64,000 nucleotides of DNA from Firmicutes bacterium UBA1702. GTDB taxonomy: Bacteria; Bacillota; Clostridia; Peptostreptococcales; Anaerovoracaceae. Below are positions 1 through 64,000 of this stretch, piece after piece. Where the stretch lies: NCBI GenBank assembly GCA_002320005.1, contig DCJK01000013.1, forward strand, positions 107,049-171,048. Direction: 5' to 3'. How positions within the stretch are numbered: the first letter of the stretch is position 1; each line of letters opens with the position of its first letter. The position numbers and the translations under genes were made by a program. The notes under the pieces are model-generated. The model saw only the letters and a program-made list of their open reading frames with translations. It was not told the origin of the DNA and ran no database searches.

Positions 1-1308
1 CATTTTGGAAGATGACTGAGTGCGAAGCTTCATTACAGGACCGCTTCCCAGAAGACCGCCGAAATCAAGTTCTTCTCCTTCTTCCAGACCGATGGCAGGA
101 ATCACTCTGACTGCCGTGGTCTTTGAGTTTACCATTCCGATGGCTGCCTCATCTGCTATTATGGCAGAGATTGTGGATGGTTCCGTTTCTCCGGGTATTA
201 CTATCATGTCAAGGCCGACAGAACATACGGCAGTCATAGCTTCAAGCTTTTCTACTGAAAGAACACCGCTGCGGGCGGCATCTATCATGCCCGCGTCTTC
301 TGTGACCGGTATGAAAGCCCCGGACAGTCCGCCTACGCTGGAGGATGCCATGACGCCGCCTTTTTTGACTGCATCATTGAGCATTGCCAGAGCTGCGGTG
401 GTTCCGTGAGTTCCACACTGCTCCAGACCGATTTCTTCCAGGATATGGGCTACGGAGTCGCCGACTGCAGGAGTAGGTGCAAGAGAAAGATCGATTATTC
501 CAAAAGGAACGCCTAAAAGCTGAGATGCTTCTGTACCTACCAGCTGACCCATTCGAGTTATTTTGAAAGCTGTCTTTTTGATGAGTTCGGCCACTTCGTT
601 AAGAGGAGCATCATCAGGAAGCTTTGCCAGCGCTGAACGTACCACGCCGGGTCCGGATACGCCTACATTTATTACCACATCCGGCTCTCCGGGACCGTGA
701 AAAGCGCCGGCCATGAAAGGATTGTCCTCCGGTGCATTGCAGAAAACCACCAGCTTTGCCGCTCCTATGCACTGATTGTCTCTGGTGAGATTTGCTGCTT
801 CTTTGACTACATTTCCCATCATCTTTACTGCGTCCATGTTTATTCCTGCTTTGGTAGATCCTATATTTACCGAGGAGCATACGAACTCGGTCTCTGACAG
901 AGCACGTGGAATGGATTGGATAAGCTCACGGTCTCCTGCGCTGAAGCCCTTCTGCACCAGGGCGCTGTAGCCGCCGATAAAGTTAACACCCACGGCCTTC
1001 GCCGCTTTGTCAAGAGCATGAGCATATTTGACAGGATCACCGCCGCTGGCTGCCACCAGCATTGCGATAGGGGTAACGCTGATTCGTTTATTTACAATGG
1101 GGATACCGTACTTCTTTTCGATGGATTCACCCACTGCCACCAGATCCTTTGCCCGTGTGGTTACTTTTTCATAGACTTTGCGGCAGGAGCGGTCTATGTC
1201 GCTGTCTGCACAGTCCAGCAGGGAAATTCCCATGGTTATTGTTCTTATATCAAGGTGTTCATCCTGGATCATGGTTATGGTTTCCAGTATGTCGTTAAAA
1301 TTAAGCAT
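1..1308 (-). CDS. UPF0210/DUF711 (PFL-like) family protein, 3' end runs off the window
   Basis: Manual minus-strand translation from the ATG at 1306-1308 gives [33 protein letters not shown]...[16 protein letters not shown]. It is open to position 1. It follows the ACT-domain gene, the usual UPF0237/UPF0210 pairing. Confidence 0.8.
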
Positions 1309-1325
1309 TTCTGTCCTCCGAAAGA

Positions 1326-1589
1326 TTAGATTCTGTGCATGGAATTGAATATGTCTTCATGCATAACATGGATAACCATGTCCGGAACGGAAGCTTTCAG
1401 GGAAGCCTCCAGCTGATCAAGAGCACAGGTTATACCACCTATGTCTATCACCATTACCATGCAGAAATACCCATCCAGAATGGACTGGGTAACTTCAAGA
1501 ACATTGGCATTTTTGGCGGCACAGGCAGAAGCCACTTTTGCCAGTATACCTACCATATCTTTGCCGATTACCGTTACAACTGCTTTCAT
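1326..1589 (-). CDS. ACT domain-containing protein (UPF0237 family)
   Basis: 87 aa, [20 protein letters not shown]-type ACT fold. Overlaps the upstream gene by 4 nt (operon). Confidence 0.8.
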
Positions 1590-2617
1590 TTTTTTATCTC
1601 CTTTTCCTCAAGCACCTGGTATTCGCCCTTACTAAGCGAGGCATCCTGCCTGTAGCTTATTTTCAGGTCAGGATAGATGCTCTTAAAATATTTTTTATTT
1701 GATGCCTTGTGACCGATCATGTTGTTAAATGAATCAGGGTGAGAGACGAATAATACGGAAGAAGGCCTGTCCAGGAATGCCAGCTGGCCGGAAAGATCCT
1801 CCCGCGCAATCTGCCCTTCCACAAGCTGCCTGAAAGCAGGGTGGAAAGTTCCTGATGTAACCGACTCGTCGCTGATGATGTCGCTGGATTTAAGACCCAC
1901 GCGTATGACATTGACACCGGCCTCGGTGAGGATTCTGTACATGGCAGCAGTGCGCATGACGGCATCCTCCTGACTCATAGGGCTGTACAGCTGTTTTTCG
2001 TACATGTCATACAGTTCCGTGTCTTTTATTACAACTGTAGGATACAGTCTTGCCACGTCGGGCTGCAGCCCGGCCGCTTCTTTAGCTGAAAATACATCAT
2101 ATTGATATCTGTCGCCCGGCAGGCCAATCATCAGCTGTATTCCCAGTTCAAAACCGTATTCTTTTATAAGCGCGCAGCTTTCGTATACGCAAGCTGCGTT
2201 GTGACCGCGTTTAGAAGCTTTCAGCACCGAATCTGCAAAAGACTGCACTCCCAGTTCAATAACATCGACGCTGTATTTTTTTAGATTGTCAAGTATGGGT
2301 CTGTTTATATAATCGGGTCTTGTAGAAAGGTGAATTTTCTGAATAATTCCTCTGTCTTTGTAATCCTTGGCAACTGCAAGAAAGGCACTCTGCTCATTCA
2401 TAGGTATTCCGGTAAAAGAGCCGCCAAAGAAAGAAAGCTCGATGGTTTCCATATCCATATCGGACAAGGTGGACATATATGTGTCAACTATATCGGAGAT
2501 ATCTTCCGGCGCGACGGGCTTCTGATGTGCTGTTATTCTTCGCTGATTGCAGAAGACGCAGTCGTTGGGGCAGCCCATATGCGGGATGAAGACAGGGATT
2601 ATAGCATGTTTTTTCAT
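1586..2617 (-). CDS. radical SAM protein (ELP3/HemN-like family)
   Basis: CPNDCVFC (CxxxCxxC) motif near the N-terminus. 343 aa. Translationally coupled to both neighbours. Confidence 0.8.
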   Translation of the reverse strand: MKKHAIIPVFIPHMGCPNDCVFCNQRRITAHQKPVAPEDISDIVDTYMSTLSDMDMETIELSFFGGSFTGIPMNEQSAFLAVAKDYKDRGIIQKIHLSTRPDYINRPILDNLKKYSVDVIELGVQSFADSVLKASKRGHNAACVYESCALIKEYGFELGIQLMIGLPGDRYQYDVFSAKEAAGLQPDVARLYPTVVIKDTELYDMYEKQLYSPMSQEDAVMRTAAMYRILTEAGVNVIRVGLKSSDIISDESVTSGTFHPAFRQLVEGQIAREDLSGQLAFLDRPSSVLFVSHPDSFNNMIGHKASNKKYFKSIYPDLKISYRQDASLSKGEYQVLEEKEIKK

Positions 2618-3282
2618 TTGGTTGCCTCTCCGGATTCAGAAATTTTCTCCTCTATGACGGAGCCGATATCTGTAAGAGGGAATTGCTCAAAGTATATCAT
2701 ATCAAGGCCTCTTCTGGCAATAAAATCCTTTATGCGTTCATAGTCGCTGTGGGCCTTTATATTTCCGTTGAAAATGATAGAGTTGCCCACTCTTCCGGAG
2801 GCGCCGCCTATAAAACCGTAAGGATACCCCTCAAGGACGACCTGTTTTGGCTCTACAGCAAGAACATCCATGCCTTTTGCTGCGGCTGCCCGGATAATTC
2901 CGCCATCGGCAGTTATTATGGAATTCTCGTCCACCACCACGCAGCTGCACTTGGCATAGCCCTGAGCCACATGGACAGTGATCTGATTACGAAACCGAGC
3001 TGCTTCAAGAAGTTCAGGTGCCGTTATTTTAATGTTGTGTATAAAAAACTTTCCGGTGGAACATGCATTATATATTGCATTGGCCGGATAGGAATCCCCC
3101 GGTTCTGAAGGGTCTCCGAAAAAAATACCATCACCCATATTACACATGTAAATATCAGGGTGACAAGCGATGGAGGGCTCCACGTGAGAAGCCGGATGAA
3201 CTTCACAAAGGGTATGCCCTTCTTTTATAAGATATTCTTTTAGTAATTTATCAGCTCCGGGGCTTATGTGTATTCTGCTCAT
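2614..3282 (-). CDS. hypothetical protein (possibly a DUF6873/GME-fold type); start uncertain (3282 or 3297)
   Basis: Long ORF that is first in a 4-gene minus-strand operon. A TGTATAAT extended -10 sits only about 6 nt upstream of the ATG at 3282, so the mRNA may be leaderless. Confidence 0.5.
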   Translation of the reverse strand: MSRIHISPGADKLLKEYLIKEGHTLCEVHPASHVEPSIACHPDIYMCNMGDGIFFGDPSEPGDSYPANAIYNACSTGKFFIHNIKITAPELLEAARFRNQITVHVAQGYAKCSCVVVDENSIITADGGIIRAAAAKGMDVLAVEPKQVVLEGYPYGFIGGASGRVGNSIIFNGNIKAHSDYERIKDFIARRGLDMIYFEQFPLTDIGSVIEEKISESGEATK

Positions 3283-3417
3283 AAATTTATTATACACTAA
3301 AGGAAGAGAGATTGCACATAAATATTGGAACTGCTCGTATTATGACTCCACTTAATAATCAGTGAATGACAGGCTGCAGCAATATGTGATATAATGGCAT
3401 AGAAAGGAGAAAAAAAT

Positions 3418-4086
3418 ATGATTCAAATCGGTAATGACTGGGATGCGGTGCTGAAAGAAGAAAACGGGAAAGAATACTTCATGAAGCTGCAGGAATTTCT
3501 TGCAGAAGAACGGCAGACTCATATGGTTTATCCTCCGGAGAAAGATGTTTTTAATGCACTGAAATATTCATCTCTGGCGGATACGAAAGTGGTTATTTTC
3601 GGACAGGATCCATACCATGAACCGGGGCAGGCACACGGAATGTGTTTCTCTGTAAACAAAGGCATTGCCGTGCCTCCGTCGCTGATAAATATATACAAGG
3701 AAATAGAGACGGACTTAGGCATAAAACCACCGTCTCACGGATATCTTGCAGACTGGGCCGGGCAGGGGGTGCTTCTTCTGAATACGGTTCTGACAGTTCG
3801 CAGAGGTGAAGCCAATTCCCACAGAGGAAAGGGCTGGGAAACCTTCACGGACAGAGTGACGGAAGCTCTCAATGAGCGGGAAAAACCCATGGTGTTCATC
3901 CTGTGGGGAGCCAATGCCAGAGAAAAGGCAAAGCTCATTACCAATAAAGAGCACATGATTATTACGGGAGCTCACCCAAGCCCGCTTTCTGCATGGAAGG
4001 GTTTTTTCGGAGGAAGATACTTCAGTAAAGCCAACAGATTTCTTGAAATTACGGGGCAGACCCCAATCAATTGGGAACTTAAATAA
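3418..4086 (+). CDS. ung: uracil-DNA glycosylase
   Basis: GQDPYH and HPSPLSA motifs, 222 aa, AGGAG RBS. Confidence 0.95.
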   Translation: MIQIGNDWDAVLKEENGKEYFMKLQEFLAEERQTHMVYPPEKDVFNALKYSSLADTKVVIFGQDPYHEPGQAHGMCFSVNKGIAVPPSLINIYKEIETDLGIKPPSHGYLADWAGQGVLLLNTVLTVRRGEANSHRGKGWETFTDRVTEALNEREKPMVFILWGANAREKAKLITNKEHMIITGAHPSPLSAWKGFFGGRYFSKANRFLEITGQTPINWELK

Positions 4087-4124
4087 AAGACGGCTCAGCG
4101 CCGGCAAAATAAGGAGGAAATGAA

Positions 4125-4673
4125 ATGTTAATAGCAATCGGGATTATTGTAGTTCTTATCATCATTTTCGTGGTTATGTATAATGGTTTTATACGCCTGA
4201 AAAACAACTGCGACGAGGCTTTTGCCACTATGGATGTGTATCTGAAAAAGAGATACGATCTTATTCCTAATCTGGTGGAAACTGTCAAGGGCTATGCAGC
4301 TCACGAAAAAGAAACTTTGGAAAGAGTGGTGGCAGCCAGAAACATGGCTCAGGGAGCATCAACACCGGAAGAAAAAGCTGCAGGAGAAAGCATGCTTCAG
4401 GGCACCCTTAAAAGTCTTTTTGCTGTTGCAGAAAGCTACCCGGATCTGAAGGCAAATCAGAATTTCATGGATCTGCAGGGTCAGCTTAAGGCTGTGGAAG
4501 AGGACATTGCCAACTCGCGTAAATACTATAATGCGGTAGTAAAGCAGTTCAACACCAAGTGCGAAGTGTTTCCTTCAAACCTTATAGCAGGAATTTTCCA
4601 CTTCGAAAAGAAACCTATGTTTGAGGTGGAGGCACAGGAAGAAAGACAGAATGTCAAGGTAAGTTTCTCTTAA
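4125..4673 (+). CDS. LemA family protein
   Basis: N-terminal TM helix followed by a LemA-like helical region. Paired with the DUF2207 gene downstream. Confidence 0.8.
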   Translation: MLIAIGIIVVLIIIFVVMYNGFIRLKNNCDEAFATMDVYLKKRYDLIPNLVETVKGYAAHEKETLERVVAARNMAQGASTPEEKAAGESMLQGTLKSLFAVAESYPDLKANQNFMDLQGQLKAVEEDIANSRKYYNAVVKQFNTKCEVFPSNLIAGIFHFEKKPMFEVEAQEERQNVKVSFS

Positions 4674-4697
4674 TTGCCTGATATTGAAAGGATTCCT

Positions 4698-6578
4698 ATG
4701 GAAAATAAAAAAAGAAACAGACTGCGCATAGGTGCATTGCTGGTGGTTCTTATCACGCTGTGTATCGCTTCTGCAGCACCGGCAATGGCCTACAGCTATA
4801 CCACAGATCTGTATAAGGTGGACATAGCTGTCAGTGAAGACAATACTTATGACATAACAGAAACCATAGATGTTTATTTTGATACTCCAAAGCACGGAAT
4901 CTACAGATATATTCCTACCGGTGGAAACAGTGACATGGGGTATATGAAAATAAAAGATGTGAGGGTTTCGGGATATGAATACAGCACATATTCCGAAGAC
5001 GGCAACAGAGTGATACGTATAGGGTCTGAGGATGAGACCGTTACGGGAAGACAGCGTTACAAGATAAACTATCGCATGGAAGTGTACGATGATCGCAACA
5101 CAGACAAGGACTTCCTGTATATCGACCTGATTCCTACCGGCTGGGAGACACCCATTGCTGAAGCTGATATCACTGTAAAAATGCCTAAAAGGATAGACGA
5201 AGCAAATATAAAAATCTACAGCGGACTTTTTAAAGATACAGAAAACAGTGAGCTGGCAGAATGGACTTACGATGAAGAAAGCAGAGAAATACACATCAGA
5301 TGCACTGATATGCGCAGAGGTGCGGGAATAACGCTCCTCTGCAATCTGCCTGAAGGCTACTGGCAGGGAGAAGGAACCTACTCGTGGGCAAGAATAGCTG
5401 CGGTTTTACTTGTCGGAGGGATTTCAGCTGCAGTTATGCTGCTCTGGTTTTTCTTCGGAAGAGACAGGAAACCGGTTCCGACGGTGGAGTTTTATCCTCC
5501 GGAGGGGATGAATCCGGCAGAAGTGGGTTACATAATAGATCGGACTATAAACAAGAAGGATCTTGTTTCTCTCATAATGTATTTCGCCGACAAAGGCTAT
5601 ATGTCCATAGAACAGACAGGAAAGAAGAACTTTACTTTTACCAAGGTAAAGGACATAGATCCATCGGAGAAGAAGTTTGCAAAAACCCTCTTCAACGGTC
5701 TTTTTGAATCGGGGAATACGGTGAATATCAAGGATCTGGACGAATCCTTCGGTGAACGATATTACGCTGCGTATGAGCAGCTGTACAACCATTTCGTCAC
5801 CAAATCCAACCGTCAGGTTTCCATAAAGTCGGTGGTATTTCAGATACTCGCTCTGATATTTCTTGTTGCAGCTCAGATGGCAGCAGCAGCTCTTGCAGGA
5901 TGGTTCAGCGGAGATGTGCTGCCGGCAGTTCTCAGCGTGGCGGCTGCGGCAGCTTCTGCAGGAATAATGGCAGCACTTGTTATCAGGACAAAGAAGCAGT
6001 TTGCCATGAAGACAGGCAGAAGAATTGCGGGAGGACTGGTATTGTGGATTATAAAGGCCGCACTTACAGCAGCATACGCATTCCTGATATCGCAGATGTT
6101 CGGACGCTTTGTTCTGGTTCCGGTGTTTGGTCTGATGGTGTTTGCAGCGGAGATTTCAGCTGTTGTCATGGATCGGCGTACCGATAAAAGCGTAGAACTT
6201 CTGGGACGGATCTTAGGACTTAAAAACTTTATAGAAAGAGCTGAACTGGACAGAATAAATTCCCTGGTTGAGGAGAATCCCGACTATTATTACAACATAT
6301 TGCCTTATGCCTACGTCATGGGACTTACAGACAAGTGGGCAAAGAATTTTGAGAGTATTGCCGTAAAGCCTCCGGCATGGTATACAGGCTACGGCGGTGC
6401 GGACATGTTTGATATATGGATGTTTTCAAACATGATGAACCGTTGCAGCAGAGCATTTGAAAGCAACATCCATATCCCGACAGGAGGAGACTCCGGCAGC
6501 GGCGGAGGCGGCTTCACAGGCGGTGGAGGCGGATTCTCCGGCGGCGGCTTCGGCGGCGGAGGCGGCGGAAGCTGGTAA
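4698..6578 (+). CDS. DUF2207 domain-containing membrane protein with a Gly-rich C-terminal tail
   Basis: Signal peptide MENKKRNRLRIGALLVVLITLCIASAAPAMA, multiple TM helices, tail GGDSGSGGGGFTGGGGGFSGGGFGGGGGGSW. Typical LemA partner. Confidence 0.75.
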   Translation: MENKKRNRLRIGALLVVLITLCIASAAPAMAYSYTTDLYKVDIAVSEDNTYDITETIDVYFDTPKHGIYRYIPTGGNSDMGYMKIKDVRVSGYEYSTYSEDGNRVIRIGSEDETVTGRQRYKINYRMEVYDDRNTDKDFLYIDLIPTGWETPIAEADITVKMPKRIDEANIKIYSGLFKDTENSELAEWTYDEESREIHIRCTDMRRGAGITLLCNLPEGYWQGEGTYSWARIAAVLLVGGISAAVMLLWFFFGRDRKPVPTVEFYPPEGMNPAEVGYIIDRTINKKDLVSLIMYFADKGYMSIEQTGKKNFTFTKVKDIDPSEKKFAKTLFNGLFESGNTVNIKDLDESFGERYYAAYEQLYNHFVTKSNRQVSIKSVVFQILALIFLVAAQMAAAALAGWFSGDVLPAVLSVAAAAASAGIMAALVIRTKKQFAMKTGRRIAGGLVLWIIKAALTAAYAFLISQMFGRFVLVPVFGLMVFAAEISAVVMDRRTDKSVELLGRILGLKNFIERAELDRINSLVEENPDYYYNILPYAYVMGLTDKWAKNFESIAVKPPAWYTGYGGADMFDIWMFSNMMNRCSRAFESNIHIPTGGDSGSGGGGFTGGGGGFSGGGFGGGGGGSW

Positions 6579-6605
6579 ACCGGTCAGAATACTTATGTGG
6601 CAAAT

Positions 6606-6642
6606 AAAAACACAGTCTCGCAGCATGAGAGACTGTGTTTTT
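6606..6642. terminator. bidirectional intrinsic terminator between the DUF2207 gene and ddl
   Basis: aaaaacacagtctc-gcagcat-gagactgtgttttt: perfect stem flanked by an A-run and a T-run. Confidence 0.75.
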
Positions 6643-6650
6643 GATTGCCG

Positions 6651-7715
6651 TTATTCCTCTGTAGAAGAGTATTCTATTATTTTATCTATTACGTCTTTGT
6701 ATTCCAGACCTACCCCAGCCATCATCTTCGGGAAACGACTTACAGAGGTAAATCCCGGAATGGTATTGACCTCGTTGAAGACTATTCTGCCTTCCGGAGT
6801 CAGGAACATGTCAAGACGGGCAAAACCTTTGCAGCCCAGAGCTCTGAAGAGAACTCTGCCTGCCTCCTTGATGCGTTCCTCTGTTTCGGCGTCTATTCTG
6901 GCGGGAGTATGGATTTTGGAATCCACGCCGGTGTACTTTCTGGTGTAGTCAAAGAAACAACCGGTGAAAAGCTCTATTTCGTCAACTCTGCCGACGATTT
7001 CATTGCCTTTGCCGTCACCTATGATTGAACAGCCTACTTCAAAACCGTCAATTTTTTCTTCGATGATTACCTCGTCGTCATAATCAAGGGCCAGATTTAC
7101 AGCGTCCATAAGCTGTGAAGAATCCTCAATTACGGTTATGCCGTAGGAGGAGCCGGCCTTGACAGGCTTGACGAAAAGCGGATATGTGAGAGCGGACGTG
7201 GATTTGAAAATATCCTCTTGAGAAGACTTGCTGCTGATATTACATGCTTTGGGCACTGCGATTCCGGCTTCATCAGCAACTACATGAGCCCGGTATTTGT
7301 CCATGCAGAGGGCAGAAGAAAGAGTGCCGCAGCCCATCAGATCGATGCCTGCCAGTTCAATGAGACCCTGAACAGTGCCATCCTCTCCGTTCTTGCCGTG
7401 GAGCACCGGAAACACTCCGTCAAGTCTTGTATATACAGGAGCACCGCCGCGGATCTCCATCATTCCGTGAATATCGCGGTCAGGCAGTATATATGCAGGA
7501 GTGCATTGGGATTCATCCTTGTGCCACAGGTCAGTGCGGATTTTTTCCAGATCGCCGTCATAACGCAGCCATCTGCCGTCTTTGGTTATGCCTATTGCAA
7601 TGGGTTGATATTTTTCTCTGTCCATGTTGGCGAGAACTGCATAGCCTGAATTCAGTGAAATTCCGTATTCGCTGGAACAGCCGCCAAAGAGTACTGCGAT
7701 GGTTTTCTTTTTCAT
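6651..7715 (-). CDS. ddl: D-alanine--D-alanine ligase (VanG-like clostridial Ddl clade)
   Basis: MKKKTIAVLFGGCSSEYGISL..., FPVLHGKNGEDGTVQG, NEVNTIPGFTS motifs. 354 aa. Confidence 0.9.
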   Translation of the reverse strand: MKKKTIAVLFGGCSSEYGISLNSGYAVLANMDREKYQPIAIGITKDGRWLRYDGDLEKIRTDLWHKDESQCTPAYILPDRDIHGMMEIRGGAPVYTRLDGVFPVLHGKNGEDGTVQGLIELAGIDLMGCGTLSSALCMDKYRAHVVADEAGIAVPKACNISSKSSQEDIFKSTSALTYPLFVKPVKAGSSYGITVIEDSSQLMDAVNLALDYDDEVIIEEKIDGFEVGCSIIGDGKGNEIVGRVDEIELFTGCFFDYTRKYTGVDSKIHTPARIDAETEERIKEAGRVLFRALGCKGFARLDMFLTPEGRIVFNEVNTIPGFTSVSRFPKMMAGVGLEYKDVIDKIIEYSSTEE

Positions 7716-7727
7716 AATAGGACTCCT

Positions 7728-8837
7728 TTATTTGAGGTTTTCAGGGTTAAGGCCTTTAAGCTCGTCTATGACGAAGAGTCCATCCTTGCGGATGAGTACA
7801 TCATCAAAATATATTTCGCCGCCGCCGAATTCCTGTCTCTGTATCATTACAAGATCCCAATGGATGGCCGAATGATTTCCGTTGTATGCATCTTCATAGC
7901 ATTTTCCGGGAGTCAGATGGAAACTGCCGCAGATCTTTTCATCAAAAAGAGTGTCCTTCATCGGTGTAAGGACATAAGGATTTACGCCGATGGCAAATTC
8001 ACCGAAGTATCGTGCACCTTCATCTGTATCCAGAAGGGCGTTGATTCTGTCGGTATCGTTAGCTGTTGCCTTGATAATCTTGCCGTTTTTGATTTCGAAT
8101 TTTATGTTTTCGTAAGTGAAACCCTGCTCCTCAGAGAAGGTGTTGTAGCTGATGGTGCCATTCATTGATTCACGCACCGGTGCAGTGTAGACTTCGCCGT
8201 CAGGAATGTTGCGGAGACCGTCGCACTTGATGGCGGGAATCCCTTTGATGGAGAATTTTAAGTCTGTTCCGGGGCCTTTGATGTGAACCTTGTCAGTTCT
8301 GTTCATCAGATCAACCAGCGGATCCATGGCCTTACTCATTTTTTTGTAATCCAGAGTGCATACGTCAAAATAAAAGTCTTCAAAGGCTTCCTGAGACTTG
8401 TTGGCCAGCTGTGCCATTGAAGGGTTAGGATATCTGAGAACAACCCATTTTGTTTTGTTTACACGGTAGTCGAGAGTAGGGCTGGTAAGCTTGTAGTACA
8501 TGTTCAGCTTGTCTGAAGGAACATCCGAAAGCTCCGAAGTATTGTCGCCGGCTCTGACTGCAATATAAGCGTCCATGCCTTTCATCTGATAAAGCTGATA
8601 GTCGTTGAGGAATTCTATCTGGTCCTCGTCGGCCTCCATAAGGACTTCACGAAGAATCGCGCTGTCTCTGTGGTTTACATAGGGCTTTGCACCAAGCTGA
8701 TAGGCATCTTTTATGAGCTGTCTTATCAGAGGCTTGCAGCATTCTCCTTCATAGTCTATAAGTACTCTTTCTCCCTTTTGAAGATCGCAGGAATAAGAGG
8801 TGAGAAGTCTTGAAAGTTCTTTTACTCTTGGGTCCAT
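7728..8837 (-). CDS. aminopeptidase, peptidase M29 (AmpS/PepS) family
   Basis: MDPRVKELSRLLTSYSCDLQKGERVLIDY..., preceded by a GGAGG RBS. The longer 520-aa ORF in the track is an unsupported N-terminal extension. Confidence 0.8.
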   Translation of the reverse strand: MDPRVKELSRLLTSYSCDLQKGERVLIDYEGECCKPLIRQLIKDAYQLGAKPYVNHRDSAILREVLMEADEDQIEFLNDYQLYQMKGMDAYIAVRAGDNTSELSDVPSDKLNMYYKLTSPTLDYRVNKTKWVVLRYPNPSMAQLANKSQEAFEDFYFDVCTLDYKKMSKAMDPLVDLMNRTDKVHIKGPGTDLKFSIKGIPAIKCDGLRNIPDGEVYTAPVRESMNGTISYNTFSEEQGFTYENIKFEIKNGKIIKATANDTDRINALLDTDEGARYFGEFAIGVNPYVLTPMKDTLFDEKICGSFHLTPGKCYEDAYNGNHSAIHWDLVMIQRQEFGGGEIYFDDVLIRKDGLFVIDELKGLNPENLK

Positions 8838-9000
8838 AATATACCTCCTTTGGTTTTTATTATAAATATTATAACCCACGCGGCATAAAAATAAAAGGCA
8901 AATCCAAAAAGTATTCATGACTCCTCCAACAAAAGGATATTGCACATAAGTGTAAATGTATGTAAAATAAAACCGACTATATTTTAAAACGGTGGAATTT

Positions 9001-9942
9001 ATGAAAACAATATTTGTACTTAATCCAAAAGCCGGTAAAGGCAGGGGTCTGGATAAGATTAAGGAAGAGGTTCTTGCTTCGGCGGATAAGTTGGGGGTGG
9101 AAGCCGGGATATATGTGACAAAGTCCAGGGGAGACGCAGAAAATTTCGCAAGGCTGGCAGCCTCAGAAGCCGAAAACGCAGGAGAAGAGATACATATAAT
9201 TGCCTGCGGCGGGGACGGCACACTTAATGAGGTGCTAAACGGCGTTATGGGGTTTGACTGCGTAGCAGTAGGTGTAATGCCCACGGGCACAGGAAATGAC
9301 TTTGTAAGAAACTTTCCTGATGCGGGAGATTTTATGAGTATTAACGCTCAGCTTAAGGGCAAAGTGGAAAGATGTGACGCCATCAGGTATTCAGGCTTCA
9401 TAGACGGTCGGGAACAGACACGCTACTGTGCAAATATGTTCAACATAGGGTTTGACTGCAATGTGGTTGATCTTACCGCCACATTGAAAGAGTATCCTCT
9501 CTTGAAAGGCTCCTTTGCATATCTTGCTGCCGTCATGGGGATACTTATAAAGAAAAAAGGTGCAAATCTGAAGGTGGAAATAGACGGAGAAGTGGTGGAG
9601 GACGGACCTCTGCTTCTGACTGCCGTGGCCAACGGCGGCTTCTGCGGAGGAGGCGTCAACAGTGCCCCCAAAGCTTCACTGAGCGATGGGCTTATGGATA
9701 TAAATGTGATATATAATGTCACCAGAAGAGAATTTCTGAAAAAATTTCCATACTACGCCAAAGGCACTCACCTGGAGCTGAAGGGTATCGACGAGATATT
9801 ACTGTTTAAGCAGGGACATGATGTGGTGATCACTCCCCTTGACGGAACCATGCGGCTGTGTACCGACGGCGAAATTGTCGATGCAGGCAGAGTACATATG
9901 GAAATGGTACCGGCGGCCTTTAACTTTATAGTACCTGTATAG
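9001..9942 (+). CDS. diacylglycerol kinase-family lipid kinase (YegS/BmrU type)
   Basis: MKTIFVLNPKAGKG..., ACGGDGTLNEV motif. An alternative start lies at 8992. Confidence 0.8.
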   Translation: MKTIFVLNPKAGKGRGLDKIKEEVLASADKLGVEAGIYVTKSRGDAENFARLAASEAENAGEEIHIIACGGDGTLNEVLNGVMGFDCVAVGVMPTGTGNDFVRNFPDAGDFMSINAQLKGKVERCDAIRYSGFIDGREQTRYCANMFNIGFDCNVVDLTATLKEYPLLKGSFAYLAAVMGILIKKKGANLKVEIDGEVVEDGPLLLTAVANGGFCGGGVNSAPKASLSDGLMDINVIYNVTRREFLKKFPYYAKGTHLELKGIDEILLFKQGHDVVITPLDGTMRLCTDGEIVDAGRVHMEMVPAAFNFIVPV

Positions 9943-10080
9943 GGCTTGCGCCGGGCAGATGCTCATATCTCAACAGATGCAGATATAATAAAATGTTGGC
10001 ACATACTTTCTGAAGGAGGAGATCCTCCAAATGAGAAAGAAGCCAACATTTTTTTATGCTTCGGATGTGCCTGTGCCCCA

Positions 10081-10893
10081 TCATTCTTCCACCTTAACCG
10101 ACAGTTTAATAAGATAATTATAATATCCGTCGGTGGACAGATCATCAAGAATCACATCTTCATAAATATAATCTCCCAGAGTAAGACCCTCCGATGCCGC
10201 ATAATTTATCAGTTTCAGGCAGTTCTCACCCACATTGCGGTATCCGTGGTCATCGTAGATAACCAGGTATTCTCCACCGGGCGAAGTAAAGGTTTCTCCG
10301 GAAGATAAAGGCTCATCTATCACCGTATAAAATTTGGAATATCTGAAACCGGATGAATTTACATGGGGTACAGGGATGATGCTTCCTATGGGGCACGCAT
10401 TATAAAGCCCCAGCCTGTCACAGTAGTCCAGATGATCGCCAAGTGCCTCCATGACGGCTGCATCGTTTTCCGGTCCGTTATAATCCGACATGACCATGTG
10501 GCGCTGAGACATAACGCTTCGGGTTACAATACCGCTTACGGCATTGCAGCCTTCTTTTGTCACGTTGATTTTATTGGAAATATATTTTTTTGACCAATTT
10601 AGCGCTTTTACTTTTTTGTCTATTTCAGCACTTTTGGATTCCATCAGAGCTATAAGAGCTTCAGGAGAGCGGTGATCCATGTGAGCTTTTATTTCTTTTA
10701 TATGTACTCCCAGGTCTCTCAGCATGGTGATTACCGTAAAGGTCTCTATCTGAGTGTAGGAATAATACCGGTACCCGTTTTCCGCAACGATGTCAGGTTT
10801 AAATATACCTTCCTTGTCATAATAAAAAAGAGTCTGCTTGCCTACGCCGCATATTCCGGCAAACTCTCCGGTGGTAAAATAATTTTTGTGCAT
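10081..10893 (-). CDS. MerR family transcriptional regulator with a GyrI-like effector domain
   Basis: N-terminal YFTTGEFAGICGVGKQTLFYYDKEGI HTH, a coiled linker, and a C-terminal domain of about 150 aa. Confidence 0.8.
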   Translation of the reverse strand: MHKNYFTTGEFAGICGVGKQTLFYYDKEGIFKPDIVAENGYRYYSYTQIETFTVITMLRDLGVHIKEIKAHMDHRSPEALIALMESKSAEIDKKVKALNWSKKYISNKINVTKEGCNAVSGIVTRSVMSQRHMVMSDYNGPENDAAVMEALGDHLDYCDRLGLYNACPIGSIIPVPHVNSSGFRYSKFYTVIDEPLSSGETFTSPGGEYLVIYDDHGYRNVGENCLKLINYAASEGLTLGDYIYEDVILDDLSTDGYYNYLIKLSVKVEE

Positions 10894-11026
10894 AAATCAC
10901 CTCATAGGATTGGGCATGATTTTGTAACTTCTGTCCTTCTATTCTAACATTTCCGCAGAGAAAAGACAAATCCTTTGATATCAGGGGGATGTTGGTGTAA
11001 AATACAAGATACAGGAGGAATTAAAA

Positions 11027-11950
11027 ATGAAATATCTGCAGATTGACATAGAAATAAGAAAAAAGGAGATTGAACCTGTATTGGGGCTTCTGCTGGTAAA
11101 TGGAATTACCGATACGGTCATCGAAGACCCGGCTGACCTGGACAGACTTCTGAACAAGGAAGTAGAGTATGAGTGGGATTATATCTCGCCTGAAGTTCTT
11201 GCCAGAAAAGACAGCTGCCCTAAAATCACTTTTTATCTGGAAGATACCCGGGACAACAGGAAGAAAGCTGAGGATATTGCGGAAGCGGTGGTCGGAGATT
11301 TTCCCGAAGCCTGTATAAAGACAAGTCTCGATGATGACGAAGAATGGAAGGACAAGTGGAAAGAATTTTTCAAGCCTGCCAGAGTGGGAGAAAGGATTGT
11401 GGTTAAACCCACATGGGAGGAATATGCACCGGAGGAAAAAGATCTGGTAATTGAAATTGATCCGGGTATGGCCTTTGGAACAGGCACCCATGAGACCACC
11501 TCCATGTGTATAAAGCTAATGGAAAAGTATGTAAAGCCGGGAGATATGGTTCTTGATGTAGGATGCGGCTCGGGCATCCTTTCGGTAGCTGCATCGCTTC
11601 TGGGAGCAGGCAACACTCTTGCGGTGGATATAGATCCGGAGGCCGTAAAGGTGGCATCTGAAAATGTAGTTCTAAACGGCTGCAGTGACAGAGTTGCCGT
11701 AATGGAGGGAAACTTGGTGGAAGGTATAGATTTTAAAGCCCATGTGGTGGCTGCAAATCTCATGGCGGATCTGGTAATGATGCTCAGCAACCATGTGGCA
11801 TCTCACCTTCTTCCGGGAGGAATATATATATCTTCGGGAATCCTTACGGAAAAAGAGAAGATTGTCAGTGAAGCTATTGTGAAATGCGGATTCAGAATAA
11901 TAGAAGTTATCCATGACGGCATGTGGTGTGCTATTGCGGCAACTCTTTAA
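11027..11950 (+). CDS. prmA: ribosomal protein L11 methyltransferase
   Basis: DPGMAFGTGTHETT and LDVGCGSGILS SAM motifs. Lies upstream of rsmE. Confidence 0.9.
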   Translation: MKYLQIDIEIRKKEIEPVLGLLLVNGITDTVIEDPADLDRLLNKEVEYEWDYISPEVLARKDSCPKITFYLEDTRDNRKKAEDIAEAVVGDFPEACIKTSLDDDEEWKDKWKEFFKPARVGERIVVKPTWEEYAPEEKDLVIEIDPGMAFGTGTHETTSMCIKLMEKYVKPGDMVLDVGCGSGILSVAASLLGAGNTLAVDIDPEAVKVASENVVLNGCSDRVAVMEGNLVEGIDFKAHVVAANLMADLVMMLSNHVASHLLPGGIYISSGILTEKEKIVSEAIVKCGFRIIEVIHDGMWCAIAATL

Positions 11951-11961
11951 AGGAGAAATTC

Positions 11962-12708
11962 ATGAGCAGATTTTTTGTCAGACCTGAGGACATCTCAGGA
12001 GGAAAAATATATATAACCGACAGAGGAGATATACACCACATGAAAAAGGTGCTTCGGCTGGCTTACGGCGACGAGGTGGATATTTCCGACGGAGCAGTGT
12101 GGGAGTACAGAGCCAGAATAGAAGAGATAGGTGAAAACCAGGCGGTGCTGACCATTGTTGACAAGCAGAAATTTGCCAGAGAACCTCATATCAGGATAAC
12201 GCTGTTTCAGGGCATACCAAAGGCCGGGAAGATGGAAGGCATTATCCAGAAATCCGTTGAACTGGGCGTAGACAAAATAGTGCCTGTGTTTATGGAAAGA
12301 ACGGTAGTGGTTGACAAGGGCAATTTTTGTAAGAAACTGGAACGCTGGCAGAAGATAAGCGATGAGGCGGTAAAACAGTGTAAACGCGGAATGATACCAC
12401 AGATAGAGAACTCCTGCAGATTTGAGGAAGCCCTTACCATGCTGAAGGATTACGACCTAATTCTGTTTCCGTATGAAAACGAAGAAAATACCACCATCAA
12501 GGACTGTCTGAGAGGAATTACCGGCAGCGGAGAAAGCCCGGAGACGGTAGCCATAATAATAGGGCCGGAAGGCGGATTCAGCGACAGAGAGGCTGTAATG
12601 CTGGACGGTGCCGGAAGCAGACGGGTGACGTTGGGAAAAACAATTCTCAGGACGGAAACCGCCGGTCCTGCTGCCATTGCCATGACCATGTACGAGCTGG
12701 AGTTGTAA
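11962..12708 (+). CDS. rsmE: 16S rRNA (uracil1498-N3)-methyltransferase
   Basis: MSRFFVRPEDI... start with an AGGAG RBS. C-terminal IIGPEGGFS...LGKTILRTETA motif. Confidence 0.85.
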   Translation: MSRFFVRPEDISGGKIYITDRGDIHHMKKVLRLAYGDEVDISDGAVWEYRARIEEIGENQAVLTIVDKQKFAREPHIRITLFQGIPKAGKMEGIIQKSVELGVDKIVPVFMERTVVVDKGNFCKKLERWQKISDEAVKQCKRGMIPQIENSCRFEEALTMLKDYDLILFPYENEENTTIKDCLRGITGSGESPETVAIIIGPEGGFSDREAVMLDGAGSRRVTLGKTILRTETAGPAAIAMTMYELEL

Positions 12709-12740
12709 TTAAAAAATACAACACTTTTTCTACCTTTGAA

Positions 12741-13598
12741 TTGTCAGCAGAGGATAAACCGACTTATGCCAACAGCATAATTGCAGAAAACATTCTGAAA
12801 ATGGTAAAGAAAGAGCCTGTAATCAGCACCATTCAGGAAGCACGCGCAGGAGATTTCGGTGAGGTATTTACCGTAATCGGCACTGTGGCCAACGGAACTG
12901 CTGAAAGCGGAAATGCTTTCTTCGATACTATTTACATTCAGGATGAAAAAGGAAACGGAATCAATGTATTCCCTATCAATGACAATACTATCAAGCGCGG
13001 CGACCGCGTAATGATAACCGGTGCCGTAAGCGAATACATAGGTGACAAACAGCTCTCGGCTATTAACGTTACAGTCCTCGAAGGACAGGAAGAAGTTGTT
13101 ATCAACGATGTTACCACCAAGGAAGCTGATGACTATGATACCAACTTCGGAATGCTGGTTCGCGTAAAGGGCTATGTCAAGAGTGTTACCATGGCAGGAG
13201 ACCTGATTGAATCCATTGTTGTTGAAGACGAAAGCGGAGTATCCTGCAGACTGTTTATCGACGGATATATCGGATATTCTGATGAAAACTCTGCAGAACT
13301 GGAAACTTTCGTTAAGGAGGGTGCATATATCAGCGGAATCGGATTTGTTTCCCACAATGCTGAAGGAAACAGACTGAGGGGACGTGACCGCTCGGAAATC
13401 ATTCCGGCAACAGCACCTTCAGGTGATATTAACGGCGATGATATCAACAACTCCGACAACGGCGATAAGACCGATACAAACAAGCCGAATACAGGAGATG
13501 CAAGCAACGTGCTCCTGTGGACAATTCTTCTGATTGTAAGCGGAGGAATGACGGCCAAAATTTCTGTTTCAAGAAAAAGAAAACAGGAAGAAAGATAA
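12741..13598 (+). CDS. C-terminal part of a cell-wall-anchored surface protein (OB-fold-like repeats); probably a 5'-truncated remnant
   Basis: No signal peptide, no SD, only a TTG start. Ends with KPNTGD, a hydrophobic stretch and SRKRKQEER (tripartite sorting signal). Confidence 0.5.
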   Translation: MSAEDKPTYANSIIAENILKMVKKEPVISTIQEARAGDFGEVFTVIGTVANGTAESGNAFFDTIYIQDEKGNGINVFPINDNTIKRGDRVMITGAVSEYIGDKQLSAINVTVLEGQEEVVINDVTTKEADDYDTNFGMLVRVKGYVKSVTMAGDLIESIVVEDESGVSCRLFIDGYIGYSDENSAELETFVKEGAYISGIGFVSHNAEGNRLRGRDRSEIIPATAPSGDINGDDINNSDNGDKTDTNKPNTGDASNVLLWTILLIVSGGMTAKISVSRKRKQEER

Positions 13599-13609
13599 AA
13601 GATAATTAA

Positions 13610-13641
13610 AAAAATCCGGGGCTCTAAGCTCCGGATTTTTT
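13610..13641. terminator. bidirectional intrinsic terminator
   Basis: aaaaaaatccggggctctaagctccggatttttt. Confidence 0.7.
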
Positions 13642-13804
13642 ATTCTTCTTCTCTCTGCCATTTAAGGACTTTGCGGTAGGTGTTGCATCCGAATATGATT
13701 CCTACCACCAGAACGCCTGCGATGCTCAGGTTTCTTACGATCTTTGATACGTCTACGCTGACAGTGATGTCTGCTGTTTTCTCGCCTTTTTTAGGTAAAT
13801 TCAT
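13640..13804 (-). CDS. small (54 aa) single-TM hypothetical protein; below the ORF-track length cut-off
   Basis: GGAGGTG RBS 6 nt before the ATG. MNLPKKGEKTADITVSVDVSKIVRNLSIAGVLVVGIIFGCNTYRKVLKWQREEE. Lies 27 nt downstream of the deacetylase gene. Confidence 0.45.
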   Translation of the reverse strand: MNLPKKGEKTADITVSVDVSKIVRNLSIAGVLVVGIIFGCNTYRKVLKWQREEE

Positions 13805-13830
13805 GTTGTTCACCTCCGTATAAATACATT

Positions 13831-14700
13831 TTACCAGATAATCTTGTTCATGTCAAAATCAGGTGTGCGGAGAAATCTTTTTAATCCGAAAAGAGAATCA
13901 CTGTCGCCCCGCCGTATTTCATTCATCTTCTGGTAGCTTGTAAGAGAAATTTTAAAACCGGCCTCTTTAAGTATTGCATCTGCGCTTCTGTCCTTGGGAT
14001 AAGAGCCGTAAGGCCAGGCAAAAACTACAGGGACGGTGCCGGAAGCCGCAGATATCTTCCGGCTGTTGAGTTCCAGATCTTCTCTGAGAATAAGGGAATA
14101 AGTTTCAAAGCTCTCCCCGGCCTTCATATCCGCACCCTTTCTGCCGCCTTCGGTGGAGTGAAGATTATAAGTATGGCTGCCTATTTCTATGTTTCCTTCT
14201 GCAGCCATTATTGAAATTTCGCCCCAGGAGAGGCTGGAATTAAAAAGATTCCGGTATATGTCATCGGAACTGGAATCGCACTGGCTGCCTATAACGGATA
14301 TTACAGATTTCATGTGGTATTTCTGAAGCAGAGGAAAAGCAAGAGAGTAATTATTGGCATAGCCGTCATCGAAGGTTATAAGGACAGGTTTAGCGGGAAG
14401 CGGACTGCCTTTTTCAACGTAGTCTATGAGCTGGGCAGCGGAAACACTGGTGAAGCCATTTTCGCCCAGCCATTCCAGATCCGAACGGAAAGTATCGGCA
14501 GTAATAGTGTAGTCGTTTACCTTTGCCTTGCTGTCAGTAATTCCGTGATACATAAGTACAGGAAGGGTAACGGAATCACGACTGTCAGGAATCACCGGAG
14601 ATGATGAAGATGCGGTTAAACAGGAGGCGGAAAAAAGAACCATGGAGGAAATTGCCAGAATTGCGGTGATGATCGTAATGAAAAATGCTTTCTTTTTCAT
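13831..14700 (-). CDS. polysaccharide deacetylase (NodB-type) family protein, secreted
   Basis: Signal peptide, ITFDDGY and GSHTYNLH motifs. Confidence 0.85.
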   Translation of the reverse strand: MKKKAFFITIITAILAISSMVLFSASCLTASSSSPVIPDSRDSVTLPVLMYHGITDSKAKVNDYTITADTFRSDLEWLGENGFTSVSAAQLIDYVEKGSPLPAKPVLITFDDGYANNYSLAFPLLQKYHMKSVISVIGSQCDSSSDDIYRNLFNSSLSWGEISIMAAEGNIEIGSHTYNLHSTEGGRKGADMKAGESFETYSLILREDLELNSRKISAASGTVPVVFAWPYGSYPKDRSADAILKEAGFKISLTSYQKMNEIRRGDSDSLFGLKRFLRTPDFDMNKIIW

Positions 14701-14785
14701 ATATATTCATATCCTTTCAACGGAATATTTTATTCCTAAAAGCCCATCCATATGATATAATGATGCCATGGAAAAGGAAAATAAA

Positions 14786-16099
14786 ATGCGAGTAGCTTTT
14801 CACACTCTGGGGTGCAAGGTGAATCAGTACGAAACAGAAGCCATGAGACAGCAGTTTGCCGCACGGGGATTTGAGCCTGTGGGCGAGGAAGACATGGCGG
14901 AAGTATATGTTATAAATACATGTACCGTGACAAATCTGGCTGACCGCAAGTCAAGGCAATATATACGGCGTATGAAAAAGAAAAATCCGGATGCGGTGGT
15001 GGCGGTTACAGGCTGCTACGCGCAGGTAAAACCGGAGGAACTTGAAGCGCTGCCGGAAGTTGACATTGTGGCAGGCACAGGTGAAAAAGAAAATATAATT
15101 GAATATGTGATGGACTTCATATCTGAAGGCAAGAGCCAGCTGCACATAAAAAGCTATGATGAGCTTTGCGAATATAGCGGAAGCGGCATCATAACATCCA
15201 TGGAATCGCGCACCAGAGCATATATCAAGGTACAAGAGGGATGTGACAGATTCTGCAGTTACTGCCTTATTCCGTTTGCACGTGGCAGAGTAAGAAGCCG
15301 CAATCCCGAAGAAATCCTGGAAGAGGCCGAGACTCTGATTTCACAGGGATTCAGAGAACTGATACTGACGGGAATAAACACAGCGCTTTACGGTACAGAA
15401 GATGGATTCACGGAGAAATACGGTATTGGCGCTGAAGAGGCAGGAATTGAGCATATAATCAGCAGAATAAGCAGCTTGGAAGGAGACTTCAGAATAAGGC
15501 TGAGTTCACTGGAACCTGCGGTTATCAATGCCGAATACGTAAAGCGGCTGATGAAGTATGACAAGCTGTGCCATCACCTGCATCTGTCGGCACAGAGCGG
15601 CAGCAGCCATGTGCTTGAACTAATGAACAGACCATACAATGTGGAAGATTACATGGACATAGTCAGGGTGCTGAGAAGCTGCGATCCATACTACGGCATA
15701 AGCACCGATATTATTGCCGGATTTCCCGGAGAGACAGAAGAAGACTTCCGCGGCAGCCTGGAGCTTATTGAAAAAGCCGGCTTCTGCAAGGTACATGGAT
15801 TTAAATATTCGAAAAGAGAAGGAACGGCTGCTGCTCTCATGAAGGATCAGATCCCGGCAGAGATAAAGAATTCCAGAATGGAACGGCTTCTTGATGCCGG
15901 CGAAAACTGCGCGCGCAGATTCTTTGAAGGATGCGTGGGGCAGAGGCGCAGAGTTCTCTTTGAGGAACAGGAAGGAGAATATGTTACCGGCTATACCGAC
16001 AATTATATCAAGGTATACGCCCATGGCAGCGAGATAAACTGCTTTAAAGAAGTCACACTTCTTGAAATATACAAAGACGGAATGAAAGGAGAATTTTAA
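14786..16099 (+). CDS. mtaB: tRNA (N6-threonylcarbamoyladenosine-37) methylthiotransferase MtaB
   Basis: MRVAFHTLGCKVNQYETEAM, radical-SAM CDRFCSYC, C-terminal TRAM domain. Conserved position after prmA-rsmE. Confidence 0.85.
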   Translation: MRVAFHTLGCKVNQYETEAMRQQFAARGFEPVGEEDMAEVYVINTCTVTNLADRKSRQYIRRMKKKNPDAVVAVTGCYAQVKPEELEALPEVDIVAGTGEKENIIEYVMDFISEGKSQLHIKSYDELCEYSGSGIITSMESRTRAYIKVQEGCDRFCSYCLIPFARGRVRSRNPEEILEEAETLISQGFRELILTGINTALYGTEDGFTEKYGIGAEEAGIEHIISRISSLEGDFRIRLSSLEPAVINAEYVKRLMKYDKLCHHLHLSAQSGSSHVLELMNRPYNVEDYMDIVRVLRSCDPYYGISTDIIAGFPGETEEDFRGSLELIEKAGFCKVHGFKYSKREGTAAALMKDQIPAEIKNSRMERLLDAGENCARRFFEGCVGQRRRVLFEEQEGEYVTGYTDNYIKVYAHGSEINCFKEVTLLEIYKDGMKGEF

Positions 16100-16441
16100 A
16101 TGGCAGACTGTGTATTTTGCATGATAGCAAACCACGAGATCCCATCCAACATCGCCTACGAAGACGACAAGATAATCTGCTTCCATGACCTGGATCCCCA
16201 GGCACCGGTTCATGTTCTGGTTATCCCCAAGAAGCACATAGAGTCTCTGGACGATGTAAAAGAAGAGGATAAGGAACTGATGGGTCATATTATGATAACC
16301 ATCAAAAAGATAGCGGCAGAGCTGGGACTGGAGAAGGGCTACAGAGTGGTAAGCAACAACGGAGAGGATGCTTTCCAGACTGTAAAACATCTCCATTTCC
16401 ACATACTGGGAAAGAGAAAACTTACCTGGCCGCCGGGCTGA
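16100..16441 (+). CDS. HIT family (histidine triad) protein
   Basis: HLHFHILG histidine triad, 113 aa. Confidence 0.9.
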   Translation: MADCVFCMIANHEIPSNIAYEDDKIICFHDLDPQAPVHVLVIPKKHIESLDDVKEEDKELMGHIMITIKKIAAELGLEKGYRVVSNNGEDAFQTVKHLHFHILGKRKLTWPPG

Positions 16442-16601
16442 TAAACCCATATAACGAGAGACATACTTGCAGACAGGAGAACTGTCCTGTCATATGCTTT
16501 GCTTTTAAAATCTGCCGGCATTTTCTGAGAATGCAGGCAGATTTTTTTGCTCTGTGCCAAATGTTGAGGCGGAGCAGGTTTGCAAATAAAAATTGTTTTT
16601 T

Positions 16602-16627
16602 CAGAGGGCTCAGACCCTCTGTTTTTA
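16602..16627 (+). terminator. intrinsic terminator after the HIT gene
   Basis: cagaggg-ctcaga-ccctctg followed by ttttt. Confidence 0.7.
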
Positions 16628-16920
16628 TTGTCCAAAAGCATTTACCTTTTTCAAGGCAGTTCTTCTTCCAAAGGGTAAGACCCCAGGCACATGATCATCA
16701 TGCTCGCTGATTGAAGCTGAGTATGTGTTGACGATCAATTTCTTTCCCATGGAAAACTGCTGAGATAACTGAAATTATTTTCAGCCATGGCATTAACTAT
16801 TATAGGTGCTTTTTTCGCTGATAAAGAAACCCGGGTTTGATGTTCATATATGCGAGTGAATAAAAATTCTATAAAAGTGGCGAAAACACGAAAAAATATG
16901 AATAAAAATTCAAAAAAGCA

Positions 16921-16949
16921 TTGCATTTATTCATTAACACTGCTATAAT
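16921..16949 (+). promoter_or_regulatory. sigma-A type promoter of the C69 dipeptidase gene
   Basis: TTGCAT, 17-nt spacer, TATAAT. Lies about 50 nt upstream of the ATG at 16998. Confidence 0.6.
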
Positions 16950-16997
16950 CCCACATATAAACAACAACGATAAGACCTAAGAGAGGGGAAGACTGAA

Positions 16998-18827
16998 ATG
17001 AAATTATTAAAGAAAGCGGTTTCGGTATGTGTGGCATCACTTGTAGTGCTGTCGGCATGTACATCAGCAATGGCATGTACAGGAGTATATGTGGGAAATG
17101 AAGTAAGTGAGAACGGCAGTTCATATATGGGACGTTCAGAAGATATAGGAGATATGTACTGCAAAATTTTCGGCGTTGCAGAATCGAAAAAAATTGAACC
17201 GGGAGATGTTTTCACTGACACCTATGGATTCCAGATGGAATATGACAAATTTAACTATCCTGAAAACACATATTCATACACTTATGTAAAGGATTCACCT
17301 GCATATGGTGAAACAATGACAGATTCCGAAGGTAATCCCGTGGGAGAAGCATATGCTGAAGCAGGACAGAACGAAAAAGGCGTCAGCATGACAGCCACAG
17401 TATCCACCAGCTATAACAGCGACGCTAAAAAGGCTGATCCGCTGGTAGATACAGGTATCTGCGAGATTTCGATGACCAGCATCATACTGGGAGGAGCAGC
17501 TACCGCCAAAGAAGGTGTGGATCTGCTGGCTGCCATAATCGATGAATACGGTGCAGGTGAGTGCAACTCCATCATGATAAGCGACGCCAATGAAACATGG
17601 TATTTCGAAATTGTTTCCGGTCATCAGTACGCAGCAGTAAAGATGCCTAAGGATAAGGTATCGATACAGCCTAACATAATGCTGCTGGATGTGATAGATG
17701 TCGATGACACAGAAAATGTGGTTGCATCAAAAGACCTGGTTAAGCTGGCAGAAGAAAATGGATTTCTGGAAACAGATGAAACCGGAAAAATACATGTTGC
17801 TAAGACGTATGCCGGTGAGAATTCCGGAAAAGGACAATATTCAAGATATTGGCAGGGTGTGTACTATATAAATCAGGAAGCTGCAAAGCTCATAGACATA
17901 ACGGCTATCAACAACGGGGTAAATCCTCTTCCTCTTTACAATGACCCAACATACAAGCTTTCGACGCTGGACGTGCTGCAGCTTCTGGCATATCGCGGAG
18001 AAGGGTCTGATATGGATTCCAATAAGAATTCGGGAATTTACGCTATAGGAAATAACAGACAGGCTGAATGCCATATCTTCGAAACTCGTCAGAACATGCC
18101 TGCAGAGATTGCTACAATTCAGTGGCAGGCCATGGCAGATGCGGAATTCTCCATATTCATCCCTTATTATGCGGCACTGGTAACTGACGTTCTGGACAGC
18201 TACGATAACGAAGAACTTGCCAAGAAAGTCAACCGTGTTCCTGTGATAGATGAAGAGTTCCTTGAAAAAACACAAGGCTCAATCAACTGGAACTTCCAGA
18301 TGATAAACAACCTTTGCTACAATAATCGCGAGCTGTGCGCTGAAAATGTGAAAGCATATTTCGAAAAATGGCAGGAGAGCCTTATCGAGCAGCAGAAAGC
18401 CATAGATGAGGATATGGCAAAGATTTACGCGTATGATAAAGAGCTGGCCAAAAAGAAGGCAACAGAACTGGGAAAAGATCTGGCTAAACAGACACTGGAA
18501 ATGTCAGATTCAGTGCTTGATGAACTTGTCGCTTACCTTGACTCAGGAAGCAACGATCCATTTGTTCCAAGCGCAATGACCAATAACATCATGCCGGTAT
18601 ACAGCTTTGAAAATATCGGCGGAACAGGCCTGCCGGCAGATTCTGAAAATGAAGACAAGGAACCGGGAAATACTGCAGATGGAACAAAAACAGAAGCTTC
18701 CGTATCGAAAGCTCCTAATACGGGAGATTCCTCCGATATGGTAATCTATCTTCTTCTTGCAGCAGCTGCACTGACAGCAGCCGCAGCAACAGGGGCATGC
18801 AGCCTCAAAAAGACCAAAAACAATTAA
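16998..18827 (+). CDS. secreted peptidase C69 (dipeptidase A) family protein with a C-terminal cell-wall sorting signal
   Basis: Signal peptide ending AMA, then CTGVYVG (N-terminal nucleophile Cys). C-terminus has APNTGD, a hydrophobic helix and KKTKNN. Confidence 0.8.
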   Translation: MKLLKKAVSVCVASLVVLSACTSAMACTGVYVGNEVSENGSSYMGRSEDIGDMYCKIFGVAESKKIEPGDVFTDTYGFQMEYDKFNYPENTYSYTYVKDSPAYGETMTDSEGNPVGEAYAEAGQNEKGVSMTATVSTSYNSDAKKADPLVDTGICEISMTSIILGGAATAKEGVDLLAAIIDEYGAGECNSIMISDANETWYFEIVSGHQYAAVKMPKDKVSIQPNIMLLDVIDVDDTENVVASKDLVKLAEENGFLETDETGKIHVAKTYAGENSGKGQYSRYWQGVYYINQEAAKLIDITAINNGVNPLPLYNDPTYKLSTLDVLQLLAYRGEGSDMDSNKNSGIYAIGNNRQAECHIFETRQNMPAEIATIQWQAMADAEFSIFIPYYAALVTDVLDSYDNEELAKKVNRVPVIDEEFLEKTQGSINWNFQMINNLCYNNRELCAENVKAYFEKWQESLIEQQKAIDEDMAKIYAYDKELAKKKATELGKDLAKQTLEMSDSVLDELVAYLDSGSNDPFVPSAMTNNIMPVYSFENIGGTGLPADSENEDKEPGNTADGTKTEASVSKAPNTGDSSDMVIYLLLAAAALTAAAATGACSLKKTKNN

Positions 18828-18853
18828 GTTGATTGCATAACCAGAGGTTAAAG

Positions 18854-18895
18854 CCTGCCGCCATTTTTAAAAATGGCGGCAGGTCTGCTGTTTTT
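18854..18895 (+). terminator. intrinsic terminator
   Basis: cctgccgccattttt/aaaaatggcggcagg perfect 15-bp stem, with a T-run downstream. Confidence 0.75.
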
Positions 18896-18952
18896 GTGCG
18901 TATTGCAGAGGGGCGCATATGCAGGATGAGCCTGCAAAAGCCAAAAAATGTC

Positions 18953-18981
18953 TTGCACCGGCGGTATAAAAATAGTATAAT
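18953..18981 (+). promoter_or_regulatory. sigma-A type promoter of rpsU
   Basis: TTGCAC, 17-nt spacer, TATAAT. Confidence 0.6.
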
Positions 18982-19051
18982 ATATCCGTTATCGGCGAGA
19001 TAACTGTTCACAGGCTTATGTATTTCATTTTAGTCAGGAGGTGAATCAGGA

Positions 19052-19231
19052 ATGGCACAAGTAATCGTAAGAGAAAACGAAAGTTTAGAGAGCGCTCTTA
19101 AGAGATTTAAGAGATCATGCGCAAGAGACGGCGTTATGTCCGAACTCAGAAAAAGAGAACATTACGAGAAACCAAGCGTAAAGAAAAAGAAAAAATCTGA
19201 AGCTGCAAGAAAAAAGGCTAAGAAATACTAA
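19052..19231 (+). CDS. rpsU: 30S ribosomal protein S21 (59 aa; below the ORF-track cut-off)
   Basis: Manual translation gives [70 protein letters not shown]. Confidence 0.95.
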
Positions 19232-19294
19232 TTTTTACACAGTCATTCTTACCCTTGGAATGCACAACAGCTTCCGCGAATAGAGGTGACAGAA

Positions 19295-19741
19295 GTGACG
19301 ATAAAGGAAAGGCTTATGGCCGATTTCAAAGAAGCCATGAAGGCCAAAGACGATATTGCTAAGAACACCATCAGTCTTGCCAGAGCTGCCATAAAGCAGT
19401 ATGAGGTAGACAACAGGGAAGAACTTAGCGAAGAGGGCATCATTGCCATTTTATCCAAGCAAGTTAAAATGAGAAAAGATGCACTTGCTGATTTTGAAAA
19501 AGCCGGAAGAACAGATTTGGTAGATTCCTACAAAGCCGAAATAGAAATCCTGAACAGATATCTGCCCGAGCAGCTTTCAGAGGACAAAATCCTCGAGATT
19601 GTTAAAGCTACTGCAGCCGAACTCGGTATCGAAGGCGGCAAGCAGAATATGGGCAAGCTTATGGGTCCCGTTATGGCCAAGTTAAAAGGTTTGGCAGACG
19701 GCAACACCGTTAAAAAGGTTGTCATGGACTTTTTGGGATAA
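19295..19741 (+). CDS. GatB/YqeY domain-containing protein
   Basis: (V)TIKERLMADFKEAMKAKD... follows rpsU as in Bacillus. Start is GTG at 19295, or 19286. Confidence 0.85.
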   Translation: MTIKERLMADFKEAMKAKDDIAKNTISLARAAIKQYEVDNREELSEEGIIAILSKQVKMRKDALADFEKAGRTDLVDSYKAEIEILNRYLPEQLSEDKILEIVKATAAELGIEGGKQNMGKLMGPVMAKLKGLADGNTVKKVVMDFLG

Positions 19742-19803
19742 AGAGTACAGGCTCTCTGCTATGCGGAGAGCCTTATTTATTTGCAGGAGGTAATTGCAGA
19801 CTT

Positions 19804-20301
19804 ATGGCTCTTACACATTTTGACAATAACGGAAAAGCAAGAATGGTGGATGTTTCGCATAAAGACGATACGGAACGTATTGCCAGAGCAAAGGGTAGCA
19901 TAGAGTTAAATGAAGCCGCTTACGGAGCTGTGCTGAAAGGTGAATCGTCAAAAGGCGATGTCCTTGCTGTTGCAACGGTTGCGGGCATTATGGGAGCAAA
20001 GAAAACCTGGGAACTGATACCGATGTGTCATTCAATCAGTCTTACCGGGTGCGATATAACTTTTGAAAAACGCCCCCGCAGAGACTCGGGCGGAGGAGAG
20101 GTGATCTGCACCTGCACGGTAAAAACCACGGGAAAGACAGGCGCCGAAATGGAGGCTCTTACAGGTGTCAGCACAGCGCTTCTTACAGTCTACGACATGC
20201 TCAAAGCGGTGGACAGAGGGATGAAAATCGGAGAAATATATCTGATGGAAAAGGATGGCGGTAAGAGCGGGCATTATTTAAAGGAGGATCACCATGAATA
20301 A
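19804..20301 (+). CDS. moaC: cyclic pyranopterin monophosphate synthase
   Basis: LTHFDNNGKARMVDVSHK..., MCHSI, and EMEALTGVS with the motif continuing as TALLTVYDM. Confidence 0.9.
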   Translation: MALTHFDNNGKARMVDVSHKDDTERIARAKGSIELNEAAYGAVLKGESSKGDVLAVATVAGIMGAKKTWELIPMCHSISLTGCDITFEKRPRRDSGGGEVICTCTVKTTGKTGAEMEALTGVSTALLTVYDMLKAVDRGMKIGEIYLMEKDGGKSGHYLKEDHHE

Positions 20302-20824
20302 CAGCAGAGCTGACATTGAAAAAAACTATAATGCAGCGATAATAACATTGAGCGATAAGGGCGCCGCCGGCCTGCGAAAGGACGAAAGCGGTCCTGCCAT
20401 AAAGCAGATGCTGGAGAAAAGCGGATTCTGTAAGGTGGAAGAAGAACTGATAATGGCGGATGAACCGGAGGAACTAAAAACCGCTCTGATAAGAATGTGT
20501 GACAGCTGCGGATACAATCTTATACTGACCACCGGAGGCACAGGCCTGTCGCCCAGAGATTTTACGCCGGAAGCAACCCTGGCAGTTGCTGATCGAAACG
20601 TACCGGGAATTTCGGAATATATGAGAGCAAAATCCTGCGAGATAACACCCAGAGCCATGCTCTCAAGAGGCGTGTCGGTAATCCGCGGAAAAAGCCTTAT
20701 TATAAATCTTCCCGGAAGTCCCAAGGCTGCTGTGGAGAACCTGGGTTTTATCATGCCCGCATTGGAGCATGCTCTGGAAATAGTAAGCGGCAGCGGCGGA
20801 GAGTGCGCAGCCCATGGCGCATAA
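20294..20824 (+). CDS. MogA/MoaB family molybdopterin adenylyltransferase
   Basis: ITLSDKG..., LILTTGGTGLSPRD, INLPGSPKA motifs. Overlaps moaC by 8 nt. Confidence 0.85.
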   Translation: MNNSRADIEKNYNAAIITLSDKGAAGLRKDESGPAIKQMLEKSGFCKVEEELIMADEPEELKTALIRMCDSCGYNLILTTGGTGLSPRDFTPEATLAVADRNVPGISEYMRAKSCEITPRAMLSRGVSVIRGKSLIINLPGSPKAAVENLGFIMPALEHALEIVSGSGGECAAHGA

Positions 20825-20850
20825 TTTGAGAAAGGGGAAGGAGAAAAGTC

Positions 20851-21831
20851 ATGCCATTAAAAATAGTGAGAAATGATATAACCACAATGAAGGTTGATGC
20901 TATAGTAAATGCTGCAAACAACTCTCTTTTAGGGGGCGGCGGAGTTGACGGATGCATACACCGGGCGGCAGGGCCTGAACTGCTGGAAGAATGCCGCAAG
21001 CTTCACGGCTGTGAAACAGGCGATGCAAAAATCACCGGAGGATATAAGCTGCCATGCAGATATGTCATTCATACCGTGGGTCCTGTATGGAGAGGCGGAG
21101 ACCACAACGAAAAGGCGCTGCTTGAATCGTGCTACAGAAGATCCATGGAGCTGGCACTGGAACACCGGTGCACCAGTATTGCCTTTCCTCTTATTTCGGC
21201 AGGTGTATATGGGTATCCCAAAGATAAAGCTCTGAAGGTGGCCATAGACGTAATCGGTGATTTTCTGCTGCGGCATGAAATGGATGCGTACATAGTTATT
21301 TTTGATAAAAAAGCATACCAGATAAGTGAAAAACTCTTCGGAAACATAAGAAGATACATCGATGACAATTACGTAAAAAGTCATGAAGAACCGCCAGAAT
21401 ACATGGCTTACCGTGCTGCCGCTGCAAGGGAATGCCAAATGCAGAATATCGGCGCAGCCAATATGTCGCTGGATGAAAAGCTCAAGCAGCTGGATGAAAG
21501 TTTTTCCCAGATGCTTCTCAGAAAAATAGACGAAAAGGGTATGAAAGATTCTCAGTGCTACAAGAAAGCCAACATTGACCGCAAGCTTTTTTCGAAAATC
21601 CGCAGCGATGTCAATTACAGGCCTAGCAAGACGACAGCTATCGCCTTTGCCATCGCGCTGGAACTTCCCCCTGATGAAACTGCCGACATGCTGAAAAAAG
21701 CCGGATTTGCGCTGTCCCACAGCAACATTTTCGACCTTATCATTGAATACTTTATCGAGGAAGGAAATTACAATATTTTTGAGATAAACGAAGCGCTTTT
21801 TGCCTTCGATCAGCCGCTGCTGGGAGCGTGA
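20851..21831 (+). CDS. macro domain (ADP-ribose binding/hydrolase) protein fused to a C-terminal XRE-like HTH-type domain
   Basis: N-terminal [26 protein letters not shown] macro motif. The C-terminal part of about 130 aa has the pattern ...[29 protein letters not shown]... Confidence 0.8.
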
Positions 21832-21929
21832 TAATTGTCGCCCGGCAGGCGACCGTTACATACATACGATAATTTATAATGTGACTGTAAGTTGAAGCTG
21901 CAGTCACTTTTTTATAGGAGGTATGTGAC

Positions 21930-22592
21930 ATGAAAAAAGAAAAAAAGAACAATACAACAGAGCTGGTATTCATAATTGACAGAAGCGGTTCCATGGCCGG
22001 CCTTGAAGAAGATACGGTGGGCGGATTTAACGCAATGATCGAGAAACAGAAGAAAAAAGATGGTCTGTGCCTGGTAACTACCGTATTCTTTGATAATGAG
22101 TCAGAAATTATTCACGACAGAATAAGACTGGAAGATGTACCTGAAATGGCAGATGAGTACTATGTGAGAGGCTGCACCGCACTTCTGGATGCTGTAGGGA
22201 AAACCATAGAGCACATTGGAAACATTCACAAATATGCGCGGCCTGAAGACGTACCGGCCAACACGATTTTTATAATAACCACCGATGGTATGGAAAATGC
22301 CAGCCACAAATTCACAAAAGACAAAGTGAAAAAGATGATAGAACGTCAGAAAAAGAAATACGGCTGGGAATTTATCTTTATAGGGGCCAACATAGACGCA
22401 GTCAATGTAGCGGCAGGTATAGGCATAGGAGCTGACAGAGCAGCCAACTACCATGCAGACTCAAGAGGAACCAGGGTCAATTTTGAAGCCATGAGTAAAG
22501 CCGTCTTCTCCATGAGAGAAGCAGGAGCAATACCTGACAACTGGAAAGAAGAGGTGGATAAGGATTTCGCAAGCCGTTGCAAAAAACCATGA
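21930..22592 (+). CDS. vWA (von Willebrand factor A) domain-containing protein
   Basis: VFIIDRSGSM MIDAS (DxSxS) motif, TDGMEN. 220 aa, no signal peptide. Confidence 0.8.
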   Translation: MKKEKKNNTTELVFIIDRSGSMAGLEEDTVGGFNAMIEKQKKKDGLCLVTTVFFDNESEIIHDRIRLEDVPEMADEYYVRGCTALLDAVGKTIEHIGNIHKYARPEDVPANTIFIITTDGMENASHKFTKDKVKKMIERQKKKYGWEFIFIGANIDAVNVAAGIGIGADRAANYHADSRGTRVNFEAMSKAVFSMREAGAIPDNWKEEVDKDFASRCKKP

Positions 22593-22652
22593 GGCGTGGG
22601 ATAATTAAAAAAATAACTGCTCAAGCAGAAGATAGAAAGTGAGAATAGCTAA

Positions 22653-23045
22653 ATGACAGAAGTGGTGGCGGCGCTGATAGGAAAGGAAAATAAATTCATG
22701 ATATGTCAACGGCCGGAGCATAAGACCAGAGGGCTGCTCTGGGAATTTCCGGGCGGAAAAGTGGAGAAAGGAGAGATGATGAGGCAGGCTCTTTCACGGG
22801 AATGCATGGAAGAGCTGGGAATTGAAATCGAAACAGGGAGCATTTTTATCGAGGTTGTTCACGCATATCCTGACATAACGGTACACCTGACGCTTTTCAA
22901 TGCGCAGATAATCAGCGGAGAGCCGCAGCTTCTGGAGCACAATGATATACGCTGGATTACACCGGAGGAAATATCTGAATATGAGTTTTGCCAGGCAGAT
23001 GAAGAAATCCTTAAGAAGATAAAGGATGAATGGAAGCAGGCATAA
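22653..23045 (+). CDS. NUDIX hydrolase (MutT-like)
   Basis: Nudix box GGKVEKGEMMRQALSRECMEELGI. Confidence 0.85.
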   Translation: MTEVVAALIGKENKFMICQRPEHKTRGLLWEFPGGKVEKGEMMRQALSRECMEELGIEIETGSIFIEVVHAYPDITVHLTLFNAQIISGEPQLLEHNDIRWITPEEISEYEFCQADEEILKKIKDEWKQA

Positions 23046-23109
23046 CTCCGGGGTAAAGAAGCATATGGATGTGGGAGAAAGTGATAATTATGCAAAAAAT
23101 GAATAAAGA

Positions 23110-23138
23110 TTGACAATAAAATATTTAGGTGATATAGT
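23110..23138 (+). promoter_or_regulatory. sigma-A type promoter of the aminotransferase-NhaC pair
   Basis: TTGACA, 17-nt spacer, TATAGT. Confidence 0.6.
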
Positions 23139-23180
23139 CTAAATGTGAAGAAAATGTGAAAAATTTGAGGAGGAACGGAA

Positions 23181-24557
23181 ATGACGCCTGAAGCAGAGAA
23201 ATACTTTGATTCCCTTAAAGAGACTTATGCGTCACAGAGACCAAAATCAGAAGCTCTCCACAAAAAGGCCTGCAGATACATGCCCGGGGGAGATACAAGG
23301 ACAGCGACATTTTTCCTTCCTTTCCCTAATTTTATAGAACGCGGAGAAGGAGCGTATATGTATGATGCCGACGGGCATAAACTCCTGGACTTTCAGAATA
23401 ACTATACTTCGCTGATTCACGGCCATGCTCACAAGGAAACTGTGGAAGCGGTGTGTCAGCAGATGGCCAGAGGAAGTGCGTACACGGCTCCTTTTGAAAA
23501 GCAGATAGAATTGTCAGGGCTTCTGGCGGAGAGATTTCCGGGGATAGATCTCATTCGGTTCACAAATTCCGGCACAGAGGCCAATATGCATGCGCTCAGA
23601 ATTGCCAGAGCATATACAGGCAAAGCCAAAATAATCAAGACCGAAGGCGGGTATCACGGCACCACTGATGTGTTTGAGGCCAGCGTGGATCCTAACATCA
23701 AGAAAGCCGGAACTCTGGACAGCATAAAAGTAATACCGGAATCAAGAGGAGTTTCGGAGAACGCGCTGAAGGATGTCCTGGTGGCGCCTTTCAATGATAT
23801 CGAGAGAACTGCAAAAATCATTGAAGAGCATCACCATGAGACAGCGTGCATGATAATAGAGCCGATAATGGGATCTGCGGGACAGATAACTCCGAAGATT
23901 GAATATCTCACATTTCTTAGAGAAATAACTGAAAGATACAATATCGTACTGATATTTGACGAAGTTGTTACAGGAAGGCTGACGACGGGAGGCGCGCAGA
24001 AATATTACGGCGTAACTCCCGACATCACGACGCTGGGCAAGATTATAGGAGGCGGCACGCCGGTGGGCGCCTTTGGCGGAAAAGAAGAGATCATGCAGAT
24101 GTATGACCCACGCAGAAAGCAGATGTACCACTCCGGAACTTTTAACGGCAACGCAGTTACCATGGCCGCAGGACTTGCTACCATGAAGGCTTTCGACGAA
24201 GAAAAGGCTGCCTATGTCAACAAGCTGGGAGACAGATTCAGGGACGGAATACTGGGTATTTATCGCAGACTTGGACTTAACATGCAGATAAGCGGCGCCG
24301 GATCAATCTATAACACTTTGTTTACGGATAAGCCGGTAAGCAATTACAGGGATGTTGCTACCGCACACGAAGAACTTAATAAAATTTTATATATGGCCCT
24401 TCTAAATAAAGGTGTATTCAATGCAGAGAGAGGAATGTTCTGTATGTCGACAGCCATGACGGAAAGTGATGTTGACTTCGGGCTTGACGCGGTGAAATCC
24501 GCGCTGGGAGATATGCTGCCTGTCATAGCAGCAGAGGCACCGGAACTTATACTTTAG
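23181..24557 (+). CDS. class III PLP aminotransferase (glutamate-1-semialdehyde aminomutase-like)
   Basis: FTNSGTEANMHALRIARAYTG, FDEVVTGR, TLGKIIGGG (PLP lysine). Confidence 0.8.
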   Translation: MTPEAEKYFDSLKETYASQRPKSEALHKKACRYMPGGDTRTATFFLPFPNFIERGEGAYMYDADGHKLLDFQNNYTSLIHGHAHKETVEAVCQQMARGSAYTAPFEKQIELSGLLAERFPGIDLIRFTNSGTEANMHALRIARAYTGKAKIIKTEGGYHGTTDVFEASVDPNIKKAGTLDSIKVIPESRGVSENALKDVLVAPFNDIERTAKIIEEHHHETACMIIEPIMGSAGQITPKIEYLTFLREITERYNIVLIFDEVVTGRLTTGGAQKYYGVTPDITTLGKIIGGGTPVGAFGGKEEIMQMYDPRRKQMYHSGTFNGNAVTMAAGLATMKAFDEEKAAYVNKLGDRFRDGILGIYRRLGLNMQISGAGSIYNTLFTDKPVSNYRDVATAHEELNKILYMALLNKGVFNAERGMFCMSTAMTESDVDFGLDAVKSALGDMLPVIAAEAPELIL

Positions 24558-24617
24558 TTCTTTCGGCAGCCGCAAAGGCATGTCTTGAGAATATAATTCA
24601 CACTACAGGAGGACAAA

Positions 24618-26099
24618 ATGAAAGAGAAGAGACAACCCCGCCTTCCTAAATTCTGGGAAGCCCTCATACCGGTAGCCGCTATTCTTGCATTCATGCTGCT
24701 TGGTACTCTCGTGTGGGGCATGGACCCACATGTTCCGTTGGTTCTGGCAACCGTGATAACCGCAGGCGTAGCTGCATGGTGCGGATACTCATGGGATGCA
24801 ATAATAACCGGAGCTCTGGACAGCATCAAGAGTGCTGTTGAAGCGTTACTTATCATTCTGTGTGTCGGCATGCTCATTGGTTCATGGGTATGGGCAGGAA
24901 CAATGCCTGCCATGGTATACTATGGACTTGAGTTTATCGCACCGGGAGCATTTCTTGTATTAGGTGCAATTCTTACGGCAATCGTAGGACTTGCAACAGG
25001 ATCATCCTGGACAGCTTCAGGTACCGTTGGTGTAGCCCTTATGGGTGTTGCCATGGGTCTTGGCATTCCTGCACCTCTGGCTGCCGGAATGGTTATCTCA
25101 GGCGCGTACACAGGCGACAAACTGTCACCGCTGTCCGATTCTACAAACGTTGCAGCTGCAGCAGCAGGAACTCCGCTTTATGATCATGTAAGCGCCATGA
25201 TGACAACTACAGTTCCAAGCTTCCTGATTTCGCTTGTTTTCTACGGAATCGCAGGTGCTATCGTAATCGATGCAGACGGATATGATCCTACACTGGCTCG
25301 CGAAATCCAGCAGGCTATCGCTGATAACTTTAACCTGAGCCCATGGCTCATGCTGCCTGTACTGGTAGTTATCATTGCCGCTGTAAAGAGAATTCCTGCA
25401 ATACCTTCACTTCTGCTGGCAGCAGCTTTCGCAGGTATAATCGCCATGATCGCACAGGGCGCATCCCTGGCAGAAGTTCTCAGCTCATTCCAGGTAGGAT
25501 ACTCTGCAGAAACCGGAAATGAAATTGCTGACAAGCTGTTAAACCGCGGAGGCCTTGACAACATGCTCTGGACCATTTCACTGATCATGTTTGCCCTGGC
25601 ATACGGCGGAATGATGGAAAAATGCGGATTTGTAGAAGCTCTCATGGGAAGATTCGTAAGAAAGGTAAAGAACGTCGGCGGACTGGTTGCTGCAACCATC
25701 GTTACCGGTATAATCTGCGATGTAATCCTTACAGACCAGTATCTGGCCATCATGATTCCTTCAAGAATGTTCAGAGACGGATTCGATGCAAAAGGCCTGT
25801 CAAGAAGCTTCCTGTCAAGAACAACCGAGGATGGTGCTACTCTGTGGTCACCAATGATCCCTTGGAACGGATGCGGAGCATATCAGTCTGCAACATTGGG
25901 AGTTTCCAATTGGGCATTCATGCCGTTCGCATTTATGAACCTGATAAATCCTGTTCTGGCAATAACCATTTCGTATCTTGGAATAGGTATCAAGTGGAAA
26001 GAGTTCGACGGACTGAAGGGTGAAGAACTGAAAGCTGCAAAGGCTAAGAAGAAAGCTGAGCTTAAAGCGGCAAAGGAGGCAGCCAAGGCTGCAAAATAA
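24618..26099 (+). CDS. Na+/H+ antiporter NhaC family transporter with a K/A-rich tail
   Basis: Polytopic membrane protein, 493 aa, NhaC-like layout. Confidence 0.75.
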   Translation: MKEKRQPRLPKFWEALIPVAAILAFMLLGTLVWGMDPHVPLVLATVITAGVAAWCGYSWDAIITGALDSIKSAVEALLIILCVGMLIGSWVWAGTMPAMVYYGLEFIAPGAFLVLGAILTAIVGLATGSSWTASGTVGVALMGVAMGLGIPAPLAAGMVISGAYTGDKLSPLSDSTNVAAAAAGTPLYDHVSAMMTTTVPSFLISLVFYGIAGAIVIDADGYDPTLAREIQQAIADNFNLSPWLMLPVLVVIIAAVKRIPAIPSLLLAAAFAGIIAMIAQGASLAEVLSSFQVGYSAETGNEIADKLLNRGGLDNMLWTISLIMFALAYGGMMEKCGFVEALMGRFVRKVKNVGGLVAATIVTGIICDVILTDQYLAIMIPSRMFRDGFDAKGLSRSFLSRTTEDGATLWSPMIPWNGCGAYQSATLGVSNWAFMPFAFMNLINPVLAITISYLGIGIKWKEFDGLKGEELKAAKAKKKAELKAAKEAAKAAK

Positions 26100-26125
26100 A
26101 TCCGCTGCTGCAAAGAGGATGTAAA

Positions 26126-26542
26126 ATGAAGGAATATGTTTCAATAGATACAAAGCAGACAAAACTGTCGACGAGAATAGTGGCCCTTATAGTGAGCATG
26201 GTTCTCATCGGAATCAGCATCGTAAGGAGGTCCATTTACGGCGGACTTATCGGTGCAATGATTATTGCAGCCATGCTGCTGACAAAGAAAACCTACGTAT
26301 GCGAGGAAGGGCTGGTAGTCCTTTACGACGTTATCGTCTACAAATACAAAGAGGTCTGGCCGTGGGAGGATATTCTGGAGATACATAGGGAACTGTCACC
26401 TGACGGAAAGAAATATGCTCTTCATTTTATGAAAGAGGTTATGTCAAAACGCCTGGTCTATGACATACCGCAGGCAAAGGCTGTAATGAACTTTGCAAAG
26501 GAAATGAACCCCGAAATACATTTCGGAGATGTCAATGACTGA
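26126..26542 (+). CDS. hypothetical membrane protein (2 TM helices plus a small soluble domain)
   Basis: ORF with an RBS and two hydrophobic helices. No recognised motif. Confidence 0.5.
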   Translation: MKEYVSIDTKQTKLSTRIVALIVSMVLIGISIVRRSIYGGLIGAMIIAAMLLTKKTYVCEEGLVVLYDVIVYKYKEVWPWEDILEIHRELSPDGKKYALHFMKEVMSKRLVYDIPQAKAVMNFAKEMNPEIHFGDVND

Positions 26543-26560
26543 CGGCAACATAAGACAACA

Positions 26561-26592
26561 ACACCCGCAGCCTTGCAGGCTGCGGGTGTTTT
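26561..26592 (+). terminator. intrinsic terminator
   Basis: acacccgcagcc-ttgc-aggctgcgggtgt followed by tttt. Confidence 0.75.
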
Positions 26593-26685
26593 GCAGTTCA
26601 ATGTACCATTCAATTGTGCAAACCGGAAGTTTTAGAGGAAAGCACGGAAACAAGAATCCAAACAAAACAAAAAACTTAGTGCACT

Positions 26686-26775
26686 TTAAAATGCAAGGAA
26701 TACCACCGGTAAATCAGTCTTAAGTTTTTTGCTCATTCTTTTAGATTCATCATACATGTTCTCCATAGTAGCCAT
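26686..26775 (-). pseudogene. 5' stub (29 codons) of a DUF1232/YkvA gene, duplicate of the start of 37573..37965
   Basis: MATMENMYDESKRMSKKLKTDLPVVFLAF then stop. Homology to the full gene ends at 26690. Confidence 0.8.
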
Positions 26776-26950
26776 GGGTTGAGTATATTATAGCAGGCAG
26801 ATAATTTTTTTCAATGCGGCAACCGCCGGAAGGGAAAGTGTGTGAAGCAAATAAAAAGTCCATCGCAATTCCTTTTAAATCACGATGGACTCATGGCGGA
26901 GAGTCAGGGATTCGAACCCTGGGTCCCTTTCGGAACACAGCATTTCGAGT
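26690..26950. repeat. left copy of the 261/262-bp imperfect direct repeat bounding the island (att-like)
   Basis: Aligns base for base with 37880..38141 (offset 11190), with about a dozen differences. Contains a DUF1232 5' stub, its promoter, the tRNA terminator and the 3' half of tRNA-Ser. Confidence 0.9.
26894..26950 (-). pseudogene. truncated tRNA-Ser: 3' half only (anticodon loop to CCA)
   Basis: tggcggagagtcagggattcgaaccctgggtccctttcggaacacagcatttcgagt matches the 3' part of the intact tRNA at 38084..38172. Similarity stops at the anticodon stem-loop. Confidence 0.85.
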
Positions 26951-27208
26951 CTTTTATGCAACTGTGACGGGGATGTCCGTTTTGGGGTCGTTTCTGTAAG
27001 CCCCGTACCCGCCGAAAGCCGCTTGAAATCAGGATTTTTCGCTCGGAAAGCCTTGCGGGACGGGCTTTTTTTAAAGTGGGTTCAAATCGGCATTTTTCCC
27101 GATTTTGGAGAGAAATGCGGGAAGATAGGAGAGAAAAACCGGGAGACGGCCATACACCGCAGGATAGAGCTTCCAACCGACGAAAATCTATTTTTGAGGT
27201 GTTACAAA

Positions 27209-27780
27209 TGGATGTATTCCCCGTTAACTGGGACAGCGTTCCCGAGGTAATGAACAAGGAGCAATTCTTCCGCATCTGCCATATCAGCAAGTCCACGGCG
27301 CTGCACCTGCTCAAAAGCGGCAAGGTGCCCTGCGAGTGGACAGGCAAGAAAACCCGGTGCTATAAAATCAAAAAAGAGGATGTTCGGGCGTACCTTGAGG
27401 AACAAGCCGTTTACCCCGAGCTCTATTCCGCACCGAGGGGATGGTACGGCGGTCACTATGTTGCAAAGCTCTCAAAGGAACTGCCAGAGGATGTACTCCG
27501 GCAAATGCACGACTATTACGCCAAGCTACTCGGCAAATATAAGGATGTCGTTACCGTGCAGGAGGTTGCCGCTTTGACCGGCTACGCCAAAACCACCGTA
27601 AATAATTGGTGCAACCGTGGGGAACTTAAATCCTTCCGCAAAGGACAGCTCTTTTACATACCGAAAATTTTTCTTATAGACTTTTTCTGTTCGCTGACCT
27701 TCCGGTCCATCACCCGCAAAAGCCTGTGGCATATCCAAACGCTCAACGATTTTAGTCGGAAGATGAAGCAGAAGAAGTAA
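27209..27780 (+). CDS. DNA-binding protein with two excisionase/MerR-type HTH (HTH_17-like) domains, mobile-element type
   Basis: GAGGTG RBS. MNKEQFFRICHISKSTALHLLKSGKVP and VTVQEVAALTGYAKTTVNNWCNRGEL. The upstream part of the track ORF has no RBS. Confidence 0.65.
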
Positions 27781-27819
27781 AAGTAACCGCCTCTGCATTT
27801 TCGCAGAGGCGGTTACTTG
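27781..27819. terminator. bidirectional hairpin terminator between convergent genes
   Basis: aagtaaccgcctctgc-attttc-gcagaggcggttactt. Confidence 0.7.
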
Positions 27820-27823
27820 TCAA

Positions 27824-28003
27824 TTAGTCATCATCTTCATCATCCGACCAACCGGATATGATATGTAATTCACCGGAATCCATATCCATTGCCATATTAT
27901 CTCCCATACGCATCAGCAAATCTCCGTCAGAGTCAATTGCCATATTGTCTGAGATTGTATGTGCAAAATCTCCGCCATCATAGTCAAAAAAGTGTTTTCC
28001 CAT
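27824..28003 (-). CDS. small acidic protein (59 aa), paralog of 28788..28970; below the ORF-track cut-off
   Basis: Manual translation gives MGKHFFDYDGGDFAHTISDNMAIDSDGDLLMRMGDNMAMDMDSGELHIISGWSDDEDDD. AGGGGGA RBS. Lies 16 nt after the Zn-ribbon gene. Confidence 0.7.
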   Translation of the reverse strand: MGKHFFDYDGGDFAHTISDNMAIDSDGDLLMRMGDNMAMDMDSGELHIISGWSDDEDDD

Positions 28004-28019
28004 AAATGTTTCCCCCTAC

Positions 28020-28772
28020 TTAATCTAAATACAATTTCATTTTTTCAAATGCATTAACTGTGTCTGTATCATATGTATTAAAATCTTCTGAAAACGTTTG
28101 AAGGCTTCCGGTTGGGCTGATAACCAATTTTGTCATTTGCAAGTAATTGTCATAATAGTCCTTTAATATCGAGTAAACTTCCTCATATTGCGTTGGAGGA
28201 TTCCTCAATTTTTTCAATAAATCAGTAACATTTGATTGATTCAATTCAATTTCATAAATACTGTTCATGAAATTTTCATCAGCAAATAAATTGGATAGAG
28301 CATCATTAAAATCATCTACAAATTTACCGTTCTTCATTGTGTATTTGTCTGTCTCGGCATCTCTTACCTCATAAATTGCATTGTACCATACACTCTTGAT
28401 AAGATTTCCTGCGGTTTCTGCTTTTGCTGCACCGTCAAGCATTTTATAGGTGACGGTTTCTAAATTATCATAATAAATCATTGCGTTGCCTTTACTGATT
28501 GCAAAAGCCGTGAATACTCCGATTGCCAAAATGACAGATAGAATAATTGCGGCAACGACAACACCTTTATGTTTCTTTTTGGGGGCGTTTGTGTTATTGG
28601 GACAACCGCAAGCAGGACAGGAGCTTTCCTCTTTGCCATACAGAGCTCCGCATTCGGCACAGGTCAGAGTGTCGGGTGCGGTCGGGTTCCAGTTTTGGTT
28701 GTTACAGTGCGGGCATAGCGTTGCCTTGTCGCTGATAGGCTGTCCGCAATTTGGGCAGTGTATTAAAGGCAT
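28020..28772 (-). CDS. double zinc-ribbon protein with one TM helix and an extracytoplasmic helical domain of about 160 aa
   Basis: CPNCG..CPHC and CAECG..CPACGC, then KKKHKGVVVAAIILSVILAIGVFTAFAI. AAGGAG RBS. Confidence 0.75.
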   Translation of the reverse strand: MPLIHCPNCGQPISDKATLCPHCNNQNWNPTAPDTLTCAECGALYGKEESSCPACGCPNNTNAPKKKHKGVVVAAIILSVILAIGVFTAFAISKGNAMIYYDNLETVTYKMLDGAAKAETAGNLIKSVWYNAIYEVRDAETDKYTMKNGKFVDDFNDALSNLFADENFMNSIYEIELNQSNVTDLLKKLRNPPTQYEEVYSILKDYYDNYLQMTKLVISPTGSLQTFSEDFNTYDTDTVNAFEKMKLYLD

Positions 28773-28787
28773 ATACCGTCGCTCCTT

Positions 28788-28970
28788 TTAACCGTCATCT
28801 TCTTCGTCGGCAGACCAGGAAGAAATGAAGTGAATATCGCCGGAATCCATGTCCATAGCCATATTATCGCCCATTCGCATCATCATGTTTCCGTCCGAAT
28901 CCATTGCCATATTGTCGGACACGGAATGTACATAGTCTCCGTCGTTGTAATCAAAGAAGTGTTTACCCAT
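28788..28970 (-). CDS. small acidic protein (60 aa) with an internal DNMAxDxDxG repeat
   Basis: MGKHFFDYNDGDYVHSVSDNMAMDSDGNMMMRMGDNMAMDMDSGDIHFISSWSADEEDDG. GAGGAG RBS that overlaps the end of the HNH gene. Confidence 0.7.
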   Translation of the reverse strand: MGKHFFDYNDGDYVHSVSDNMAMDSDGNMMMRMGDNMAMDMDSGDIHFISSWSADEEDDG

Positions 28971-28981
28971 CAGTTTTCTCC

Positions 28982-29293
28982 TCAGTCTTCAATGATTTCA
29001 TATTCCACATGAGAACCTTTTACCCTCCGTGCGTGGAAAGTCGCGCCGTTTGCTTTCCAGTGCGGAAAGTGATTTGCTTTTTCAGCGTTGGTATCACGAT
29101 GGCAAATTATGATATTTTCCGGAACATCGCAACCTCCGCCTGAAAGCGGTCTGATGTGATCAAGCGTCGGGTGATATGCACTGTTCGGATTTCCGCAGGC
29201 TGATTTTTTCATCAGCCGTCCGGAGTAGTCATACGCTTCCTGACTTGCACCGAAAACACGGTTCCACACATCAACGGTTTTATACTTTGACAT
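28982..29293 (-). CDS. HNH endonuclease, minimal (103 aa)
   Basis: LDHIRPLSGGG ... NIIICHRDTNAEK (H-N-N/H beta-beta-alpha pattern). AAGGAGG RBS. Confidence 0.8.
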   Translation of the reverse strand: MSKYKTVDVWNRVFGASQEAYDYSGRLMKKSACGNPNSAYHPTLDHIRPLSGGGCDVPENIIICHRDTNAEKANHFPHWKANGATFHARRVKGSHVEYEIIED

Positions 29294-29351
29294 TTTGAGT
29301 ACCTCCTTTTTTAAGATGTACCCATATTATAATCCAAATAAGAAAAAATAA

Positions 29352-29372
29352 GAGGGTACAGCTGTACCCCCC
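29352..29372 (-). terminator. hairpin plus T-run between the ATPase and HNH genes (possible partial terminator)
   Basis: Minus strand reads gggggggtacagctgtaccctc followed by ttatttttt. A TATAAT follows before the HNH RBS. Confidence 0.45.
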
Positions 29373-29379
29373 CTGTGAA

Positions 29380-31188
29380 TCAAAGCAATTCGGAAATATC
29401 CGAATTTGTTTTGCTTGCTATTGTGATGATGGTTTCGAGCTTCGGACACCTAAATTTCTTGCTGCTTATATTTTTCCTCCACGATTCAATAGTCTCAACG
29501 CTCAGATTTAACTCATCAGCGGCTGTTTCGATTGATTTATAACAATCAATAACTGATCGATAACAACGGTTGGCGGTCGCTTCTTTATCGCCTTTCTGAT
29601 ATTTTTCCAAAATCTCCTGCAGATTAAAAATATCTCCACCGATAACCTGCTTTAAAAGGTCATTACAGTTTTCTTGTGTTACCGCTGTTCCGTGCTGTTC
29701 CATTGTGACAAAATGTACGCTGTTCCAATCATTCGGAACAAGATAGGGGCTATGCGTGGAATAAATGACTTTAATTCCGTTCGTTTGGAGTTCAAGCAGC
29801 TCCCGCATCACTTCTTTTTGAGCAATGGGGTGAAGCATGGCGGCAGGCTCGTCAACAATAAACAGATCGCCCGGACGAAGCGTATTCTTCATAAAGTAGT
29901 AGGTAAAATACCACCGTCTGCCGGCACTTGTGGAATTCAGCGCAACCGTTTCACCGAATTTTTCATGTAAAACTATTGACGGGATTTTTCCTTTTGAATG
30001 CTCAACTGAAATACTGTCATACATATCTTCCTCAAATTTAGGCAGGTTGGAATTGAGATATTCTTCGAATTCGCACAGAGCTTCATCGGTCAGCGAAAAA
30101 TCCTTCTCTGTTTTGATTTGTTTCAGCAGATCTTCCTTATCGGCTTTGTCGTAAACCTTGTTAAGATAGGTCTCAAGAATAATATACGATTTATCGTTGC
30201 GGTAGAATTCCTGACCCCTTTCGTCGCTTTTGAATATGATATCGCTGCTTTCGTTTCGTAAAAATGAGTGTTTGCCGCCGACACACTTTTGCACTTCACG
30301 AACGAATTTAAAAAATGTGCCGTTATTTTCGGGTGTTAATTGTTCGCCGGTTAATGCTTCTTTCAGACGATTTGCACGTTCGTCAATTTCATTGAGTAAT
30401 GCTATGATTCTGTCACAGGACGCTTTTGTTGCCTTGTTGATTTTTGTGATTTCCCGCTTTATCGCCGTTCCGTTTACGGTGATAAACTTTGCTTCAAACG
30501 GAGCCAAATCCGGTTTTATATAGCGGAGTTGAAAAGATAATCTTTCCGTGTCATTTAAGTTGATATAATTATAAACATATCCGAAGGATAAAGAATTATC
30601 CTCGGTATTAAAGCTTTGCGACAGCGAATTTGCAAGCCGTTCAGCCTGTTCTATAATAAATTCAACTTGAAATTTCAATTTGTCAAAATCGGTCGTTGAA
30701 TTGCGGAAATCGGCAATCTGAAAACTGCGGACAGGCACATCGGCTCTTTCGTTATATGCTATTTTGTTAAGCTGTTTTGTATATGTATTGAGAGCTTTCT
30801 TTAACTCATCTGTAAGGTCAAGAATTTCGCAAATTTCAGAATTCAAAAGCGGGACTAAATATTCCGATTCAATTCTGTCGATTTTGCAATTTTCACCAGA
30901 GCAAGCGATAAAGCGGCATTTATTCTCATCAATTTTTTTGCCGGGAAATAGTCGAGCAATGTCATGCTTTGAGAGAGTGATGTGCACTTTGTAGCTAAGC
31001 GGCAGTTTACTGCTCGCCCCGAAATAATTGCTGTTTACTTCTGCTATTGTGTCCAATGCCTCTAAAATATTGGTTTTTCCGCTTCCGTTTTTGCCGATTA
31101 ACACGGTTGGCAGATTGTCATAAAAGTTAATTTCAATCGGTTCTTTTATGGATTTGTATTTTTTAATTTCAATTCTTGTTATTTTCAT
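29380..31188 (-). CDS. ABC/SMC-type (AAA_15/AAA_21-like) ATPase with a long helical insertion and a C-terminal XRE-like HTH
   Basis: Start MKITRIEIKKYKSI. Walker A GKNGSGKT, signature-like TSAGRR, Walker B LFIVDEP, STHSPY. Tail ETAADELNLSVETIESWRK...PKLETIITIASKTNSDISELL. Confidence 0.8.
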   Translation of the reverse strand: MKITRIEIKKYKSIKEPIEINFYDNLPTVLIGKNGSGKTNILEALDTIAEVNSNYFGASSKLPLSYKVHITLSKHDIARLFPGKKIDENKCRFIACSGENCKIDRIESEYLVPLLNSEICEILDLTDELKKALNTYTKQLNKIAYNERADVPVRSFQIADFRNSTTDFDKLKFQVEFIIEQAERLANSLSQSFNTEDNSLSFGYVYNYINLNDTERLSFQLRYIKPDLAPFEAKFITVNGTAIKREITKINKATKASCDRIIALLNEIDERANRLKEALTGEQLTPENNGTFFKFVREVQKCVGGKHSFLRNESSDIIFKSDERGQEFYRNDKSYIILETYLNKVYDKADKEDLLKQIKTEKDFSLTDEALCEFEEYLNSNLPKFEEDMYDSISVEHSKGKIPSIVLHEKFGETVALNSTSAGRRWYFTYYFMKNTLRPGDLFIVDEPAAMLHPIAQKEVMRELLELQTNGIKVIYSTHSPYLVPNDWNSVHFVTMEQHGTAVTQENCNDLLKQVIGGDIFNLQEILEKYQKGDKEATANRCYRSVIDCYKSIETAADELNLSVETIESWRKNISSKKFRCPKLETIITIASKTNSDISELL

Positions 31189-31225
31189 AAGAACCCTCTC
31201 ACAATGGAAAATGTACACCGTATGT

Positions 31226-31254
31226 GTTATATCACAAAATCACACATTTTTCAA
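31226..31254 (-). promoter_or_regulatory. sigma-A type promoter of the ATPase gene
   Basis: Minus strand has TTGAAA, 17-nt spacer, TATAAC. Lies about 35 nt upstream of the ATG. Confidence 0.55.
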
Positions 31255-31390
31255 TCGATCGGTTGTCAGGTAAAAGATGCTCGAAACAGCAGAACAACCA
31301 TAAGAACAATATGTGCGATTTAAAAATTCGCATACTCGCACCTGTTTTTCGATTTTGATAAACTGTAATCGAAAGGCAGGTGCATTATTT

Positions 31391-31600
31391 ATGTCACGGT
31401 TTATAGAAGAATTTTACAACGGAAATATTGATCCGCAGGCACGCAGTACAAAAGAAAATAAGGCGTTGCAAAAGCAAATGGAAGTCCTGATGAATAATAA
31501 GGATTTGCTGACCAACGCCCTGACCGACAAGCCGAAGAAATGGTTTCTCGACTATGTGAACGCTTGGGGAGTTGCCAACGGCGAATCAAATCTCGTGTAA
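31391..31600 (+). pseudogene. small mobile-element protein (DUF6809-like, from memory), 3'-truncated by the IS21 insertion
   Basis: MSRFIEEFYNGNIDPQARS.... The stop codon TAA lies inside the IS terminal inverted repeat. Confidence 0.45.
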
Positions 31601-31648
31601 ATGTCAACATAAAAATGTCAAAAAGTTCCGAAATGAAAATGTAGTTTT

Positions 31649-32413
31649 CTAACGAGATTGATTTTGCTCTCCTGAATCCAGTAAATCGTAATAGTCTTTT
31701 GTCCTGTATGAAGGACCCACCATTTTCAGAACATGAGAATGATTGAGCAGTCGGTCAAGGATTGCATTGGCAAGCATTGAATCTGAGAATACATCGCCCC
31801 ATTTACTGAACGGTTGGTTGGTTGTGATAATTGTTGAATTATGTTCATATCGCTTCGCAATTAACTGGAACAACAGATTTGCCCCAGTCTTGTCTACTGG
31901 AAGATATCCGATTTCATCAATGATTAGAAGCTTGTATTTTGAAAAATGCTTGAGTCTGGATTCTAATCTGTTTTCATCATGAGCCTTTCTAAGAGTCTGT
32001 ATCAAATCATGACAGGTGATGAAATACGTAATGTTCCTTTTCCTTGCTGCCTCAATTCCTATTGCTGTGGCAAGGTGTGTTTTACCCGTTCCCGGAGTTC
32101 CATAAAACAATATATTTTCCTTGTTCTCAATAAATCTAAGTGTTGCAAGATCTTTGATTTCTGTTCTGCTGACTGTATTCCGGAAATGAAAATCAAATTC
32201 GTCAGCAGTTTTGATATACGGAAAATGCGATACGCTCACCTGAATCTGAGCCGCCCTTTGATTTCTAAGTGATATCTCACGCTTTGATATTTCGTATAGA
32301 GCTTCTTGCAAACTGATTCCATCCTTTGTTGCCGTTGTCAGATATTCTGAGAGATATGGTTCAACATCTGTAAAGCCAAGCTCGTCAAGATTATTCACTA
32401 ACTGTGTATACAT
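31649..32413 (-). CDS. istB: IS21-family helper ATPase IstB
   Basis: GTPGTGKTH Walker A, LLIIDEIGY Walker B, 254 aa. Confidence 0.9.
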   Translation of the reverse strand: MYTQLVNNLDELGFTDVEPYLSEYLTTATKDGISLQEALYEISKREISLRNQRAAQIQVSVSHFPYIKTADEFDFHFRNTVSRTEIKDLATLRFIENKENILFYGTPGTGKTHLATAIGIEAARKRNITYFITCHDLIQTLRKAHDENRLESRLKHFSKYKLLIIDEIGYLPVDKTGANLLFQLIAKRYEHNSTIITTNQPFSKWGDVFSDSMLANAILDRLLNHSHVLKMVGPSYRTKDYYDLLDSGEQNQSR

Positions 32414-32474
32414 ATTACAATCCTCCTGTCCATTTATCCATGCTTAGTAGATTTTCTTGTACAAATGCCATAAT

Positions 32475-33656
32475 TTATTCATCAGTTTTGTGCTTCATGG
32501 CATCACTTTTTAGAATGTCGCAAGCTGTACCTACAGTGTAACTGAACATTTTATCACTAATAACGTGACAAACTACCAGTTTACCGCTATAATATATTTC
32601 AAGATTTCCGTCATGAACATTGACGGTCATTCTTTTACCTATGTAACGTGTAGGTACAGAGTATTTTCGTCCTTCATACCGAATCATTGATTCTCTGTTA
32701 ACGAGATAAGTTTTTGAATCTTCTTGGCGGGAGATGTACTTTTCGAGAACAGAAATGTATGGAAGTGGCAGAAAATACTCTTTTTCTTTTTTGAGTTCTT
32801 CTGCTGGAATGAGTCCGGAGCCCTGAGAAACATCCTCATTGATATCATCCATGAAATTCCTACTGATGTTAACAAGGTCATTCCATGTGTCAAATTCCTC
32901 ATTGTATGCCCTTAAACGCTCCACTAACTTTGCCATTGCCTCTACTTTTCCTTTTGTTTGAGGTCTGTATGGCTGACATGCAACAGGCTTGAATCCGATA
33001 TCCTTTGCGTAGTATTCAAACTTCTGATTAAATACGGTTCTGGTAAAAGAACATCGAGACTGGTCAACTACAGTCTTCATGTTATCAAACAGAATTTCTC
33101 GTGGTACACCTCCAAAATGCTTAAATGCAGAGGTCATGCAATCAAATAGTGTTTCCTGTGATCGATCCGAGGTTATTGCAAGATACTTGTATCTGGAATA
33201 ACCCAGAACCATTAGAAAAATGTTTACGACGTAAACTTCACCTTTGCGATTAACAAGTTTCATGTCTTCTTTCCAGTCAACCTGTGCCTGAAGACCTGGA
33301 TTTGTCGCATAACGAATAGTTGCTTTCTTTGTTTCAGTAGCCTTATGCTGCCTCACAAAATCGGCAACAATGCTGTATTTGCCACTGTATCACTTACCTT
33401 GAATGAATTTGTAAACAGACATAGCCGTACACCCAAACTTGTCAACTTTATCAATGATAATCTCTTTGTAATCATCAAGCTTTGAAGTGTAAACTCGTCT
33501 GCTTGTCTTTGGAAGAATTTCGCCTTTGGAAATCTTAATATATCTGTCAATGGTTCGTGGATCACAGTCAAATCGCCGAGCTAGTTCAGTTTTATTGCAC
33601 AAATCTAGATTCTCCTTTCCTAAGAATTCAATTTTATCTTTTATGTCACCTCTCAC
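32475..33656 (-). pseudogene. istA: IS21-family transposase IstA interrupted by an in-frame TGA (33390..33392)
   Basis: The two track ORFs (33390..33656 and 32475..33356) are in the same frame (1182 nt = 394 codons). The read-through sequence ...FIQGK*YSGKYSIVADFVRQHK... is continuous IstA-like sequence. Confidence 0.8.
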
Positions 33657-34026
33657 AACAAATTCCTCCTTCGTTCAGTGACACAATTATATTAAAAAAA
33701 TGCTACCTGAAAATGCTTAAATCCCTACATTTTGATATCGGAACTTTAATGCATTTCCATAGTAACATTTACACAGCACTATGAGGTAGAAAATGAATGT
33801 CTTGCTTCATAGTGCATTTTTTTGTGCAGAAAATTGCCTGAAAAAGACTCTATAACGTTTTCCGCATATAGCAGATCTCTAATTGGTAAAAATGATTGCT
33901 AGGTTGCTTCAAAGACTGTGAAAGTTTTTCTGTAAATTAGCCCTCCATGGTAATTAGATAGCTTTGACACTCGCTTTTCAGCAGGTGCCTTACTTGTTGA
34001 CAATACAAGATATCATTCAAAAGATG

Positions 34027-35838
34027 CTATAATCCTTTGTAATATTTTTCAATTAAAGCAGCCATCAACTTACGACGCTCACGAAGGAAATCATCATAGG
34101 ATGACACATCCATCGTATCAATATCATCCGGAATACAGTTTTCTGAAAGGTTAGATACAAGAAGGGACTCATCCGAAATGTTACCCAATTCGATTTTCTT
34201 GGTTACACACTGTTGTTTTGCTTTGGTGAAATATGTTGCGGGCGCATCATCGCTGATTGCTTTGTTAACTTGAGTATCAAGAAAGATGTAATTTGCGACC
34301 TGATTATATTTTGTCTTATTGGTTACCCCATTGTTCTTGAGGTATGCACGTGGGAAAATGTGATGCACATCGCCGGAAATGGTAACAAGATCGGAAACCT
34401 TGGTGCCATTCATAAGCATTGAGTTGCAGTTAAGGTTGATTTGTGCCGCGATAAAGGTATTAAATGCAGGGCTGTTTACAGATGATGTTTCCAAATTTTG
34501 AGGAAGAGTTACTTTCCAGAAAGAATCAGAGAGAGAAGATGCTTCTACATCTGCAAGGAAGTTCAGGAATCCCTTCTCGGCAATGCTTCTCATATCTCTG
34601 TCCATTACTGTTTCGGGAGAACCTATGTAACGGGATGTAAGTGTGGACATAACGAACCACTTTTGAACATAACGCTTGATCTGTGCATTCGGGATGGTTG
34701 GATCATCAAGCAACATCAAATACAAAGTGTATGCAAAATCAAGCGTCATAGCCGAATTTAACAATTTGTGCGAGATAAATCCGGCGCCTTTTATTGCCAT
34801 AATAAACTGAGCAAAATTGTACTCGTTTATAAAGTTTTGAATACCCTCATCAAGTTTACGATAAGATTCGTCAACAATATCATCACGGTATTCTTTTGTT
34901 TCAAAATCTCTGCCCGAAAGTAAACTTACAAGATCTGAAAGTTTTCCTCTACGGAACTGGTGCATGAAGGAAACACGAAGCATATCGCCATAATCGGGAT
35001 CGTAAATATCATCATAATCCTTTGCGAGCCATTTGATTTTGGAAGCATATTTTGAATTTTGAAACTCTGCGTCATTTGTAATATGAGAAAAAAACTCCGG
35101 CTTAACTGCGAGATGACAGAAATAATCAACTGTCTTTCTCAGCATATTGCCGCCGTGTTCGGTATCGGCTGCCATTTTAGACATGACGAAGTCAGACTGG
35201 CTGAGTGCGGTGCCTTTGGAGTTGATACGAATGAAAATCTCTGTAACTTCATCAATATCAAGCGAATGATCAAGTTCAATCACACCAATTTGACGATTCG
35301 CAATGCCCTTCAGTTCGGTAATGGCTTTATTTACATCATTAGGTTTGACGCCCTCATTGACTGAACAGTATTTCAACGCAAAATCAAACGGATCGAAATT
35401 GCTATCGAAAACAACAGAAATGTCAGGAATCCACTTTTTATCTTTTAAATGGGATGCATCTTGAACCGCAAAACGTTTTGTTTCATCTTCAGCAAGCGGA
35501 TTAAATGCAATCTTAATTCGATCTTTGTTGAAGTCTTCATCAAGCACTTCCTTACCTGAAATTGCCGCCATCAGTGAGGTAATACGTTGTTGACCGTCTA
35601 TAAGAATCTTCTTGCCGTTGGCTTTTCCACCATCTTTAGTCTGCACATCTGGATTTTTCCAAGTAATAATGTACCCGGTGGGATAACCACTATATAATGA
35701 GTCAATTAAATCTCTAACTTGACTTCTTTTCCATACAAAGGGACGTTGTATTTCGGGGATAACAAAATCCTCGGCTTCAATTAAACCAAGTATTGCGCTT
35801 ATGGAGTATTGCATCAAAGTGAACTTTTCACCTGTCAT
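34027..35838 (-). CDS. GmrSD-family type IV (modification-dependent) restriction endonuclease, DUF262 + DUF1524
   Basis: N-terminal IPEIQRPFVW and LIDGQQRITSL (DUF262). C-terminal DVHHIFPRAYL ... NQVANYIFLDTQVNKAISD (His-Me finger, DUF1524). Confidence 0.85.
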   Translation of the reverse strand: MTGEKFTLMQYSISAILGLIEAEDFVIPEIQRPFVWKRSQVRDLIDSLYSGYPTGYIITWKNPDVQTKDGGKANGKKILIDGQQRITSLMAAISGKEVLDEDFNKDRIKIAFNPLAEDETKRFAVQDASHLKDKKWIPDISVVFDSNFDPFDFALKYCSVNEGVKPNDVNKAITELKGIANRQIGVIELDHSLDIDEVTEIFIRINSKGTALSQSDFVMSKMAADTEHGGNMLRKTVDYFCHLAVKPEFFSHITNDAEFQNSKYASKIKWLAKDYDDIYDPDYGDMLRVSFMHQFRRGKLSDLVSLLSGRDFETKEYRDDIVDESYRKLDEGIQNFINEYNFAQFIMAIKGAGFISHKLLNSAMTLDFAYTLYLMLLDDPTIPNAQIKRYVQKWFVMSTLTSRYIGSPETVMDRDMRSIAEKGFLNFLADVEASSLSDSFWKVTLPQNLETSSVNSPAFNTFIAAQINLNCNSMLMNGTKVSDLVTISGDVHHIFPRAYLKNNGVTNKTKYNQVANYIFLDTQVNKAISDDAPATYFTKAKQQCVTKKIELGNISDESLLVSNLSENCIPDDIDTMDVSSYDDFLRERRKLMAALIEKYYKGL

Positions 35839-35843
35839 AATTA

Positions 35844-36365
35844 TTATTCCTCCGTCATAAAAGTTGCATAACCTTCATAATAGTAGCTGTTGCCGATGCC
35901 TTTCACATAGGCCACACGGCTGTCGATTTCATCGGTCAGTGCCGCTTTTAAAAGGCATTTAATTTCTATGCCTTTAATTGTACTTCGCGCCATTGCCGGC
36001 AGATAATCTTCATTATCAATCTTGCTCTGGTCCACCGCTTTGCTGATTTCATTCTTTAAGATGCGGTCGAGCCAAAGGCTGGCCGCGACATTTTATCGAT
36101 GCTCTCAAGCGTCGCTTGCGAATAAATTAAGGAAGCAAATCGGAAATTGCCCTTCGCAATATTGACTGTTCTGAGTTCGCCTGCGAAGTCGTAAATGCCA
36201 TCAAAGAGATATTTATTGAGTGCCTGTAAGACTGAAATTTTGCCGGCAGGGAGGTTGCATAGAATACCTTTTTCAAAAATTCCGCAACCTTTTTCTTGCT
36301 GATGCGCTCTTCTTCACGTGCATGGTCGGCAGAGCTTGTCAGCCCCATTTATTTTCAAGTGTCAT
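35844..36365 (-). pseudogene. decayed Fic (Fido) family gene: at least 3 frame disruptions and the catalytic HxFx(D/E)GNGRxxR region deleted
   Basis: Fic-like segments occur in three frames: MTLENK / GLTSSADHAREEERISKKK / GILCNLPAGKISVLQALNKYLFDGIYDFAGELRTVNIAKGNFRFA..IDKM / NEISKAVDQSKIDNEDYLPAMARSTIKG...YYYEGY. No HPFxxGNG appears in any frame. Confidence 0.7.
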
Positions 36366-36376
36366 TTGCACTTCCG

Positions 36377-36646
36377 TTATTCCTTATCATTCTCCAGAAG
36401 ACCGTATGTCCGGTAGTAGGACAGTATCGTCTGGTATTGCAGTTTGGTTGTAAAAAGCTGGCGATAGGTAACGGTTTTTTCTTTCCCTTCAGCCTTGAGC
36501 GTTGCCAATTTCTCTGTAACCAAGTCATACTGCGCGAGAATATCGGAAAGCATTTTTTCAAAAGCCTTTATGCGTTCTCCATCACGGGCAAGGTCGGCAG
36601 AGTTTGTAAGCCCTAATTTATTTTCAAGTGCCATATTGAACCTCAA
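36377..36646 (-). CDS. hypothetical 89-aa protein; N-terminus duplicates the Fic N-terminus and it contains TLKAEG (S/TxxxE[G/N] Fic-inhibitory-type motif)
   Basis: MALENKLGLTNSADLARDGERIKAFEKM... The first roughly 50 nt are a DNA-level repeat of 36316..36365. Intact ORF immediately upstream of the Fic remnant. Confidence 0.5.
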   Translation of the reverse strand: MRFNMALENKLGLTNSADLARDGERIKAFEKMLSDILAQYDLVTEKLATLKAEGKEKTVTYRQLFTTKLQYQTILSYYRTYGLLENDKE

Positions 36647-36663
36647 AAATCAGATTATAATAT

Positions 36664-37140
36664 TCATGAAATTAAAACGATTGCAACTACAAAAATTAAA
36701 ATACCTACTAAAAATGTCATACAACCGGTAGCCTGTGGGGATGATTTCCTATGATTAGATGCCGTATGAGAATATGTGTATGTAGGTGATTCTTGTATAT
36801 GTGCTTGTTCCGATTTTTGAGTAGGGCGAAGCTTGGTGGCTTTAGAATATAAAGCGAGAGGGTCGGTTTGATTCATTATGCGTGAATAAAAATCGTCAAG
36901 CCACACAGTATCGTACGGTTCACACATATTTTGCTCGGTGCAATCAGGTTCATGTGCTATTTGATTCCTAACCCAACGGTAGTGTTTCAGTTGTTTTAAG
37001 TCATCATCCCAACCTCTTACAAGATAAGAGCCACGGGGAGTATTTATCATTTCATCAATATAAGCGGATATACGCCTATCATCATTTAATATTTCGCCGC
37101 ATAGTTTTTCAAGATGTTTATACGATTCAATAAAACCCAT
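36664..37140 (-). CDS. hypothetical protein with a C-terminal TM anchor
   Basis: AGGAG RBS 8 nt before the ATG (MGFIESYKHLEKLCGE...). C-terminal helix MTFLVGILIFVVAIVLIS. Confidence 0.55.
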   Translation of the reverse strand: MGFIESYKHLEKLCGEILNDDRRISAYIDEMINTPRGSYLVRGWDDDLKQLKHYRWVRNQIAHEPDCTEQNMCEPYDTVWLDDFYSRIMNQTDPLALYSKATKLRPTQKSEQAHIQESPTYTYSHTASNHRKSSPQATGCMTFLVGILIFVVAIVLIS

Positions 37141-37158
37141 ATGGCACAACTCCTAAAC

Positions 37159-37347
37159 TTAATTGTCCGCTGCAACACCGGATTTCATCCAGGCATCAAC
37201 TTCACTGAGTTTGAACTTCCATAGGCGTCCGATTTTCGCAGCAGGCATATTTCTTTTTTCTATCCAAGCGAGTACTGTGTCGCGGCTGACGCCCAGGTAT
37301 TCGTAAGTTTCTTTCATTGAATACCAGCGTTCGATGTTAGAATCCAT
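37159..37347 (-). CDS. excisionase/AlpA-type HTH DNA-binding protein (62 aa)
   Basis: MDSNIERWYSMKETYEYLGVSRDTVLAWIEKRNMPAAKIGRLWKFKLSEVDAWM. GTGAGGA RBS. Confidence 0.7.
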   Translation of the reverse strand: MDSNIERWYSMKETYEYLGVSRDTVLAWIEKRNMPAAKIGRLWKFKLSEVDAWMKSGVAADN

Positions 37348-37572
37348 TAAATTGTCCTCACTTTCGGGTATTTTTTTACAACTTTTGTATAGCACATTTC
37401 AGCGCTTTAATCAAGGATTATTGTGGATTTATAAAGAAAACATAGGAAAATATAATAAAATTTAATAGATAAAAAGGGTTAAAAAAGAAAATCTCCGACA
37501 GCCTTTGACTGCGGAGATAGCGTTTACCGGCAGCAGCCGACATACAGCTGCCCGGTATTGATTATTTGTCAT

Positions 37573-37965
37573 CTAAAACCATATGGCTTTTACTGTAAGC
37601 CATATGATAATCGCCCAGACGGCAGCCACGGGCATAGCATAATACCATTTTTTCGGCTTTCCGTCTGCCCACATACCTTCTGATTTTTCACGACATTCCA
37701 TCCACACATCTTTGGGAATAAGCTTTATTGTCAGAGCCATCAGAGCCGGCAATAAAATCATATCATCAAGATATCCCAGCACCGGAATGAAATCCGGAAT
37801 CAGGTCAACAGACGACAGGGCATAGCATACCGTGACAGCAGCTGTCACCTTTGCCGGGACAGATGCACTGCCGTGCTTCAATGCAAGGAATACCACCGGT
37901 AAATCAGTCTTAAGTTTTTTGCTCATTCTTTTAGATTCATCATACATGTTCTCCATAGTAGCCAT
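37573..37965 (-). CDS. DUF1232 (YkvA family) membrane protein
   Basis: DLIPDFIPVLGYLDD signature. Own promoter (TGCTATAAT 11 nt before the ATG, no SD) and own terminator (about 37478..37512). Confidence 0.8.
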   Translation of the reverse strand: MATMENMYDESKRMSKKLKTDLPVVFLALKHGSASVPAKVTAAVTVCYALSSVDLIPDFIPVLGYLDDMILLPALMALTIKLIPKDVWMECREKSEGMWADGKPKKWYYAMPVAAVWAIIIWLTVKAIWF

Positions 37966-38141
37966 GGGCTGAGTATATTATAGCAGGCAGATAATTTTTT
38001 TCAATGCGGCAACCGCCGGAAGGGAAAGTGCAGGACGCACATAAAAAGTCCACCGCAATTCCTTTTAAATCACGATGGACTCATGGCGGAGAGTTAGGGA
38101 TTCGAACCCTAGGTTCCTTTTGGGAACACAGCATTTCGAGT
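37880..38141. repeat. right copy of the 261/262-bp direct repeat (embedded in the intact DUF1232 gene start, intergenic region and intact tRNA-Ser)
   Basis: See 26690..26950. Confidence 0.9.
37977..38004 (-). promoter_or_regulatory. promoter of the DUF1232 gene (extended -10), near-leaderless
   Basis: Minus strand has TTGAAA, 16-nt spacer, (TGC)TATAAT. The ATG starts 12 nt after the -10. Confidence 0.5.
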
Positions 38142-38172
38142 GCTGCACCTTCGACCTCTCGGACAACTCTCC
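38084..38172 (-). tRNA. tRNA-Ser (anticodon CGA), CCA encoded
   Basis: Reverse complement is GGAGAGTTGTCCGAGAGGTCGAAGGTGCAGCACTCGAAATGCTGTGTTCCCAAAAGGAACCTAGGGTTCGAATCCCTAACTCTCCGCCA. It has a 7-bp acceptor stem, anticodon loop CTCGAAA, a long variable arm and a GTTCGAATC T-loop. Confidence 0.92.
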
Positions 38173-38198
38173 ACAGTATTAAGTTTGCGTACTTTAAT

Positions 38199-38227
38199 AA
38201 TATACCACAGTATCCCGCTTATCGCAA
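38199..38227 (-). promoter_or_regulatory. sigma-A type promoter of tRNA-Ser
   Basis: Minus strand has TTGCGA, 17-nt spacer, TATATT. Lies about 25 nt upstream of the tRNA 5' end. Confidence 0.55.
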
Positions 38228-38412
38228 GGTTTTGTTGTAACCTGCAGCGATTGCTTTTTTGAAAAACCAGCTTATGTTATCGGTAAACACAGCCGTATGC
38301 GTGGGGAAAAGACCTGTAAAGCATAAAAGTCCGCAGCCATGATGCATTGCCAACATCATGAGATTCTGATATTATATTTAAAAAGAGAAAATGAAATAAG
38401 GAGTGCCATATT

Positions 38413-38769
38413 ATGCTGAAATTCATATGCTATTCAAAATGCGGCACATGCCGCAAGGCGGCCGGATGGCTGAAAGAAAACCAAATAAATGTTGAAAGCC
38501 GCGATATCAAAACGCAGAACCCCACCCTTGAGGAGCTTACTTTGTGGAAAGAAAAAAGCGGTCTTCCGGCAAAGAAGTTTTTTAACACCAGCGGACAGCT
38601 TTACAAATCCATGGAATTAAAGACAAAGCTTCCGGATATGAGCGAAGATGATATGCTGAAGCTTCTCTCCGGCGATGGTATGCTGGTAAAGAGACCTCTC
38701 CTGATTGGAGATGATTTTGTACTGGTTGGATTTAAAGAAGAGGAATGGGAAACCAGACTGCTTAAATGA
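38413..38769 (+). CDS. ArsC/Spx/YffB family (arsenate reductase-like) protein
   Basis: MLKFICYSKCGTCRKA... thioredoxin-like fold with CxxC, 118 aa. Confidence 0.75.
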   Translation: MLKFICYSKCGTCRKAAGWLKENQINVESRDIKTQNPTLEELTLWKEKSGLPAKKFFNTSGQLYKSMELKTKLPDMSEDDMLKLLSGDGMLVKRPLLIGDDFVLVGFKEEEWETRLLK

Positions 38770-38789
38770 GTCAGACAAGCGGAGAAAAA

Positions 38790-39053
38790 ATGGAACGATT
38801 GAAGATAAACGGAATATACAGGCATTTTAAAGGCGACTACTATCTGCTGGTGGATGTGGCAAAGCACTCTGAAACAGGCGAGGATTATGTCGTTTACAGG
38901 AAGCTTTATGATGACTGCGGTCTCTGGGTAAGGCCGCTGGAAATGTTTCTTGGAGAGGTGGATCACGAAAAATATCCCGATGCCGGGCAGAAATACCGCT
39001 TTGAACTGCAGCACATAAGCAGCGTCAGAACCATTGCGGGTCAGTACTTATAA
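38790..39053 (+). CDS. DUF1653 domain-containing protein
   Basis: YRHFKGDYYLLVDVAKHSETGEDYVVYRKLY...LWVRPLEMF. Confidence 0.75.
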   Translation: MERLKINGIYRHFKGDYYLLVDVAKHSETGEDYVVYRKLYDDCGLWVRPLEMFLGEVDHEKYPDAGQKYRFELQHISSVRTIAGQYL

Positions 39054-39596
39054 GTCAAGTAGGTCAAGCTTCATAAAAATTGAATCGGTCATGGGGCTGT
39101 CGTTATAGCTTTCAATTTGGTAAAAAACATATTTTTTATATAAGTTTATTGCACTTTTCAGAAAAGGCAGGGTATCCAGCAGCATATGAGAGTACCCTGC
39201 TTCTTTTGCATCCCGAATGATTTCACTTACAAGGTATTCGTCTATATGTTTTCCCCTGTACTCAGGTCTTACATACAGCCGCTTCATCTCGCAATCACAA
39301 TCGTTAATCTTGCGCAGACCTATGCAGCCTGCCGGTTTACCATAGTAATAAACAAGGTACAGCCTGCCTTCCGGCATTCCGTATTTTGCCTCTATATGTT
39401 CAAGCTATTCATCATAATTCTGGATCTCAAGATATTTTTTAAAAGAAGGATCCCCTTGGATCAGCATATCTGTATATTCGGTAAACAACTTTTTGATTTC
39501 TTCTTTGAATGAATATGCAGGAACCAGCTGAATCTTTTCCGCCTCTTTGAGGATTTTGCCCGTATTTTTTACGATATTTTCCATAAAATCTCTCAC
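39048..39596 (-). pseudogene. GNAT family N-acetyltransferase split by an in-frame TAG (39405..39407)
   Basis: Track ORFs 39405..39596 and 39048..39377 share one frame (549 nt). The read-through ...EIQNYDE*LEHIEAKYGMPEGRLYLVYYYGKPAGCIGLRK... is one continuous GNAT. Confidence 0.75.
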
Positions 39597-39807
39597 CCTC
39601 GTAAATTACAAATTTATCTCAGATTTTTTGCTGAGCAGATTATATCGCAAAAATGCTCAAAATTCCATCTTCCCCGGTGGGATTGTCTTTTTACTGATGA
39701 ATACGGACTTGCGGCGATGAGATCAAAGAGATATAATTTTTGCATGATTAAACATGACATATAGCTGTCGTGTTTGTTGTGATATGGTTATGAACAAAGG
39801 AGCACCC

Positions 39808-40713
39808 ATGAAGATAGACAGGCTTATCGGTATACTTTCCGTACTGCTGCAGGAAGAAAAGGTCACGGCACCACAGCTGGCAGAAAAATTTGAAGTTTCG
39901 CGGCGAACCATAAACCGAGATATAGAAGATCTCTGCCGCGCGGGAATACCCGTAGTAACCCTTCAGGGGGCAGGAGGCGGTATTTCCATAATGAACGGAT
40001 ACAGAATGGACAGGACGCTTCTCACATCCAAAGAAATGCAGGTGATTCTGGCGGGACTGAGAAGCCTGGACAGCATCAGCGGAAGCAGCTATTGCAGCCG
40101 GCTTATGGAAAAACTGAAGACGGGTTCATCAGACTTTGTAAGCGGACGCGACTGGATGCTCATAGACCTTTCTTCATGGGACAAATCATCTCTGGCGCCA
40201 AAGATTGAAAAAATACAGACAGCCATAGAGAAGAGAAATTTACTTGGATTCAGCTATTTCTCGCCCAAGGGAGAAAGCCTCCGGGAGATCGAGCCTTATT
40301 ACTTGATTTTCAAGTGGACAAGCTGGTACGTATGGGGTTGGTGCAGCATCAGAGAAGACTTCAGACTTTTCAAACTCAACCGGATGACGGAACTTCAGAT
40401 ATCAGAAGAAAAATATGAGCCGCGCCCTGTGCCGCTGCCTGATCTTTCCGCCGAGAGGATTTTCCCCGGAGAGGGTAGAATCGAAGCTATATTCCAGCCG
40501 GACATGAGATGGCGGCTGGTGGAGGAGTTCGGACCGGAGAGTTTTGAGACGCTTCCGGAGGGGAAACTGTTCTTTTCCGCAGATTATTCCGATGACGAAA
40601 ATCTGCTGAGCTGGCTCCTGACATTCTGCGACAAGGTGGAGGTGCTCAGCCCCTCATCTCTGAGAGAGAAGATGAAAGACAGCATCACAAAAATGGGGGA
40701 GGTATATGGGTGA
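39808..40713 (+). CDS. YafY family transcriptional regulator (HTH + WYL domain)
   Basis: MKIDRLIGILSVLLQEEKVTAPQLAEKFEVSRRTINRDIEDL. AAAGGAG RBS. Confidence 0.85.
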   Translation: MKIDRLIGILSVLLQEEKVTAPQLAEKFEVSRRTINRDIEDLCRAGIPVVTLQGAGGGISIMNGYRMDRTLLTSKEMQVILAGLRSLDSISGSSYCSRLMEKLKTGSSDFVSGRDWMLIDLSSWDKSSLAPKIEKIQTAIEKRNLLGFSYFSPKGESLREIEPYYLIFKWTSWYVWGWCSIREDFRLFKLNRMTELQISEEKYEPRPVPLPDLSAERIFPGEGRIEAIFQPDMRWRLVEEFGPESFETLPEGKLFFSADYSDDENLLSWLLTFCDKVEVLSPSSLREKMKDSITKMGEVYG

Positions 40714-41480
40714 TGGAATATGTGAAGATAACAGAGGAGAATCTGGAAAGAGAGCATATATGCTGTGCTCTGTCAAACAACAATGACCCCCAGGTTCTTG
40801 CGAAAAAGACATGGATGAAGCAGCGCCTGGCGGAGGGCCTCACCTTTGTAAAGGCTGATGTAAGAGGGAAATGCTTTATTGAGTATATTCCTGCCGAATA
40901 TGCCTGGGTACCCATAGAAGCAAAGGAATATATGCATATCAACTGCTTCTGGGTTTCCGGATCATGCAAAGGTCACGGATATGGAGACCGGCTTCTGGAA
41001 ATATGCATAGAAGATGCCAGAGCAAAGGGCAAGAAAGGTCTTACCGTGATTTCCTCGGCAAAGAAAAAATCGTTTCTCTCGGATCCGGGATATCTCAGAT
41101 ACAGAGGATTTGTGACTGCCGACGAGGCGGAGCCGTTCTTTCAGCTCATGTATCTGCCTTTTGACGACGGTGCGGAACTTCCCGGCTTCAGAGAATGTGC
41201 CCGAAAAGCCTCTGTGGAAAAGGCAGGATTTTCTGTATATTATACTGCAGGCTGCCCCTTTACGGCCAAATACGTGCCTCTTATGAAAAAGTGCGCAGAA
41301 GAAAAAGGCATATCTTTGGATGTGACACAGATAGACAGCAGGGAAAAAGCGCAAAATGCACCTTGCGCATGGACCAACTTCGCTTTGTTTTACCAGGGCG
41401 AATATGTGACCAACGAGATACCGTCGGAGAAAAAGTTCGTGAAGCTCATTGAAGAAAAAGCATACAGAGAGGGTAAGTGA
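40713..41480 (+). CDS. GNAT N-acetyltransferase with a YoaP-like C-terminal domain
   Basis: CFWVSGSCKGHGYGDRLLE acetyl-CoA motif region. C-terminal YYTAGCPF...FALFYQGEYVTNEI. Confidence 0.7.
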   Translation: MEYVKITEENLEREHICCALSNNNDPQVLAKKTWMKQRLAEGLTFVKADVRGKCFIEYIPAEYAWVPIEAKEYMHINCFWVSGSCKGHGYGDRLLEICIEDARAKGKKGLTVISSAKKKSFLSDPGYLRYRGFVTADEAEPFFQLMYLPFDDGAELPGFRECARKASVEKAGFSVYYTAGCPFTAKYVPLMKKCAEEKGISLDVTQIDSREKAQNAPCAWTNFALFYQGEYVTNEIPSEKKFVKLIEEKAYREGK

Positions 41481-41482
41481 AA

Positions 41483-41833
41483 ATGAAAAAATGGTACGAT
41501 GAAGAATATGAATTTAACATTGAAGTGACAGGCTTCATACGAGGCAATCACACTGAGCATTACTGCCGCAACGGCGAAGAAATCGGCGACAGATACACCT
41601 GCACCTACGGTTGTCCGGTCAATCGGCAGGGCATGGGCATATGCTCCAAGGTGATGATGATAATGTTCCCGGCAATGGAGGCGGTCAGAAGCGGCGGCAG
41701 CATGGAAAAAATCGGAGGTCCGTCGGAATATGTAAAGGACATTGTATGCCCCGACGGCTGTGTCATTTTCAGAATGACGGCCAGACCCCTGGGAAATGAG
41801 AACTTTTTTACCGGAAAATATTATGAGGAGTGA
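41483..41833 (+). CDS. TIGR04076 family protein
   Basis: Cys-rich protein of about 115 aa (HYCRNGEEIGDRYTCTYGCP...ICSKVM...VCPDGCVIF). Confidence 0.6.
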   Translation: MKKWYDEEYEFNIEVTGFIRGNHTEHYCRNGEEIGDRYTCTYGCPVNRQGMGICSKVMMIMFPAMEAVRSGGSMEKIGGPSEYVKDIVCPDGCVIFRMTARPLGNENFFTGKYYEE

Positions 41834-42159
41834 TTGTGTCAACCACCAGAGAATATATTGATTTCATCCTGGAACAGCTGTCCGGCCTGCGAGACATCTC
41901 ATCAAGGCAGATGATGGGAGAATATATCATCTATTATAAAGGAAAAATCGCTGCCTATGTGTGCGATAACCGGCTCCTTGTCAAGCCGGTGGAGGCAGCC
42001 TTGGAATACATACCGGATGGTATAATGGAGCCGCCGTATCCGGGAGCAAAGGATATGCTTCTTGTGGAAAATACAGAAGACATAGAGTATCTTGAATGCC
42101 TTTTTGAGGCCATATACTGCCAGCTGCCCCAGCCAGGGAAAAAGAAAGGAAAGAGATAA
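41830..42159 (+). CDS. TfoX/Sxy N-terminal domain protein
   Basis: EYIDFILEQLSGL..., RQMMGEYIIYYKGKIAAYVCDNRLLVKP. Start is 41830 or 41836. Confidence 0.7.
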   Translation: MIVSTTREYIDFILEQLSGLRDISSRQMMGEYIIYYKGKIAAYVCDNRLLVKPVEAALEYIPDGIMEPPYPGAKDMLLVENTEDIEYLECLFEAIYCQLPQPGKKKGKR

Positions 42160-42791
42160 TGGCATTTGATTATAAAAAAGAGTATAAGGAATTTTATCTT
42201 CCGGCTGCAAAGCCTCAGATAGTTGACGTGCCTGAAATGAATTTTATAGCAGTGAGAGGAGAGGGTGATCCTAATGAGGAGGGAGGCATGTACAAGGAGG
42301 CCATAGGTCTTCTTTATGCCATCGCCTTTACCATAAAGATGAGCAAAAAGGGAAGTCACAATATCGAAGGATATTTTGACTATGTCGTGCCTCCTCTTGA
42401 AGGCTTCTGGTGGCAGGATGGAATCAGCGGAATCGATTATGCCGCAAAAGAGGATTTCAGGTGGATATCCGTCATACGTCTGCCCGACTTTGTGAAAAAG
42501 GAGGATTTTGACTGGGCAATAAGCCAGGCGGAGGAAAAGAAGAAACAGGATTTTTCAAAGGTGGAATTTCTGACTGTAAAAGAAGGCCTCTGCGTGCAAT
42601 GCATGCACATAGGGCCTTTCGATGATGAACCGGCAACCATTGCCATGATGGATGAATTTATAGAGGGTGCCGGATATGAGAATGATTTTTCCTCAGGAAG
42701 ACTGCATCACGAGATCTACCTTTCCGATGCGCGAAGAGTCGCTCCGGAAAGATGGCGCACCGTCATAAGGCACCCTGTAAAACTCAGATAA
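42159..42791 (+). CDS. GyrI-like small-molecule-binding domain protein
   Basis: MAFDYKKEYKEFYLPAAKPQIVDVPEMNFIAVRGEGDPN.... Confidence 0.75.
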   Translation: MAFDYKKEYKEFYLPAAKPQIVDVPEMNFIAVRGEGDPNEEGGMYKEAIGLLYAIAFTIKMSKKGSHNIEGYFDYVVPPLEGFWWQDGISGIDYAAKEDFRWISVIRLPDFVKKEDFDWAISQAEEKKKQDFSKVEFLTVKEGLCVQCMHIGPFDDEPATIAMMDEFIEGAGYENDFSSGRLHHEIYLSDARRVAPERWRTVIRHPVKLR

Positions 42792-42794
42792 AAA

Positions 42795-42838
42795 GCGGCC
42801 TTTTTGCCTGCAAGGCGAAAAGGCCGTTTTGTCTTTTA
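42795..42838 (+). terminator. intrinsic terminator
   Basis: cggcctttt...aaaaggccg stem followed by ttttgtctttt. Confidence 0.7.
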
Positions 42839-42881
42839 TTTTAAGGTGAATTACCGGATGTACGGGTGAACCGTACCCTTA

Positions 42882-44186
42882 TTACTTTTTATCTTTCTGC
42901 GGAACCAGGAATATGAATACCAGTGCGCTGACAGCCATAAAGAACGGATAATACAGGAAAGGTATTATCTCATAGGCTGTGATGCTTGCAGCAGCAGCTG
43001 CCGACAGGAGTTGAGCGCCGTATGGGATGATGCCCTGTACCACGGATGCGAAGATATCAAGAAGAGATGCAGTTCTGCGAGGGTCGATGTCATATTCGCT
43101 GCTGATTTCTTTTGCAATCTGACCTGTCATGACGATGGCAATGGTATTGTTGGCCGTTGCCAGGTCAACACCTGCTACGAGGCCGGCAATGCCTATCTGA
43201 GCGCCCTTCTTGCTCTTTGTGTTTTTATGTATGAAGTGGAGAATAAAGTCTATGCCTCCGTATTCCTTTACCAGTGCGCCGATGGCAGCCACAGTAATGG
43301 AAATGACAGTAATATCGTACATGGACGTTACTCCGCTGCCGATTGCAGTGAAGATTCCGCCCCATGCCATGGTGCCGGTTACCAGACCGGCCGCTACTGC
43401 GGCCACGGTTCCCACGATAAGAACAACGAAAACGTTGAAGCCTATAATAGCGCCTACCAGCACGATCAGGTACGGAATGACCTGGAGGATGTTGTATTCT
43501 CCGAGTTCCACCTGAGTGGAGCCGTGCATGGTGGTAATAAAGAATATAACTGCGGCGGCAATTGCAGCCGGCAGCACTATCTTAAAGTTCATTTTAAATT
43601 TATCACTCATCTGACAGCCCTGAGTTCTAACTGCGGCGATGGTGGTATCGGAAATCATGGAAAGGTTGTCGCCGAACATGGCTCCGGAGACTACGGCTCC
43701 CAGACACAGAGGCAGGGAAAATCCGGTGGCCTGGCTTATACCAACTGCAATGGGTGAGAGAGCCACAATGGTGCCTACAGATGTTCCCATGGAAATGGAA
43801 ATAAAACATCCGATAAGAAATACGCCTACAACGGCAAATTTCGGCGGTATAAGAGAAAGCCCCAGGTAAACCGCACTTGTTGCGCCGCCGGCTGCTGTAA
43901 CGGCTCCCGAAAAGCCGCCTGCCGCAAGGAAGATCAGGCACATGATTATTACATTATCATCGCCGATGCCTTTGGCACACACCTTTATTTTTTCGTTGAA
44001 ATTAAGAGAAGGATTCTGAAAGAATGCCACAGCCAGTGCAATAAGAAATGCTACGATGGTGGGCATTGCATAAAAGTCCCGGGTTATTATACCGCTTCCT
44101 ATGAACATAACCAGAAATATGCCTATAGGCAGCAGGGCAACGGCACGACCCCTGTTTTCTGTCTCGACTGAAGTGTTTTTTTCCAT
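42882..44186 (-). CDS. Na+/H+ antiporter NhaC-family membrane transporter
   Basis: 434 aa, about 11-12 TM helices, NhaC-like. Confidence 0.7.
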   Translation of the reverse strand: MEKNTSVETENRGRAVALLPIGIFLVMFIGSGIITRDFYAMPTIVAFLIALAVAFFQNPSLNFNEKIKVCAKGIGDDNVIIMCLIFLAAGGFSGAVTAAGGATSAVYLGLSLIPPKFAVVGVFLIGCFISISMGTSVGTIVALSPIAVGISQATGFSLPLCLGAVVSGAMFGDNLSMISDTTIAAVRTQGCQMSDKFKMNFKIVLPAAIAAAVIFFITTMHGSTQVELGEYNILQVIPYLIVLVGAIIGFNVFVVLIVGTVAAVAAGLVTGTMAWGGIFTAIGSGVTSMYDITVISITVAAIGALVKEYGGIDFILHFIHKNTKSKKGAQIGIAGLVAGVDLATANNTIAIVMTGQIAKEISSEYDIDPRRTASLLDIFASVVQGIIPYGAQLLSAAAAASITAYEIIPFLYYPFFMAVSALVFIFLVPQKDKK

Positions 44187-44370
44187 GTCATAAACTCCTT
44201 ACATTTTATAATCAGTGACGCAGAACATTGTATCATGAGAGAACAGCTAAAATCAACAGTTCTTTGAAATATCCACCGGGTTGTTAAAAAAGGAAAGGTG
44301 TGTTAAAATATAACATACTGATTTTCTCCCGGTAACATGTTCGGCGGGAGAGCAAGAAAAGAGGAACAAA

Positions 44371-45699
44371 ATGACGCAGACAACATTGATATACATTCTT
44401 CTGGCACTTACTGCACTTTGCGCCATATGCACCGCCGCTGCCCTTATTAGCATAAGGAAGTCGGCAGACAAAGCTGCTGCAGAGGCTTCAGAACAGGCCC
44501 GTAGGATTGATGAACTTACCAGACAGATGGCAGATTTCAAGCAAAATGAAACAGCAGCCATTCAGGTTATTCAGAATTCATTTAGAACATTCGGAGAGAT
44601 GATATCTGCAAACCAGCGAGACAGCGCAGAAAATCTTGATAAGAGGCTGGCAGAACTGAATCGCAGGTTTTCCGCAATGGCGGTGGAAAACGAACAGAAA
44701 CTGGAGAATATCAGAATCTCCATGGAAAAGAAAATATCCGCACTCACAGAGGATAACAATAAACAGCTGGAGCAGATGCGTCAGACCGTGGACGAAAAGC
44801 TGCAGAAGACACTGGAGGACAGGATAAGTCAGTCCTTCCAGCTGGTAAGTGACAGGCTTGAGCAGGTATATAAGGGACTGGGAGAAATGCAGAACATAGC
44901 TGCAGGTGTAGGAGACCTCAAGAAGGTTCTTTCCAACGTTAAAACCAGAGGAATTCTGGGCGAGGTGCAGCTTGGAGCTATACTGGATCAGATTCTTTCT
45001 CCGGACCAGTATGTGGAAAATGTGGTCACCAAGAGCACCGGAAGCGAAAGAGTGGAATTTGCCGTAAAACTTCCCGGCGATGATGACGGAGAAGTGCTGC
45101 TTCCTATTGATGCCAAGTTCCCGGGAGATGCTTATTCAAAACTGATGGATGCTTATGACACCGGCGATGCAGCCAAGGTGGAAGAGGCTGCCAGAAATCT
45201 TGAAAAGGTTATAAAGTCCGAGGCAAAGGACATCAGAGACAAGTATATTGAACCGCCTTATACCACGGATTTCGGAATAATGTTCCTGCCTTTCGAGGGC
45301 CTCTATGCAGAGGTGGTCAGAAGAGGACTTCTGGAGACGCTTCAGAGAGACTATAAGGTGAACATTGCCGGACCAACCACTATGGCGGCACTGCTTAACA
45401 GCCTTCAGATGGGATTCAAAACACTGGCGATTCAGAAGCACTCCAGTGAGGTATGGAATATATTAGGGGCCGTAAAGACTGAATTTGACAAGTTTGGAGG
45501 CATACTTGCCAAAACCCAGAACCGGCTGAACCAGGCCAACGAGGAACTTGACAAACTTATCGGAACAAGAACAAGAAGTATAATGCGTAAACTCAAAGAT
45601 GTGACGGCTCTGCCTGAAAAGGATGCCGGCGAGCTTCTGGATATTGCTGACATCAATTCTGCAGGTTTTGGCGGTTCCTACGATGAGGATGAGGAGTAA
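44371..45699 (+). CDS. rmuC: DNA recombination protein RmuC
   Basis: N-terminal TM helix, long coiled coil, C-terminal nuclease-like domain (...FGIMFLPFEGLYAEV...NIAGPTTMAALLNSLQMGF). Confidence 0.85.
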   Translation: MTQTTLIYILLALTALCAICTAAALISIRKSADKAAAEASEQARRIDELTRQMADFKQNETAAIQVIQNSFRTFGEMISANQRDSAENLDKRLAELNRRFSAMAVENEQKLENIRISMEKKISALTEDNNKQLEQMRQTVDEKLQKTLEDRISQSFQLVSDRLEQVYKGLGEMQNIAAGVGDLKKVLSNVKTRGILGEVQLGAILDQILSPDQYVENVVTKSTGSERVEFAVKLPGDDDGEVLLPIDAKFPGDAYSKLMDAYDTGDAAKVEEAARNLEKVIKSEAKDIRDKYIEPPYTTDFGIMFLPFEGLYAEVVRRGLLETLQRDYKVNIAGPTTMAALLNSLQMGFKTLAIQKHSSEVWNILGAVKTEFDKFGGILAKTQNRLNQANEELDKLIGTRTRSIMRKLKDVTALPEKDAGELLDIADINSAGFGGSYDEDEE

Positions 45700-45701
45700 A
45701 A

Positions 45702-46418
45702 ATGAAAATATTTGCGATAGGCGATTTACACTTGTCCTTCGATGAAAAAGTCCAAAAACCTATGGATGTTTTTGGCGGAGAATGGGTGGATCATGCCCAC
45801 CGCCTTAAAAAAAACTGGCTGGAGAAAGTATCCGCTGATGACGCGGTAATTATATGCGGCGATATTTCATGGGGACTGCGGCTTGAAGAGGCAGAGGCGG
45901 ACTTTAACTGGCTGAGGCAGCTGCCGGGCAGAAAATTTATATTCAAGGGAAACCACGATTTGTGGTGGCAGTCTGCCGGGAAACTTAACAGGCTTTACGG
46001 CGATGAGAATATGATTTTTGTCCAGAATACCGCAGGCATCATTGATACCGGTGAGGAACGCGTAGCTCTGTGTGGAAGCAGAGGGTGGATATGCCCGGGA
46101 GATCCGGATTTCACAGAAGAAGATGAGAAAATATATTCGAGAGAACTCCAGCGTCTTGCCATGTCACTGGAGGACGGAAAAAGGATGAATCCCGACAGGA
46201 TATTAGGGGTGCTGCATTATCCGCCTACCAACGATAAAATGCAGAGATCGGGATTCACAGAACTCATGAGCAGCTACGGAGTCAGCAGCTGCGTATATGG
46301 GCATCTGCACGGCAGAGAAGCCTTTAAGCATGGTATAAAGGGAGTTTTTAACGGAGTAAGATACGAACTGGTTTCACTGGATTATCTTGAAGCCTGTCCA
46401 AAGGAGGTAAGATTATGA
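45702..46418 (+). CDS. metallophosphoesterase family protein
   Basis: GDLHL, GDISWG, GNHDLWW motifs. Confidence 0.8.
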   Translation: MKIFAIGDLHLSFDEKVQKPMDVFGGEWVDHAHRLKKNWLEKVSADDAVIICGDISWGLRLEEAEADFNWLRQLPGRKFIFKGNHDLWWQSAGKLNRLYGDENMIFVQNTAGIIDTGEERVALCGSRGWICPGDPDFTEEDEKIYSRELQRLAMSLEDGKRMNPDRILGVLHYPPTNDKMQRSGFTELMSSYGVSSCVYGHLHGREAFKHGIKGVFNGVRYELVSLDYLEACPKEVRL

Positions 46419-47584
46419 GCAAAGTTATTTTAATCGTTACAGACAGCATGGGAATAGGTGCCCTGCCTGATGCGGCAAATTATGGTGATGCAGGAGCAGA
46501 CACTTTCGGACACATCCTTGAGAATAAAAAAGATATGAAGACACCTAATCTCATTAAGATGGGAATTGCCAATATTGACGGCGTTTCGTGGAAGGGCGCT
46601 GCTGTAAAAGACCCTGTGGGAGCCTTCGGAAAGATGGCTGAAATTTCAAAAGGCAAGGATACAATTACAGGACACTGGGAAATTGCCGGGATTTATACGG
46701 ATACACCTTTTAAGACCTATCCTGACGGATTTCCTGAAAGCTTTATAAAAGCTTTTGAAAATGCCATAGGAACAGAAGTCCTGGGAAACTATCCGGCATC
46801 GGGAACGGAGATCATAGAGCAGCTTGGTCCTGAGCATGAAGCCACCGGAAAGCCTATAGTATATACTTCTGCAGACAGCGTATTCCAGATCGCTGCAAAC
46901 ACCGATGTGATTCCTCTTGAAAAACTCTATGAGATATGTGAAGAGGCACGCAGACTTCTGGTGGGAGATGTGGCCTGCGGCCGTGTTATCGCAAGACCTT
47001 ATGTTATTGAAAACGGCAAGCGCACAAGGACTTCAGATCGCAGAGACTATGCAGTTTCACCTCCTGAAGACACGGTGCTGGACAAAGTAAAGGCTGCCGG
47101 AAAGACGGTATATGCTGTCGGCAAAATCAGCGATATTTTCAATGGAAAGGGAGTAACCCAGGCAGTTCATACAGATAGCAATATGGACGGAGTCGATAAA
47201 ACGATTCAGGCATTGGGAATGGATTTCGACGGGTTTGTATTCACCAACCTTGTTGATTTTGATTCAAAATACGGCCATCGCCGCGATCCGCAGGGCTACG
47301 GACAGTGTATAGAGGAGTTTGATGCCAGACTGCCGGAAATCATGGGGGCCATGGGCGAAGATGATGTTCTGATGATCTGCGCCGACCACGGCAACGATCC
47401 TGTACACAGCGGATTTGACCATACCAGGGAATATGTGCCTCTTCTGGTATATGGAAAGAAAGTAAAAGCAGGAGCAAATCTGGGAATCAGAAAAACCTTT
47501 GCCGATGTGGGAGCTACGGTTGCTGACATTCTGGGAGCAGAGGCTCCTTCCATTGGAGAAAGCTTCAAAGAGGTGATTTTGTAA
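46415..47584 (+). CDS. deoB: phosphopentomutase
   Basis: VTDSMGIGALPDA..., DFDSKYGHRRD, ADHGNDP motifs. Confidence 0.9.
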   Translation: MSKVILIVTDSMGIGALPDAANYGDAGADTFGHILENKKDMKTPNLIKMGIANIDGVSWKGAAVKDPVGAFGKMAEISKGKDTITGHWEIAGIYTDTPFKTYPDGFPESFIKAFENAIGTEVLGNYPASGTEIIEQLGPEHEATGKPIVYTSADSVFQIAANTDVIPLEKLYEICEEARRLLVGDVACGRVIARPYVIENGKRTRTSDRRDYAVSPPEDTVLDKVKAAGKTVYAVGKISDIFNGKGVTQAVHTDSNMDGVDKTIQALGMDFDGFVFTNLVDFDSKYGHRRDPQGYGQCIEEFDARLPEIMGAMGEDDVLMICADHGNDPVHSGFDHTREYVPLLVYGKKVKAGANLGIRKTFADVGATVADILGAEAPSIGESFKEVIL

Positions 47585-48891
47585 TGAACATGATAGATAT
47601 CATTCAGAAAAAGAAGGAAGGAAAGAGCCTTTCCCGTGAAGAAATAAAATGGTTCATAGATGGATATGTGGCAGGGGATATTCCTGACTATCAGGCTTCT
47701 GCGCTGCTGATGGCAATCTATTTCCGGGGACTCAACAAGGAAGAAACCTTTCAGCTTACTGAGGCAATGAGATATTCCGGCGACACCATAGATTTGTCAC
47801 CGATATCGGGAATAAAGGTTGACAAGCATTCTACGGGAGGCGTAGGAGACAAAACTACGCTTGTGGTAGCACCACTGGCATCAGCCTGCGGTGTTCCTAT
47901 TGCAAAAATGAGCGGAAGAGGTCTTGGCTTTACCGGAGGTACTGTGGATAAAATGGAATCCATACCGGGATTCAGAACAGCTCTTGCGCCTCAGGAGTTT
48001 CTTGATCAGGTGAACCATGTGGGCATGGCAGTAATAGGACAGACAGCCCATATTACGCCTGCAGACAAGAAGCTTTATGCCCTCAGGGATGTAACGGCCA
48101 CAGTGGACAATTTCGGTCTCATAGCTTCCAGCATAATGAGCAAAAAGCTAGCAGCAGGAAGCGACGCCATAGTTCTTGATGTAAAGTGTGGCGACGGAGC
48201 CTTTATGGAAAACAAAGAGGATGCCGTAAAGCTGGCGGAGCTTATGGTTGAAATCGGAAACAATGCAGGTCGAAAAACCGTGGCTGCCATAACGGAAATG
48301 GGACAGCCTCTTGGAAAAGCAGTAGGCAACAGTCTTGAAGTTATTGAAGCCATAGAGACTCTTAAGGGAAAGGGACCTGATGACATAACACAGCTGGCAC
48401 TGAGACTCAGTGGAATAATGGTATATCTGGGAGGCAAAGCCTCAAGCCCTGAGGCAGGCCTGAAAATGACAGAAGCAGCTCTTGCAGATGGCAGAGGACT
48501 GGCAAAGCTCAGAGCATTTATCGAAGCTCAGGGAGGCAACCCGCAGGTGGTTGATGACTACAACCTCTTCCCGGAGCATTCTGTAGAAGACAGACTCATT
48601 GCCCAATCAGACGGATATGTAAGCAAAATTGAAGCGAGACGGATAGGCCTCTCTTCTCAGCATACAGGTGCAGGGCGTGCTACCAAGGAAGCATCCATAG
48701 ATTTGTCTGCAGGAATTTATGTCTGCAAGAAAGTCGGCGACAAGGTCGAAAAGGGAGAAACCTTAGCCATTTTCTACGGAAACGACAAGGCCAAAGTTGA
48801 TGCCGCTATGGCAGAAGCGCAGAAGGCTTTTGAAATAGGGGCAGAACCTGTGGAACCTCCTGAGCTGATAAAAGAAATAATAGGACTGTAA
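47584..48891 (+). CDS. pdp: pyrimidine-nucleoside (thymidine) phosphorylase
   Basis: DKHSTGGVGDKTT, SGRGLGFTGGT(V)DK motifs. Confidence 0.9.
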   Translation: MNMIDIIQKKKEGKSLSREEIKWFIDGYVAGDIPDYQASALLMAIYFRGLNKEETFQLTEAMRYSGDTIDLSPISGIKVDKHSTGGVGDKTTLVVAPLASACGVPIAKMSGRGLGFTGGTVDKMESIPGFRTALAPQEFLDQVNHVGMAVIGQTAHITPADKKLYALRDVTATVDNFGLIASSIMSKKLAAGSDAIVLDVKCGDGAFMENKEDAVKLAELMVEIGNNAGRKTVAAITEMGQPLGKAVGNSLEVIEAIETLKGKGPDDITQLALRLSGIMVYLGGKASSPEAGLKMTEAALADGRGLAKLRAFIEAQGGNPQVVDDYNLFPEHSVEDRLIAQSDGYVSKIEARRIGLSSQHTGAGRATKEASIDLSAGIYVCKKVGDKVEKGETLAIFYGNDKAKVDAAMAEAQKAFEIGAEPVEPPELIKEIIGL

Positions 48892-48910
48892 TAGTGAAAT
48901 GAAAATGAAA

Positions 48911-48962
48911 TGCCCGTGGAATAAGGACATAAGGTCTGTATTTCCACGGGCACTCTTTTTTT
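48911..48962 (+). terminator. intrinsic terminator after pdp
   Basis: tgcccgtggaa...ttccacgggca stem followed by ctcttttttt. Confidence 0.7.
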
Positions 48963-48995
48963 ATAATAAATACATCTTTATCTTTGCTTAATATA

Positions 48996-49574
48996 TCAGT
49001 ACAATTCCCTGATGATAGAGGCGCAGCGTTCTATCCCCAGCACGCCGCTGTCCAGAGTTATGTGATAATTCTGAGCATGACTCCATTTCATGTTGGTATA
49101 GAAGCGGTGGTAGGCTGCGCGGCGCTTGTCTTTGTCCTTAAGACGCTGCTCGGGGGAATCCTCTCTTTCGCCGTAAACATCTACTATGCGCTTGGCGCGG
49201 AATTCCATGTCAGCATGAATGAAAACCTTCAGACAGTCAGCCTTGTCTCTGAGAATGTAGTCGGCACATCTTCCGACGATGACACATGATCCCTTTTCAG
49301 CAAGCTCCGTTATTATTTTCTGCTGTACTTCCCACAGCAGATCCTCATTGGTGGGACCGAAACTTCTGCTGGATAAAGCCGAAGACAGAAATCCGCCCGG
49401 AGCGTATTCTCCTGCATCTTTTATGTAATTTTCATCGAAACCGCTTTCCAGAGCGATCTGGTGGATCAGCTGGCTGTCGTAGCATGGAATGTCGAGTTTT
49501 TCAGCTACCAGCTTGCCTATAGTGCGGCCGCCGCTTCCGAATTCACGGCTTATGGTTATGATTCTGTTTTTCAT
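48996..49574 (-). CDS. cytidylate kinase-like family protein
   Basis: ITISREFGSGGRTIGKLVAEKL P-loop-like N-terminus, 192 aa. Confidence 0.75.
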   Translation of the reverse strand: MKNRIITISREFGSGGRTIGKLVAEKLDIPCYDSQLIHQIALESGFDENYIKDAGEYAPGGFLSSALSSRSFGPTNEDLLWEVQQKIITELAEKGSCVIVGRCADYILRDKADCLKVFIHADMEFRAKRIVDVYGEREDSPEQRLKDKDKRRAAYHRFYTNMKWSHAQNYHITLDSGVLGIERCASIIRELY

Positions 49575-50980
49575 AATGTAGGGTCTCCTTTCCTGTTAAG
49601 ATCTCTGTAAGTTCCGCAGATCAGGAATATTGCGATGACAAAGGTGAGGGCATCGGAAACAGGCATGGAGTAGAGAACTCCGTCCAGACCGAAAAACCTC
49701 GGAAGAAGAAGAGCGAAGCCCACGCCGAAGACAACTTCACGCATCATTGACAGTATTGTGGATTCTGCGGCTTTTCCCATGGCCTGAAGGAATATGAAGC
49801 AGGCTTTGTTAACGCATGCAAATATAATCATGCAGAGATAAACACGGAAAGCTTTAACGGCAAATTCCGCGTAATATATGCTTTCGTTGGCTGCGCCGAA
49901 TATTGCGATAAGCTGTCCCGGGAAAAACTCCACCAGTATAAAGGCGATGGCGCCTACCGCTGCTTCGGCAACAAGAAGCTTTGTGAAAAGATCTCTGACT
50001 CTGCTGTTGTGTCTGGCGCCCATGTTAAAGCCCACTACAGGGATGCAGCCTGCTGCCATACCCACTACAATGGAAATCACAATCTGGAAAAACTTCATGA
50101 CTATACCTACCACAGCCATAGGAATCTGTGCCAGCTGTTCCTGACAGAAGACGGGATCCAGAGCACCATAGTGGCGTATCATGTTGTTTACCGCTGCCAT
50201 GGAGGCTACAAGACTTATCTGAGACAGAAAACTGGTGAGTCCCAGAAGAAGTGTTCTGCCGCATATGGAAATACTTATAGAAAGGTCTCTGCCGGAAGGT
50301 TTTATGATTTTCATGTTGAGCAGATACCACAGAGAAAGAAGCGCCGTAACCAGCTGACCGATGATGGTGGCCACTGCAGCACCCATCATTCCCCATTTGA
50401 ATATGAAAATGAAGATGGGGTCAAGAACGATGTTCACTGCGGCTCCTGCGAGAGTTGAAGCCATGGCAAATTTCGGACTTCCATCGGCACGGATTATGGG
50501 ATTCATAGCCTGACCGAACATGTAAAAGGGAATACCCAGGGTAATGTAGAAAAAGTATTCTTTGGCATGAGCAAAAGTCTCCGAGTTGACTCTGCCGCCG
50601 AAAATGGTGATTAAGCCGTCGGAAAAAATGAAGTATACCGCCGTAAGAACAAGGCTGGCGGCAATCATCATCAATATGGAATTTCCCACGCTGTGCTTTG
50701 CGGTTTCGGACTCCTTTTTCCCGAGACATATGCTTACGAAAGCACAGCAGCCGTCGCCTATCATTACGGCTATGGCAAGAGCCACTACCGTAAGGGGAAA
50801 TACCACCGTATTGGCGGCATTGCCGTAAGAACCCAGATAAGAAGCATTGGCTATAAATATCTGGTCCACTATGTTGTATAAAGCTCCCACAAGGAGGGAG
50901 ATAATGCAAGGAACGGAGTATTTACGCATGAGAGTGCCTATCTGCGCCGTTCCCAGAAGCTGATTTTGATTCTGTTCCAT
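49571..50980 (-). CDS. MATE family efflux transporter
   Basis: 469 aa, 12 TM helices, the pattern seen in MATE transporters. Overlaps the downstream gene by 4 nt. Confidence 0.85.
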   Translation of the reverse strand: MEQNQNQLLGTAQIGTLMRKYSVPCIISLLVGALYNIVDQIFIANASYLGSYGNAANTVVFPLTVVALAIAVMIGDGCCAFVSICLGKKESETAKHSVGNSILMMIAASLVLTAVYFIFSDGLITIFGGRVNSETFAHAKEYFFYITLGIPFYMFGQAMNPIIRADGSPKFAMASTLAGAAVNIVLDPIFIFIFKWGMMGAAVATIIGQLVTALLSLWYLLNMKIIKPSGRDLSISISICGRTLLLGLTSFLSQISLVASMAAVNNMIRHYGALDPVFCQEQLAQIPMAVVGIVMKFFQIVISIVVGMAAGCIPVVGFNMGARHNSRVRDLFTKLLVAEAAVGAIAFILVEFFPGQLIAIFGAANESIYYAEFAVKAFRVYLCMIIFACVNKACFIFLQAMGKAAESTILSMMREVVFGVGFALLLPRFFGLDGVLYSMPVSDALTFVIAIFLICGTYRDLNRKGDPTL

Positions 50981-51214
50981 TGTTTCACCTTACCTTTCTT
51001 TGAAATCCCGGTATGCCGGAGGGCATTCCCGGGTAATAAAAAAAGTGCGTAAGTCCTATCCGGACTTACGCACCATCGTGCTACGCGATATAAATATTAT
51101 AGCAGATTTTTTTTGCAGATGTAAGAAAAATTTTTGCCTGAAGAGGCGTATCGGGACAAAAAAGTGTGACAAAGGCAGCTAAATGTGTGTATAATTACTT
51201 CAGGAGGAAGAATT

Positions 51215-51994
51215 ATGAAAGAAGTCATTTTTGTGATTTTAATACCGCTGATAGGAACCGTATCCGGCTCGGCAGGAGTTTTTTTTCTGAAAGACGGAAT
51301 GAAAAACGGTATTCAGAAAGCTCTCATGGGCTTTGCCGCCGGCGTTATGGTAGCCGCCTCGGTATGGAGCCTTATCATACCGGCCATGGAAGAATCAGCC
51401 CATATGGGGAAGCTGTCCTTCCTTCCTGCTTTTGTGGGATTATGGCTGGGAGTGCTTTTCCTTTTGCTCCTGGATCATGTTATACCTCACCTTCATGTAG
51501 CCAGCGAAGAACCGGAAGGACGATGCTGCAGCCTGAACAAGTCTACAATGCTGGTGCTGGCTGTTGCCCTGCATAATTTCCCGGAAGGGATGGCTGTGGG
51601 AGTTGTGGCAGCCGGATGGCTGGCAGGAGAGGAAAGTATAACTGCTGCGGCTGCTTTTGCCCTGGCTCTGGGAATTGCCATACAGAATGTGCCTGAAGGA
51701 GCAATAATATCCATGCCCCTTAAAAATACAGGAAAGAGCAGGGGAAAGGCTTTTGCCATGGGTGCTCTGTCCGGCGTTGTTGAGCCTCTGGGTGCGCTGC
51801 TTACAATATGCCTTGCATCTTTTATGGTTCCGATATTGCCGTATATGCTTACCTTCGCTGCAGGAGCCATGCTCTATGTTGTTGTGGAAGAACTTATTCC
51901 GGAGATGTCTCAGGGAGAACATTCCAACATCGGGACGGTGTTTTTTGCCGCAGGCTTTACGTTGATGATGGTTCTGGATGTGGCATTGGGATAG
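51215..51994 (+). CDS. ZIP family metal transporter
   Basis: AGGAGG RBS. HNFPEGMAVG and AIQNVPEG motifs. Confidence 0.85.
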   Translation: MKEVIFVILIPLIGTVSGSAGVFFLKDGMKNGIQKALMGFAAGVMVAASVWSLIIPAMEESAHMGKLSFLPAFVGLWLGVLFLLLLDHVIPHLHVASEEPEGRCCSLNKSTMLVLAVALHNFPEGMAVGVVAAGWLAGEESITAAAAFALALGIAIQNVPEGAIISMPLKNTGKSRGKAFAMGALSGVVEPLGALLTICLASFMVPILPYMLTFAAGAMLYVVVEELIPEMSQGEHSNIGTVFFAAGFTLMMVLDVALG

Positions 51995-52136
51995 GTATTA
52001 CATAGAATTGACGAGTCGGAAGAAGAAGCAGACGTTTCGTATAAAAAAGTATTTGCAGCTGGCAAATACGCAGAAAAACGCCGGAGACGGCGTTTTTTAT
52101 TTCACTTTTTCGGACAGCATCCTTTCATAATTCCAT

Positions 52137-52547
52137 GTGGTAAGCTGCTCAACAATAGGCATAAGTGTGCGGCAGCATGGCTCGATATCGTATTCCACCC
52201 GCAGCATACTGCAGCTGGGCACAACTGGTGTAATCAGCCTTATCTTCAGCTTTATAATCGAAGAGCCTTGTCTGCCTCACTCGGAATCTGTATGGTTTTC
52301 GGCGACTGTCCTGGGACTTCTCTGCACGGTGCTTGCCTTTGTTATTCAGACCTCGGCTCAGAAATACACTTCGGCATCTCATGTGGGAGTGATATTATCA
52401 CTTGAACCGTTGATTGCAGGTTTTGTAGCCTTTGCCTTTGCAGGAGAGACCATGACGCTTCAGGGATACTTTGGCGCAGCGCTGATGGCAGCGGGAATAT
52501 TCGTTATGGAAATCGATTTCAAAGAGATCTTTGGCCCGTCAGCCTGA
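52137..52547 (+). pseudogene. C-terminal half of an EamA/DMT family transporter (5'-truncated remnant)
   Basis: Only the second EamA repeat is present (...SAQKYTSASHVGVILSLEPLIAGFVAFAFAGE...). No plausible start or RBS. Confidence 0.6.
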
Positions 52548-52625
52548 GTAAAGATAAAAAATCATAATGTCATGCTGCCCGCATATATTTTAGTGACCAA
52601 ATATATGAGAGGGTGGCATTTTTTT

Positions 52626-53903
52626 ATGAAATTAAAAGGCAGGGCTTCCGCTGATTCCTCAAATCCGGTCAGAGCCGGAATGTCAGCGGTAAAGAAAAAG
52701 ATAATAGTAACGTTGACAGGGAGTGCACTGATAATGTGCGCCTTTGTGGGAATAGAACAGAAACTGCCTGAGCAGAAACCCATAGTGCTGGAAACCGTCA
52801 ACGACCAGCAGCCGGAGGAAGGAAAGTCAGCTCCATTTGAAGTGGAGGCCAAAGGAGCCGTGCTCATAGATGCGGATACGGGTCAGGTTCTTTTTCAGCA
52901 GGACTCGCATAAAGAACTCCCTCTTGCTTCTGTAACCAAGGTGATGACCATGCTGCTGGTGATGGAGGCGGCAGACTCAGGGAAAATAAGCCTTGAAGAT
53001 CAGGTCACCATATCCGAGAGGGCCGCTTCCATGGGCGGAAGTCAGATGTACATGGAAGTGGGAGAGACACACACGGTGGCGGAACTGATGAAGGGTGTCG
53101 CCATGGCCAGCGCCAATGACGGCTGTGTGGCCCTTGCCGAATATGTGGCAGGAAGTGAAGAAATATTTGTGGAGAGAATGAACGAGCGGGCACGGGAACT
53201 GGGTATGAGGGATACTCATTTCGTCAACACCAACGGTCTCCCTGTGGCAGAACATTATTCCTCCGCATATGATATAGCAGTAATGTCGAAAGAACTCTAC
53301 AGGCATGAGGAGGTTCACACCTGGTTCACCACCTGGCAGGATACCATAACGGTTGGCCTTCCGGGAAAGGAAAAGGAGTTCGGGCTCACTAACACCAATA
53401 AGCTTATCAGGCAGTATCAAGGCTGTGACGGTATCAAGACGGGCTTCACGTCTGATGCGGGATACTGCCTGTCGGCATCTGCATGCAGGGGCGATACCAG
53501 GTTTATTGCCGTGGCTCTTGGATGCGAAACATCCCCTAAAAGAAATGCAGAGGTGGCAAAGATGCTGGATTACGGCTTTGCCAATTATGAAACCACTGTG
53601 GTAGCCGAAAAGGGTGAAGTCATTAAAAAAGTCAAAGTCGAAATAGGAACTCCGCAAGAGGTTCAGGCCGTTGCTGCAGAGAAGATAACGGTGCTCACTG
53701 AAAAGGGAAGTTCCGGAGATATAAAGAGCAAGGTAAAGCTTAACGATAATGTTCCGCTGCCTCTGAAAAAGGGTGATGAGGTTGGCAAACTGTTCATATA
53801 CCGAGGAGATGAAAAGATAGCAGAGTATTCGCTTGCAGCTGACAGAGATGTGAAAAAGGCCTCCTTTGGGGAACTTATGTCCCGTATGTTTAAAAGGATA
53901 TAA
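52626..53903 (+). CDS. D-alanyl-D-alanine carboxypeptidase (peptidase S11, DacB/PBP5-like)
   Basis: ASVTKVMT (SxxK), SANDG (SxN), KTGFT (KTG). Confidence 0.85.
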   Translation: MKLKGRASADSSNPVRAGMSAVKKKIIVTLTGSALIMCAFVGIEQKLPEQKPIVLETVNDQQPEEGKSAPFEVEAKGAVLIDADTGQVLFQQDSHKELPLASVTKVMTMLLVMEAADSGKISLEDQVTISERAASMGGSQMYMEVGETHTVAELMKGVAMASANDGCVALAEYVAGSEEIFVERMNERARELGMRDTHFVNTNGLPVAEHYSSAYDIAVMSKELYRHEEVHTWFTTWQDTITVGLPGKEKEFGLTNTNKLIRQYQGCDGIKTGFTSDAGYCLSASACRGDTRFIAVALGCETSPKRNAEVAKMLDYGFANYETTVVAEKGEVIKKVKVEIGTPQEVQAVAAEKITVLTEKGSSGDIKSKVKLNDNVPLPLKKGDEVGKLFIYRGDEKIAEYSLAADRDVKKASFGELMSRMFKRI

Positions 53904-53950
53904 TACATACGGAAGAAGAAAAAACAGATAAACGGTAAGGAGGCAGTAAG

Positions 53951-54232
53951 ATGGGAAAAGTCAGTGCAGGGGGAAAAGAGTATATCATAGCCTTTTCTTC
54001 TTTCTACAAAGCAGCCTACGCTCAGGATATGCTCTCAGAGGCCGGAATAAATGCTACCTTGAGAAAGCTTCCGACGGAGCTGGTCAGATCCTGCGGCACG
54101 GGTCTTTATATGAGAAGCGAGTCTGCGGAGCCGGCGCAGCTGGTTTTCGCAGAAAAGCAGATTTCACCCCGTGGAATTTATGAAATAAACCGCGGTGGCG
54201 GAGGAGAGAAGAATTATATTAAAATAAAGTAA
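53951..54232 (+). CDS. DUF3343 domain-containing protein
   Basis: 93 aa, YIIAFSSFYKAAYAQDMLSEAGINATLRKLPTEL. Confidence 0.65.
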   Translation: MGKVSAGGKEYIIAFSSFYKAAYAQDMLSEAGINATLRKLPTELVRSCGTGLYMRSESAEPAQLVFAEKQISPRGIYEINRGGGGEKNYIKIK

Positions 54233-54282
54233 TTTTGGGAGGAGCCGGAGCTCCTCTCGCTTTTTATATTAGAAATAGCGTA

Positions 54283-54349
54283 TGTAAAATTTTTTGCACC
54301 TGAGGCTGTAAAAATCTTTACGTCATAGGGTGTAAAATTTTTTACACCC
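54283..54349 (+). repeat. three TGTAAAA-containing dyads spaced exactly 24 bp apart (54283, 54307, 54331)
   Basis: tgtaaaattttttgcac / tgtaaaaatctttacg / gggtgtaaaa-tt-ttttacaccc. The last is a perfect 10-bp inverted repeat. Confidence 0.7.
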
Positions 54350-54464
54350 GCAGATACGAAGATATCAAAGCAATTTCAAAAGTAATTTCAAGATATAAAA
54401 GCAATTTAAATTGAATTGAATTTCTTTAAAAAAACTGTTTGTATTTTTTTGAGAGCAGACGCGT

Positions 54465-54498
54465 TTCGACAGATTTTGAACATGCAAAGGTTTAATAT
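54465..54498 (+). promoter_or_regulatory. putative Spo0A-activated spoIIG-type promoter: 0A box overlapping a -35-like element, 21-nt spacer, TAATAT
   Basis: TTCGACA (complement of TGTCGAA) at 54465..54471. TAATAT at 54493..54498. ATG at 54522. Confidence 0.5.
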
Positions 54499-54521
54499 AA
54501 AAAAACAGAAAGGGAAGGCCA

Positions 54522-55337
54522 ATGGTAATTTACGGAGAGTATTTATTTATAGAAAATTTTACGGCGGGATTTCTGATTTTGCTGCTTACGGCAAGAATGG
54601 CAGGAAGAAATCCGGGACATCTGAGGATATTGGCAGCTTCGGTGCTGGCCGGAATAAGCGGTTTTGAAATTTTTCTTCCCGCTGCAGCAGCAGCGTCGGG
54701 AATACTGCGTCTGGCAACGGGAATAGTAATCTGTCTCACAGCTTTCGGAATGAAGCAGGTGATAAAGACAGCCGTAATATTCATAATAAATACTTTTCTT
54801 GCAGGCGGAGCAGTTATAGCGCTTCTTATCTGGAAGCATGAGCCGGCAATAACTCATCAGGGAATATTCTATATGGATGCTGTTACATATTTAAGACTTA
54901 TATGCGCAGGCATAATTGCATTTGGGATTGTTTATTTCTTCGTAAAGATGATCCGCTGCCGTGTCTGTGATATAAACCTGAAGGGAGATGTGAACCTGAC
55001 CATCGGAGGAAGCACATATGTGCTGCGTGCTTTTGTGGACTCGGGAAACGGCCTCAGGGAACCGGTGACAGGTAAACCGGTGATCCTTGTAGATGAAACA
55101 GGCGCGTCAAAACTTCCTTTTAAAGCCTCAGATATGAAAGAGCGTTACAGAATTGTGCCATACAGAGCAGTGGGAATTTCTGCCGGCAGTCTGGAGGCGG
55201 TACGAACGGACGAGATAATCTTTGGCGAACATAAGATAAGAGGAGCATACATAGCATTCTATCAAGGCCGCTTCGGAGAATATGAAGCACTTATGAACAG
55301 AGATTTTCTGGAAGGAGGACTGCTACAGAATGGGTAG
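54522..55337 (+). CDS. spoIIGA: sigma-E processing peptidase SpoIIGA
   Basis: [13 protein letters not shown]..., membrane N-terminal half, FVDSGN aspartic protease motif. Precedes sigE. Confidence 0.9.
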
Positions 55338-56064
55338 AAATGTGCTGATACAGATGAGGATAAGACTGCGACTTCTTGCGGAAAGGGTCAGGAAAGCCGT
55401 CAGGAGAAGATCAGGGGATTTGTTTTACATAGGTGGCAGCGACATATTGCCGCCGCCCCTTGATAAAGAAGAAGAACGACGGCTGCTTGAAGAATATGCC
55501 GCAGGCAGCAGTGAGGCAAGAAATCTGCTGATTGAACGTAATTTGAGACTGGTGGTCTACATTGCCAAAAAATTCGAAAATGCCGGAGTAAATGTTGAAG
55601 ACCTAATTTCCATAGGCACCATCGGATTGATAAAAGCCGTCAACACCTTTAAGCCGGAAAAAAACATAAAGCTGGCTACATACGCTTCCAGATGCATAGA
55701 AAATGAGATACTCATGCATCTCAGGCGAACCACAAGACTGAAAAGCGAAGTAAGCCTTGATGAGCCACTTAATGTGGACTGGGACGGCAACGAACTCCTT
55801 CTGTCCGACATACTGGGAACGGAAAACGATGTTGTATATCACAGGCTGGAGGATGAGGTAAACAGAAGCCTTCTTCACAGTGCCATGAAAAAGCTGACCC
55901 CCAGAGAAAAGGAACTGATGGAAATGCGCTTCGGGCTTAAAAGCGGGCGGGAAATGACCCAGAAGGAGGTGGCCGACCGTATGGGAATTTCCCAGTCTTA
56001 TATATCCCGTCTGGAAAAGCGTATAATAACCCGGCTTCAGAAAGAAATACGGAAACTGGGATAG
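55330..56064 (+). CDS. sigE: sporulation sigma factor SigE (pro-sigma-E)
   Basis: Sigma-70 regions 2-4 ([37 protein letters not shown]). Confidence 0.9.
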
Positions 56065-56170
56065 CGCCGAATCCCGGAGGGGTGAAATGCGCCAGTAATT
56101 GCCACACATAAGCAGGGAAACCATAGTACATAACTAACTAAAAAGCATGTAAACAGGATGGGTATGTATT

Positions 56171-56944
56171 ATGGCGAACAAAGTGGAAATATGCGGCGTG
56201 GATACCGCAAAACTGCCTTTGTACAAAGAGGCGGAAATGACCGAGATGCTTCACAGAATAAAGGCAGGTGACGAAGCAACCAGAGATAAATTCATAAAGG
56301 GCAATCTCAGACTGGTTCTCAGTGTAATTCAGCGCTTTGCCAACCGGGGTGAAAATCCCGACGATCTTTTTCAGGTTGGATGCATCGGACTCATCAAAGC
56401 GCTGGATAACTTTGATATGAGCCACGGTGTAAAATTTTCCACATATGCTGTCCCCATGATCATCGGGGAAGTAAGGAGATATTTAAGAGACAACAACTCC
56501 ATCAGGGTATCTCGCTCATTGCGTGATCTGGCATATAAATCTCTTCAGGCTCGCGAAAATCTTTCGCGTGAACTGCAGAGAGAGCCTTCCGTCAGCGAAA
56601 TCGCCGCAGCCATGGGGGTAGGCAGAGAAGAGGTGGTGACAGCACTGGAATCTATTCAGGAACCGGTATCGCTGTATGAGCCCGTTTTCCACGATGACGG
56701 GGATGCCATCTATGTAATGGATCAGGTATCGGACAGCAGGAATACGGATACCAGATGGATAGAAAATATATCCCTTTCCGAAGCCATGGATAAGCTGAGT
56801 CCAAGGGAGAGGCACATACTGAATATAAGATTTTTTGAAGGAAAAACGCAGATGGAGGTTGCCAGAGAAATAGGCATATCACAGGCTCAGGTAAGCAGGC
56901 TGGAAAAGAATGCACTGTCGGCCATGAGAAAGGAGCTGTCCTGA
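56171..56944 (+). CDS. sigG: sporulation sigma factor SigG
   Basis: VEICGVDTAKLP..., GNLRLVLSVIQRF, ISQAQVSRLEKNAL. Confidence 0.9.
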   Translation: MANKVEICGVDTAKLPLYKEAEMTEMLHRIKAGDEATRDKFIKGNLRLVLSVIQRFANRGENPDDLFQVGCIGLIKALDNFDMSHGVKFSTYAVPMIIGEVRRYLRDNNSIRVSRSLRDLAYKSLQARENLSRELQREPSVSEIAAAMGVGREEVVTALESIQEPVSLYEPVFHDDGDAIYVMDQVSDSRNTDTRWIENISLSEAMDKLSPRERHILNIRFFEGKTQMEVAREIGISQAQVSRLEKNALSAMRKELS

Positions 56945-56981
56945 AGAGCTTTAGGATCGGAATATAATAAAAAACCAAAAA

Positions 56982-57040
56982 GGAGGACGCCCCGGAAGGA
57001 CCTGAAGCAGTAACCTTCCGGGACGCCCTCCTTGTGATTT
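56982..57040 (+). terminator. intrinsic terminator after sigG
   Basis: ggaggacgccccggaagg...ccttccgggacgccctcc: 18-bp stem followed by a T-rich tract. Confidence 0.75.
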
Positions 57041-57213
57041 TAAAGGTACGTCCAGTACAAAAGTAACATATTGATAAAAAAATGTCAATGCATCACATGA
57101 AAAAATCATATTTTATCTACGGTGTGTTTTTCCATTGAAATTTTACTTGTGATATGATTAAATATATAACTGTAAACAGCAAATGAAATGCTTTTAGTTT
57201 TTAGGAGGAAAAG

Positions 57214-57906
57214 ATGATATACACAAAAGAAGTCGAAAACATGTGCCCGGTAAACAAAGGCGCATATCACGGCCCTGCGCCTATTCCTCAGGAAGGCAAG
57301 TGGGTGCAGGTAAAAGAGAACTCGGACATTTCCGGTCTGACCCATGGAGTGGGCTGGTGCGCTCCGCAGCAGGGAGCATGTAAGCTGACCCTCAATGTCA
57401 AAAACGGCATTATAGAGGAAGCTCTTATTGAGACTCTCGGATGTTCCGGAATGACTCATTCTGCAGCCATGGCCGGGGAAATACTCATCGGCAAGACACT
57501 GCTGGAAGCTCTCAATACCGACCTCGTATGTGATGCCATAAATACAGCCATGCGTGAACTGTTCCTGCAGATAGTTTACGGACGCAGCCAGTCTGCATTC
57601 TCGGAGGGCGGTCTTGCCATCGGCGCAGGTCTTGAGGATCTGGGAAAGGGTACAAGAAGCCAGGTGGGAACAATTTATTCCACCAAAGCAAAAGGCCCGA
57701 GATATCTGGAACTGGCAGAGGGATATATTACCGAAGTCGGCCTTGATGAAGAAAACAATATTATCGGATACAAGTATGTCAACATCGGAAGAATGATGGA
57801 TGCCATAAAAAAAGGAACTGACCCTATGGAGGCTATCAAAAATGCCGAGGGTACATACGGAAGATTTGACGAAGCGGTTAAAACCATCGATCCGCGTGAA
57901 GAATAG
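57214..57906 (+). CDS. NifU/IscU-like domain protein (Fe-S scaffold-like N-terminus plus an extra C-terminal domain)
   Basis: ...GWCAPQQGACKLTLNVKNGIIEEALIETLGCSGMTHSAAMAGE.... Confidence 0.65.
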   Translation: MIYTKEVENMCPVNKGAYHGPAPIPQEGKWVQVKENSDISGLTHGVGWCAPQQGACKLTLNVKNGIIEEALIETLGCSGMTHSAAMAGEILIGKTLLEALNTDLVCDAINTAMRELFLQIVYGRSQSAFSEGGLAIGAGLEDLGKGTRSQVGTIYSTKAKGPRYLELAEGYITEVGLDEENNIIGYKYVNIGRMMDAIKKGTDPMEAIKNAEGTYGRFDEAVKTIDPREE

Positions 57907-57918
57907 GAGGGGCAGCTA

Positions 57919-58923
57919 ATGATTACTTTTGAAAATTATGACAGAAAAATCGACAAAATTCAGGCTGTTCTGACTCAGTACGGTATAAACAATCTGGAGG
58001 AAGCCTCGGAAATCTGCAAAGAGGCAGGCTTTGACCCGTATGAGATTGTCAAGGGAATTCAGCCTATATGTTTCGAAGATGCATGCTGGGCATATACTGC
58101 CGGGGCAGCCATAGCTCTGAAAAAAGGATGTACAAGAGCCGCAGATGCTGCAGAAGCCATAGGTGAGGGACTTCAGGCTTTCTGCCTTGCAGGTTCTGTT
58201 GCCGAAGACAGAAAGGTAGGTCTTGGTCACGGAAATCTGGCAGCAATGCTTTTGAGAGAAGAGACACAATGCTTTGCGTTTCTGGCCGGGCATGAATCTT
58301 TTGCCGCAGCCGAGGGAGCTATAGGAATTGCCAAATCAGCCAACAAGGTGCGCAAAAATCCTCTTCGCGTAATATTGAACGGTCTCGGAAAAGATGCAGC
58401 TCAGATAATATCCAGAATCAACGGATTCACCTACGTGCAGACTCAATTCGATTATCATACCGGTGAACTGACTGTCTTAAAAGAAATTCCGTATTCAAAA
58501 GGAGAACGTTCAAAGGTACGATGCTATGGAGCAGATGATGTGCGTGAAGGCGTAGCCATCATGCATCGTGAATCCGTAGATGTGTCCATTACCGGAAACT
58601 CCACTAATCCAACCAGATTCCAGCATCCTGTTGCCGGAACATACAAAAAGGAATGCATCGAACAGGGTAAAAAGTATTTTTCCGTTGCTTCAGGCGGCGG
58701 TACAGGCAGAACCCTCCATCCGGACAACATGGCAGCAGGCCCTGCTTCTTACGGCATGACCGATACCATGGGAAGAATGCATTCCGATGCGCAGTTTGCA
58801 GGATCTTCATCAGTACCTGCTCATGTGGCCATGATGGGATTCATAGGCATGGGAAACAATCCGATGGTAGGAGCTACCGTAGCTGTAGCCGTAGCTGTGG
58901 AAGAATCAGCAAAGACAAAATAG
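57919..58923 (+). CDS. GGGtGRT family protein (function unknown)
   Basis: Contains the eponymous SGGGTGRT motif. 334 aa. Lies 12 nt after the NifU-like gene. Confidence 0.7.
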   Translation: MITFENYDRKIDKIQAVLTQYGINNLEEASEICKEAGFDPYEIVKGIQPICFEDACWAYTAGAAIALKKGCTRAADAAEAIGEGLQAFCLAGSVAEDRKVGLGHGNLAAMLLREETQCFAFLAGHESFAAAEGAIGIAKSANKVRKNPLRVILNGLGKDAAQIISRINGFTYVQTQFDYHTGELTVLKEIPYSKGERSKVRCYGADDVREGVAIMHRESVDVSITGNSTNPTRFQHPVAGTYKKECIEQGKKYFSVASGGGTGRTLHPDNMAAGPASYGMTDTMGRMHSDAQFAGSSSVPAHVAMMGFIGMGNNPMVGATVAVAVAVEESAKTK

Positions 58924-59033
58924 AAAACCGCCCCCGCAGGGGGAAAGGAAAGGCATAACTTATATCGCCATATAAGCAGATTCCCGAAAACAGCCTGAAA
59001 AAGACGGCTTTTCGGGAATTGCTTTCTGCATGG

Positions 59034-59063
59034 AAAGAGGCACCGCTGCGCGGTGCCTCTTTC
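59034..59063. terminator. bidirectional terminator shared with the convergent udp
   Basis: aaagaggcaccg-ctgcg-cggtgcctcttt. Confidence 0.7.
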
Positions 59064-59096
59064 TCTCTTCGGTGGATGCATGCCGTCTGTTACAGG

Positions 59097-59849
59097 TTAT
59101 TTACAGTGGCAGCGGTATATTTCATCATATATGCGCAGCGTTTCAAGAGCCAGAAGGATCTCTGCCCGTTCTCCTGCGGCTGCTGCATCAGCACCGTCGG
59201 CATAAGCTCCTATGCCGGACGCCTTGTCGCCGCGGAGGGCGACAACGGTGTTTAGCACCGCAGCGCATTTTAATGCGCGGAGGCGGCCGACGACAAATAT
59301 TGCGGCTGTTTCCATATCGTCTGCCAGTATACCTTGCTGCTGCCAGTACGGCTCAAGCTGATTTTCGGCTTCGGCGTAGAAGCTTTCATGGCTTCGTGTA
59401 ATTCCTACATGGCATGTTGCATCCAGCCCTTCGGCGGCGCGCAGACATGCCTGCAGCATGTCTGTGTCCGGGACGGCGGGATAGCCGGCCTTAACATAAC
59501 AGTTGGAGGTCCCGTCGTCCCGCACGCAGCCGGCGGATATTATAATGTCACCCACCGAGATGTCCGGCTGCAGCGCGCCGCAGGAGCCTATGCGTATGGC
59601 AGCTTCCACACCGATTCTTTTCAGTTCTTCTATTCCGATGGCAGCGGAAACCCCGCCCATTCCTGTGGACATGCCAAGGATTTTCAGCCCTTTGTAGCAA
59701 CCTGTAATACTCCGGTATTCACGGTTAAAACCTTCTTCTTTTACATTTTCAAGGAAGGGCACGATCTTATCCAGACGAGCCGGATCTCCCGGAAGAATGG
59801 CATAGCGAGCGTCAAGGGTTTCATCCAGCATTATGTGCGGCTGTTTCAT
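59097..59849 (-). CDS. udp: uridine phosphorylase (PNP/UDP family nucleoside phosphorylase)
   Basis: ILPGDPAR..., STGMGGVSAAIGIEEL, RIGSCGAL, ETAAIFVV motifs. Confidence 0.8.
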   Translation of the reverse strand: MKQPHIMLDETLDARYAILPGDPARLDKIVPFLENVKEEGFNREYRSITGCYKGLKILGMSTGMGGVSAAIGIEELKRIGVEAAIRIGSCGALQPDISVGDIIISAGCVRDDGTSNCYVKAGYPAVPDTDMLQACLRAAEGLDATCHVGITRSHESFYAEAENQLEPYWQQQGILADDMETAAIFVVGRLRALKCAAVLNTVVALRGDKASGIGAYADGADAAAAGERAEILLALETLRIYDEIYRCHCK

Positions 59850-60080
59850 AAAATATCCTCCATATACTTAATTAATATTGATTTTCACCTTAAAATCCAT
59901 ATGCTTTTATGTTTTGCAGAAAAGGGCAGAAGGCGCAGAAAATGCAAGTAAAAAGCTGAAATTTGCCCCCCCTTTTTCTTTGTGGATTATAATTAAAATT
60001 ACTTGAAAACTTGATTTTAGTCAATAATGATGTTAAAATTTACTGGCATGAATTATTTTTTCTAATACGGAGGAAAAAAC

Positions 60081-61091
60081 ATGAAGAAGACTATTTCACT
60101 TTTACTTGTTTTCGCCATGATCCTTTCGGCATTTGCATTGACAGGATGTTCAAAGGATAATGGAGAGGGCGAGGAATTAACCGTTTCAATCGTGGTATCT
60201 TCCGCTTTCGGAGACAAGTCATTTAATGACTCCGCCAAAGAAGGTGCAGACAAGCTTGCACAAGACTACGGTGTAAAGATTAAGACAATCGAATGTCAGG
60301 AAGAAAACTTCAAACAGTACATGGTGCAGGCAGCTGAAGAATCAGACATTGTAGTTCCTGTAGGCTGGCAGTTCTACGAAATACCTGAAGTTGCCAAGGA
60401 ATATCCTGATACAAAATTCATCTGGGTTGACAACGAAGCAGAAGGAATCGCAGATCTTCCAAATGTTCTCTGCATTACATATGCACAGAATGAAGGTTCA
60501 TTCCTTGCAGGCTACATTGCAGCCAAGATGTCCCAGAGCGGAGTTGTAGGCGCAGTAGGAGGAGAACAGAACACAACCATCGACGACTTTATCGTCGGAT
60601 ACAAGCAGGGTGCTCTCTATGCAAACCCTGATATCAAGGTGGTTACCAACTATGCCAATACATATGAAGACCCGGCCAAGGGCAAAGAATGCGCATTAGC
60701 TCTTCACAATCAGGGAGCAGATGTTATATTCCAGATTGCAGGAAATACCGGAAACGGTGTATTTGCAGCAGCTCAGGAAGCAGGCTTCTATGCTATTGGA
60801 GTAGACCAGGATCAGAAGATTTCAGCTCCTGAATATGACAAGCAGATTATATGCTCAATGAAAAAAGAAGTAGGACTTTCCATTTATGATACGATTAAGA
60901 CCTTCATAGAAGAAGAAAAGTGGGAAGGCGCAAGAGTATGGACTGCCGACATGGCAACCGGATATATTTCAATTGCATACGGCAACGAAGATTCAGAGCA
61001 GCAGATCAGTGATGCAATAAAATCCGAAGTGGAAGAAATTGCAGGCAAGATCGTAAGCGGCGATATCGTTGTCGATACAACAAGACAATAA
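60081..61091 (+). CDS. BMP family (PnrA/Med-like) ABC transporter substrate-binding lipoprotein
   Basis: Lipobox LTGCS. BMP-type fold motifs (FNDSA..., GYIAAKMS, AIGVDQDQ). Confidence 0.85.
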   Translation: MKKTISLLLVFAMILSAFALTGCSKDNGEGEELTVSIVVSSAFGDKSFNDSAKEGADKLAQDYGVKIKTIECQEENFKQYMVQAAEESDIVVPVGWQFYEIPEVAKEYPDTKFIWVDNEAEGIADLPNVLCITYAQNEGSFLAGYIAAKMSQSGVVGAVGGEQNTTIDDFIVGYKQGALYANPDIKVVTNYANTYEDPAKGKECALALHNQGADVIFQIAGNTGNGVFAAAQEAGFYAIGVDQDQKISAPEYDKQIICSMKKEVGLSIYDTIKTFIEEEKWEGARVWTADMATGYISIAYGNEDSEQQISDAIKSEVEEIAGKIVSGDIVVDTTRQ

Positions 61092-61207
61092 TTCATGACA
61101 GTACAAATCGAATAAAACCTCATTATTCGCATATAAAGCGCAGCGCTAAATGCGCTGCGCTTTTTTTCATAATCGGAGCAAATGAACCGAAAAGAGAGGT
61201 AGAAGCT

Positions 61208-62761
61208 TTGAAGGACACAAAAGAAACCATTGTAAAATTTGAAAATATATCCATGCAGTTTCCGGGCGTGCTGGCTAATGACGATGTTTCCCTGGAAATA
61301 AAAAAAGGCGAGATTTTTGCGCTGGTGGGTGAAAACGGAGCAGGAAAGAGCACATTGATGAATATCCTTTACGGTCTTCATACCCCAACTGCCGGAAATG
61401 TATATGTAAAAGGACAGAAGATAGAAAAATTTAAACCTATGGGCGCAATTGAAAAAGGCGTGGGAATGGTGCATCAGCACTTCATGCTGGTACCTTCATT
61501 CACGGTGGCTCAGAACATTGTGCTCAGCAGGGAACCGAAGAAAATGAAGTTCCTTTATGACCTGAAAAAAGCCAATAGCCAGGTAAGGGAATTGTCTGAA
61601 GATTACGGACTTAAAGTTGATCCGGAAGCTGTGGTAGGAGAGATAAGCGTGGGTCTGCAGCAGAGAGTTGAAATACTCAAGACTCTTTATCGCGGTGCTG
61701 ATGTGCTTATACTGGACGAACCTACCGCCGTACTGACTCCTCAGGAAACAGACGAACTTTTTAAAGTCATAAGAAGAATCGTTGAAGAAAAAGACATGAC
61801 AGTGATAATAATTACTCACAAGCTTTACGAGGTAATGGCAATATCTGACCGTGTGGGAGTCATGCGTCAGGGAAAGCTTATAGGAGTCGAAGAAACCAAA
61901 AATGTAAATGAAAGAATTCTCGCCTCCATGATGGTAGGAAGAGAAGTCTTATTTGATAAAATTGAAAAGACCGGAGAACCCGGAAATGTGCTTATAGAAG
62001 CGGATAATCTGTTTGTTGCTGACAACAGAGGCCTTATGGCTGTCAACGGAGTATCTCTGAAGGTGAGAGCCGGCGAGATACTGGGAGTAGCCGCCATAGA
62101 AGGCAACGGACAAAGCGAACTTGTGGAGGCACTTACAGGAATGAGAAGTGTCAAGCAGGGACAGATATATATATGCGGACAGGAAGCATCAGGCCGAGAT
62201 CCCGGTGAAATACGAAAGATGGGACTTGCCCATATACCGGAGGACAGAATCTCAACGGGAGTGGCCATGCCTTCCAGCATTACCGATAACATGATCATCG
62301 GTAAAGAGCGGCGCAGTGAGTTTTCCGTAAAAGGCATACATCTGAAACGTTCCAGCGTTGCCCGATATGCACGGGAACTCTTTGATAAATTCGACCTCAG
62401 AGGAGCAGGAGTGGATACGGAGGTCGGCTCCCTTTCCGGCGGCAACATGCAGAAAGTCGTCGTAGCCAGAGAGTTTTCACTGGATACACCGGTGCTTATA
62501 GTAGCTCAGCCTACCAGAGGAGTGGATGTGGGCGCTATGGAATTTATTCACAAACAGATAATAGAAAAAAGAAACCACGGATGCGCAATTCTTCTGGTAA
62601 GCGCTGATCTGGATGAAGTAATGCGGCTCAGCGACAGGATAATCACCATGTATGAAGGCCGTATTACCGGAGAATTCAAAGCCCAGGAGATAGATAAACG
62701 AGACATCGGATACTATATGACCGGAAGCAGAACAGCAGGGGGAGGTGAAGAAGGTGCATAA
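61208..62761 (+). CDS. ABC transporter ATP-binding protein (duplicated ATPase, nucleoside/sugar type)
   Basis: Two Walker A/signature/Walker B sets (GENGAGKST..., LSGGNMQK). TTG start. Confidence 0.85.
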   Translation: MKDTKETIVKFENISMQFPGVLANDDVSLEIKKGEIFALVGENGAGKSTLMNILYGLHTPTAGNVYVKGQKIEKFKPMGAIEKGVGMVHQHFMLVPSFTVAQNIVLSREPKKMKFLYDLKKANSQVRELSEDYGLKVDPEAVVGEISVGLQQRVEILKTLYRGADVLILDEPTAVLTPQETDELFKVIRRIVEEKDMTVIIITHKLYEVMAISDRVGVMRQGKLIGVEETKNVNERILASMMVGREVLFDKIEKTGEPGNVLIEADNLFVADNRGLMAVNGVSLKVRAGEILGVAAIEGNGQSELVEALTGMRSVKQGQIYICGQEASGRDPGEIRKMGLAHIPEDRISTGVAMPSSITDNMIIGKERRSEFSVKGIHLKRSSVARYARELFDKFDLRGAGVDTEVGSLSGGNMQKVVVAREFSLDTPVLIVAQPTRGVDVGAMEFIHKQIIEKRNHGCAILLVSADLDEVMRLSDRIITMYEGRITGEFKAQEIDKRDIGYYMTGSRTAGGGEEGA

Positions 62762-63851
62762 GATCACCCAATCCATTAAACAGAACAAGACCTATCTTAT
62801 TTCCCTCATAATCAGTATTACGGCAGCACTGATAATAGGCGGAATACTGATGGACGTAACCGGCTTCAATCCCTTTGAATCCTATGGAGCAATGCTGAGA
62901 GGAGCCTTCGGCTCTGCCCGCGTGTTTGGCAATACCCTTACAAAGATGATAACCCTTTGCCTGACAGGTCTTGCTATGACGGTCTGCGCCAAGGCAGGTC
63001 TCTTCAATGTCGGAGGAGAGGGACAGCTCTTTCTGGGAGGACTGGCTGCAACCATGACAGGTGTGTACCTTCAGGGAGCATCTCCTCTGATTGCGGTTCC
63101 GCTGGCATTCCTGTCGGCAATAGTCGCAGGCGGCCTGTACGCCTGGATACCGGCAGTACTTAAAGTAAAGCTCAAAGTAAGTGAAGTCATCACAACCATA
63201 ATGCTTAACTCGGTTGCCATATATGTATGTACATATCTGGTAAACAGCAGCGGACCACTGGCAACTCATGATAAAGGAGTCCTGGGCGGAAGTGATGCAG
63301 TGCCTGAGGCCTTCAGATTCGCTCAGCTGATACCTAAATCCAATCTCAGCACAGCAATATTTTACAGTGCCGTAATTGCTTTTCTCTGCTGGTACATAAT
63401 GCAGAAGACAAGCATAGGACTGGAAATGAAGGTCACCGGTGAAAATGAGCGTTTTGCTTTCTTTGCCGGCCTTCCAAAGGACAAGCTGATGATCTGGTCC
63501 ATGGTGGCCTCAGGAGCCATCTGCGGCCTTGTAGGAATGTTTGAGGTATACGGGTACCAGATAAGGTTTCAGGATAGCATAAGTAACGAATTCTATTACG
63601 ACGGAATGCTGGTGGCAATGATAATGAACTATAACCCTGTGGGGATAATAATCATGAGTTTCTTCTTCGCGGTAATAGATATAGGTGCCAGCGCCATGGA
63701 ATTCTCTACAGGAGTTTCGGGAGAAATATCAGAGATAATATTTGCCGTTATAATTTTCCTTATGGCTGCAGAAAAAGGAATATCCAAAGCAATAACAAAA
63801 AAAAACCTGCAGCGAAAAGTAAAAAAGACCATGGGAAAGGAGGTGCAGTAG
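62745..63851 (+). CDS. ABC transporter permease
   Basis: Polytopic, 368 aa. Overlaps the ATPase gene end. Confidence 0.8.
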   Translation: MKKVHKITQSIKQNKTYLISLIISITAALIIGGILMDVTGFNPFESYGAMLRGAFGSARVFGNTLTKMITLCLTGLAMTVCAKAGLFNVGGEGQLFLGGLAATMTGVYLQGASPLIAVPLAFLSAIVAGGLYAWIPAVLKVKLKVSEVITTIMLNSVAIYVCTYLVNSSGPLATHDKGVLGGSDAVPEAFRFAQLIPKSNLSTAIFYSAVIAFLCWYIMQKTSIGLEMKVTGENERFAFFAGLPKDKLMIWSMVASGAICGLVGMFEVYGYQIRFQDSISNEFYYDGMLVAMIMNYNPVGIIIMSFFFAVIDIGASAMEFSTGVSGEISEIIFAVIIFLMAAEKGISKAITKKNLQRKVKKTMGKEVQ

Positions 63852-64000
63852 ATGGAACATATATTTGATGTGTTTAATATCGGACTTTTGCAAAACACTC
63901 TGCGCACCGCCACGCCGGTAATACTGGCAGCCATGGGAGGTCTCATGACGGAGCAGGCCGGAATCATGAACATAGGTATGGACGGGATGATACTTATAGG
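63852..64000 (+). CDS. second ABC transporter permease, 5' part only (runs off the window)
   Basis: GGAGGTG RBS. MEHIFDVFNIGLLQNTLRTATPVILAAMGG.... Confidence 0.7.
   Translation, partial: MEHIFDVFNIGLLQNTLRTATPVILAAMGGLMTEQAGIMNIGMDGMILI

What the first reader, a model, noticed from the sequence alone, without database searches (positions are those of the whole stretch)
26690..38172. 11.2-kb integrase-less island at tRNA-Ser(CGA), bounded by unusually long (261/262 bp) imperfect direct repeats
26690..26950 and 37880..38141 align base for base (offset 11190 bp) with about a dozen differences.

- The right copy is embedded in intact units: the full DUF1232 gene, its promoter, the tRNA terminator and the full tRNA-Ser.
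- The left copy is truncated on both sides. It has a 29-codon DUF1232 stub and only the tRNA 3' half. Similarity ends at the anticodon stem-loop, a classical tyrosine-integrase crossover position.
- Several differences are compensatory. The T-stem reads CAGGG/CCCTG in the left copy and TAGGG/CCCTA in the right copy. The variable arm and the tRNA terminator stem also keep their pairing. The two copies therefore look like two functional alleles rather than a recent duplication.

Three things are unusual. The repeat extends about 190 bp beyond the tRNA 3' end into a neighbouring gene. No integrase or recombinase is present between the repeats, only two Xis-type HTH genes at the two ends (27209..27780 and 37159..37347). 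The interior looks clearly more A+T-rich by eye than the flanks (not computed).

Possible explanations are an element that captured flanking DNA by imprecise excision, a decayed tandem island, or acquisition by homologous recombination.
Basis: partly seen in the sequence, partly recalled or inferred. Interest (0 to 1): 0.7.

Follow-up and report, generated by a model that had tools for sequence, protein, structure and literature searches.

The report
Integrase-less defence island at tRNA-Ser
This is a real, horizontally acquired 11-kb anti-phage island that has lost its own integrase and transfer genes but keeps both attachment sites in a tRNA-Ser gene; this kind of decayed mobile element is already known, and its unusually long flanking repeat is a scar left by an earlier island.

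Summary
Positions 26690-26950 and 37880-38141 are 261/262-bp direct repeats with 12 differences. They flank 10.9 kb of lower-GC DNA (0.40, flanks 0.46) next to tRNA-Ser(CGA).

Seven conspecific metagenome contigs have an empty site with one repeat copy. That copy already contains the 29-codon DUF1232 stub. Other strains carry different defence cargo between the same junctions.

The left-end gene is a 190-aa protein with two excisionase-type HTH_17 domains. It lies about 270 bp from the anticodon-loop core ATTTCGAGT in 86 of 88 loci examined.

Complete relatives run: left-end gene, cargo, TnpV, AAA_25, NikA, relaxase, ParB, tyrosine integrase, tRNA. The window island keeps both end modules but has no mobilisation or integrase genes. 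This fits the published definition of a cis-mobilisable element (CIME).

Integrase-bearing relatives occupy the same site in the same species. In another species one sits in tandem with a 91%-identical island.

The extra 190 bp of repeat occurs only in this species and is best read as a relic, not as part of the att site. Mobilisation by a borrowed integrase is inferred, not shown.

Verdict: a new member of a known kind, of moderate interest.

The parts
26690..26950 (-). Left direct repeat (chromosomal side, attL). It contains the DUF1232 stub (26690..26775, 29 codons), a promoter-like site (26787..26814), a terminator hairpin (26856..26892) and the tRNA-Ser 3' 57 nt (26894..26950).
   Evidence: The same single copy is present in empty sites L001, L003, L004, L006, L008, L009 and L017.
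26942..26950 (.). Left copy of the core ATTTCGAGT (the anticodon loop). This is the inferred crossover site and the island begins at 26951.
   Evidence: The core is at least 90% conserved in 79 unique left arms.
26951..27207 (+). Left arm of the island. It is non-coding, of conserved length, and has conserved blocks (for example 27079..27138).
   Evidence: 86 of 88 loci have the core 259-304 nt before the HTH gene; 96-97% identical in Yeguia hominis, Faecousia intestinalis and other species.
27208..27780 (+). 190-aa protein with two HTH_17 'excisionase family' domains. It is the left-end marker gene of the element family (called HTH2x here).
   Evidence: Pfam HTH_17 7.7e-18 with 2 stretches. 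TIGR01764 'excise'. PHROG excisionase families. About 254 related stretches in species-representative genomes.
27824..28970 (-). Three genes: a 59-aa acidic protein (27824..28003), a 250-aa double-zinc-ribbon membrane protein (28020..28772) and a 60-aa acidic paralog (28788..28970). Function unknown. They often follow the left-end gene in relatives.
28982..31188 (-). Candidate two-gene defence system: a 103-aa HNH nuclease (28982..29293) and a 602-aa AAA_15/AAA_21 ABC-type ATPase (29380..31188).
   Evidence: Pfam. PADLOC gives AriA 6.9e-31 and PtuA 3e-15 for the ATPase and no model for the HNH. 95% identical block in another species, L031.
31313..31600 (+). DUF6809 backbone gene. Its 3' end is cut by the IS insertion. 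In relatives it is followed by TnpV, which is missing here.
   Evidence: similarity to L031 stops at 31595.
31595..33774 (-). IS21-family insertion sequence with 50-nt terminal inverted repeats. IstB is 31649..32413. IstA is 32475..33656, interrupted by an in-frame stop at 33390..33392.
   Evidence: (rve and IstB_IS21 Pfam hits on L101).
34027..35838 (-). 603-aa GmrSD-like (DUF262) type IV restriction enzyme candidate.
   Evidence: Pfam GmrSD_N 9.2e-36. PADLOC HEC-05 1.8e-32. Its 90%-identity cluster has 518 members, and one member alone was seen on 816 contigs.
35844..36646 (-). Small ORFs: a C-terminal fragment of a PDC-S04 candidate defence protein (35844..36035), a 73-aa ORF (36127..36348) and an 85/89-aa ORF (36377..36646). 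They are shared with relatives L056, L062, L064 and L078.
36664..37347 (-). Right-end backbone module: DUF6548 (36664..37140) and a 62-aa HTH_17 excisionase-family protein (37159..37347). The conserved promoter region is 37409..37459.
   Evidence: Pfam. TIGR01764 1.2e-15. In complete elements the same gene pair lies inside, next to the mobilisation and integrase module.
37573..37965 (-). Full-length DUF1232 (YkvA family) gene. It sits where complete relatives carry the mobilisation genes and the integrase.
   Evidence: It is present at the right end of all conspecific islands seen (L002, L007, L010) and absent from empty sites.
37880..38141 (-). Right direct repeat (island side, attR). It is a chimera: the DUF1232 start, promoter and terminator are of the conspecific island type, while the tRNA 3' half is the allele carried by integrase-bearing elements.
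38084..38172 (-). Functional tRNA-Ser(CGA). The core ATTTCGAGT is at 38133..38141. The 5' 31 nt (38142..38172) are chromosomal.

Best explanation
**What it is**
- The segment 26951..38141 is a non-autonomous integrative island (CIME type).
- It derives from a widespread family of integrative mobilisable elements (IMEs) of gut Clostridia (Oscillospirales-like).
- These elements integrate by tyrosine recombination in the anticodon loop of tRNA-Ser(CGA), at the core ATTTCGAGT, and supply a replacement tRNA 3' half.

**Layout of a complete family member**
- attL, a ~270-bp left arm, the 190-aa double-excisionase-domain gene, DUF6809, TnpV.
- Variable anti-phage cargo.
- DUF6548 and a 62-aa Xis-like gene.
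- AAA_25, NikA, relaxase, ParB, tyrosine integrase, then the tRNA 3' half (attR).

**What the window island keeps and lacks**
- It keeps both att sites, the left arm, both excisionase-family genes and the defence cargo (a GmrSD-like enzyme and an ATPase+HNH pair).
- It lacks the whole mobilisation and integrase block. A DUF1232 gene sits in that position.
- It has also taken an IS21 insertion.

**Why the repeat is 261 bp long**
- The att site proper is the tRNA 3' half plus the core.
- In this species the unoccupied site already carries a truncated copy (29 codons, promoter and terminator) of the same right-end segment.
- This is most simply a scar of an earlier DUF1232-ended island that was deleted.
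- Any island with that right end therefore ends up flanked by 261 bp of homology.

**How it moves (inferred, not shown)**
- Integration, excision and replacement are catalysed by an integrase borrowed from an integrase-bearing relative. The relative acts either in trans or after tandem accretion at one of the island's att sites (cis-mobilisation).
- RecA-dependent recombination and gene conversion across the 261-bp repeats contribute as well.
For: **Shown**
1. Empty sites exist in seven conspecific contigs. They equal window 26543..26950 joined to 38142.. and already contain the stub.
2. At least five different islands sit at exactly the same junctions in conspecific strains.
   - Their left-end proteins are only 38-92% identical and their defence cargo differs.
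   - Their right ends are 98-99% identical.
3. The same junction (tRNA-Ser 3' half, core, ~270-bp arm, HTH gene) occurs in many other species. The core is found 259-304 nt upstream of the gene in 86 of 88 loci.
   - The window's left arm is 96-97% identical in Yeguia hominis and Faecousia intestinalis.
   - Window 27011..31595 is 95% identical in another species (L031). This argues for transfer between species into the same site.
4. The complete architecture is seen on single contigs.
   - L122 runs: host tRNA half, core, HTH gene, cargo, TnpV, AAA_25, NikA, relaxase, ParB.
   - L103-L105 and L108-L111 run: cargo, DUF6548, 62-aa HTH_17 (L103-L105 only; L108-L111 have a 137-aa gene there), mobilisation genes, integrase.
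   - L005 and L120 are the two ends of one 144,690-bp contig of the same species. An HTH gene lies at the left junction and relaxase, ParB and integrase lie next to the tRNA.
5. Tandem accretion is seen directly.
   - An integrase 97% identical to that of L005 lies immediately left of an island whose DNA is 91% identical to the window's (L021).
   - The order integrase, att, HTH gene recurs in L028, L033, L041, L042, L046, L054, L080, L108, L110 and L119.
   - Two integrase-less islands lie in tandem in L064.
6. The window's functional tRNA 3' half is 100% identical to the allele carried by the integrase-bearing elements L005, L021 and L033. It differs from every other conspecific functional copy, while the adjacent terminator and promoter are of the conspecific island type. 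This is a recombination footprint.
7. The 190-bp extension of the repeat matches only conspecific loci. In other species only the 58-nt tRNA half is shared.
8. No integrase, relaxase or other transfer gene was found in the island, and no integrase in the 64 kb.

**From the literature**
- Tandems, remnants and defence cargo are reported as common in Faecalibacterium (PMC12084326).
Against: - No circular form or attP junction of this island was found. One exact-pattern scan of JGI metagenomes was negative, but that is a weak test.
- The rest of the host genome is unknown, so no helper integrase is shown to be present in this strain.
- SNPs in the 261-bp copies are mosaic between left, right and empty-site copies. 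For example, the empty site L017 carries the same allele as the right copy of L007. Homologous recombination therefore clearly acts here and could by itself account for gain and loss within the species.
- The origin of DUF1232 (island cargo or captured host gene) is unresolved.
- The integrase-less right end is conserved in distant species (L064, and probably L056 and L078). This could mean an evolved lifestyle rather than simple decay.
Confidence: 0.7

Rival explanations
1. The locus is a passive recombination hot spot. The island is an immobile remnant, and variants are exchanged between conspecific strains only by RecA-dependent homologous recombination. The substrates would be the core flanks, the 261-bp repeats and the conserved end modules. 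No site-specific recombination occurs any longer.
For: - SNP blocks are mosaic between left, right and empty copies.
- Six strains with different islands share an identical left copy and left flank.
- Right ends are 98-99% identical among islands whose left ends are highly diverged.
- No attP junction was found.
Against: - Near-identical island segments sit at the same tRNA-Ser core in different species and genera whose flanks are unrelated. Flank homology cannot explain that.
- Sequence divergence between islands begins exactly at the core.
- Tandem arrays are separated by cores, including arrays with live integrases.
Confidence: 0.2
2. The long repeat arose by capture. DUF1232, its promoter and the tRNA terminator were native host DNA downstream of tRNA-Ser. 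An imprecise excision attached them to the island's right end in place of the integrase module. The host copy was later truncated to the stub.
For: - DUF1232 (YkvA family) is a common chromosomal gene in related Clostridia, found in varied contexts. These include one directly after the tmRNA gene (L112) and one about 2 kb from a junction of this element family (L113, L114).
- Its GC (0.445) is closer to the flanks than to the cargo.
- No DUF1232 was seen at island right ends in other species.
Against: - It needs an extra illegitimate excision step as well as a truncation.
- No strain, empty or occupied, retains a full-length native copy on the left.
- The nearest DUF1232 homolog outside this island lineage is only 78% identical.
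Confidence: 0.15
3. The island is autonomous. One of its conserved proteins of unknown mechanism (the double-HTH_17 protein, DUF6809 or DUF6548) is a new kind of site-specific recombinase.
For: - Both end modules are conserved across hundreds of loci and are intact in integrase-less islands of distant species.
- The double-HTH protein has invariant Cys, His, Arg, Lys and Tyr positions.
Against: - All detectable domains are DNA-binding excisionase-type HTH domains.
- Complete relatives carry a canonical tyrosine integrase next to the same att site.
- There is no catalytic-domain signal.
Confidence: 0.03
4. The repeat is an assembly artefact, such as a duplicated contig end or a collapsed repeat.
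For: None found.
Against: - The two copies differ at 12 positions.
- Both junctions are reproduced in independent samples.
- A 278-kb contig spans another island with both copies.
Confidence: 0.01

Closest known systems
CIMEs (cis-mobilisable elements), first described for ICESt1/ICESt3-related islands of Streptococcus thermophilus (Pavlovic et al. 2004 and Bellanger et al. 2011, as cited in PMC5704250)
   Same: - Flanked by attL and attR of an ICE/IME family.
- No integrase and no transfer genes.
- Backbone genes shared with complete elements.
- Found in tandem with integrase-bearing relatives at the same site.
- Carries adaptive cargo.
   Different: - The target is a tRNA-Ser anticodon loop in gut Clostridia, not the fda locus.
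- It keeps two excisionase-family genes.
- Mobilisation has not been tested.
- The integrase-less form recurs in distant species.
Tandem and remnant composites of ICEs and IMEs in Faecalibacterium (PMC12084326)
   Same: - The host group is related (the paper covers Faecalibacterium and refers to other Oscillospiraceae).
- Tandems of up to four elements that include remnants.
- Many defence systems as cargo.
- Tyrosine recombinases.
   Different: I did not find this tRNA-Ser(CGA) family or its marker genes named in the passages of that paper that I read. No direct sequence comparison was made.
tRNA-targeting tyrosine-integrase islands in general (P4-like elements, pathogenicity islands)
   Same: - The identity block runs from the anticodon loop to the tRNA 3' end.
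- The element supplies the replacement 3' half.
- The displaced half lies at the far end.
   Different: - There is no integrase next to the tRNA.
- The repeat extends 190 bp beyond the tRNA because of a resident scar.
- Some relatives carry a whole spare tRNA-Ser gene.
IMEX elements (integrase-less elements that use host XerCD at dif)
   Same: Integrase-less, and dependent on a recombinase encoded elsewhere.
   Different: The site is a tRNA anticodon loop, not dif. The candidate helper is an element-encoded integrase, not the host Xer recombinase.
Core-genome defence hot spots and defence islands (for example in E. coli, PMC10121019)
   Same: One chromosomal site is occupied in different strains by different sets of defence genes or left empty.
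   Different: Here the occupants share a mobile-element backbone and precise att junctions.

Membership tests
CIME (cis-mobilisable element) | Flanked by attL and attR sites of an ICE/IME family | tested here: met
   Both repeat copies end at the core ATTTCGAGT preceded by the tRNA-Ser 3' half. The same junctions flank integrase-bearing relatives.
CIME (cis-mobilisable element) | Has lost its integration genes (no integrase) | tested here: met
   Pfam on the 10 ORFs of 78 aa or more outside the IS21 element, and tblastn with three family integrases over the 64 kb (best E 0.04). Two excisionase-family genes remain.
CIME (cis-mobilisable element) | Has lost its transfer genes (relaxase, coupling and T4SS proteins) | tested here: met
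   No Relaxase, NikA, AAA_25 or ParB_N domains among the island proteins. These are present in complete relatives.
CIME (cis-mobilisable element) | Related by descent to a complete ICE/IME (shared backbone) | tested here: met
   The left arm, double-HTH gene and DUF6809 are shared with L122, L120 and L108. DUF6548 and the 62-aa HTH_17 gene are shared with L103-L107, and DUF6548 also with L108-L111.
CIME (cis-mobilisable element) | Can be excised or transferred after accretion with an ICE/IME | not testable with these tools
   Only indirect evidence: tandem arrays with live integrases (L021 and others), and one negative attP search.
IME (integrative mobilisable element) | Encodes its own integrase | tested here: not met
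IME (integrative mobilisable element) | Encodes a relaxase and/or carries an oriT | tested here: not met
   No relaxase. The presence of an oriT was not examined.
Prophage or phage satellite (PICI-like) | Integrase plus phage-related replication, packaging or interference genes | tested here: not met
   The only PHROG matches with an assigned function are to excisionase and HTH families; the other matches are to families of unknown function. The 'phage' database matches are unverified scaffolds of the same element type, and none is circular.
IMEX (Xer-dependent element) | Flanked by dif-like XerCD sites | tested here: not met
   The junctions lie in the tRNA-Ser anticodon loop. No dif motif search was run.
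Septu (PtuA ATPase + PtuB HNH) | Both proteins match the PtuA and PtuB models | tested here: inconclusive
   The ATPase matches AriA (6.9e-31) better than PtuA (3e-15). The HNH protein matches no PADLOC model.
GmrSD type IV restriction enzymes | N-terminal DUF262 domain and C-terminal DUF1524 nuclease domain | tested here: inconclusive
   GmrSD_N 9.2e-36. No Pfam hit to GmrSD_C. PADLOC HEC-05 1.8e-32.

The most novel reading that the evidence does not exclude
The integrase-less form may not be a random wreck. It could be a stable, evolved hitch-hiker lineage: a 'satellite' of IMEs.
- It keeps a conserved left arm and two excisionase-family proteins, one at each end.
- It uses these to capture the integrase of related IMEs that land at the same tRNA-Ser site, and it spreads defence cargo across species that way.
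- The same integrase-less right end (DUF6548, Xis-like gene, then att) in a rabbit-gut genome (L064) is compatible with this reading. So is the strong conservation of the double-HTH gene in about 250 loci.
Probability: 0.2. Interest if true: 0.55.

Novelty: new member of a known kind. Interest (0 to 1): 0.35.

Why it matters
- It gives a worked example, with empty sites, alternative occupants, complete relatives and tandem arrays, of how anti-phage genes are swapped at one tRNA site in uncultured gut Clostridia.
- It defines usable markers for this element family: the core ATTTCGAGT, a ~270-bp arm and a 190-aa double-excisionase-domain gene. With them the elements can be delineated in metagenomes.
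- It shows that a long att-like repeat can be a historical scar rather than a functional requirement.
- It does not reveal a new mechanism.

Tried and rejected
- **attP or tandem junction search.** I searched JGI metagenome contigs for DUF1232 sequence beyond the stub, then 250-266 nt, then the core and the window-type left arm. There were no hits. The test is weak because it needs an exact match and covers one collection.
- **Integrase in the window.** tblastn with three family integrases found nothing.
- **Plasmid collection.** No homolog of the left-end protein.
- **Phage collection.** Five 'Bacteriophage sp.' scaffolds matched. The three I examined are unannotated, non-circular pieces of the same kind of chromosomal element, so they give no phage link.
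- **Origin of DUF1232.** Homolog contexts are heterogeneous, so the choice between cargo and captured host gene stays open.
- **Bridging the gap in the L005/L120 contig.** The exact protein was not a cluster representative. A 94%-identical relative (L122) gave the architecture instead.
- **'The left tRNA half is decaying'.** Rejected, because the hybrid tRNA still folds with a G.U pair.

Full report
**1.

Positions 26690..26950 and 37880..38141 align over 261/262 nt with 11 substitutions and one indel. Similarity stops sharply at both ends. The only tRNA in the window is tRNA-Ser(cga) at 38084..38172 on the minus strand. The right copy covers its 3' 58 nt and the left copy carries the matching 57 nt. 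Both copies end at ATTTCGAGT, the anticodon loop.

Each copy also holds a terminator hairpin directly after the tRNA, a near-consensus promoter (TTGAAA-16-TATAAT), and the first 29 codons of a DUF1232 gene. That gene is complete only on the right, at 37573..37965.

The interior has GC 0.402 and the flanks 0.455 and 0.463. No other 10.9-kb window of the sequence falls below 0.442.

There are two small corrections. The left HTH gene starts at 27208. The interior does hold a transposase, in an IS21-family element at 31595..33774. This element has 50-nt inverted repeats, and its IstA carries an in-frame stop.

**2. Gene content**

Reading left to right:
- A 190-aa protein with two HTH_17 'excisionase family' domains.
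- Two small acidic paralogs around a zinc-ribbon membrane protein.
- An HNH nuclease and an AAA_15 ABC-type ATPase. The ATPase matches AriA and PtuA models. The HNH matches no PADLOC model.
- DUF6809, cut by the IS21 element.
- A GmrSD-like DUF262 enzyme.
- A fragment of a PDC-S04 protein and two small ORFs.
- DUF6548.
- A 62-aa excisionase-family HTH_17 protein.
- DUF1232.

No integrase, relaxase or other transfer gene is present in the island. tblastn with three integrases of the family finds nothing in the whole 64 kb.

**3. Empty sites and alternative occupants**

Exact-protein look-ups with the two flanking genes (bPH_7 on the left, ArsC on the right) returned many conspecific metagenome contigs.

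Seven of them have the two genes 680 bp apart: L001, L003, L004, L006, L008, L009 and L017. That interval equals window 26543..26950 joined directly to 38142... The 11.2 kb is therefore an insertion.

The unoccupied site already contains one copy of the whole 261-bp segment, including the DUF1232 stub.

Other strains carry different islands between the same two junctions. Their cargo includes SIR2, a reverse transcriptase, type I R-M systems, RnlAB, AbiTii and another GmrSD. Their left-end proteins are only 38-92% identical to the window's. Their right ends (DUF6548, HTH_17, DUF1232) are 98-99% identical.

A 278-kb contig spans one such 17-kb island completely (L011 and L002), again with no integrase.

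One strain (L005) carries a different occupant next to the tRNA: AAA_25, NikA, relaxase, ParB and a 404-aa tyrosine integrase.

**4. A large element family with the same att site**

Searching one genome per species with an alignment of the 190-aa protein gave 254 related stretches. They come from Ruminococcaceae, Oscillospiraceae, Acutalibacteraceae, Christensenellales-like genomes and others.

In 86 of the 88 loci with this gene that I examined, the motif TTTCGAG lies 259-304 nt upstream of the gene's start. Most of these loci come from that search and the rest are the conspecific contigs. The intervening arm has conserved blocks. In many loci a tRNA-Ser 3' half sits directly before the core.

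The window's own left arm is 96-97% identical in Yeguia hominis, Faecousia intestinalis and other species. Window 27011..31595 is 95% identical in another species (L031), where TnpV follows DUF6809. Because the chromosomal flanks of those loci are unrelated, this points to site-specific insertion, not flank-guided homologous exchange.

**5. Complete relatives**

Three sets of loci give the full architecture.
- L122 shows, on one contig with no internal core: host tRNA-Ser half, core, arm, the double-HTH gene, methylases and Abi_C cargo, TnpV, a 297-aa protein, AAA_25, NikA, relaxase and ParB.
- Contexts of DUF6548 homologs (1122 clusters) show: cargo, DUF6548, the 62-aa HTH_17 gene (in L103-L107), then an optional UvrD or DUF6076. 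The mobilisation block follows: a 77-aa HTH_17 gene, Cys_rich_VLP, AAA_25, two NikA genes, ParB_N and a 403-414-aa tyrosine integrase (seen in L103-L105 and L108-L111).
- A second metagenome scan recovered the left junction (L120) of the very contig that holds L005. It reads: bPH_7, stub, left copy, core, a double-HTH gene of a diverged type, cargo, TnpV. The occupied region in that strain is at least 21 kb and ends with relaxase, ParB and integrase.

The window island therefore has the family's two ends but lacks the whole mobilisation and integrase block. DUF1232 sits in that place.

**6. Tandem accretion is common at this site**

An integrase 97% identical to that of L005 lies immediately left of an island whose DNA is 91% identical to the window's (L021). 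The junction between them is at the core.

The order integrase, att, double-HTH gene recurs in L028, L033, L041, L042, L046, L054, L080, L108, L110 and L119. In four of these loci (L028, L041, L054, L080) a small HTH_17 gene sits just upstream of the integrase.

L042 holds a minimal unit (double-HTH gene, integrase, tRNA) between two other elements. L064, on a 445-kb contig, has two integrase-less islands in tandem.

**7. What the repeat differences mean**

Five of the 12 differences lie in the tRNA half. The window's right-hand half (T-stem TAGGG/CCCTA, variable arm TTTTGGG) is 100% identical to the allele carried by the integrase-bearing elements L005, L021 and L033. It differs from every other conspecific functional tRNA. 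The terminator and promoter next to it are of the conspecific island type.

The right copy is therefore a chimera. It is best explained by past recombination with an integrase-bearing neighbour.

The left half, joined to the chromosomal 5' half, still folds as tRNA-Ser(cga) with one U.G pair. Precise excision would therefore leave a plausible tRNA.

Across strains, SNP blocks in the 261 bp are shuffled among left, right and empty copies. Homologous recombination or gene conversion acts on these repeats as well.

**8. Why the repeat is so long**

Outside this species only the 58-nt tRNA half is shared. The additional 190 bp (terminator, promoter and stub) match conspecific loci only. Every strain of the species has the stub with the same outer boundary, whether the site is empty or occupied.

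The simplest history has three steps.
- An island ending in DUF1232, promoter, terminator and tRNA half integrated at the site.
- A deletion running from the host flank into codon 29 of DUF1232 removed it. This left a working tRNA and a scar.
- Later islands with the same right end integrated at the core. This automatically creates 261-bp repeats.

Capture of a native DUF1232 gene by imprecise excision is the alternative. DUF1232 (YkvA family) genes are ordinary chromosomal genes in relatives and occur in varied contexts. However, capture needs extra steps, and no strain retains a native full-length copy.

**9. Mechanism and classification**

The structure matches the published definition of a CIME. 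[quoted passage not shown] It arises by decay of an ICE or IME and moves after accretion with an incoming element (PMC5704250, section 2.3). Tandems, remnants and abundant defence cargo are documented for Faecalibacterium (PMC12084326).

- Shown here: att sites, loss of the integrase and transfer genes, shared backbone, polymorphic occupancy, cross-species spread, and tandem arrays with live integrases at the same site and in the same species.
- Inferred: that such an integrase actually moves this island, and that the two excisionase-family proteins act as directionality or architectural factors.

The search for an attP junction was negative but weak.

**10. Verdict**

This is a real feature that was correctly read by the first stage. 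It is an integrase-less, att-flanked defence island of a large but so far unnamed IME family. Its long repeat is a historical by-product.

It is a new member of a known kind. The most novel reading still open is that the integrase-less form is an evolved hitch-hiker lineage, not debris.

Noticed in passing
L005:9580-9760; also L021:9584-9732, L042:12186-12357, L028:9484-9730: Between the element-borne full tRNA-Ser and the next core lies a roughly 180-bp unit. It consists of a copy of the tRNA 5' half and a conserved ~140-bp arm containing TTTTGGAAAGAAATGACGGAAAGA. The unit is flanked by two cores. It is absent from L033, whose integrase is 96% identical to that of L005. It looks like a miniature att-flanked remnant, or like part of an attP that carries a spare tRNA.
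   Followed up: partly
L064:9041-9690: A 196-bp unit is repeated 3.3 times in tandem at 98% identity. Each unit starts with the 3'-terminal 22 nt of tRNA-Ser. The array lies between the Xis-like gene of one integrase-less island and the att site of the next.
   Followed up: partly
L022:916-3082 and 5055-8213: A different arrangement: an HTH_17 gene, a 398-aa integrase, and a 200-aa distant homolog of the double-HTH protein only 52 bp downstream. A group II intron RT follows, and then the same zinc-ribbon, HNH and ATPase cargo as the window (83% identical). This all lies next to SfsA and a full tRNA-Ser.
   Followed up: partly
window:39048-39596: The GNAT acetyltransferase gene right of the island is split into 109-aa and 63-aa ORFs in the window. 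L003 and L005 have the same 109-aa ORF. It is an intact 178-aa gene in L001, L002, L004 and L006. This looks like a frameshift polymorphism.
   Followed up: no
window:27824-28003 and 28788-28970: Two 59/60-aa highly acidic paralogs (77% nucleotide identity) bracket the zinc-ribbon membrane protein gene. The trio recurs right after the left-end gene in many relatives. Its function is unknown.
   Followed up: no
window:33390-33392: IstA of the IS21-family element is interrupted by a single in-frame stop, giving 88-aa and 293-aa ORFs. An independent assembly (L101) shows the same 88-aa and 293-aa ORFs, and L102 at least the 88-aa one.
   Followed up: partly
window:34027-35838: The GmrSD-like protein belongs to a 90%-identity cluster of 518 sequences. 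One member was seen on 816 contigs and is named from Eubacterium and Anaerotruncus MAGs. The gene is therefore very widely spread in gut Clostridia.
   Followed up: no
L120:12502-13395; L122:10001-10894: A conserved 297-aa protein lies between TnpV and AAA_25 in complete elements. It has 535 relatives at E<1e-30, and a few of them carry a sigma-70 region 4 (PF08281) hit. It may be a backbone regulator of the family and is absent from the window island.
   Followed up: no
window:26787-26814: The intact strong promoter in the left (scar) copy points into the 29-codon stub and on towards the 3' end of the convergent bPH_7 gene. It could produce antisense or read-through transcripts.
   Followed up: no

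Follow-up and report, generated by a model that had tools for sequence, protein, structure and literature searches.

The locus is a composite of two stacked cassettes that occupy the cargo bay of a tRNA-Ser integrative element, now decayed, rather than the single five-gene system described in the original prediction. We give an even chance to the fuller reading, in which an ATPase-gated nuclease module with a small modulator lies beside an independent pair that encodes a zinc-ribbon membrane protein and a second acidic mini-protein. The prediction was sound as to the parts, the class of the ATPase, its linkage to the nuclease and the defence context, and erred in joining all five components into one system.

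Five co-directional ORFs were found on the minus strand as predicted, encoding an ATPase (29380..31188; 602 aa counted from the ATG, with an alternative GTG start at 31218), a mini-HNH nuclease (28982..29293; 103 aa), an acidic mini-protein (acidic-1, 28788..28970; 60 aa), a double zinc-ribbon/single-TM protein (28020..28772; 250 aa) and a second acidic mini-protein (acidic-2, 27824..28003; 59 aa). Each is preceded by a GGAGG-like SD, and the gaps from the ATPase to acidic-2 are 86, 11, 15 and 16 nt. As homologues are numerous (more than 1000 for the ATPase, 548 for the HNH and 767 for the acidic protein) and the median dN/dS of the acidic gene is 0.06 (628 pairs), the ORFs are not chance occurrences; the latter value further indicates that the acidic gene is real and under strong purifying selection.

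The HTH-tailed ATPase and its nuclease partner

The first gene encodes an ABC ATPase of the OLD/SMC type (AAA_15, 2e-28; AAA_21, 1.4e-19), in keeping with the class first assigned to it. Its sequence resembles AriA, OLD, Rad50 and PtuA, its fold matches SMC heads, PtuA and AriA (Foldseek), and the expected Walker A (GKNGSGKT), signature (TSAGRR), Walker B (LFIVDEP) and H-loop (STHSPY) motifs are invariant in 43 homologues. The suspected XRE-type HTH at the C-terminus is genuine and comprises the last ~65 aa (approximately residues 535-602, nt 29383-29586). The tail helices are modelled with pLDDT 81-92, and the profile of the tail aligns with that of position-equivalent free XRE proteins from elsewhere (hhalign 97.5%, E 8e-12), indicating that the fused and free forms are homologous. 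The free form is a 66-72-aa gene behind other large proteins. The conserved core is an XRE-type HTH followed 76-95 nt later by the 103-aa HNH, as every sampled gene for the latter is preceded at this distance by either the HTH-tailed ATPase or a free XRE HTH. We propose that the ATPase has acquired as a tail the HTH that other loci encode separately, just in front of the HNH gene. A distant relative (L022) has an OLD-type ATPase-Toprim protein (OLD-like_TOPRIM, 1.4e-5) linked to the same HNH family and carries a separate XRE gene (HTH_19, 1.6e-9).

The HNH predicted to follow the ATPase belongs to the beta-beta-alpha-Me nucleases (HNH_4, 3.8e-5). Its 548 homologues are almost all 103 aa long, and H46, N60, H65 and N69 are invariant. 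The best PDB profile match is the HNH domain of AceCas9 (8d2k, E 0.003); the AF2 model is poor (pLDDT 56). The two genes remain neighbours at ATPase identities ranging from 97% to as low as 29% and in at least 12 genomic flanking contexts, which makes the HNH a conserved partner of the ATPase, and conservation is far higher in the HNH (56-89%) than in the ATPase (29-83%). In one relative (L017) no HNH was seen within 560 nt downstream of the ATPase. We consider it extremely improbable that the mini-HNH is a selfish, homing-type or phage-packaging-type endonuclease whose neighbours are coincidental island cargo. HNH proteins of ~100 aa are indeed common in phages (PHROG HNH matches at 1e-6) and the setting is a mobile element; however, there is no terminase, intron or intein context, the HNH is invariably linked to the XRE HTH, its linkage to ATPases recurs across deep divergence, and the phage-borne loci hold the small proteins rather than the HNH.

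Directly past the ATPase stop codon, the terminator scan detected a hairpin or palindrome on the minus strand (GGGTACAGCTGTACCC, 29350..29373) followed by a T-run. Its stem is 10 bp long, its folding z ranges from -3.4 to -7.2 and it occurs once within the window, that is, the whole 64-kb stretch of DNA analysed. It is conserved across clades, its stem varying by symmetric compensatory changes (GGGTAC/GTACCC vs GTGGAC/GTCCAC) that track the HTH clade, and the element is either a terminator, an operator of the HTH, or both. Sequence reading places a TATAAT -10-like hexamer (29326..29331, minus strand) next, a putative separate promoter of the HNH and acidic genes. This hexamer is conserved in ATPase-linked loci, and HNH loci devoid of the ATPase also carry an upstream -10-like hexamer (TATAGA, TATAAA or TATAAT); a consensus promoter scan of the region did not call TATAAT at 29326..29331, owing to a poor -35. 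The caution that the locus might form two transcription units was thus justified. Since the terminator-like hairpin separates the two genes and pairs of HNH and small gene occur without the ATPase (L074-79, L109-163), the ATPase may be dispensable or merely loosely coupled to the HNH.

Acidic mini-proteins and an exchangeable third gene

Acidic-1, a type A protein of net charge -13, is encoded third in the ATPase-HNH cassette. Acidic-2 (net charge -15) comes last and adjoins the HTH_17 gene of the element. The two genes form a 184-nt direct repeat of 76% nucleotide identity and their products are 73% identical, which bears out the claim that they are paralogues. They are made of 16-aa Met/Asp-rich repeats and have no Pfam, PHROG or PDB match. 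The family, 439 clusters at 50% identity, all of 44-104 aa, is found in mobile elements and prophages of gut Clostridia and constitutes a previously undescribed family trailing diverse putative toxin genes.

We sampled 108 copies of the acidic gene, 100 of them with an identifiable upstream ORF. In 63 of these 100 the mini-HNH lies 11-16 nt before the acidic gene; other upstream partners are an RNase III-like protein, a 229-251-aa protein that reads as NTase-like, without a profile match, and zinc-ribbon membrane proteins. Nearly all copies begin 1-21 nt behind the gene that precedes them, and this tight, fixed spacing suggests translational coupling. Wherever the ATPase shares at least 65% identity and the contig continues beyond the HNH, the gene behind the HNH is of type A. 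In other clades the slot behind the HNH is taken by a helical type B or an NPNN-repeat type C protein, or by none (L169-172); the absence of a third gene in the latter loci indicates that it is not an obligatory antitoxin.

It is conceivable, with a small but appreciable probability, that the locus is a toxin-antitoxin or addiction module serving the mobile element and not phage defence, in which the mini-HNH would act as toxin, the small protein encoded behind it (type A, B or C) or the XRE HTH as antitoxin, the HTH as autorepressor and the ATPase as an optional add-on. HNH/acidic pairs are found alone at the ends of serine-recombinase or tyrosine-integrase elements at many insertion sites, the XRE HTH is always upstream of the HNH in the sampled loci, the pair has its own putative promoter, and folding indicates that a 5'UTR hairpin sequesters the SD of the HNH. 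Yet the gene order, nuclease first and small protein second, and the terminator that parts the HTH from the HNH are not typical of type II modules, the third gene is not universal, and the conserved association with a large protein, ATPase or other, points to sensor-effector logic. The same module could serve both addiction and abortive-infection defence.

It is also unlikely that the acidic protein is functionally unrelated to the genes upstream, being instead a backbone gene of elements and prophages, such as a DNA-mimic anti-restriction or anti-defence factor, that acts in addition as a handle for homologous recombination, by which different cargo cassettes come to adjoin it. Across many loci, copies of the acidic-2 type share 95-100% identity while the gene before them varies (a 113/121-aa HNH paralogue or the zinc-ribbon gene), and in most of these loci a convergent HTH_17 gene comes next. 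The functional diversity of the upstream partners, a net charge of -13 to -15 over 60 aa and the two copies that flank one cassette in the window agree with such a role, as does the occurrence of the acidic gene in prophages without nucleases. Nevertheless, the spacing is tight, the mini-HNH is the dominant partner, other small proteins fill the slot behind the same HNH, and ATPase-HNH-acidic triads are kept in non-mobile contexts (L001/L002).

Known systems and a proposed mechanism

No system model of PADLOC or NCBIfam fits the locus. PADLOC returned nothing for the HNH, PtuB included, and its matches to the ATPase are generic or partial (Old, 2.8e-19; AbiLi; GajA; AriA), the partial PtuA match scoring 54 bits, whereas a true PtuA-like ATPase from another locus (L150) reaches 146 bits. 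The NCBIfam PtuA model gives the ATPase 43 bits, far below its cut-off of 500. Among the five proteins, Pfam recognised AAA_15/AAA_21, HNH_4 and DZR, and the acidic pair is without a family.

Dyads of an OLD-ABC ATPase and a nuclease include PARIS AriA/AriB, Gabija GajA, WonAB and PD-T4-4, a class reportedly described by Aravind and colleagues. The locus shares with them the AAA_15/AAA_21 ATPase, and its distant relative is a bona fide OLD ATPase-Toprim with the same HNH, whereas the ATPase here lacks a Toprim and resembles the named systems only generically or in part. Since pairs of OLD-ABC ATPase and HNH already count as a recognised class (PMC12839542), the prediction of an undescribed system holds in that no catalogued model fits, but not as to the kind of system. 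This dyad is the closest kind and Septu its tested example; in the literature consulted we found no description of the HTH fusion, the mini-HNH or the small third gene.

In Septu (PtuA/PtuB, including retron type I-A Ec78/Eco7), as here, an SMC/OLD-type ABC ATPase with a helical C-terminal extension is directly followed by a Cas9-like, HNH_4-type HNH; the HNH of PtuB has likewise been compared with the AceCas9 domain, and PtuB is held through a helical C-terminal domain (PMC12819146). Unlike PtuB, the 103-aa nuclease lacks this docking domain, the C-terminus of the ATPase is an XRE HTH, a conserved hairpin and promoter separate the two genes, the gene after the nuclease encodes a small protein of variable type, and the PtuA- and PtuB-specific models do not match. 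Type II toxin-antitoxin and C-protein-regulated nuclease systems are similar in having an XRE-type HTH directly in front of a nuclease that may be toxic, a palindrome between them, a small co-translated partner and a mobile-element setting. They differ in that the HTH of the present family forms the tail of a 540-aa ATPase or lies behind large unrelated proteins, a terminator intervenes, there is no methyltransferase, and the gene for the putative inhibitor comes after that for the nuclease and is not universal. The acidic proteins, with 57-60 aa and a net charge of -13 to -15, a location on mobile elements and prophages and an HNH nuclease as neighbour, recall the small acidic DNA-mimic inhibitors (Ocr, ArdA, Arn, phi29 p56, Ugi) and the colicin DNase immunity proteins, yet share no sequence similarity with any of these and consist of 16-aa repeats.

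Based on these comparisons we propose that the first cassette (29.0-31.2 kb and acidic-1) is a nuclease module gated by its ATPase, of the kind that pairs an OLD-ABC ATPase with an HNH, and serves anti-phage defence or addiction. By analogy with Septu, PARIS and Menshen, in which an ABC ATPase dimer grips the effector via a C-terminal domain (PMC12065111), the ATPase dimer would hold or regulate the small HNH and free or activate it once infection is sensed. The HTH most likely binds the intergenic palindrome and controls transcription of the HNH and small-protein genes from their own promoter; alternatively it could be a docking helix bundle for the nuclease. For acidic-1, whose translation follows immediately on that of the HNH, a negative modulatory role is the most likely: as a stoichiometric inhibitor or a mimic of nucleic acid it would hold the nuclease in check; this strongly anionic third component could parallel the msDNA that sequesters retron-borne PtuAB (PMC12819146). 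Prophages L080, L082 and L104 hold types A and C together without any nuclease, as would be expected of orphan inhibitors employed in counter-defence. The presence of the acidic gene behind RNase III-like, NTase-like and membrane proteins fits poorly with a specific inhibitor of the HNH.

The second cassette and the tRNA-Ser island

The 250-aa protein has the double zinc ribbon ascribed to it (DZR, 3e-6; Zn_Ribbon_1, 5e-6) and also matches phrog_4852 (8e-18). Its gene is either an accessory or a separate cassette: it follows HNH-acidic in seven loci (L003/4/11/21/92/93/135), is absent from the ATPase-HNH loci L001, L005-10 and L012, and accompanies an acidic gene without HNH or ATPase in L107, L117, L119 and L123. 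It is very unlikely that all five genes are obligate components of a single defence system bracketed by the acidic pair. The genes are co-directional and tightly packed, and the exact layout recurs in metagenome contigs (L070-72, L084, L086, L088, L173, L174); however, among all loci sampled these are the only ones with the full layout including acidic-2, and they are near-identical copies (97-99% aa) of one element and not independent conservation. More divergent relatives lack the zinc-ribbon gene, acidic-2 or both, zinc-ribbon/acidic and HNH/acidic pairs stand alone, and unrelated small proteins, or none, replace acidic-1. We propose that the zinc-ribbon gene and acidic-2 are an independent unit, which probably joined the first cassette via recombination at the acidic gene.

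The proposed tRNA-Ser island is supported by a tRNA-Ser at 38084..38172 and a direct repeat of 95% identity (26690-26950 / 37880-38141). A strong intrinsic terminator with a 17-bp stem (27781..27818, minus strand) closes the operon, and beyond it lies a convergent HTH_17 gene of the element backbone (27076..27780, plus strand; 7.7e-18). In relatives (L005, L070, L150) the HTH_17 gene is followed by a tyrosine integrase, which is missing here, with no integrase match within the 64-kb window. The other edge of the cargo bay is a truncated DUF6809 gene (31391..31594, plus strand; 6e-11), encoding residues 1-68 of the 99 of its L070 counterpart and cut by an IS21 insertion (31649..33656; IstB, 1.6e-74; rve, 3e-15), the IstA of which is intact in L173. 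The defence-island context is real: the GmrSD enzyme noted nearby is present (GmrSD_N, 9e-36, at 34027..35838), and although the reported Fic remnant has no Pfam match in the window, L173, a sister copy of the island, carries an intact 200-aa Fic at the same position.

Five genes around a conserved ATPase-nuclease core

The five co-directional minus-strand ORFs of the original prediction are present at the coordinates claimed, each preceded by its own SD and separated by gaps of 86, 11, 15 and 16 nt, within the 11-86 nt given before. They encode a 602-aa ATPase (29380..31188; Pfam AAA_15 2e-28, AAA_21 1.4e-19), a 103-aa HNH nuclease (mini-HNH, 28982..29293; HNH_4 3.8e-5), the 60-aa acidic-1 (28788..28970), a 250-aa double zinc-ribbon protein with a single TM segment (ZnR-TM, 28020..28772; DZR/Zn_Ribbon) and the 59-aa acidic-2 (27824..28003), behind which the terminator scan placed a strong terminator (27781..27818). 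Neither acidic protein matches Pfam. These are genuine genes and not chance ORFs: relatives number more than 1000 for the ATPase, 767 for the acidic protein and 548 for the HNH, nearly all of the latter exactly 103 aa long, and the median dN/dS of the acidic gene is 0.06 across 628 pairs, indicating strong purifying selection. The ATPase motifs listed earlier showed no variation in an alignment of 43 homologues, and the catalytic residues H46, N60, H65 and N69 of the HNH are identical throughout 35 homologues. The two acidic genes are paralogues, as had been proposed, forming a 184-nt direct repeat of 76% identity whose products carry net charges of -13 and -15.

Relatives were sought from three sides, with the ATPase, the HNH and the acidic protein. 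The order ATPase, spacer of 76-91 nt, HNH is kept in at least 12 distinct flanking contexts and persists at ATPase identities from 97% down to 29%, so that the HNH predicted as partner of the ATPase is indeed its companion; HNH identity is 56-89% where the ATPase has drifted to 29-46%. One relative, contig L017 (handles L001 to L174 denote other contigs or loci carrying relatives of the window genes), has no HNH within the 560 nt left on it. The ATPase-HTH/HNH core is real and conserved, and it is uncatalogued.

In the AF2 model of the ATPase, which as a whole is moderate (pLDDT 70, pTM 0.49), the C-terminal tail is helical with pLDDT of 81-92; the tail alone reached a marginal HTH_3 score only. 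Upstream of every sampled 103-aa HNH gene, at a distance of 76-95 nt, lies either a tailed ATPase or a free XRE protein, and therefore the invariant unit consists of XRE HTH, spacer and mini-HNH. The free XRE proteins (66-72 aa) are themselves located behind another large gene, encoding a DUF4238 protein (393 aa), an unknown 450-aa protein or an unknown 372-aa protein, and in the locus L022 the order is OLD-type ATPase-Toprim (721 aa), separate XRE (HTH_19 1.6e-9), HNH and a small NPNN-repeat protein (type C). When the L022 XRE was compared directly with the ATPase tail, BLASTP gave no match, and the homology of the tail to the free XRE proteins is visible solely in profile-profile comparison (97.5% probability, E 8e-12). 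By this match the predicted HTH-like tail is genuine, and in the window the HTH is fused onto the C-terminus of the ATPase. If the overall reading holds, gut Clostridia attach the HTH/mini-HNH unit to several different large "sensor" proteins, the named relatives being uncultured gut Clostridia, Eubacteriales and Ruminococcaceae.

A promoter and a palindrome between ATPase and nuclease

The hairpin with T-run (29350..29373, terminator scan) and the TATAAT (29326..29331, read from the sequence) that had been noticed between the ATPase and HNH genes were both found. The hairpin, directly after the ATPase stop codon, is kept across clades with variable central bases, and the changes in its stem are symmetric and compensatory, the window clade having GGGTACAGCTGTACCC and the clade of 42-46% ATPase identity GTGGACAGCTGTCCAC. 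Most versions carry the T-run, which is absent in the L005 clade. Such symmetric covariation would fit an RNA hairpin and equally a co-evolving operator of a dimeric HTH. Where the XRE is a free gene, a terminator comes first, a different palindrome, GAACCnnnnGGTTC, second and the promoter last. No second copy of the palindrome was found anywhere in the window, including upstream of the ATPase. A GGGTACA following the -10 was considered as a third half-site and dropped, as it does not covary with the palindrome in other clades.

The TATAAT and SD context is kept in ATPase-linked loci, and HNH loci devoid of the ATPase carry -10-like variants with the SD unchanged. As a -10-like hexamer and the SD are kept with or without the ATPase, the HNH and its small gene form their own transcription unit, confirming the earlier caveat that the locus could comprise two. 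Furthermore, the predicted fold of the 5'UTR pairs the HNH SD in all four divergent clades analyzed (29294-29340 of the window, minus strand, and its equivalents in L005, L018 and L019), with z of -3.4 to -7.2, and this predicted hairpin may dampen translation of the nuclease. An Rfam search of the locus returned no RNA family.

Based on these data we propose, with a confidence that stands midway between belief and doubt, that the ATPase gates the mini-HNH, which would act in defence or addiction, that the fused XRE HTH would act via the palindrome between the genes to control the HNH promoter or else would dock the nuclease, and that the small protein encoded downstream of the HNH would be a negative modulator. 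If true, XRE HTH, operator/promoter, 103-aa HNH and small modulator define a compact portable unit.

An exchangeable third gene and two stacked cassettes

The position after the HNH is a slot with an exchangeable occupant and not one fixed gene. The acidic family (type A) fills it in all loci that have an ATPase of 65% identity or more and lie on a contig reaching beyond the HNH, and also in L164; a helical protein of 54-80 aa (type B) occupies it in L014, L018, L019 and L165-168, and type C (59-61 aa) in L016 and L022. Types A and C have in common an MGK/MSK start, two internal repeats and a Trp-Ser-acidic tail. The acidic homologue of L164 (6370-6564), located after an intact ATPase-HNH pair on a 3.3-Mb contig, looks frameshifted or decayed, its C-terminus switching from the acidic tail to 'GAFISSHHGTTTRTIKEKIA'.

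We infer an inhibitor role for the small protein because of its position and tight spacing, because HNH partners dominate, because types A, B and C interchange in one slot and because prophages carry nuclease-free A+C pairs; the role is weakened by the existence of non-HNH partners and of loci that have no third gene. An element-stabilising toxin-antitoxin module is a rival reading, with which gene order and spacing appear compatible if compared to type II systems. The small gene after the HNH is absent in L169-172. These four loci (e.g. L169 6502-12071) have the HNH with a free XRE inside a dense defence island; the genes next downstream of the HNH encode an XRE/Peptidase_M78 pair, a SIR2_2 protein of 927 aa and a Schlafen-like helicase.

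A true five-gene system bracketed by paralogues, as originally envisaged, did not withstand the comparison. Among the loci sampled, every full layout with a second acidic gene belongs to a copy with 97-99% identity to the window (L070-72, L084/86/88, L173/174), so that this gene is not independently conserved. The Zn-ribbon gene follows HNH-acidic in L003/4, L011, L021, L092/93 and L135 (63-72% identity) and is missing in L001/2, L005-10 and L012; it is an accessory present in some lineages only. In addition, ZnR-acidic pairs stand without HNH or ATPase in L107, L117, L119 and L123, and HNH-acidic pairs without the ATPase lie terminally in serine-recombinase and integrase elements that occupy many insertion sites. 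Given these standalone pairs and the varied partners, the window locus reads as [ATPase-HTH, HNH-acidic-1] and [ZnR-acidic-2], two stacked cassettes that recombination at the acidic gene probably brought together. If this reading holds, a caution for genome scans would be that packed co-directional island genes may be stacked cassettes and not one system. A selfish HNH is a further rival reading, against which stands the adjacency of ATPase and HNH across widely diverged loci.

The acidic protein is made of a 16-aa repeat, DNMAMDSDGxxxMRMG, present in three copies in one homologue. When 1.84 billion representatives were searched with a profile, it yielded 439 clusters at 50% identity, all of 44-104 aa, and no fusions were seen among the 150 matches listed. 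The mini-protein is promiscuous in its partner genes. An upstream ORF could be identified for 100 of the 108 acidic copies in the fetched loci, a sample biased toward close relatives and partly redundant: 63 copies follow a mini-HNH (103 aa, or a 113/121-aa paralogue with the catalytic residues kept), 13 the 250-aa ZnR-TM protein, eight a 391-aa RNase III + dsRBD protein at a gap of 1 nt, five to seven a type C protein, four a 229-251-aa protein that we read as NTase-like and that has no profile match, and three another ZnR-TM protein. The RNase III + dsRBD protein, which has an N-terminal extension, precedes the acidic gene in L094 and L097-L103 (e.g. L097 3824-5177). The 229-251-aa protein lies directly before it in L083 (3875-4758) and L095 (4283-5183); its GS...DFD motif resembles a minimal nucleotidyltransferase, Pfam and PADLOC gave no match, and the L083 pair adjoins phage lysis genes and a serine recombinase.

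Copies of the acidic-2 type are 95-100% identical despite differing upstream genes, and most precede the HTH_17 gene of the element. The acidic protein could thus be read as an independent backbone gene or as an anti-restriction factor; by its charge and size it would fit DNA-mimic anti-restriction proteins, although it has no homology to known mimics, and the dominance of HNH partners argues for the modulator role proposed here. By sequence, neither the acidic proteins nor the ZnR protein had a meaningful match in the PDB.

Tandems of type C and type A are found as morons between prophage tail and head genes and also in one IMG/VR contig, and a counter-defence function of these prophage tandems is possible. 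Nuclease-less tandems, with a type C of 73-93 aa and a type A of 58 aa, were observed at L080 5762-6177, where the tandem runs opposite in strand to the tape-measure and head-tail genes on either side, and at L082 4702-5177, and also in L104, L137, L142 and L146, all in prophages and elements. A broader and, in our view, rather unlikely extension holds that types A, B and C are interchangeable "safety catches" of defence nucleases, possibly nucleic-acid mimics that would do for OLD-ABC/HNH what msDNA does for retron-Septu, that the prophage tandems would be counter-defence copies of the inhibitors, and that the XRE-HTH/mini-HNH/small-protein unit would be a plug-in effector captured by different sensors, namely OLD-ABC ATPase (by fusion), OLD-Toprim, DUF4238 and the unknown 372- and 450-aa proteins. 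The most interesting remainder of the locus is the modular HTH/mini-HNH unit together with this large acidic family, unannotated though it stands behind several putative toxin kinds and in prophages. Its members would be candidate inhibitors or anti-defence factors, useful as tools and for understanding the phage-host conflict of the human gut.

Known systems and the island setting

As predicted, the locus is not a catalogued system, and in PADLOC and NCBIfam profile checks it fits no PtuA or PtuB model. Like Septu, it has an HNH gene immediately downstream of the ATPase, in conserved adjacency. However, the ATPase scores 43 bits against the cut-off of 500 of the NCBIfam PtuA model NF041760, and the best PADLOC PtuA model gives 54.5 bits over the N-terminal 67 residues only; for comparison, a genuine PtuA-like ATPase in L150 reaches 146 bits (PADLOC PtuA 3.8e-43). 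PtuB is composed of an HNH domain and a helical C-terminal domain gripped by C-terminal extensions of PtuA (PMC12819146). This docking domain has no counterpart in the 103-aa HNH, whose AF2 model, from a 35-sequence alignment and of poor confidence (pLDDT 56), shows beta strands rather than helices at the C-terminus. PADLOC gave no match for the HNH with any model, PtuB at E<=0.1 included, and PtuB was absent among its PDB matches at E<=10. The mini-HNH profile is nearest to the HNH of AceCas9 (8d2k, E 0.003), the same domain with which the PtuB HNH has been compared (PMC12819146).

PADLOC matches of the ATPase are generic or partial (the AAA_15-derived "AriA" model, AbiLi, Old, PtuA), its PDB sequence matches are weak (AriA, OLD, Rad50, PtuA), and Foldseek of the AF2 model returned SMC heads, PtuA and AriA at TM of 0.2-0.3, class-level matches by which PtuA-like, AriA-like and SMC-like are not separable by fold. 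OLD-ABC ATPases paired with HNH, REase or PIN nucleases are a known class (PMC12839542, PMC12137116), and ABC ATPase dimers grip their effector through a C-terminal domain (PMC12065111). The window ATPase is of the AAA_15/OLD type (PADLOC Old 2.8e-19) with invariant motifs and has a conserved link to a stand-alone nuclease through an XRE HTH, fused or free. As the PtuA/PtuB models do not fit and the OLD-ABC theme is known, we class the ATPase/HNH pair as a variant of the OLD-ABC dyads and not as Septu proper. Literature searches found neither the acidic family nor the module of HTH, mini-HNH and small protein described; if correct, our reading extends the OLD-ABC/Septu theme past the catalogued systems and exposes gaps of current defence-finder models.

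Menshen (NsnABC), in which a DUF262/ParB NsnA, an NsnB ATPase with DUF3696 and the NsnC effector share an operon, was considered and rejected, since the NsnB match is partial (3.5e-14, residues 415-484) and the locus has no NsnA-NsnB-NsnC operon. A Menshen-like link to the neighbouring DUF262 protein was likewise discarded: this neighbour is a full GmrSD, split from the ATPase by an IS21 and a DUF6809 gene, and in L019 five genes lie between GmrSD and ATPase.

The locus resides in an 11-kb island, both edges of which are formed by a 95% direct repeat of ~260 nt (26690-26950 and 37880-38141) comprising the 3' part of tRNA-Ser(cga) and ~200 nt downstream. This repeat far exceeds the usual att site in length, and an integrase is no longer present in the island. 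In related elements a tyrosine integrase lies behind an HTH_17 gene that converges on acidic-2, and TnpV and DUF6809 lie at the opposite side of the cargo; neither integrase nor TnpV has a match in the window, indicating that both were lost relative to those elements. Besides a DUF6548 gene and two HTH_17 genes, the island contains a broken IS21 (31649..33656) with istA split into ORFs of 293 and 88 aa and istB intact, beside which the DUF6809 gene is truncated by the insertion at residue 68 of 99. Five metagenome contigs carry this island, their ATPase being identical to that of the window; in one of them, the sister contig L173, the IS21 (5765-7772) has an intact IstA of 408 aa.

The GmrSD enzyme reported in the neighbourhood is confirmed (34027..35838; GmrSD_N 9e-36). 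The Fic remnant said to accompany it is supported only by synteny with L173, where an intact 200-aa Fic adjoins GmrSD, but in the window it was detected neither by Pfam nor by tblastn when Fic proteins of three related loci served as queries. A different ATPase-led two-gene cassette is present in L150 (648-3589), where the gene behind the PtuA-like ATPase encodes a protein of 359 aa with a weak OGG-like match; TnpV and an HNH121-acidic pair come shortly downstream within that element. In L019 (2755-4566), a GmrSD 88% identical to that of the window is found a few kb upstream of an ATPase-HNH cassette whose ATPase is 46% identical, and therefore both defence genes, one of them deeply diverged, travel together.
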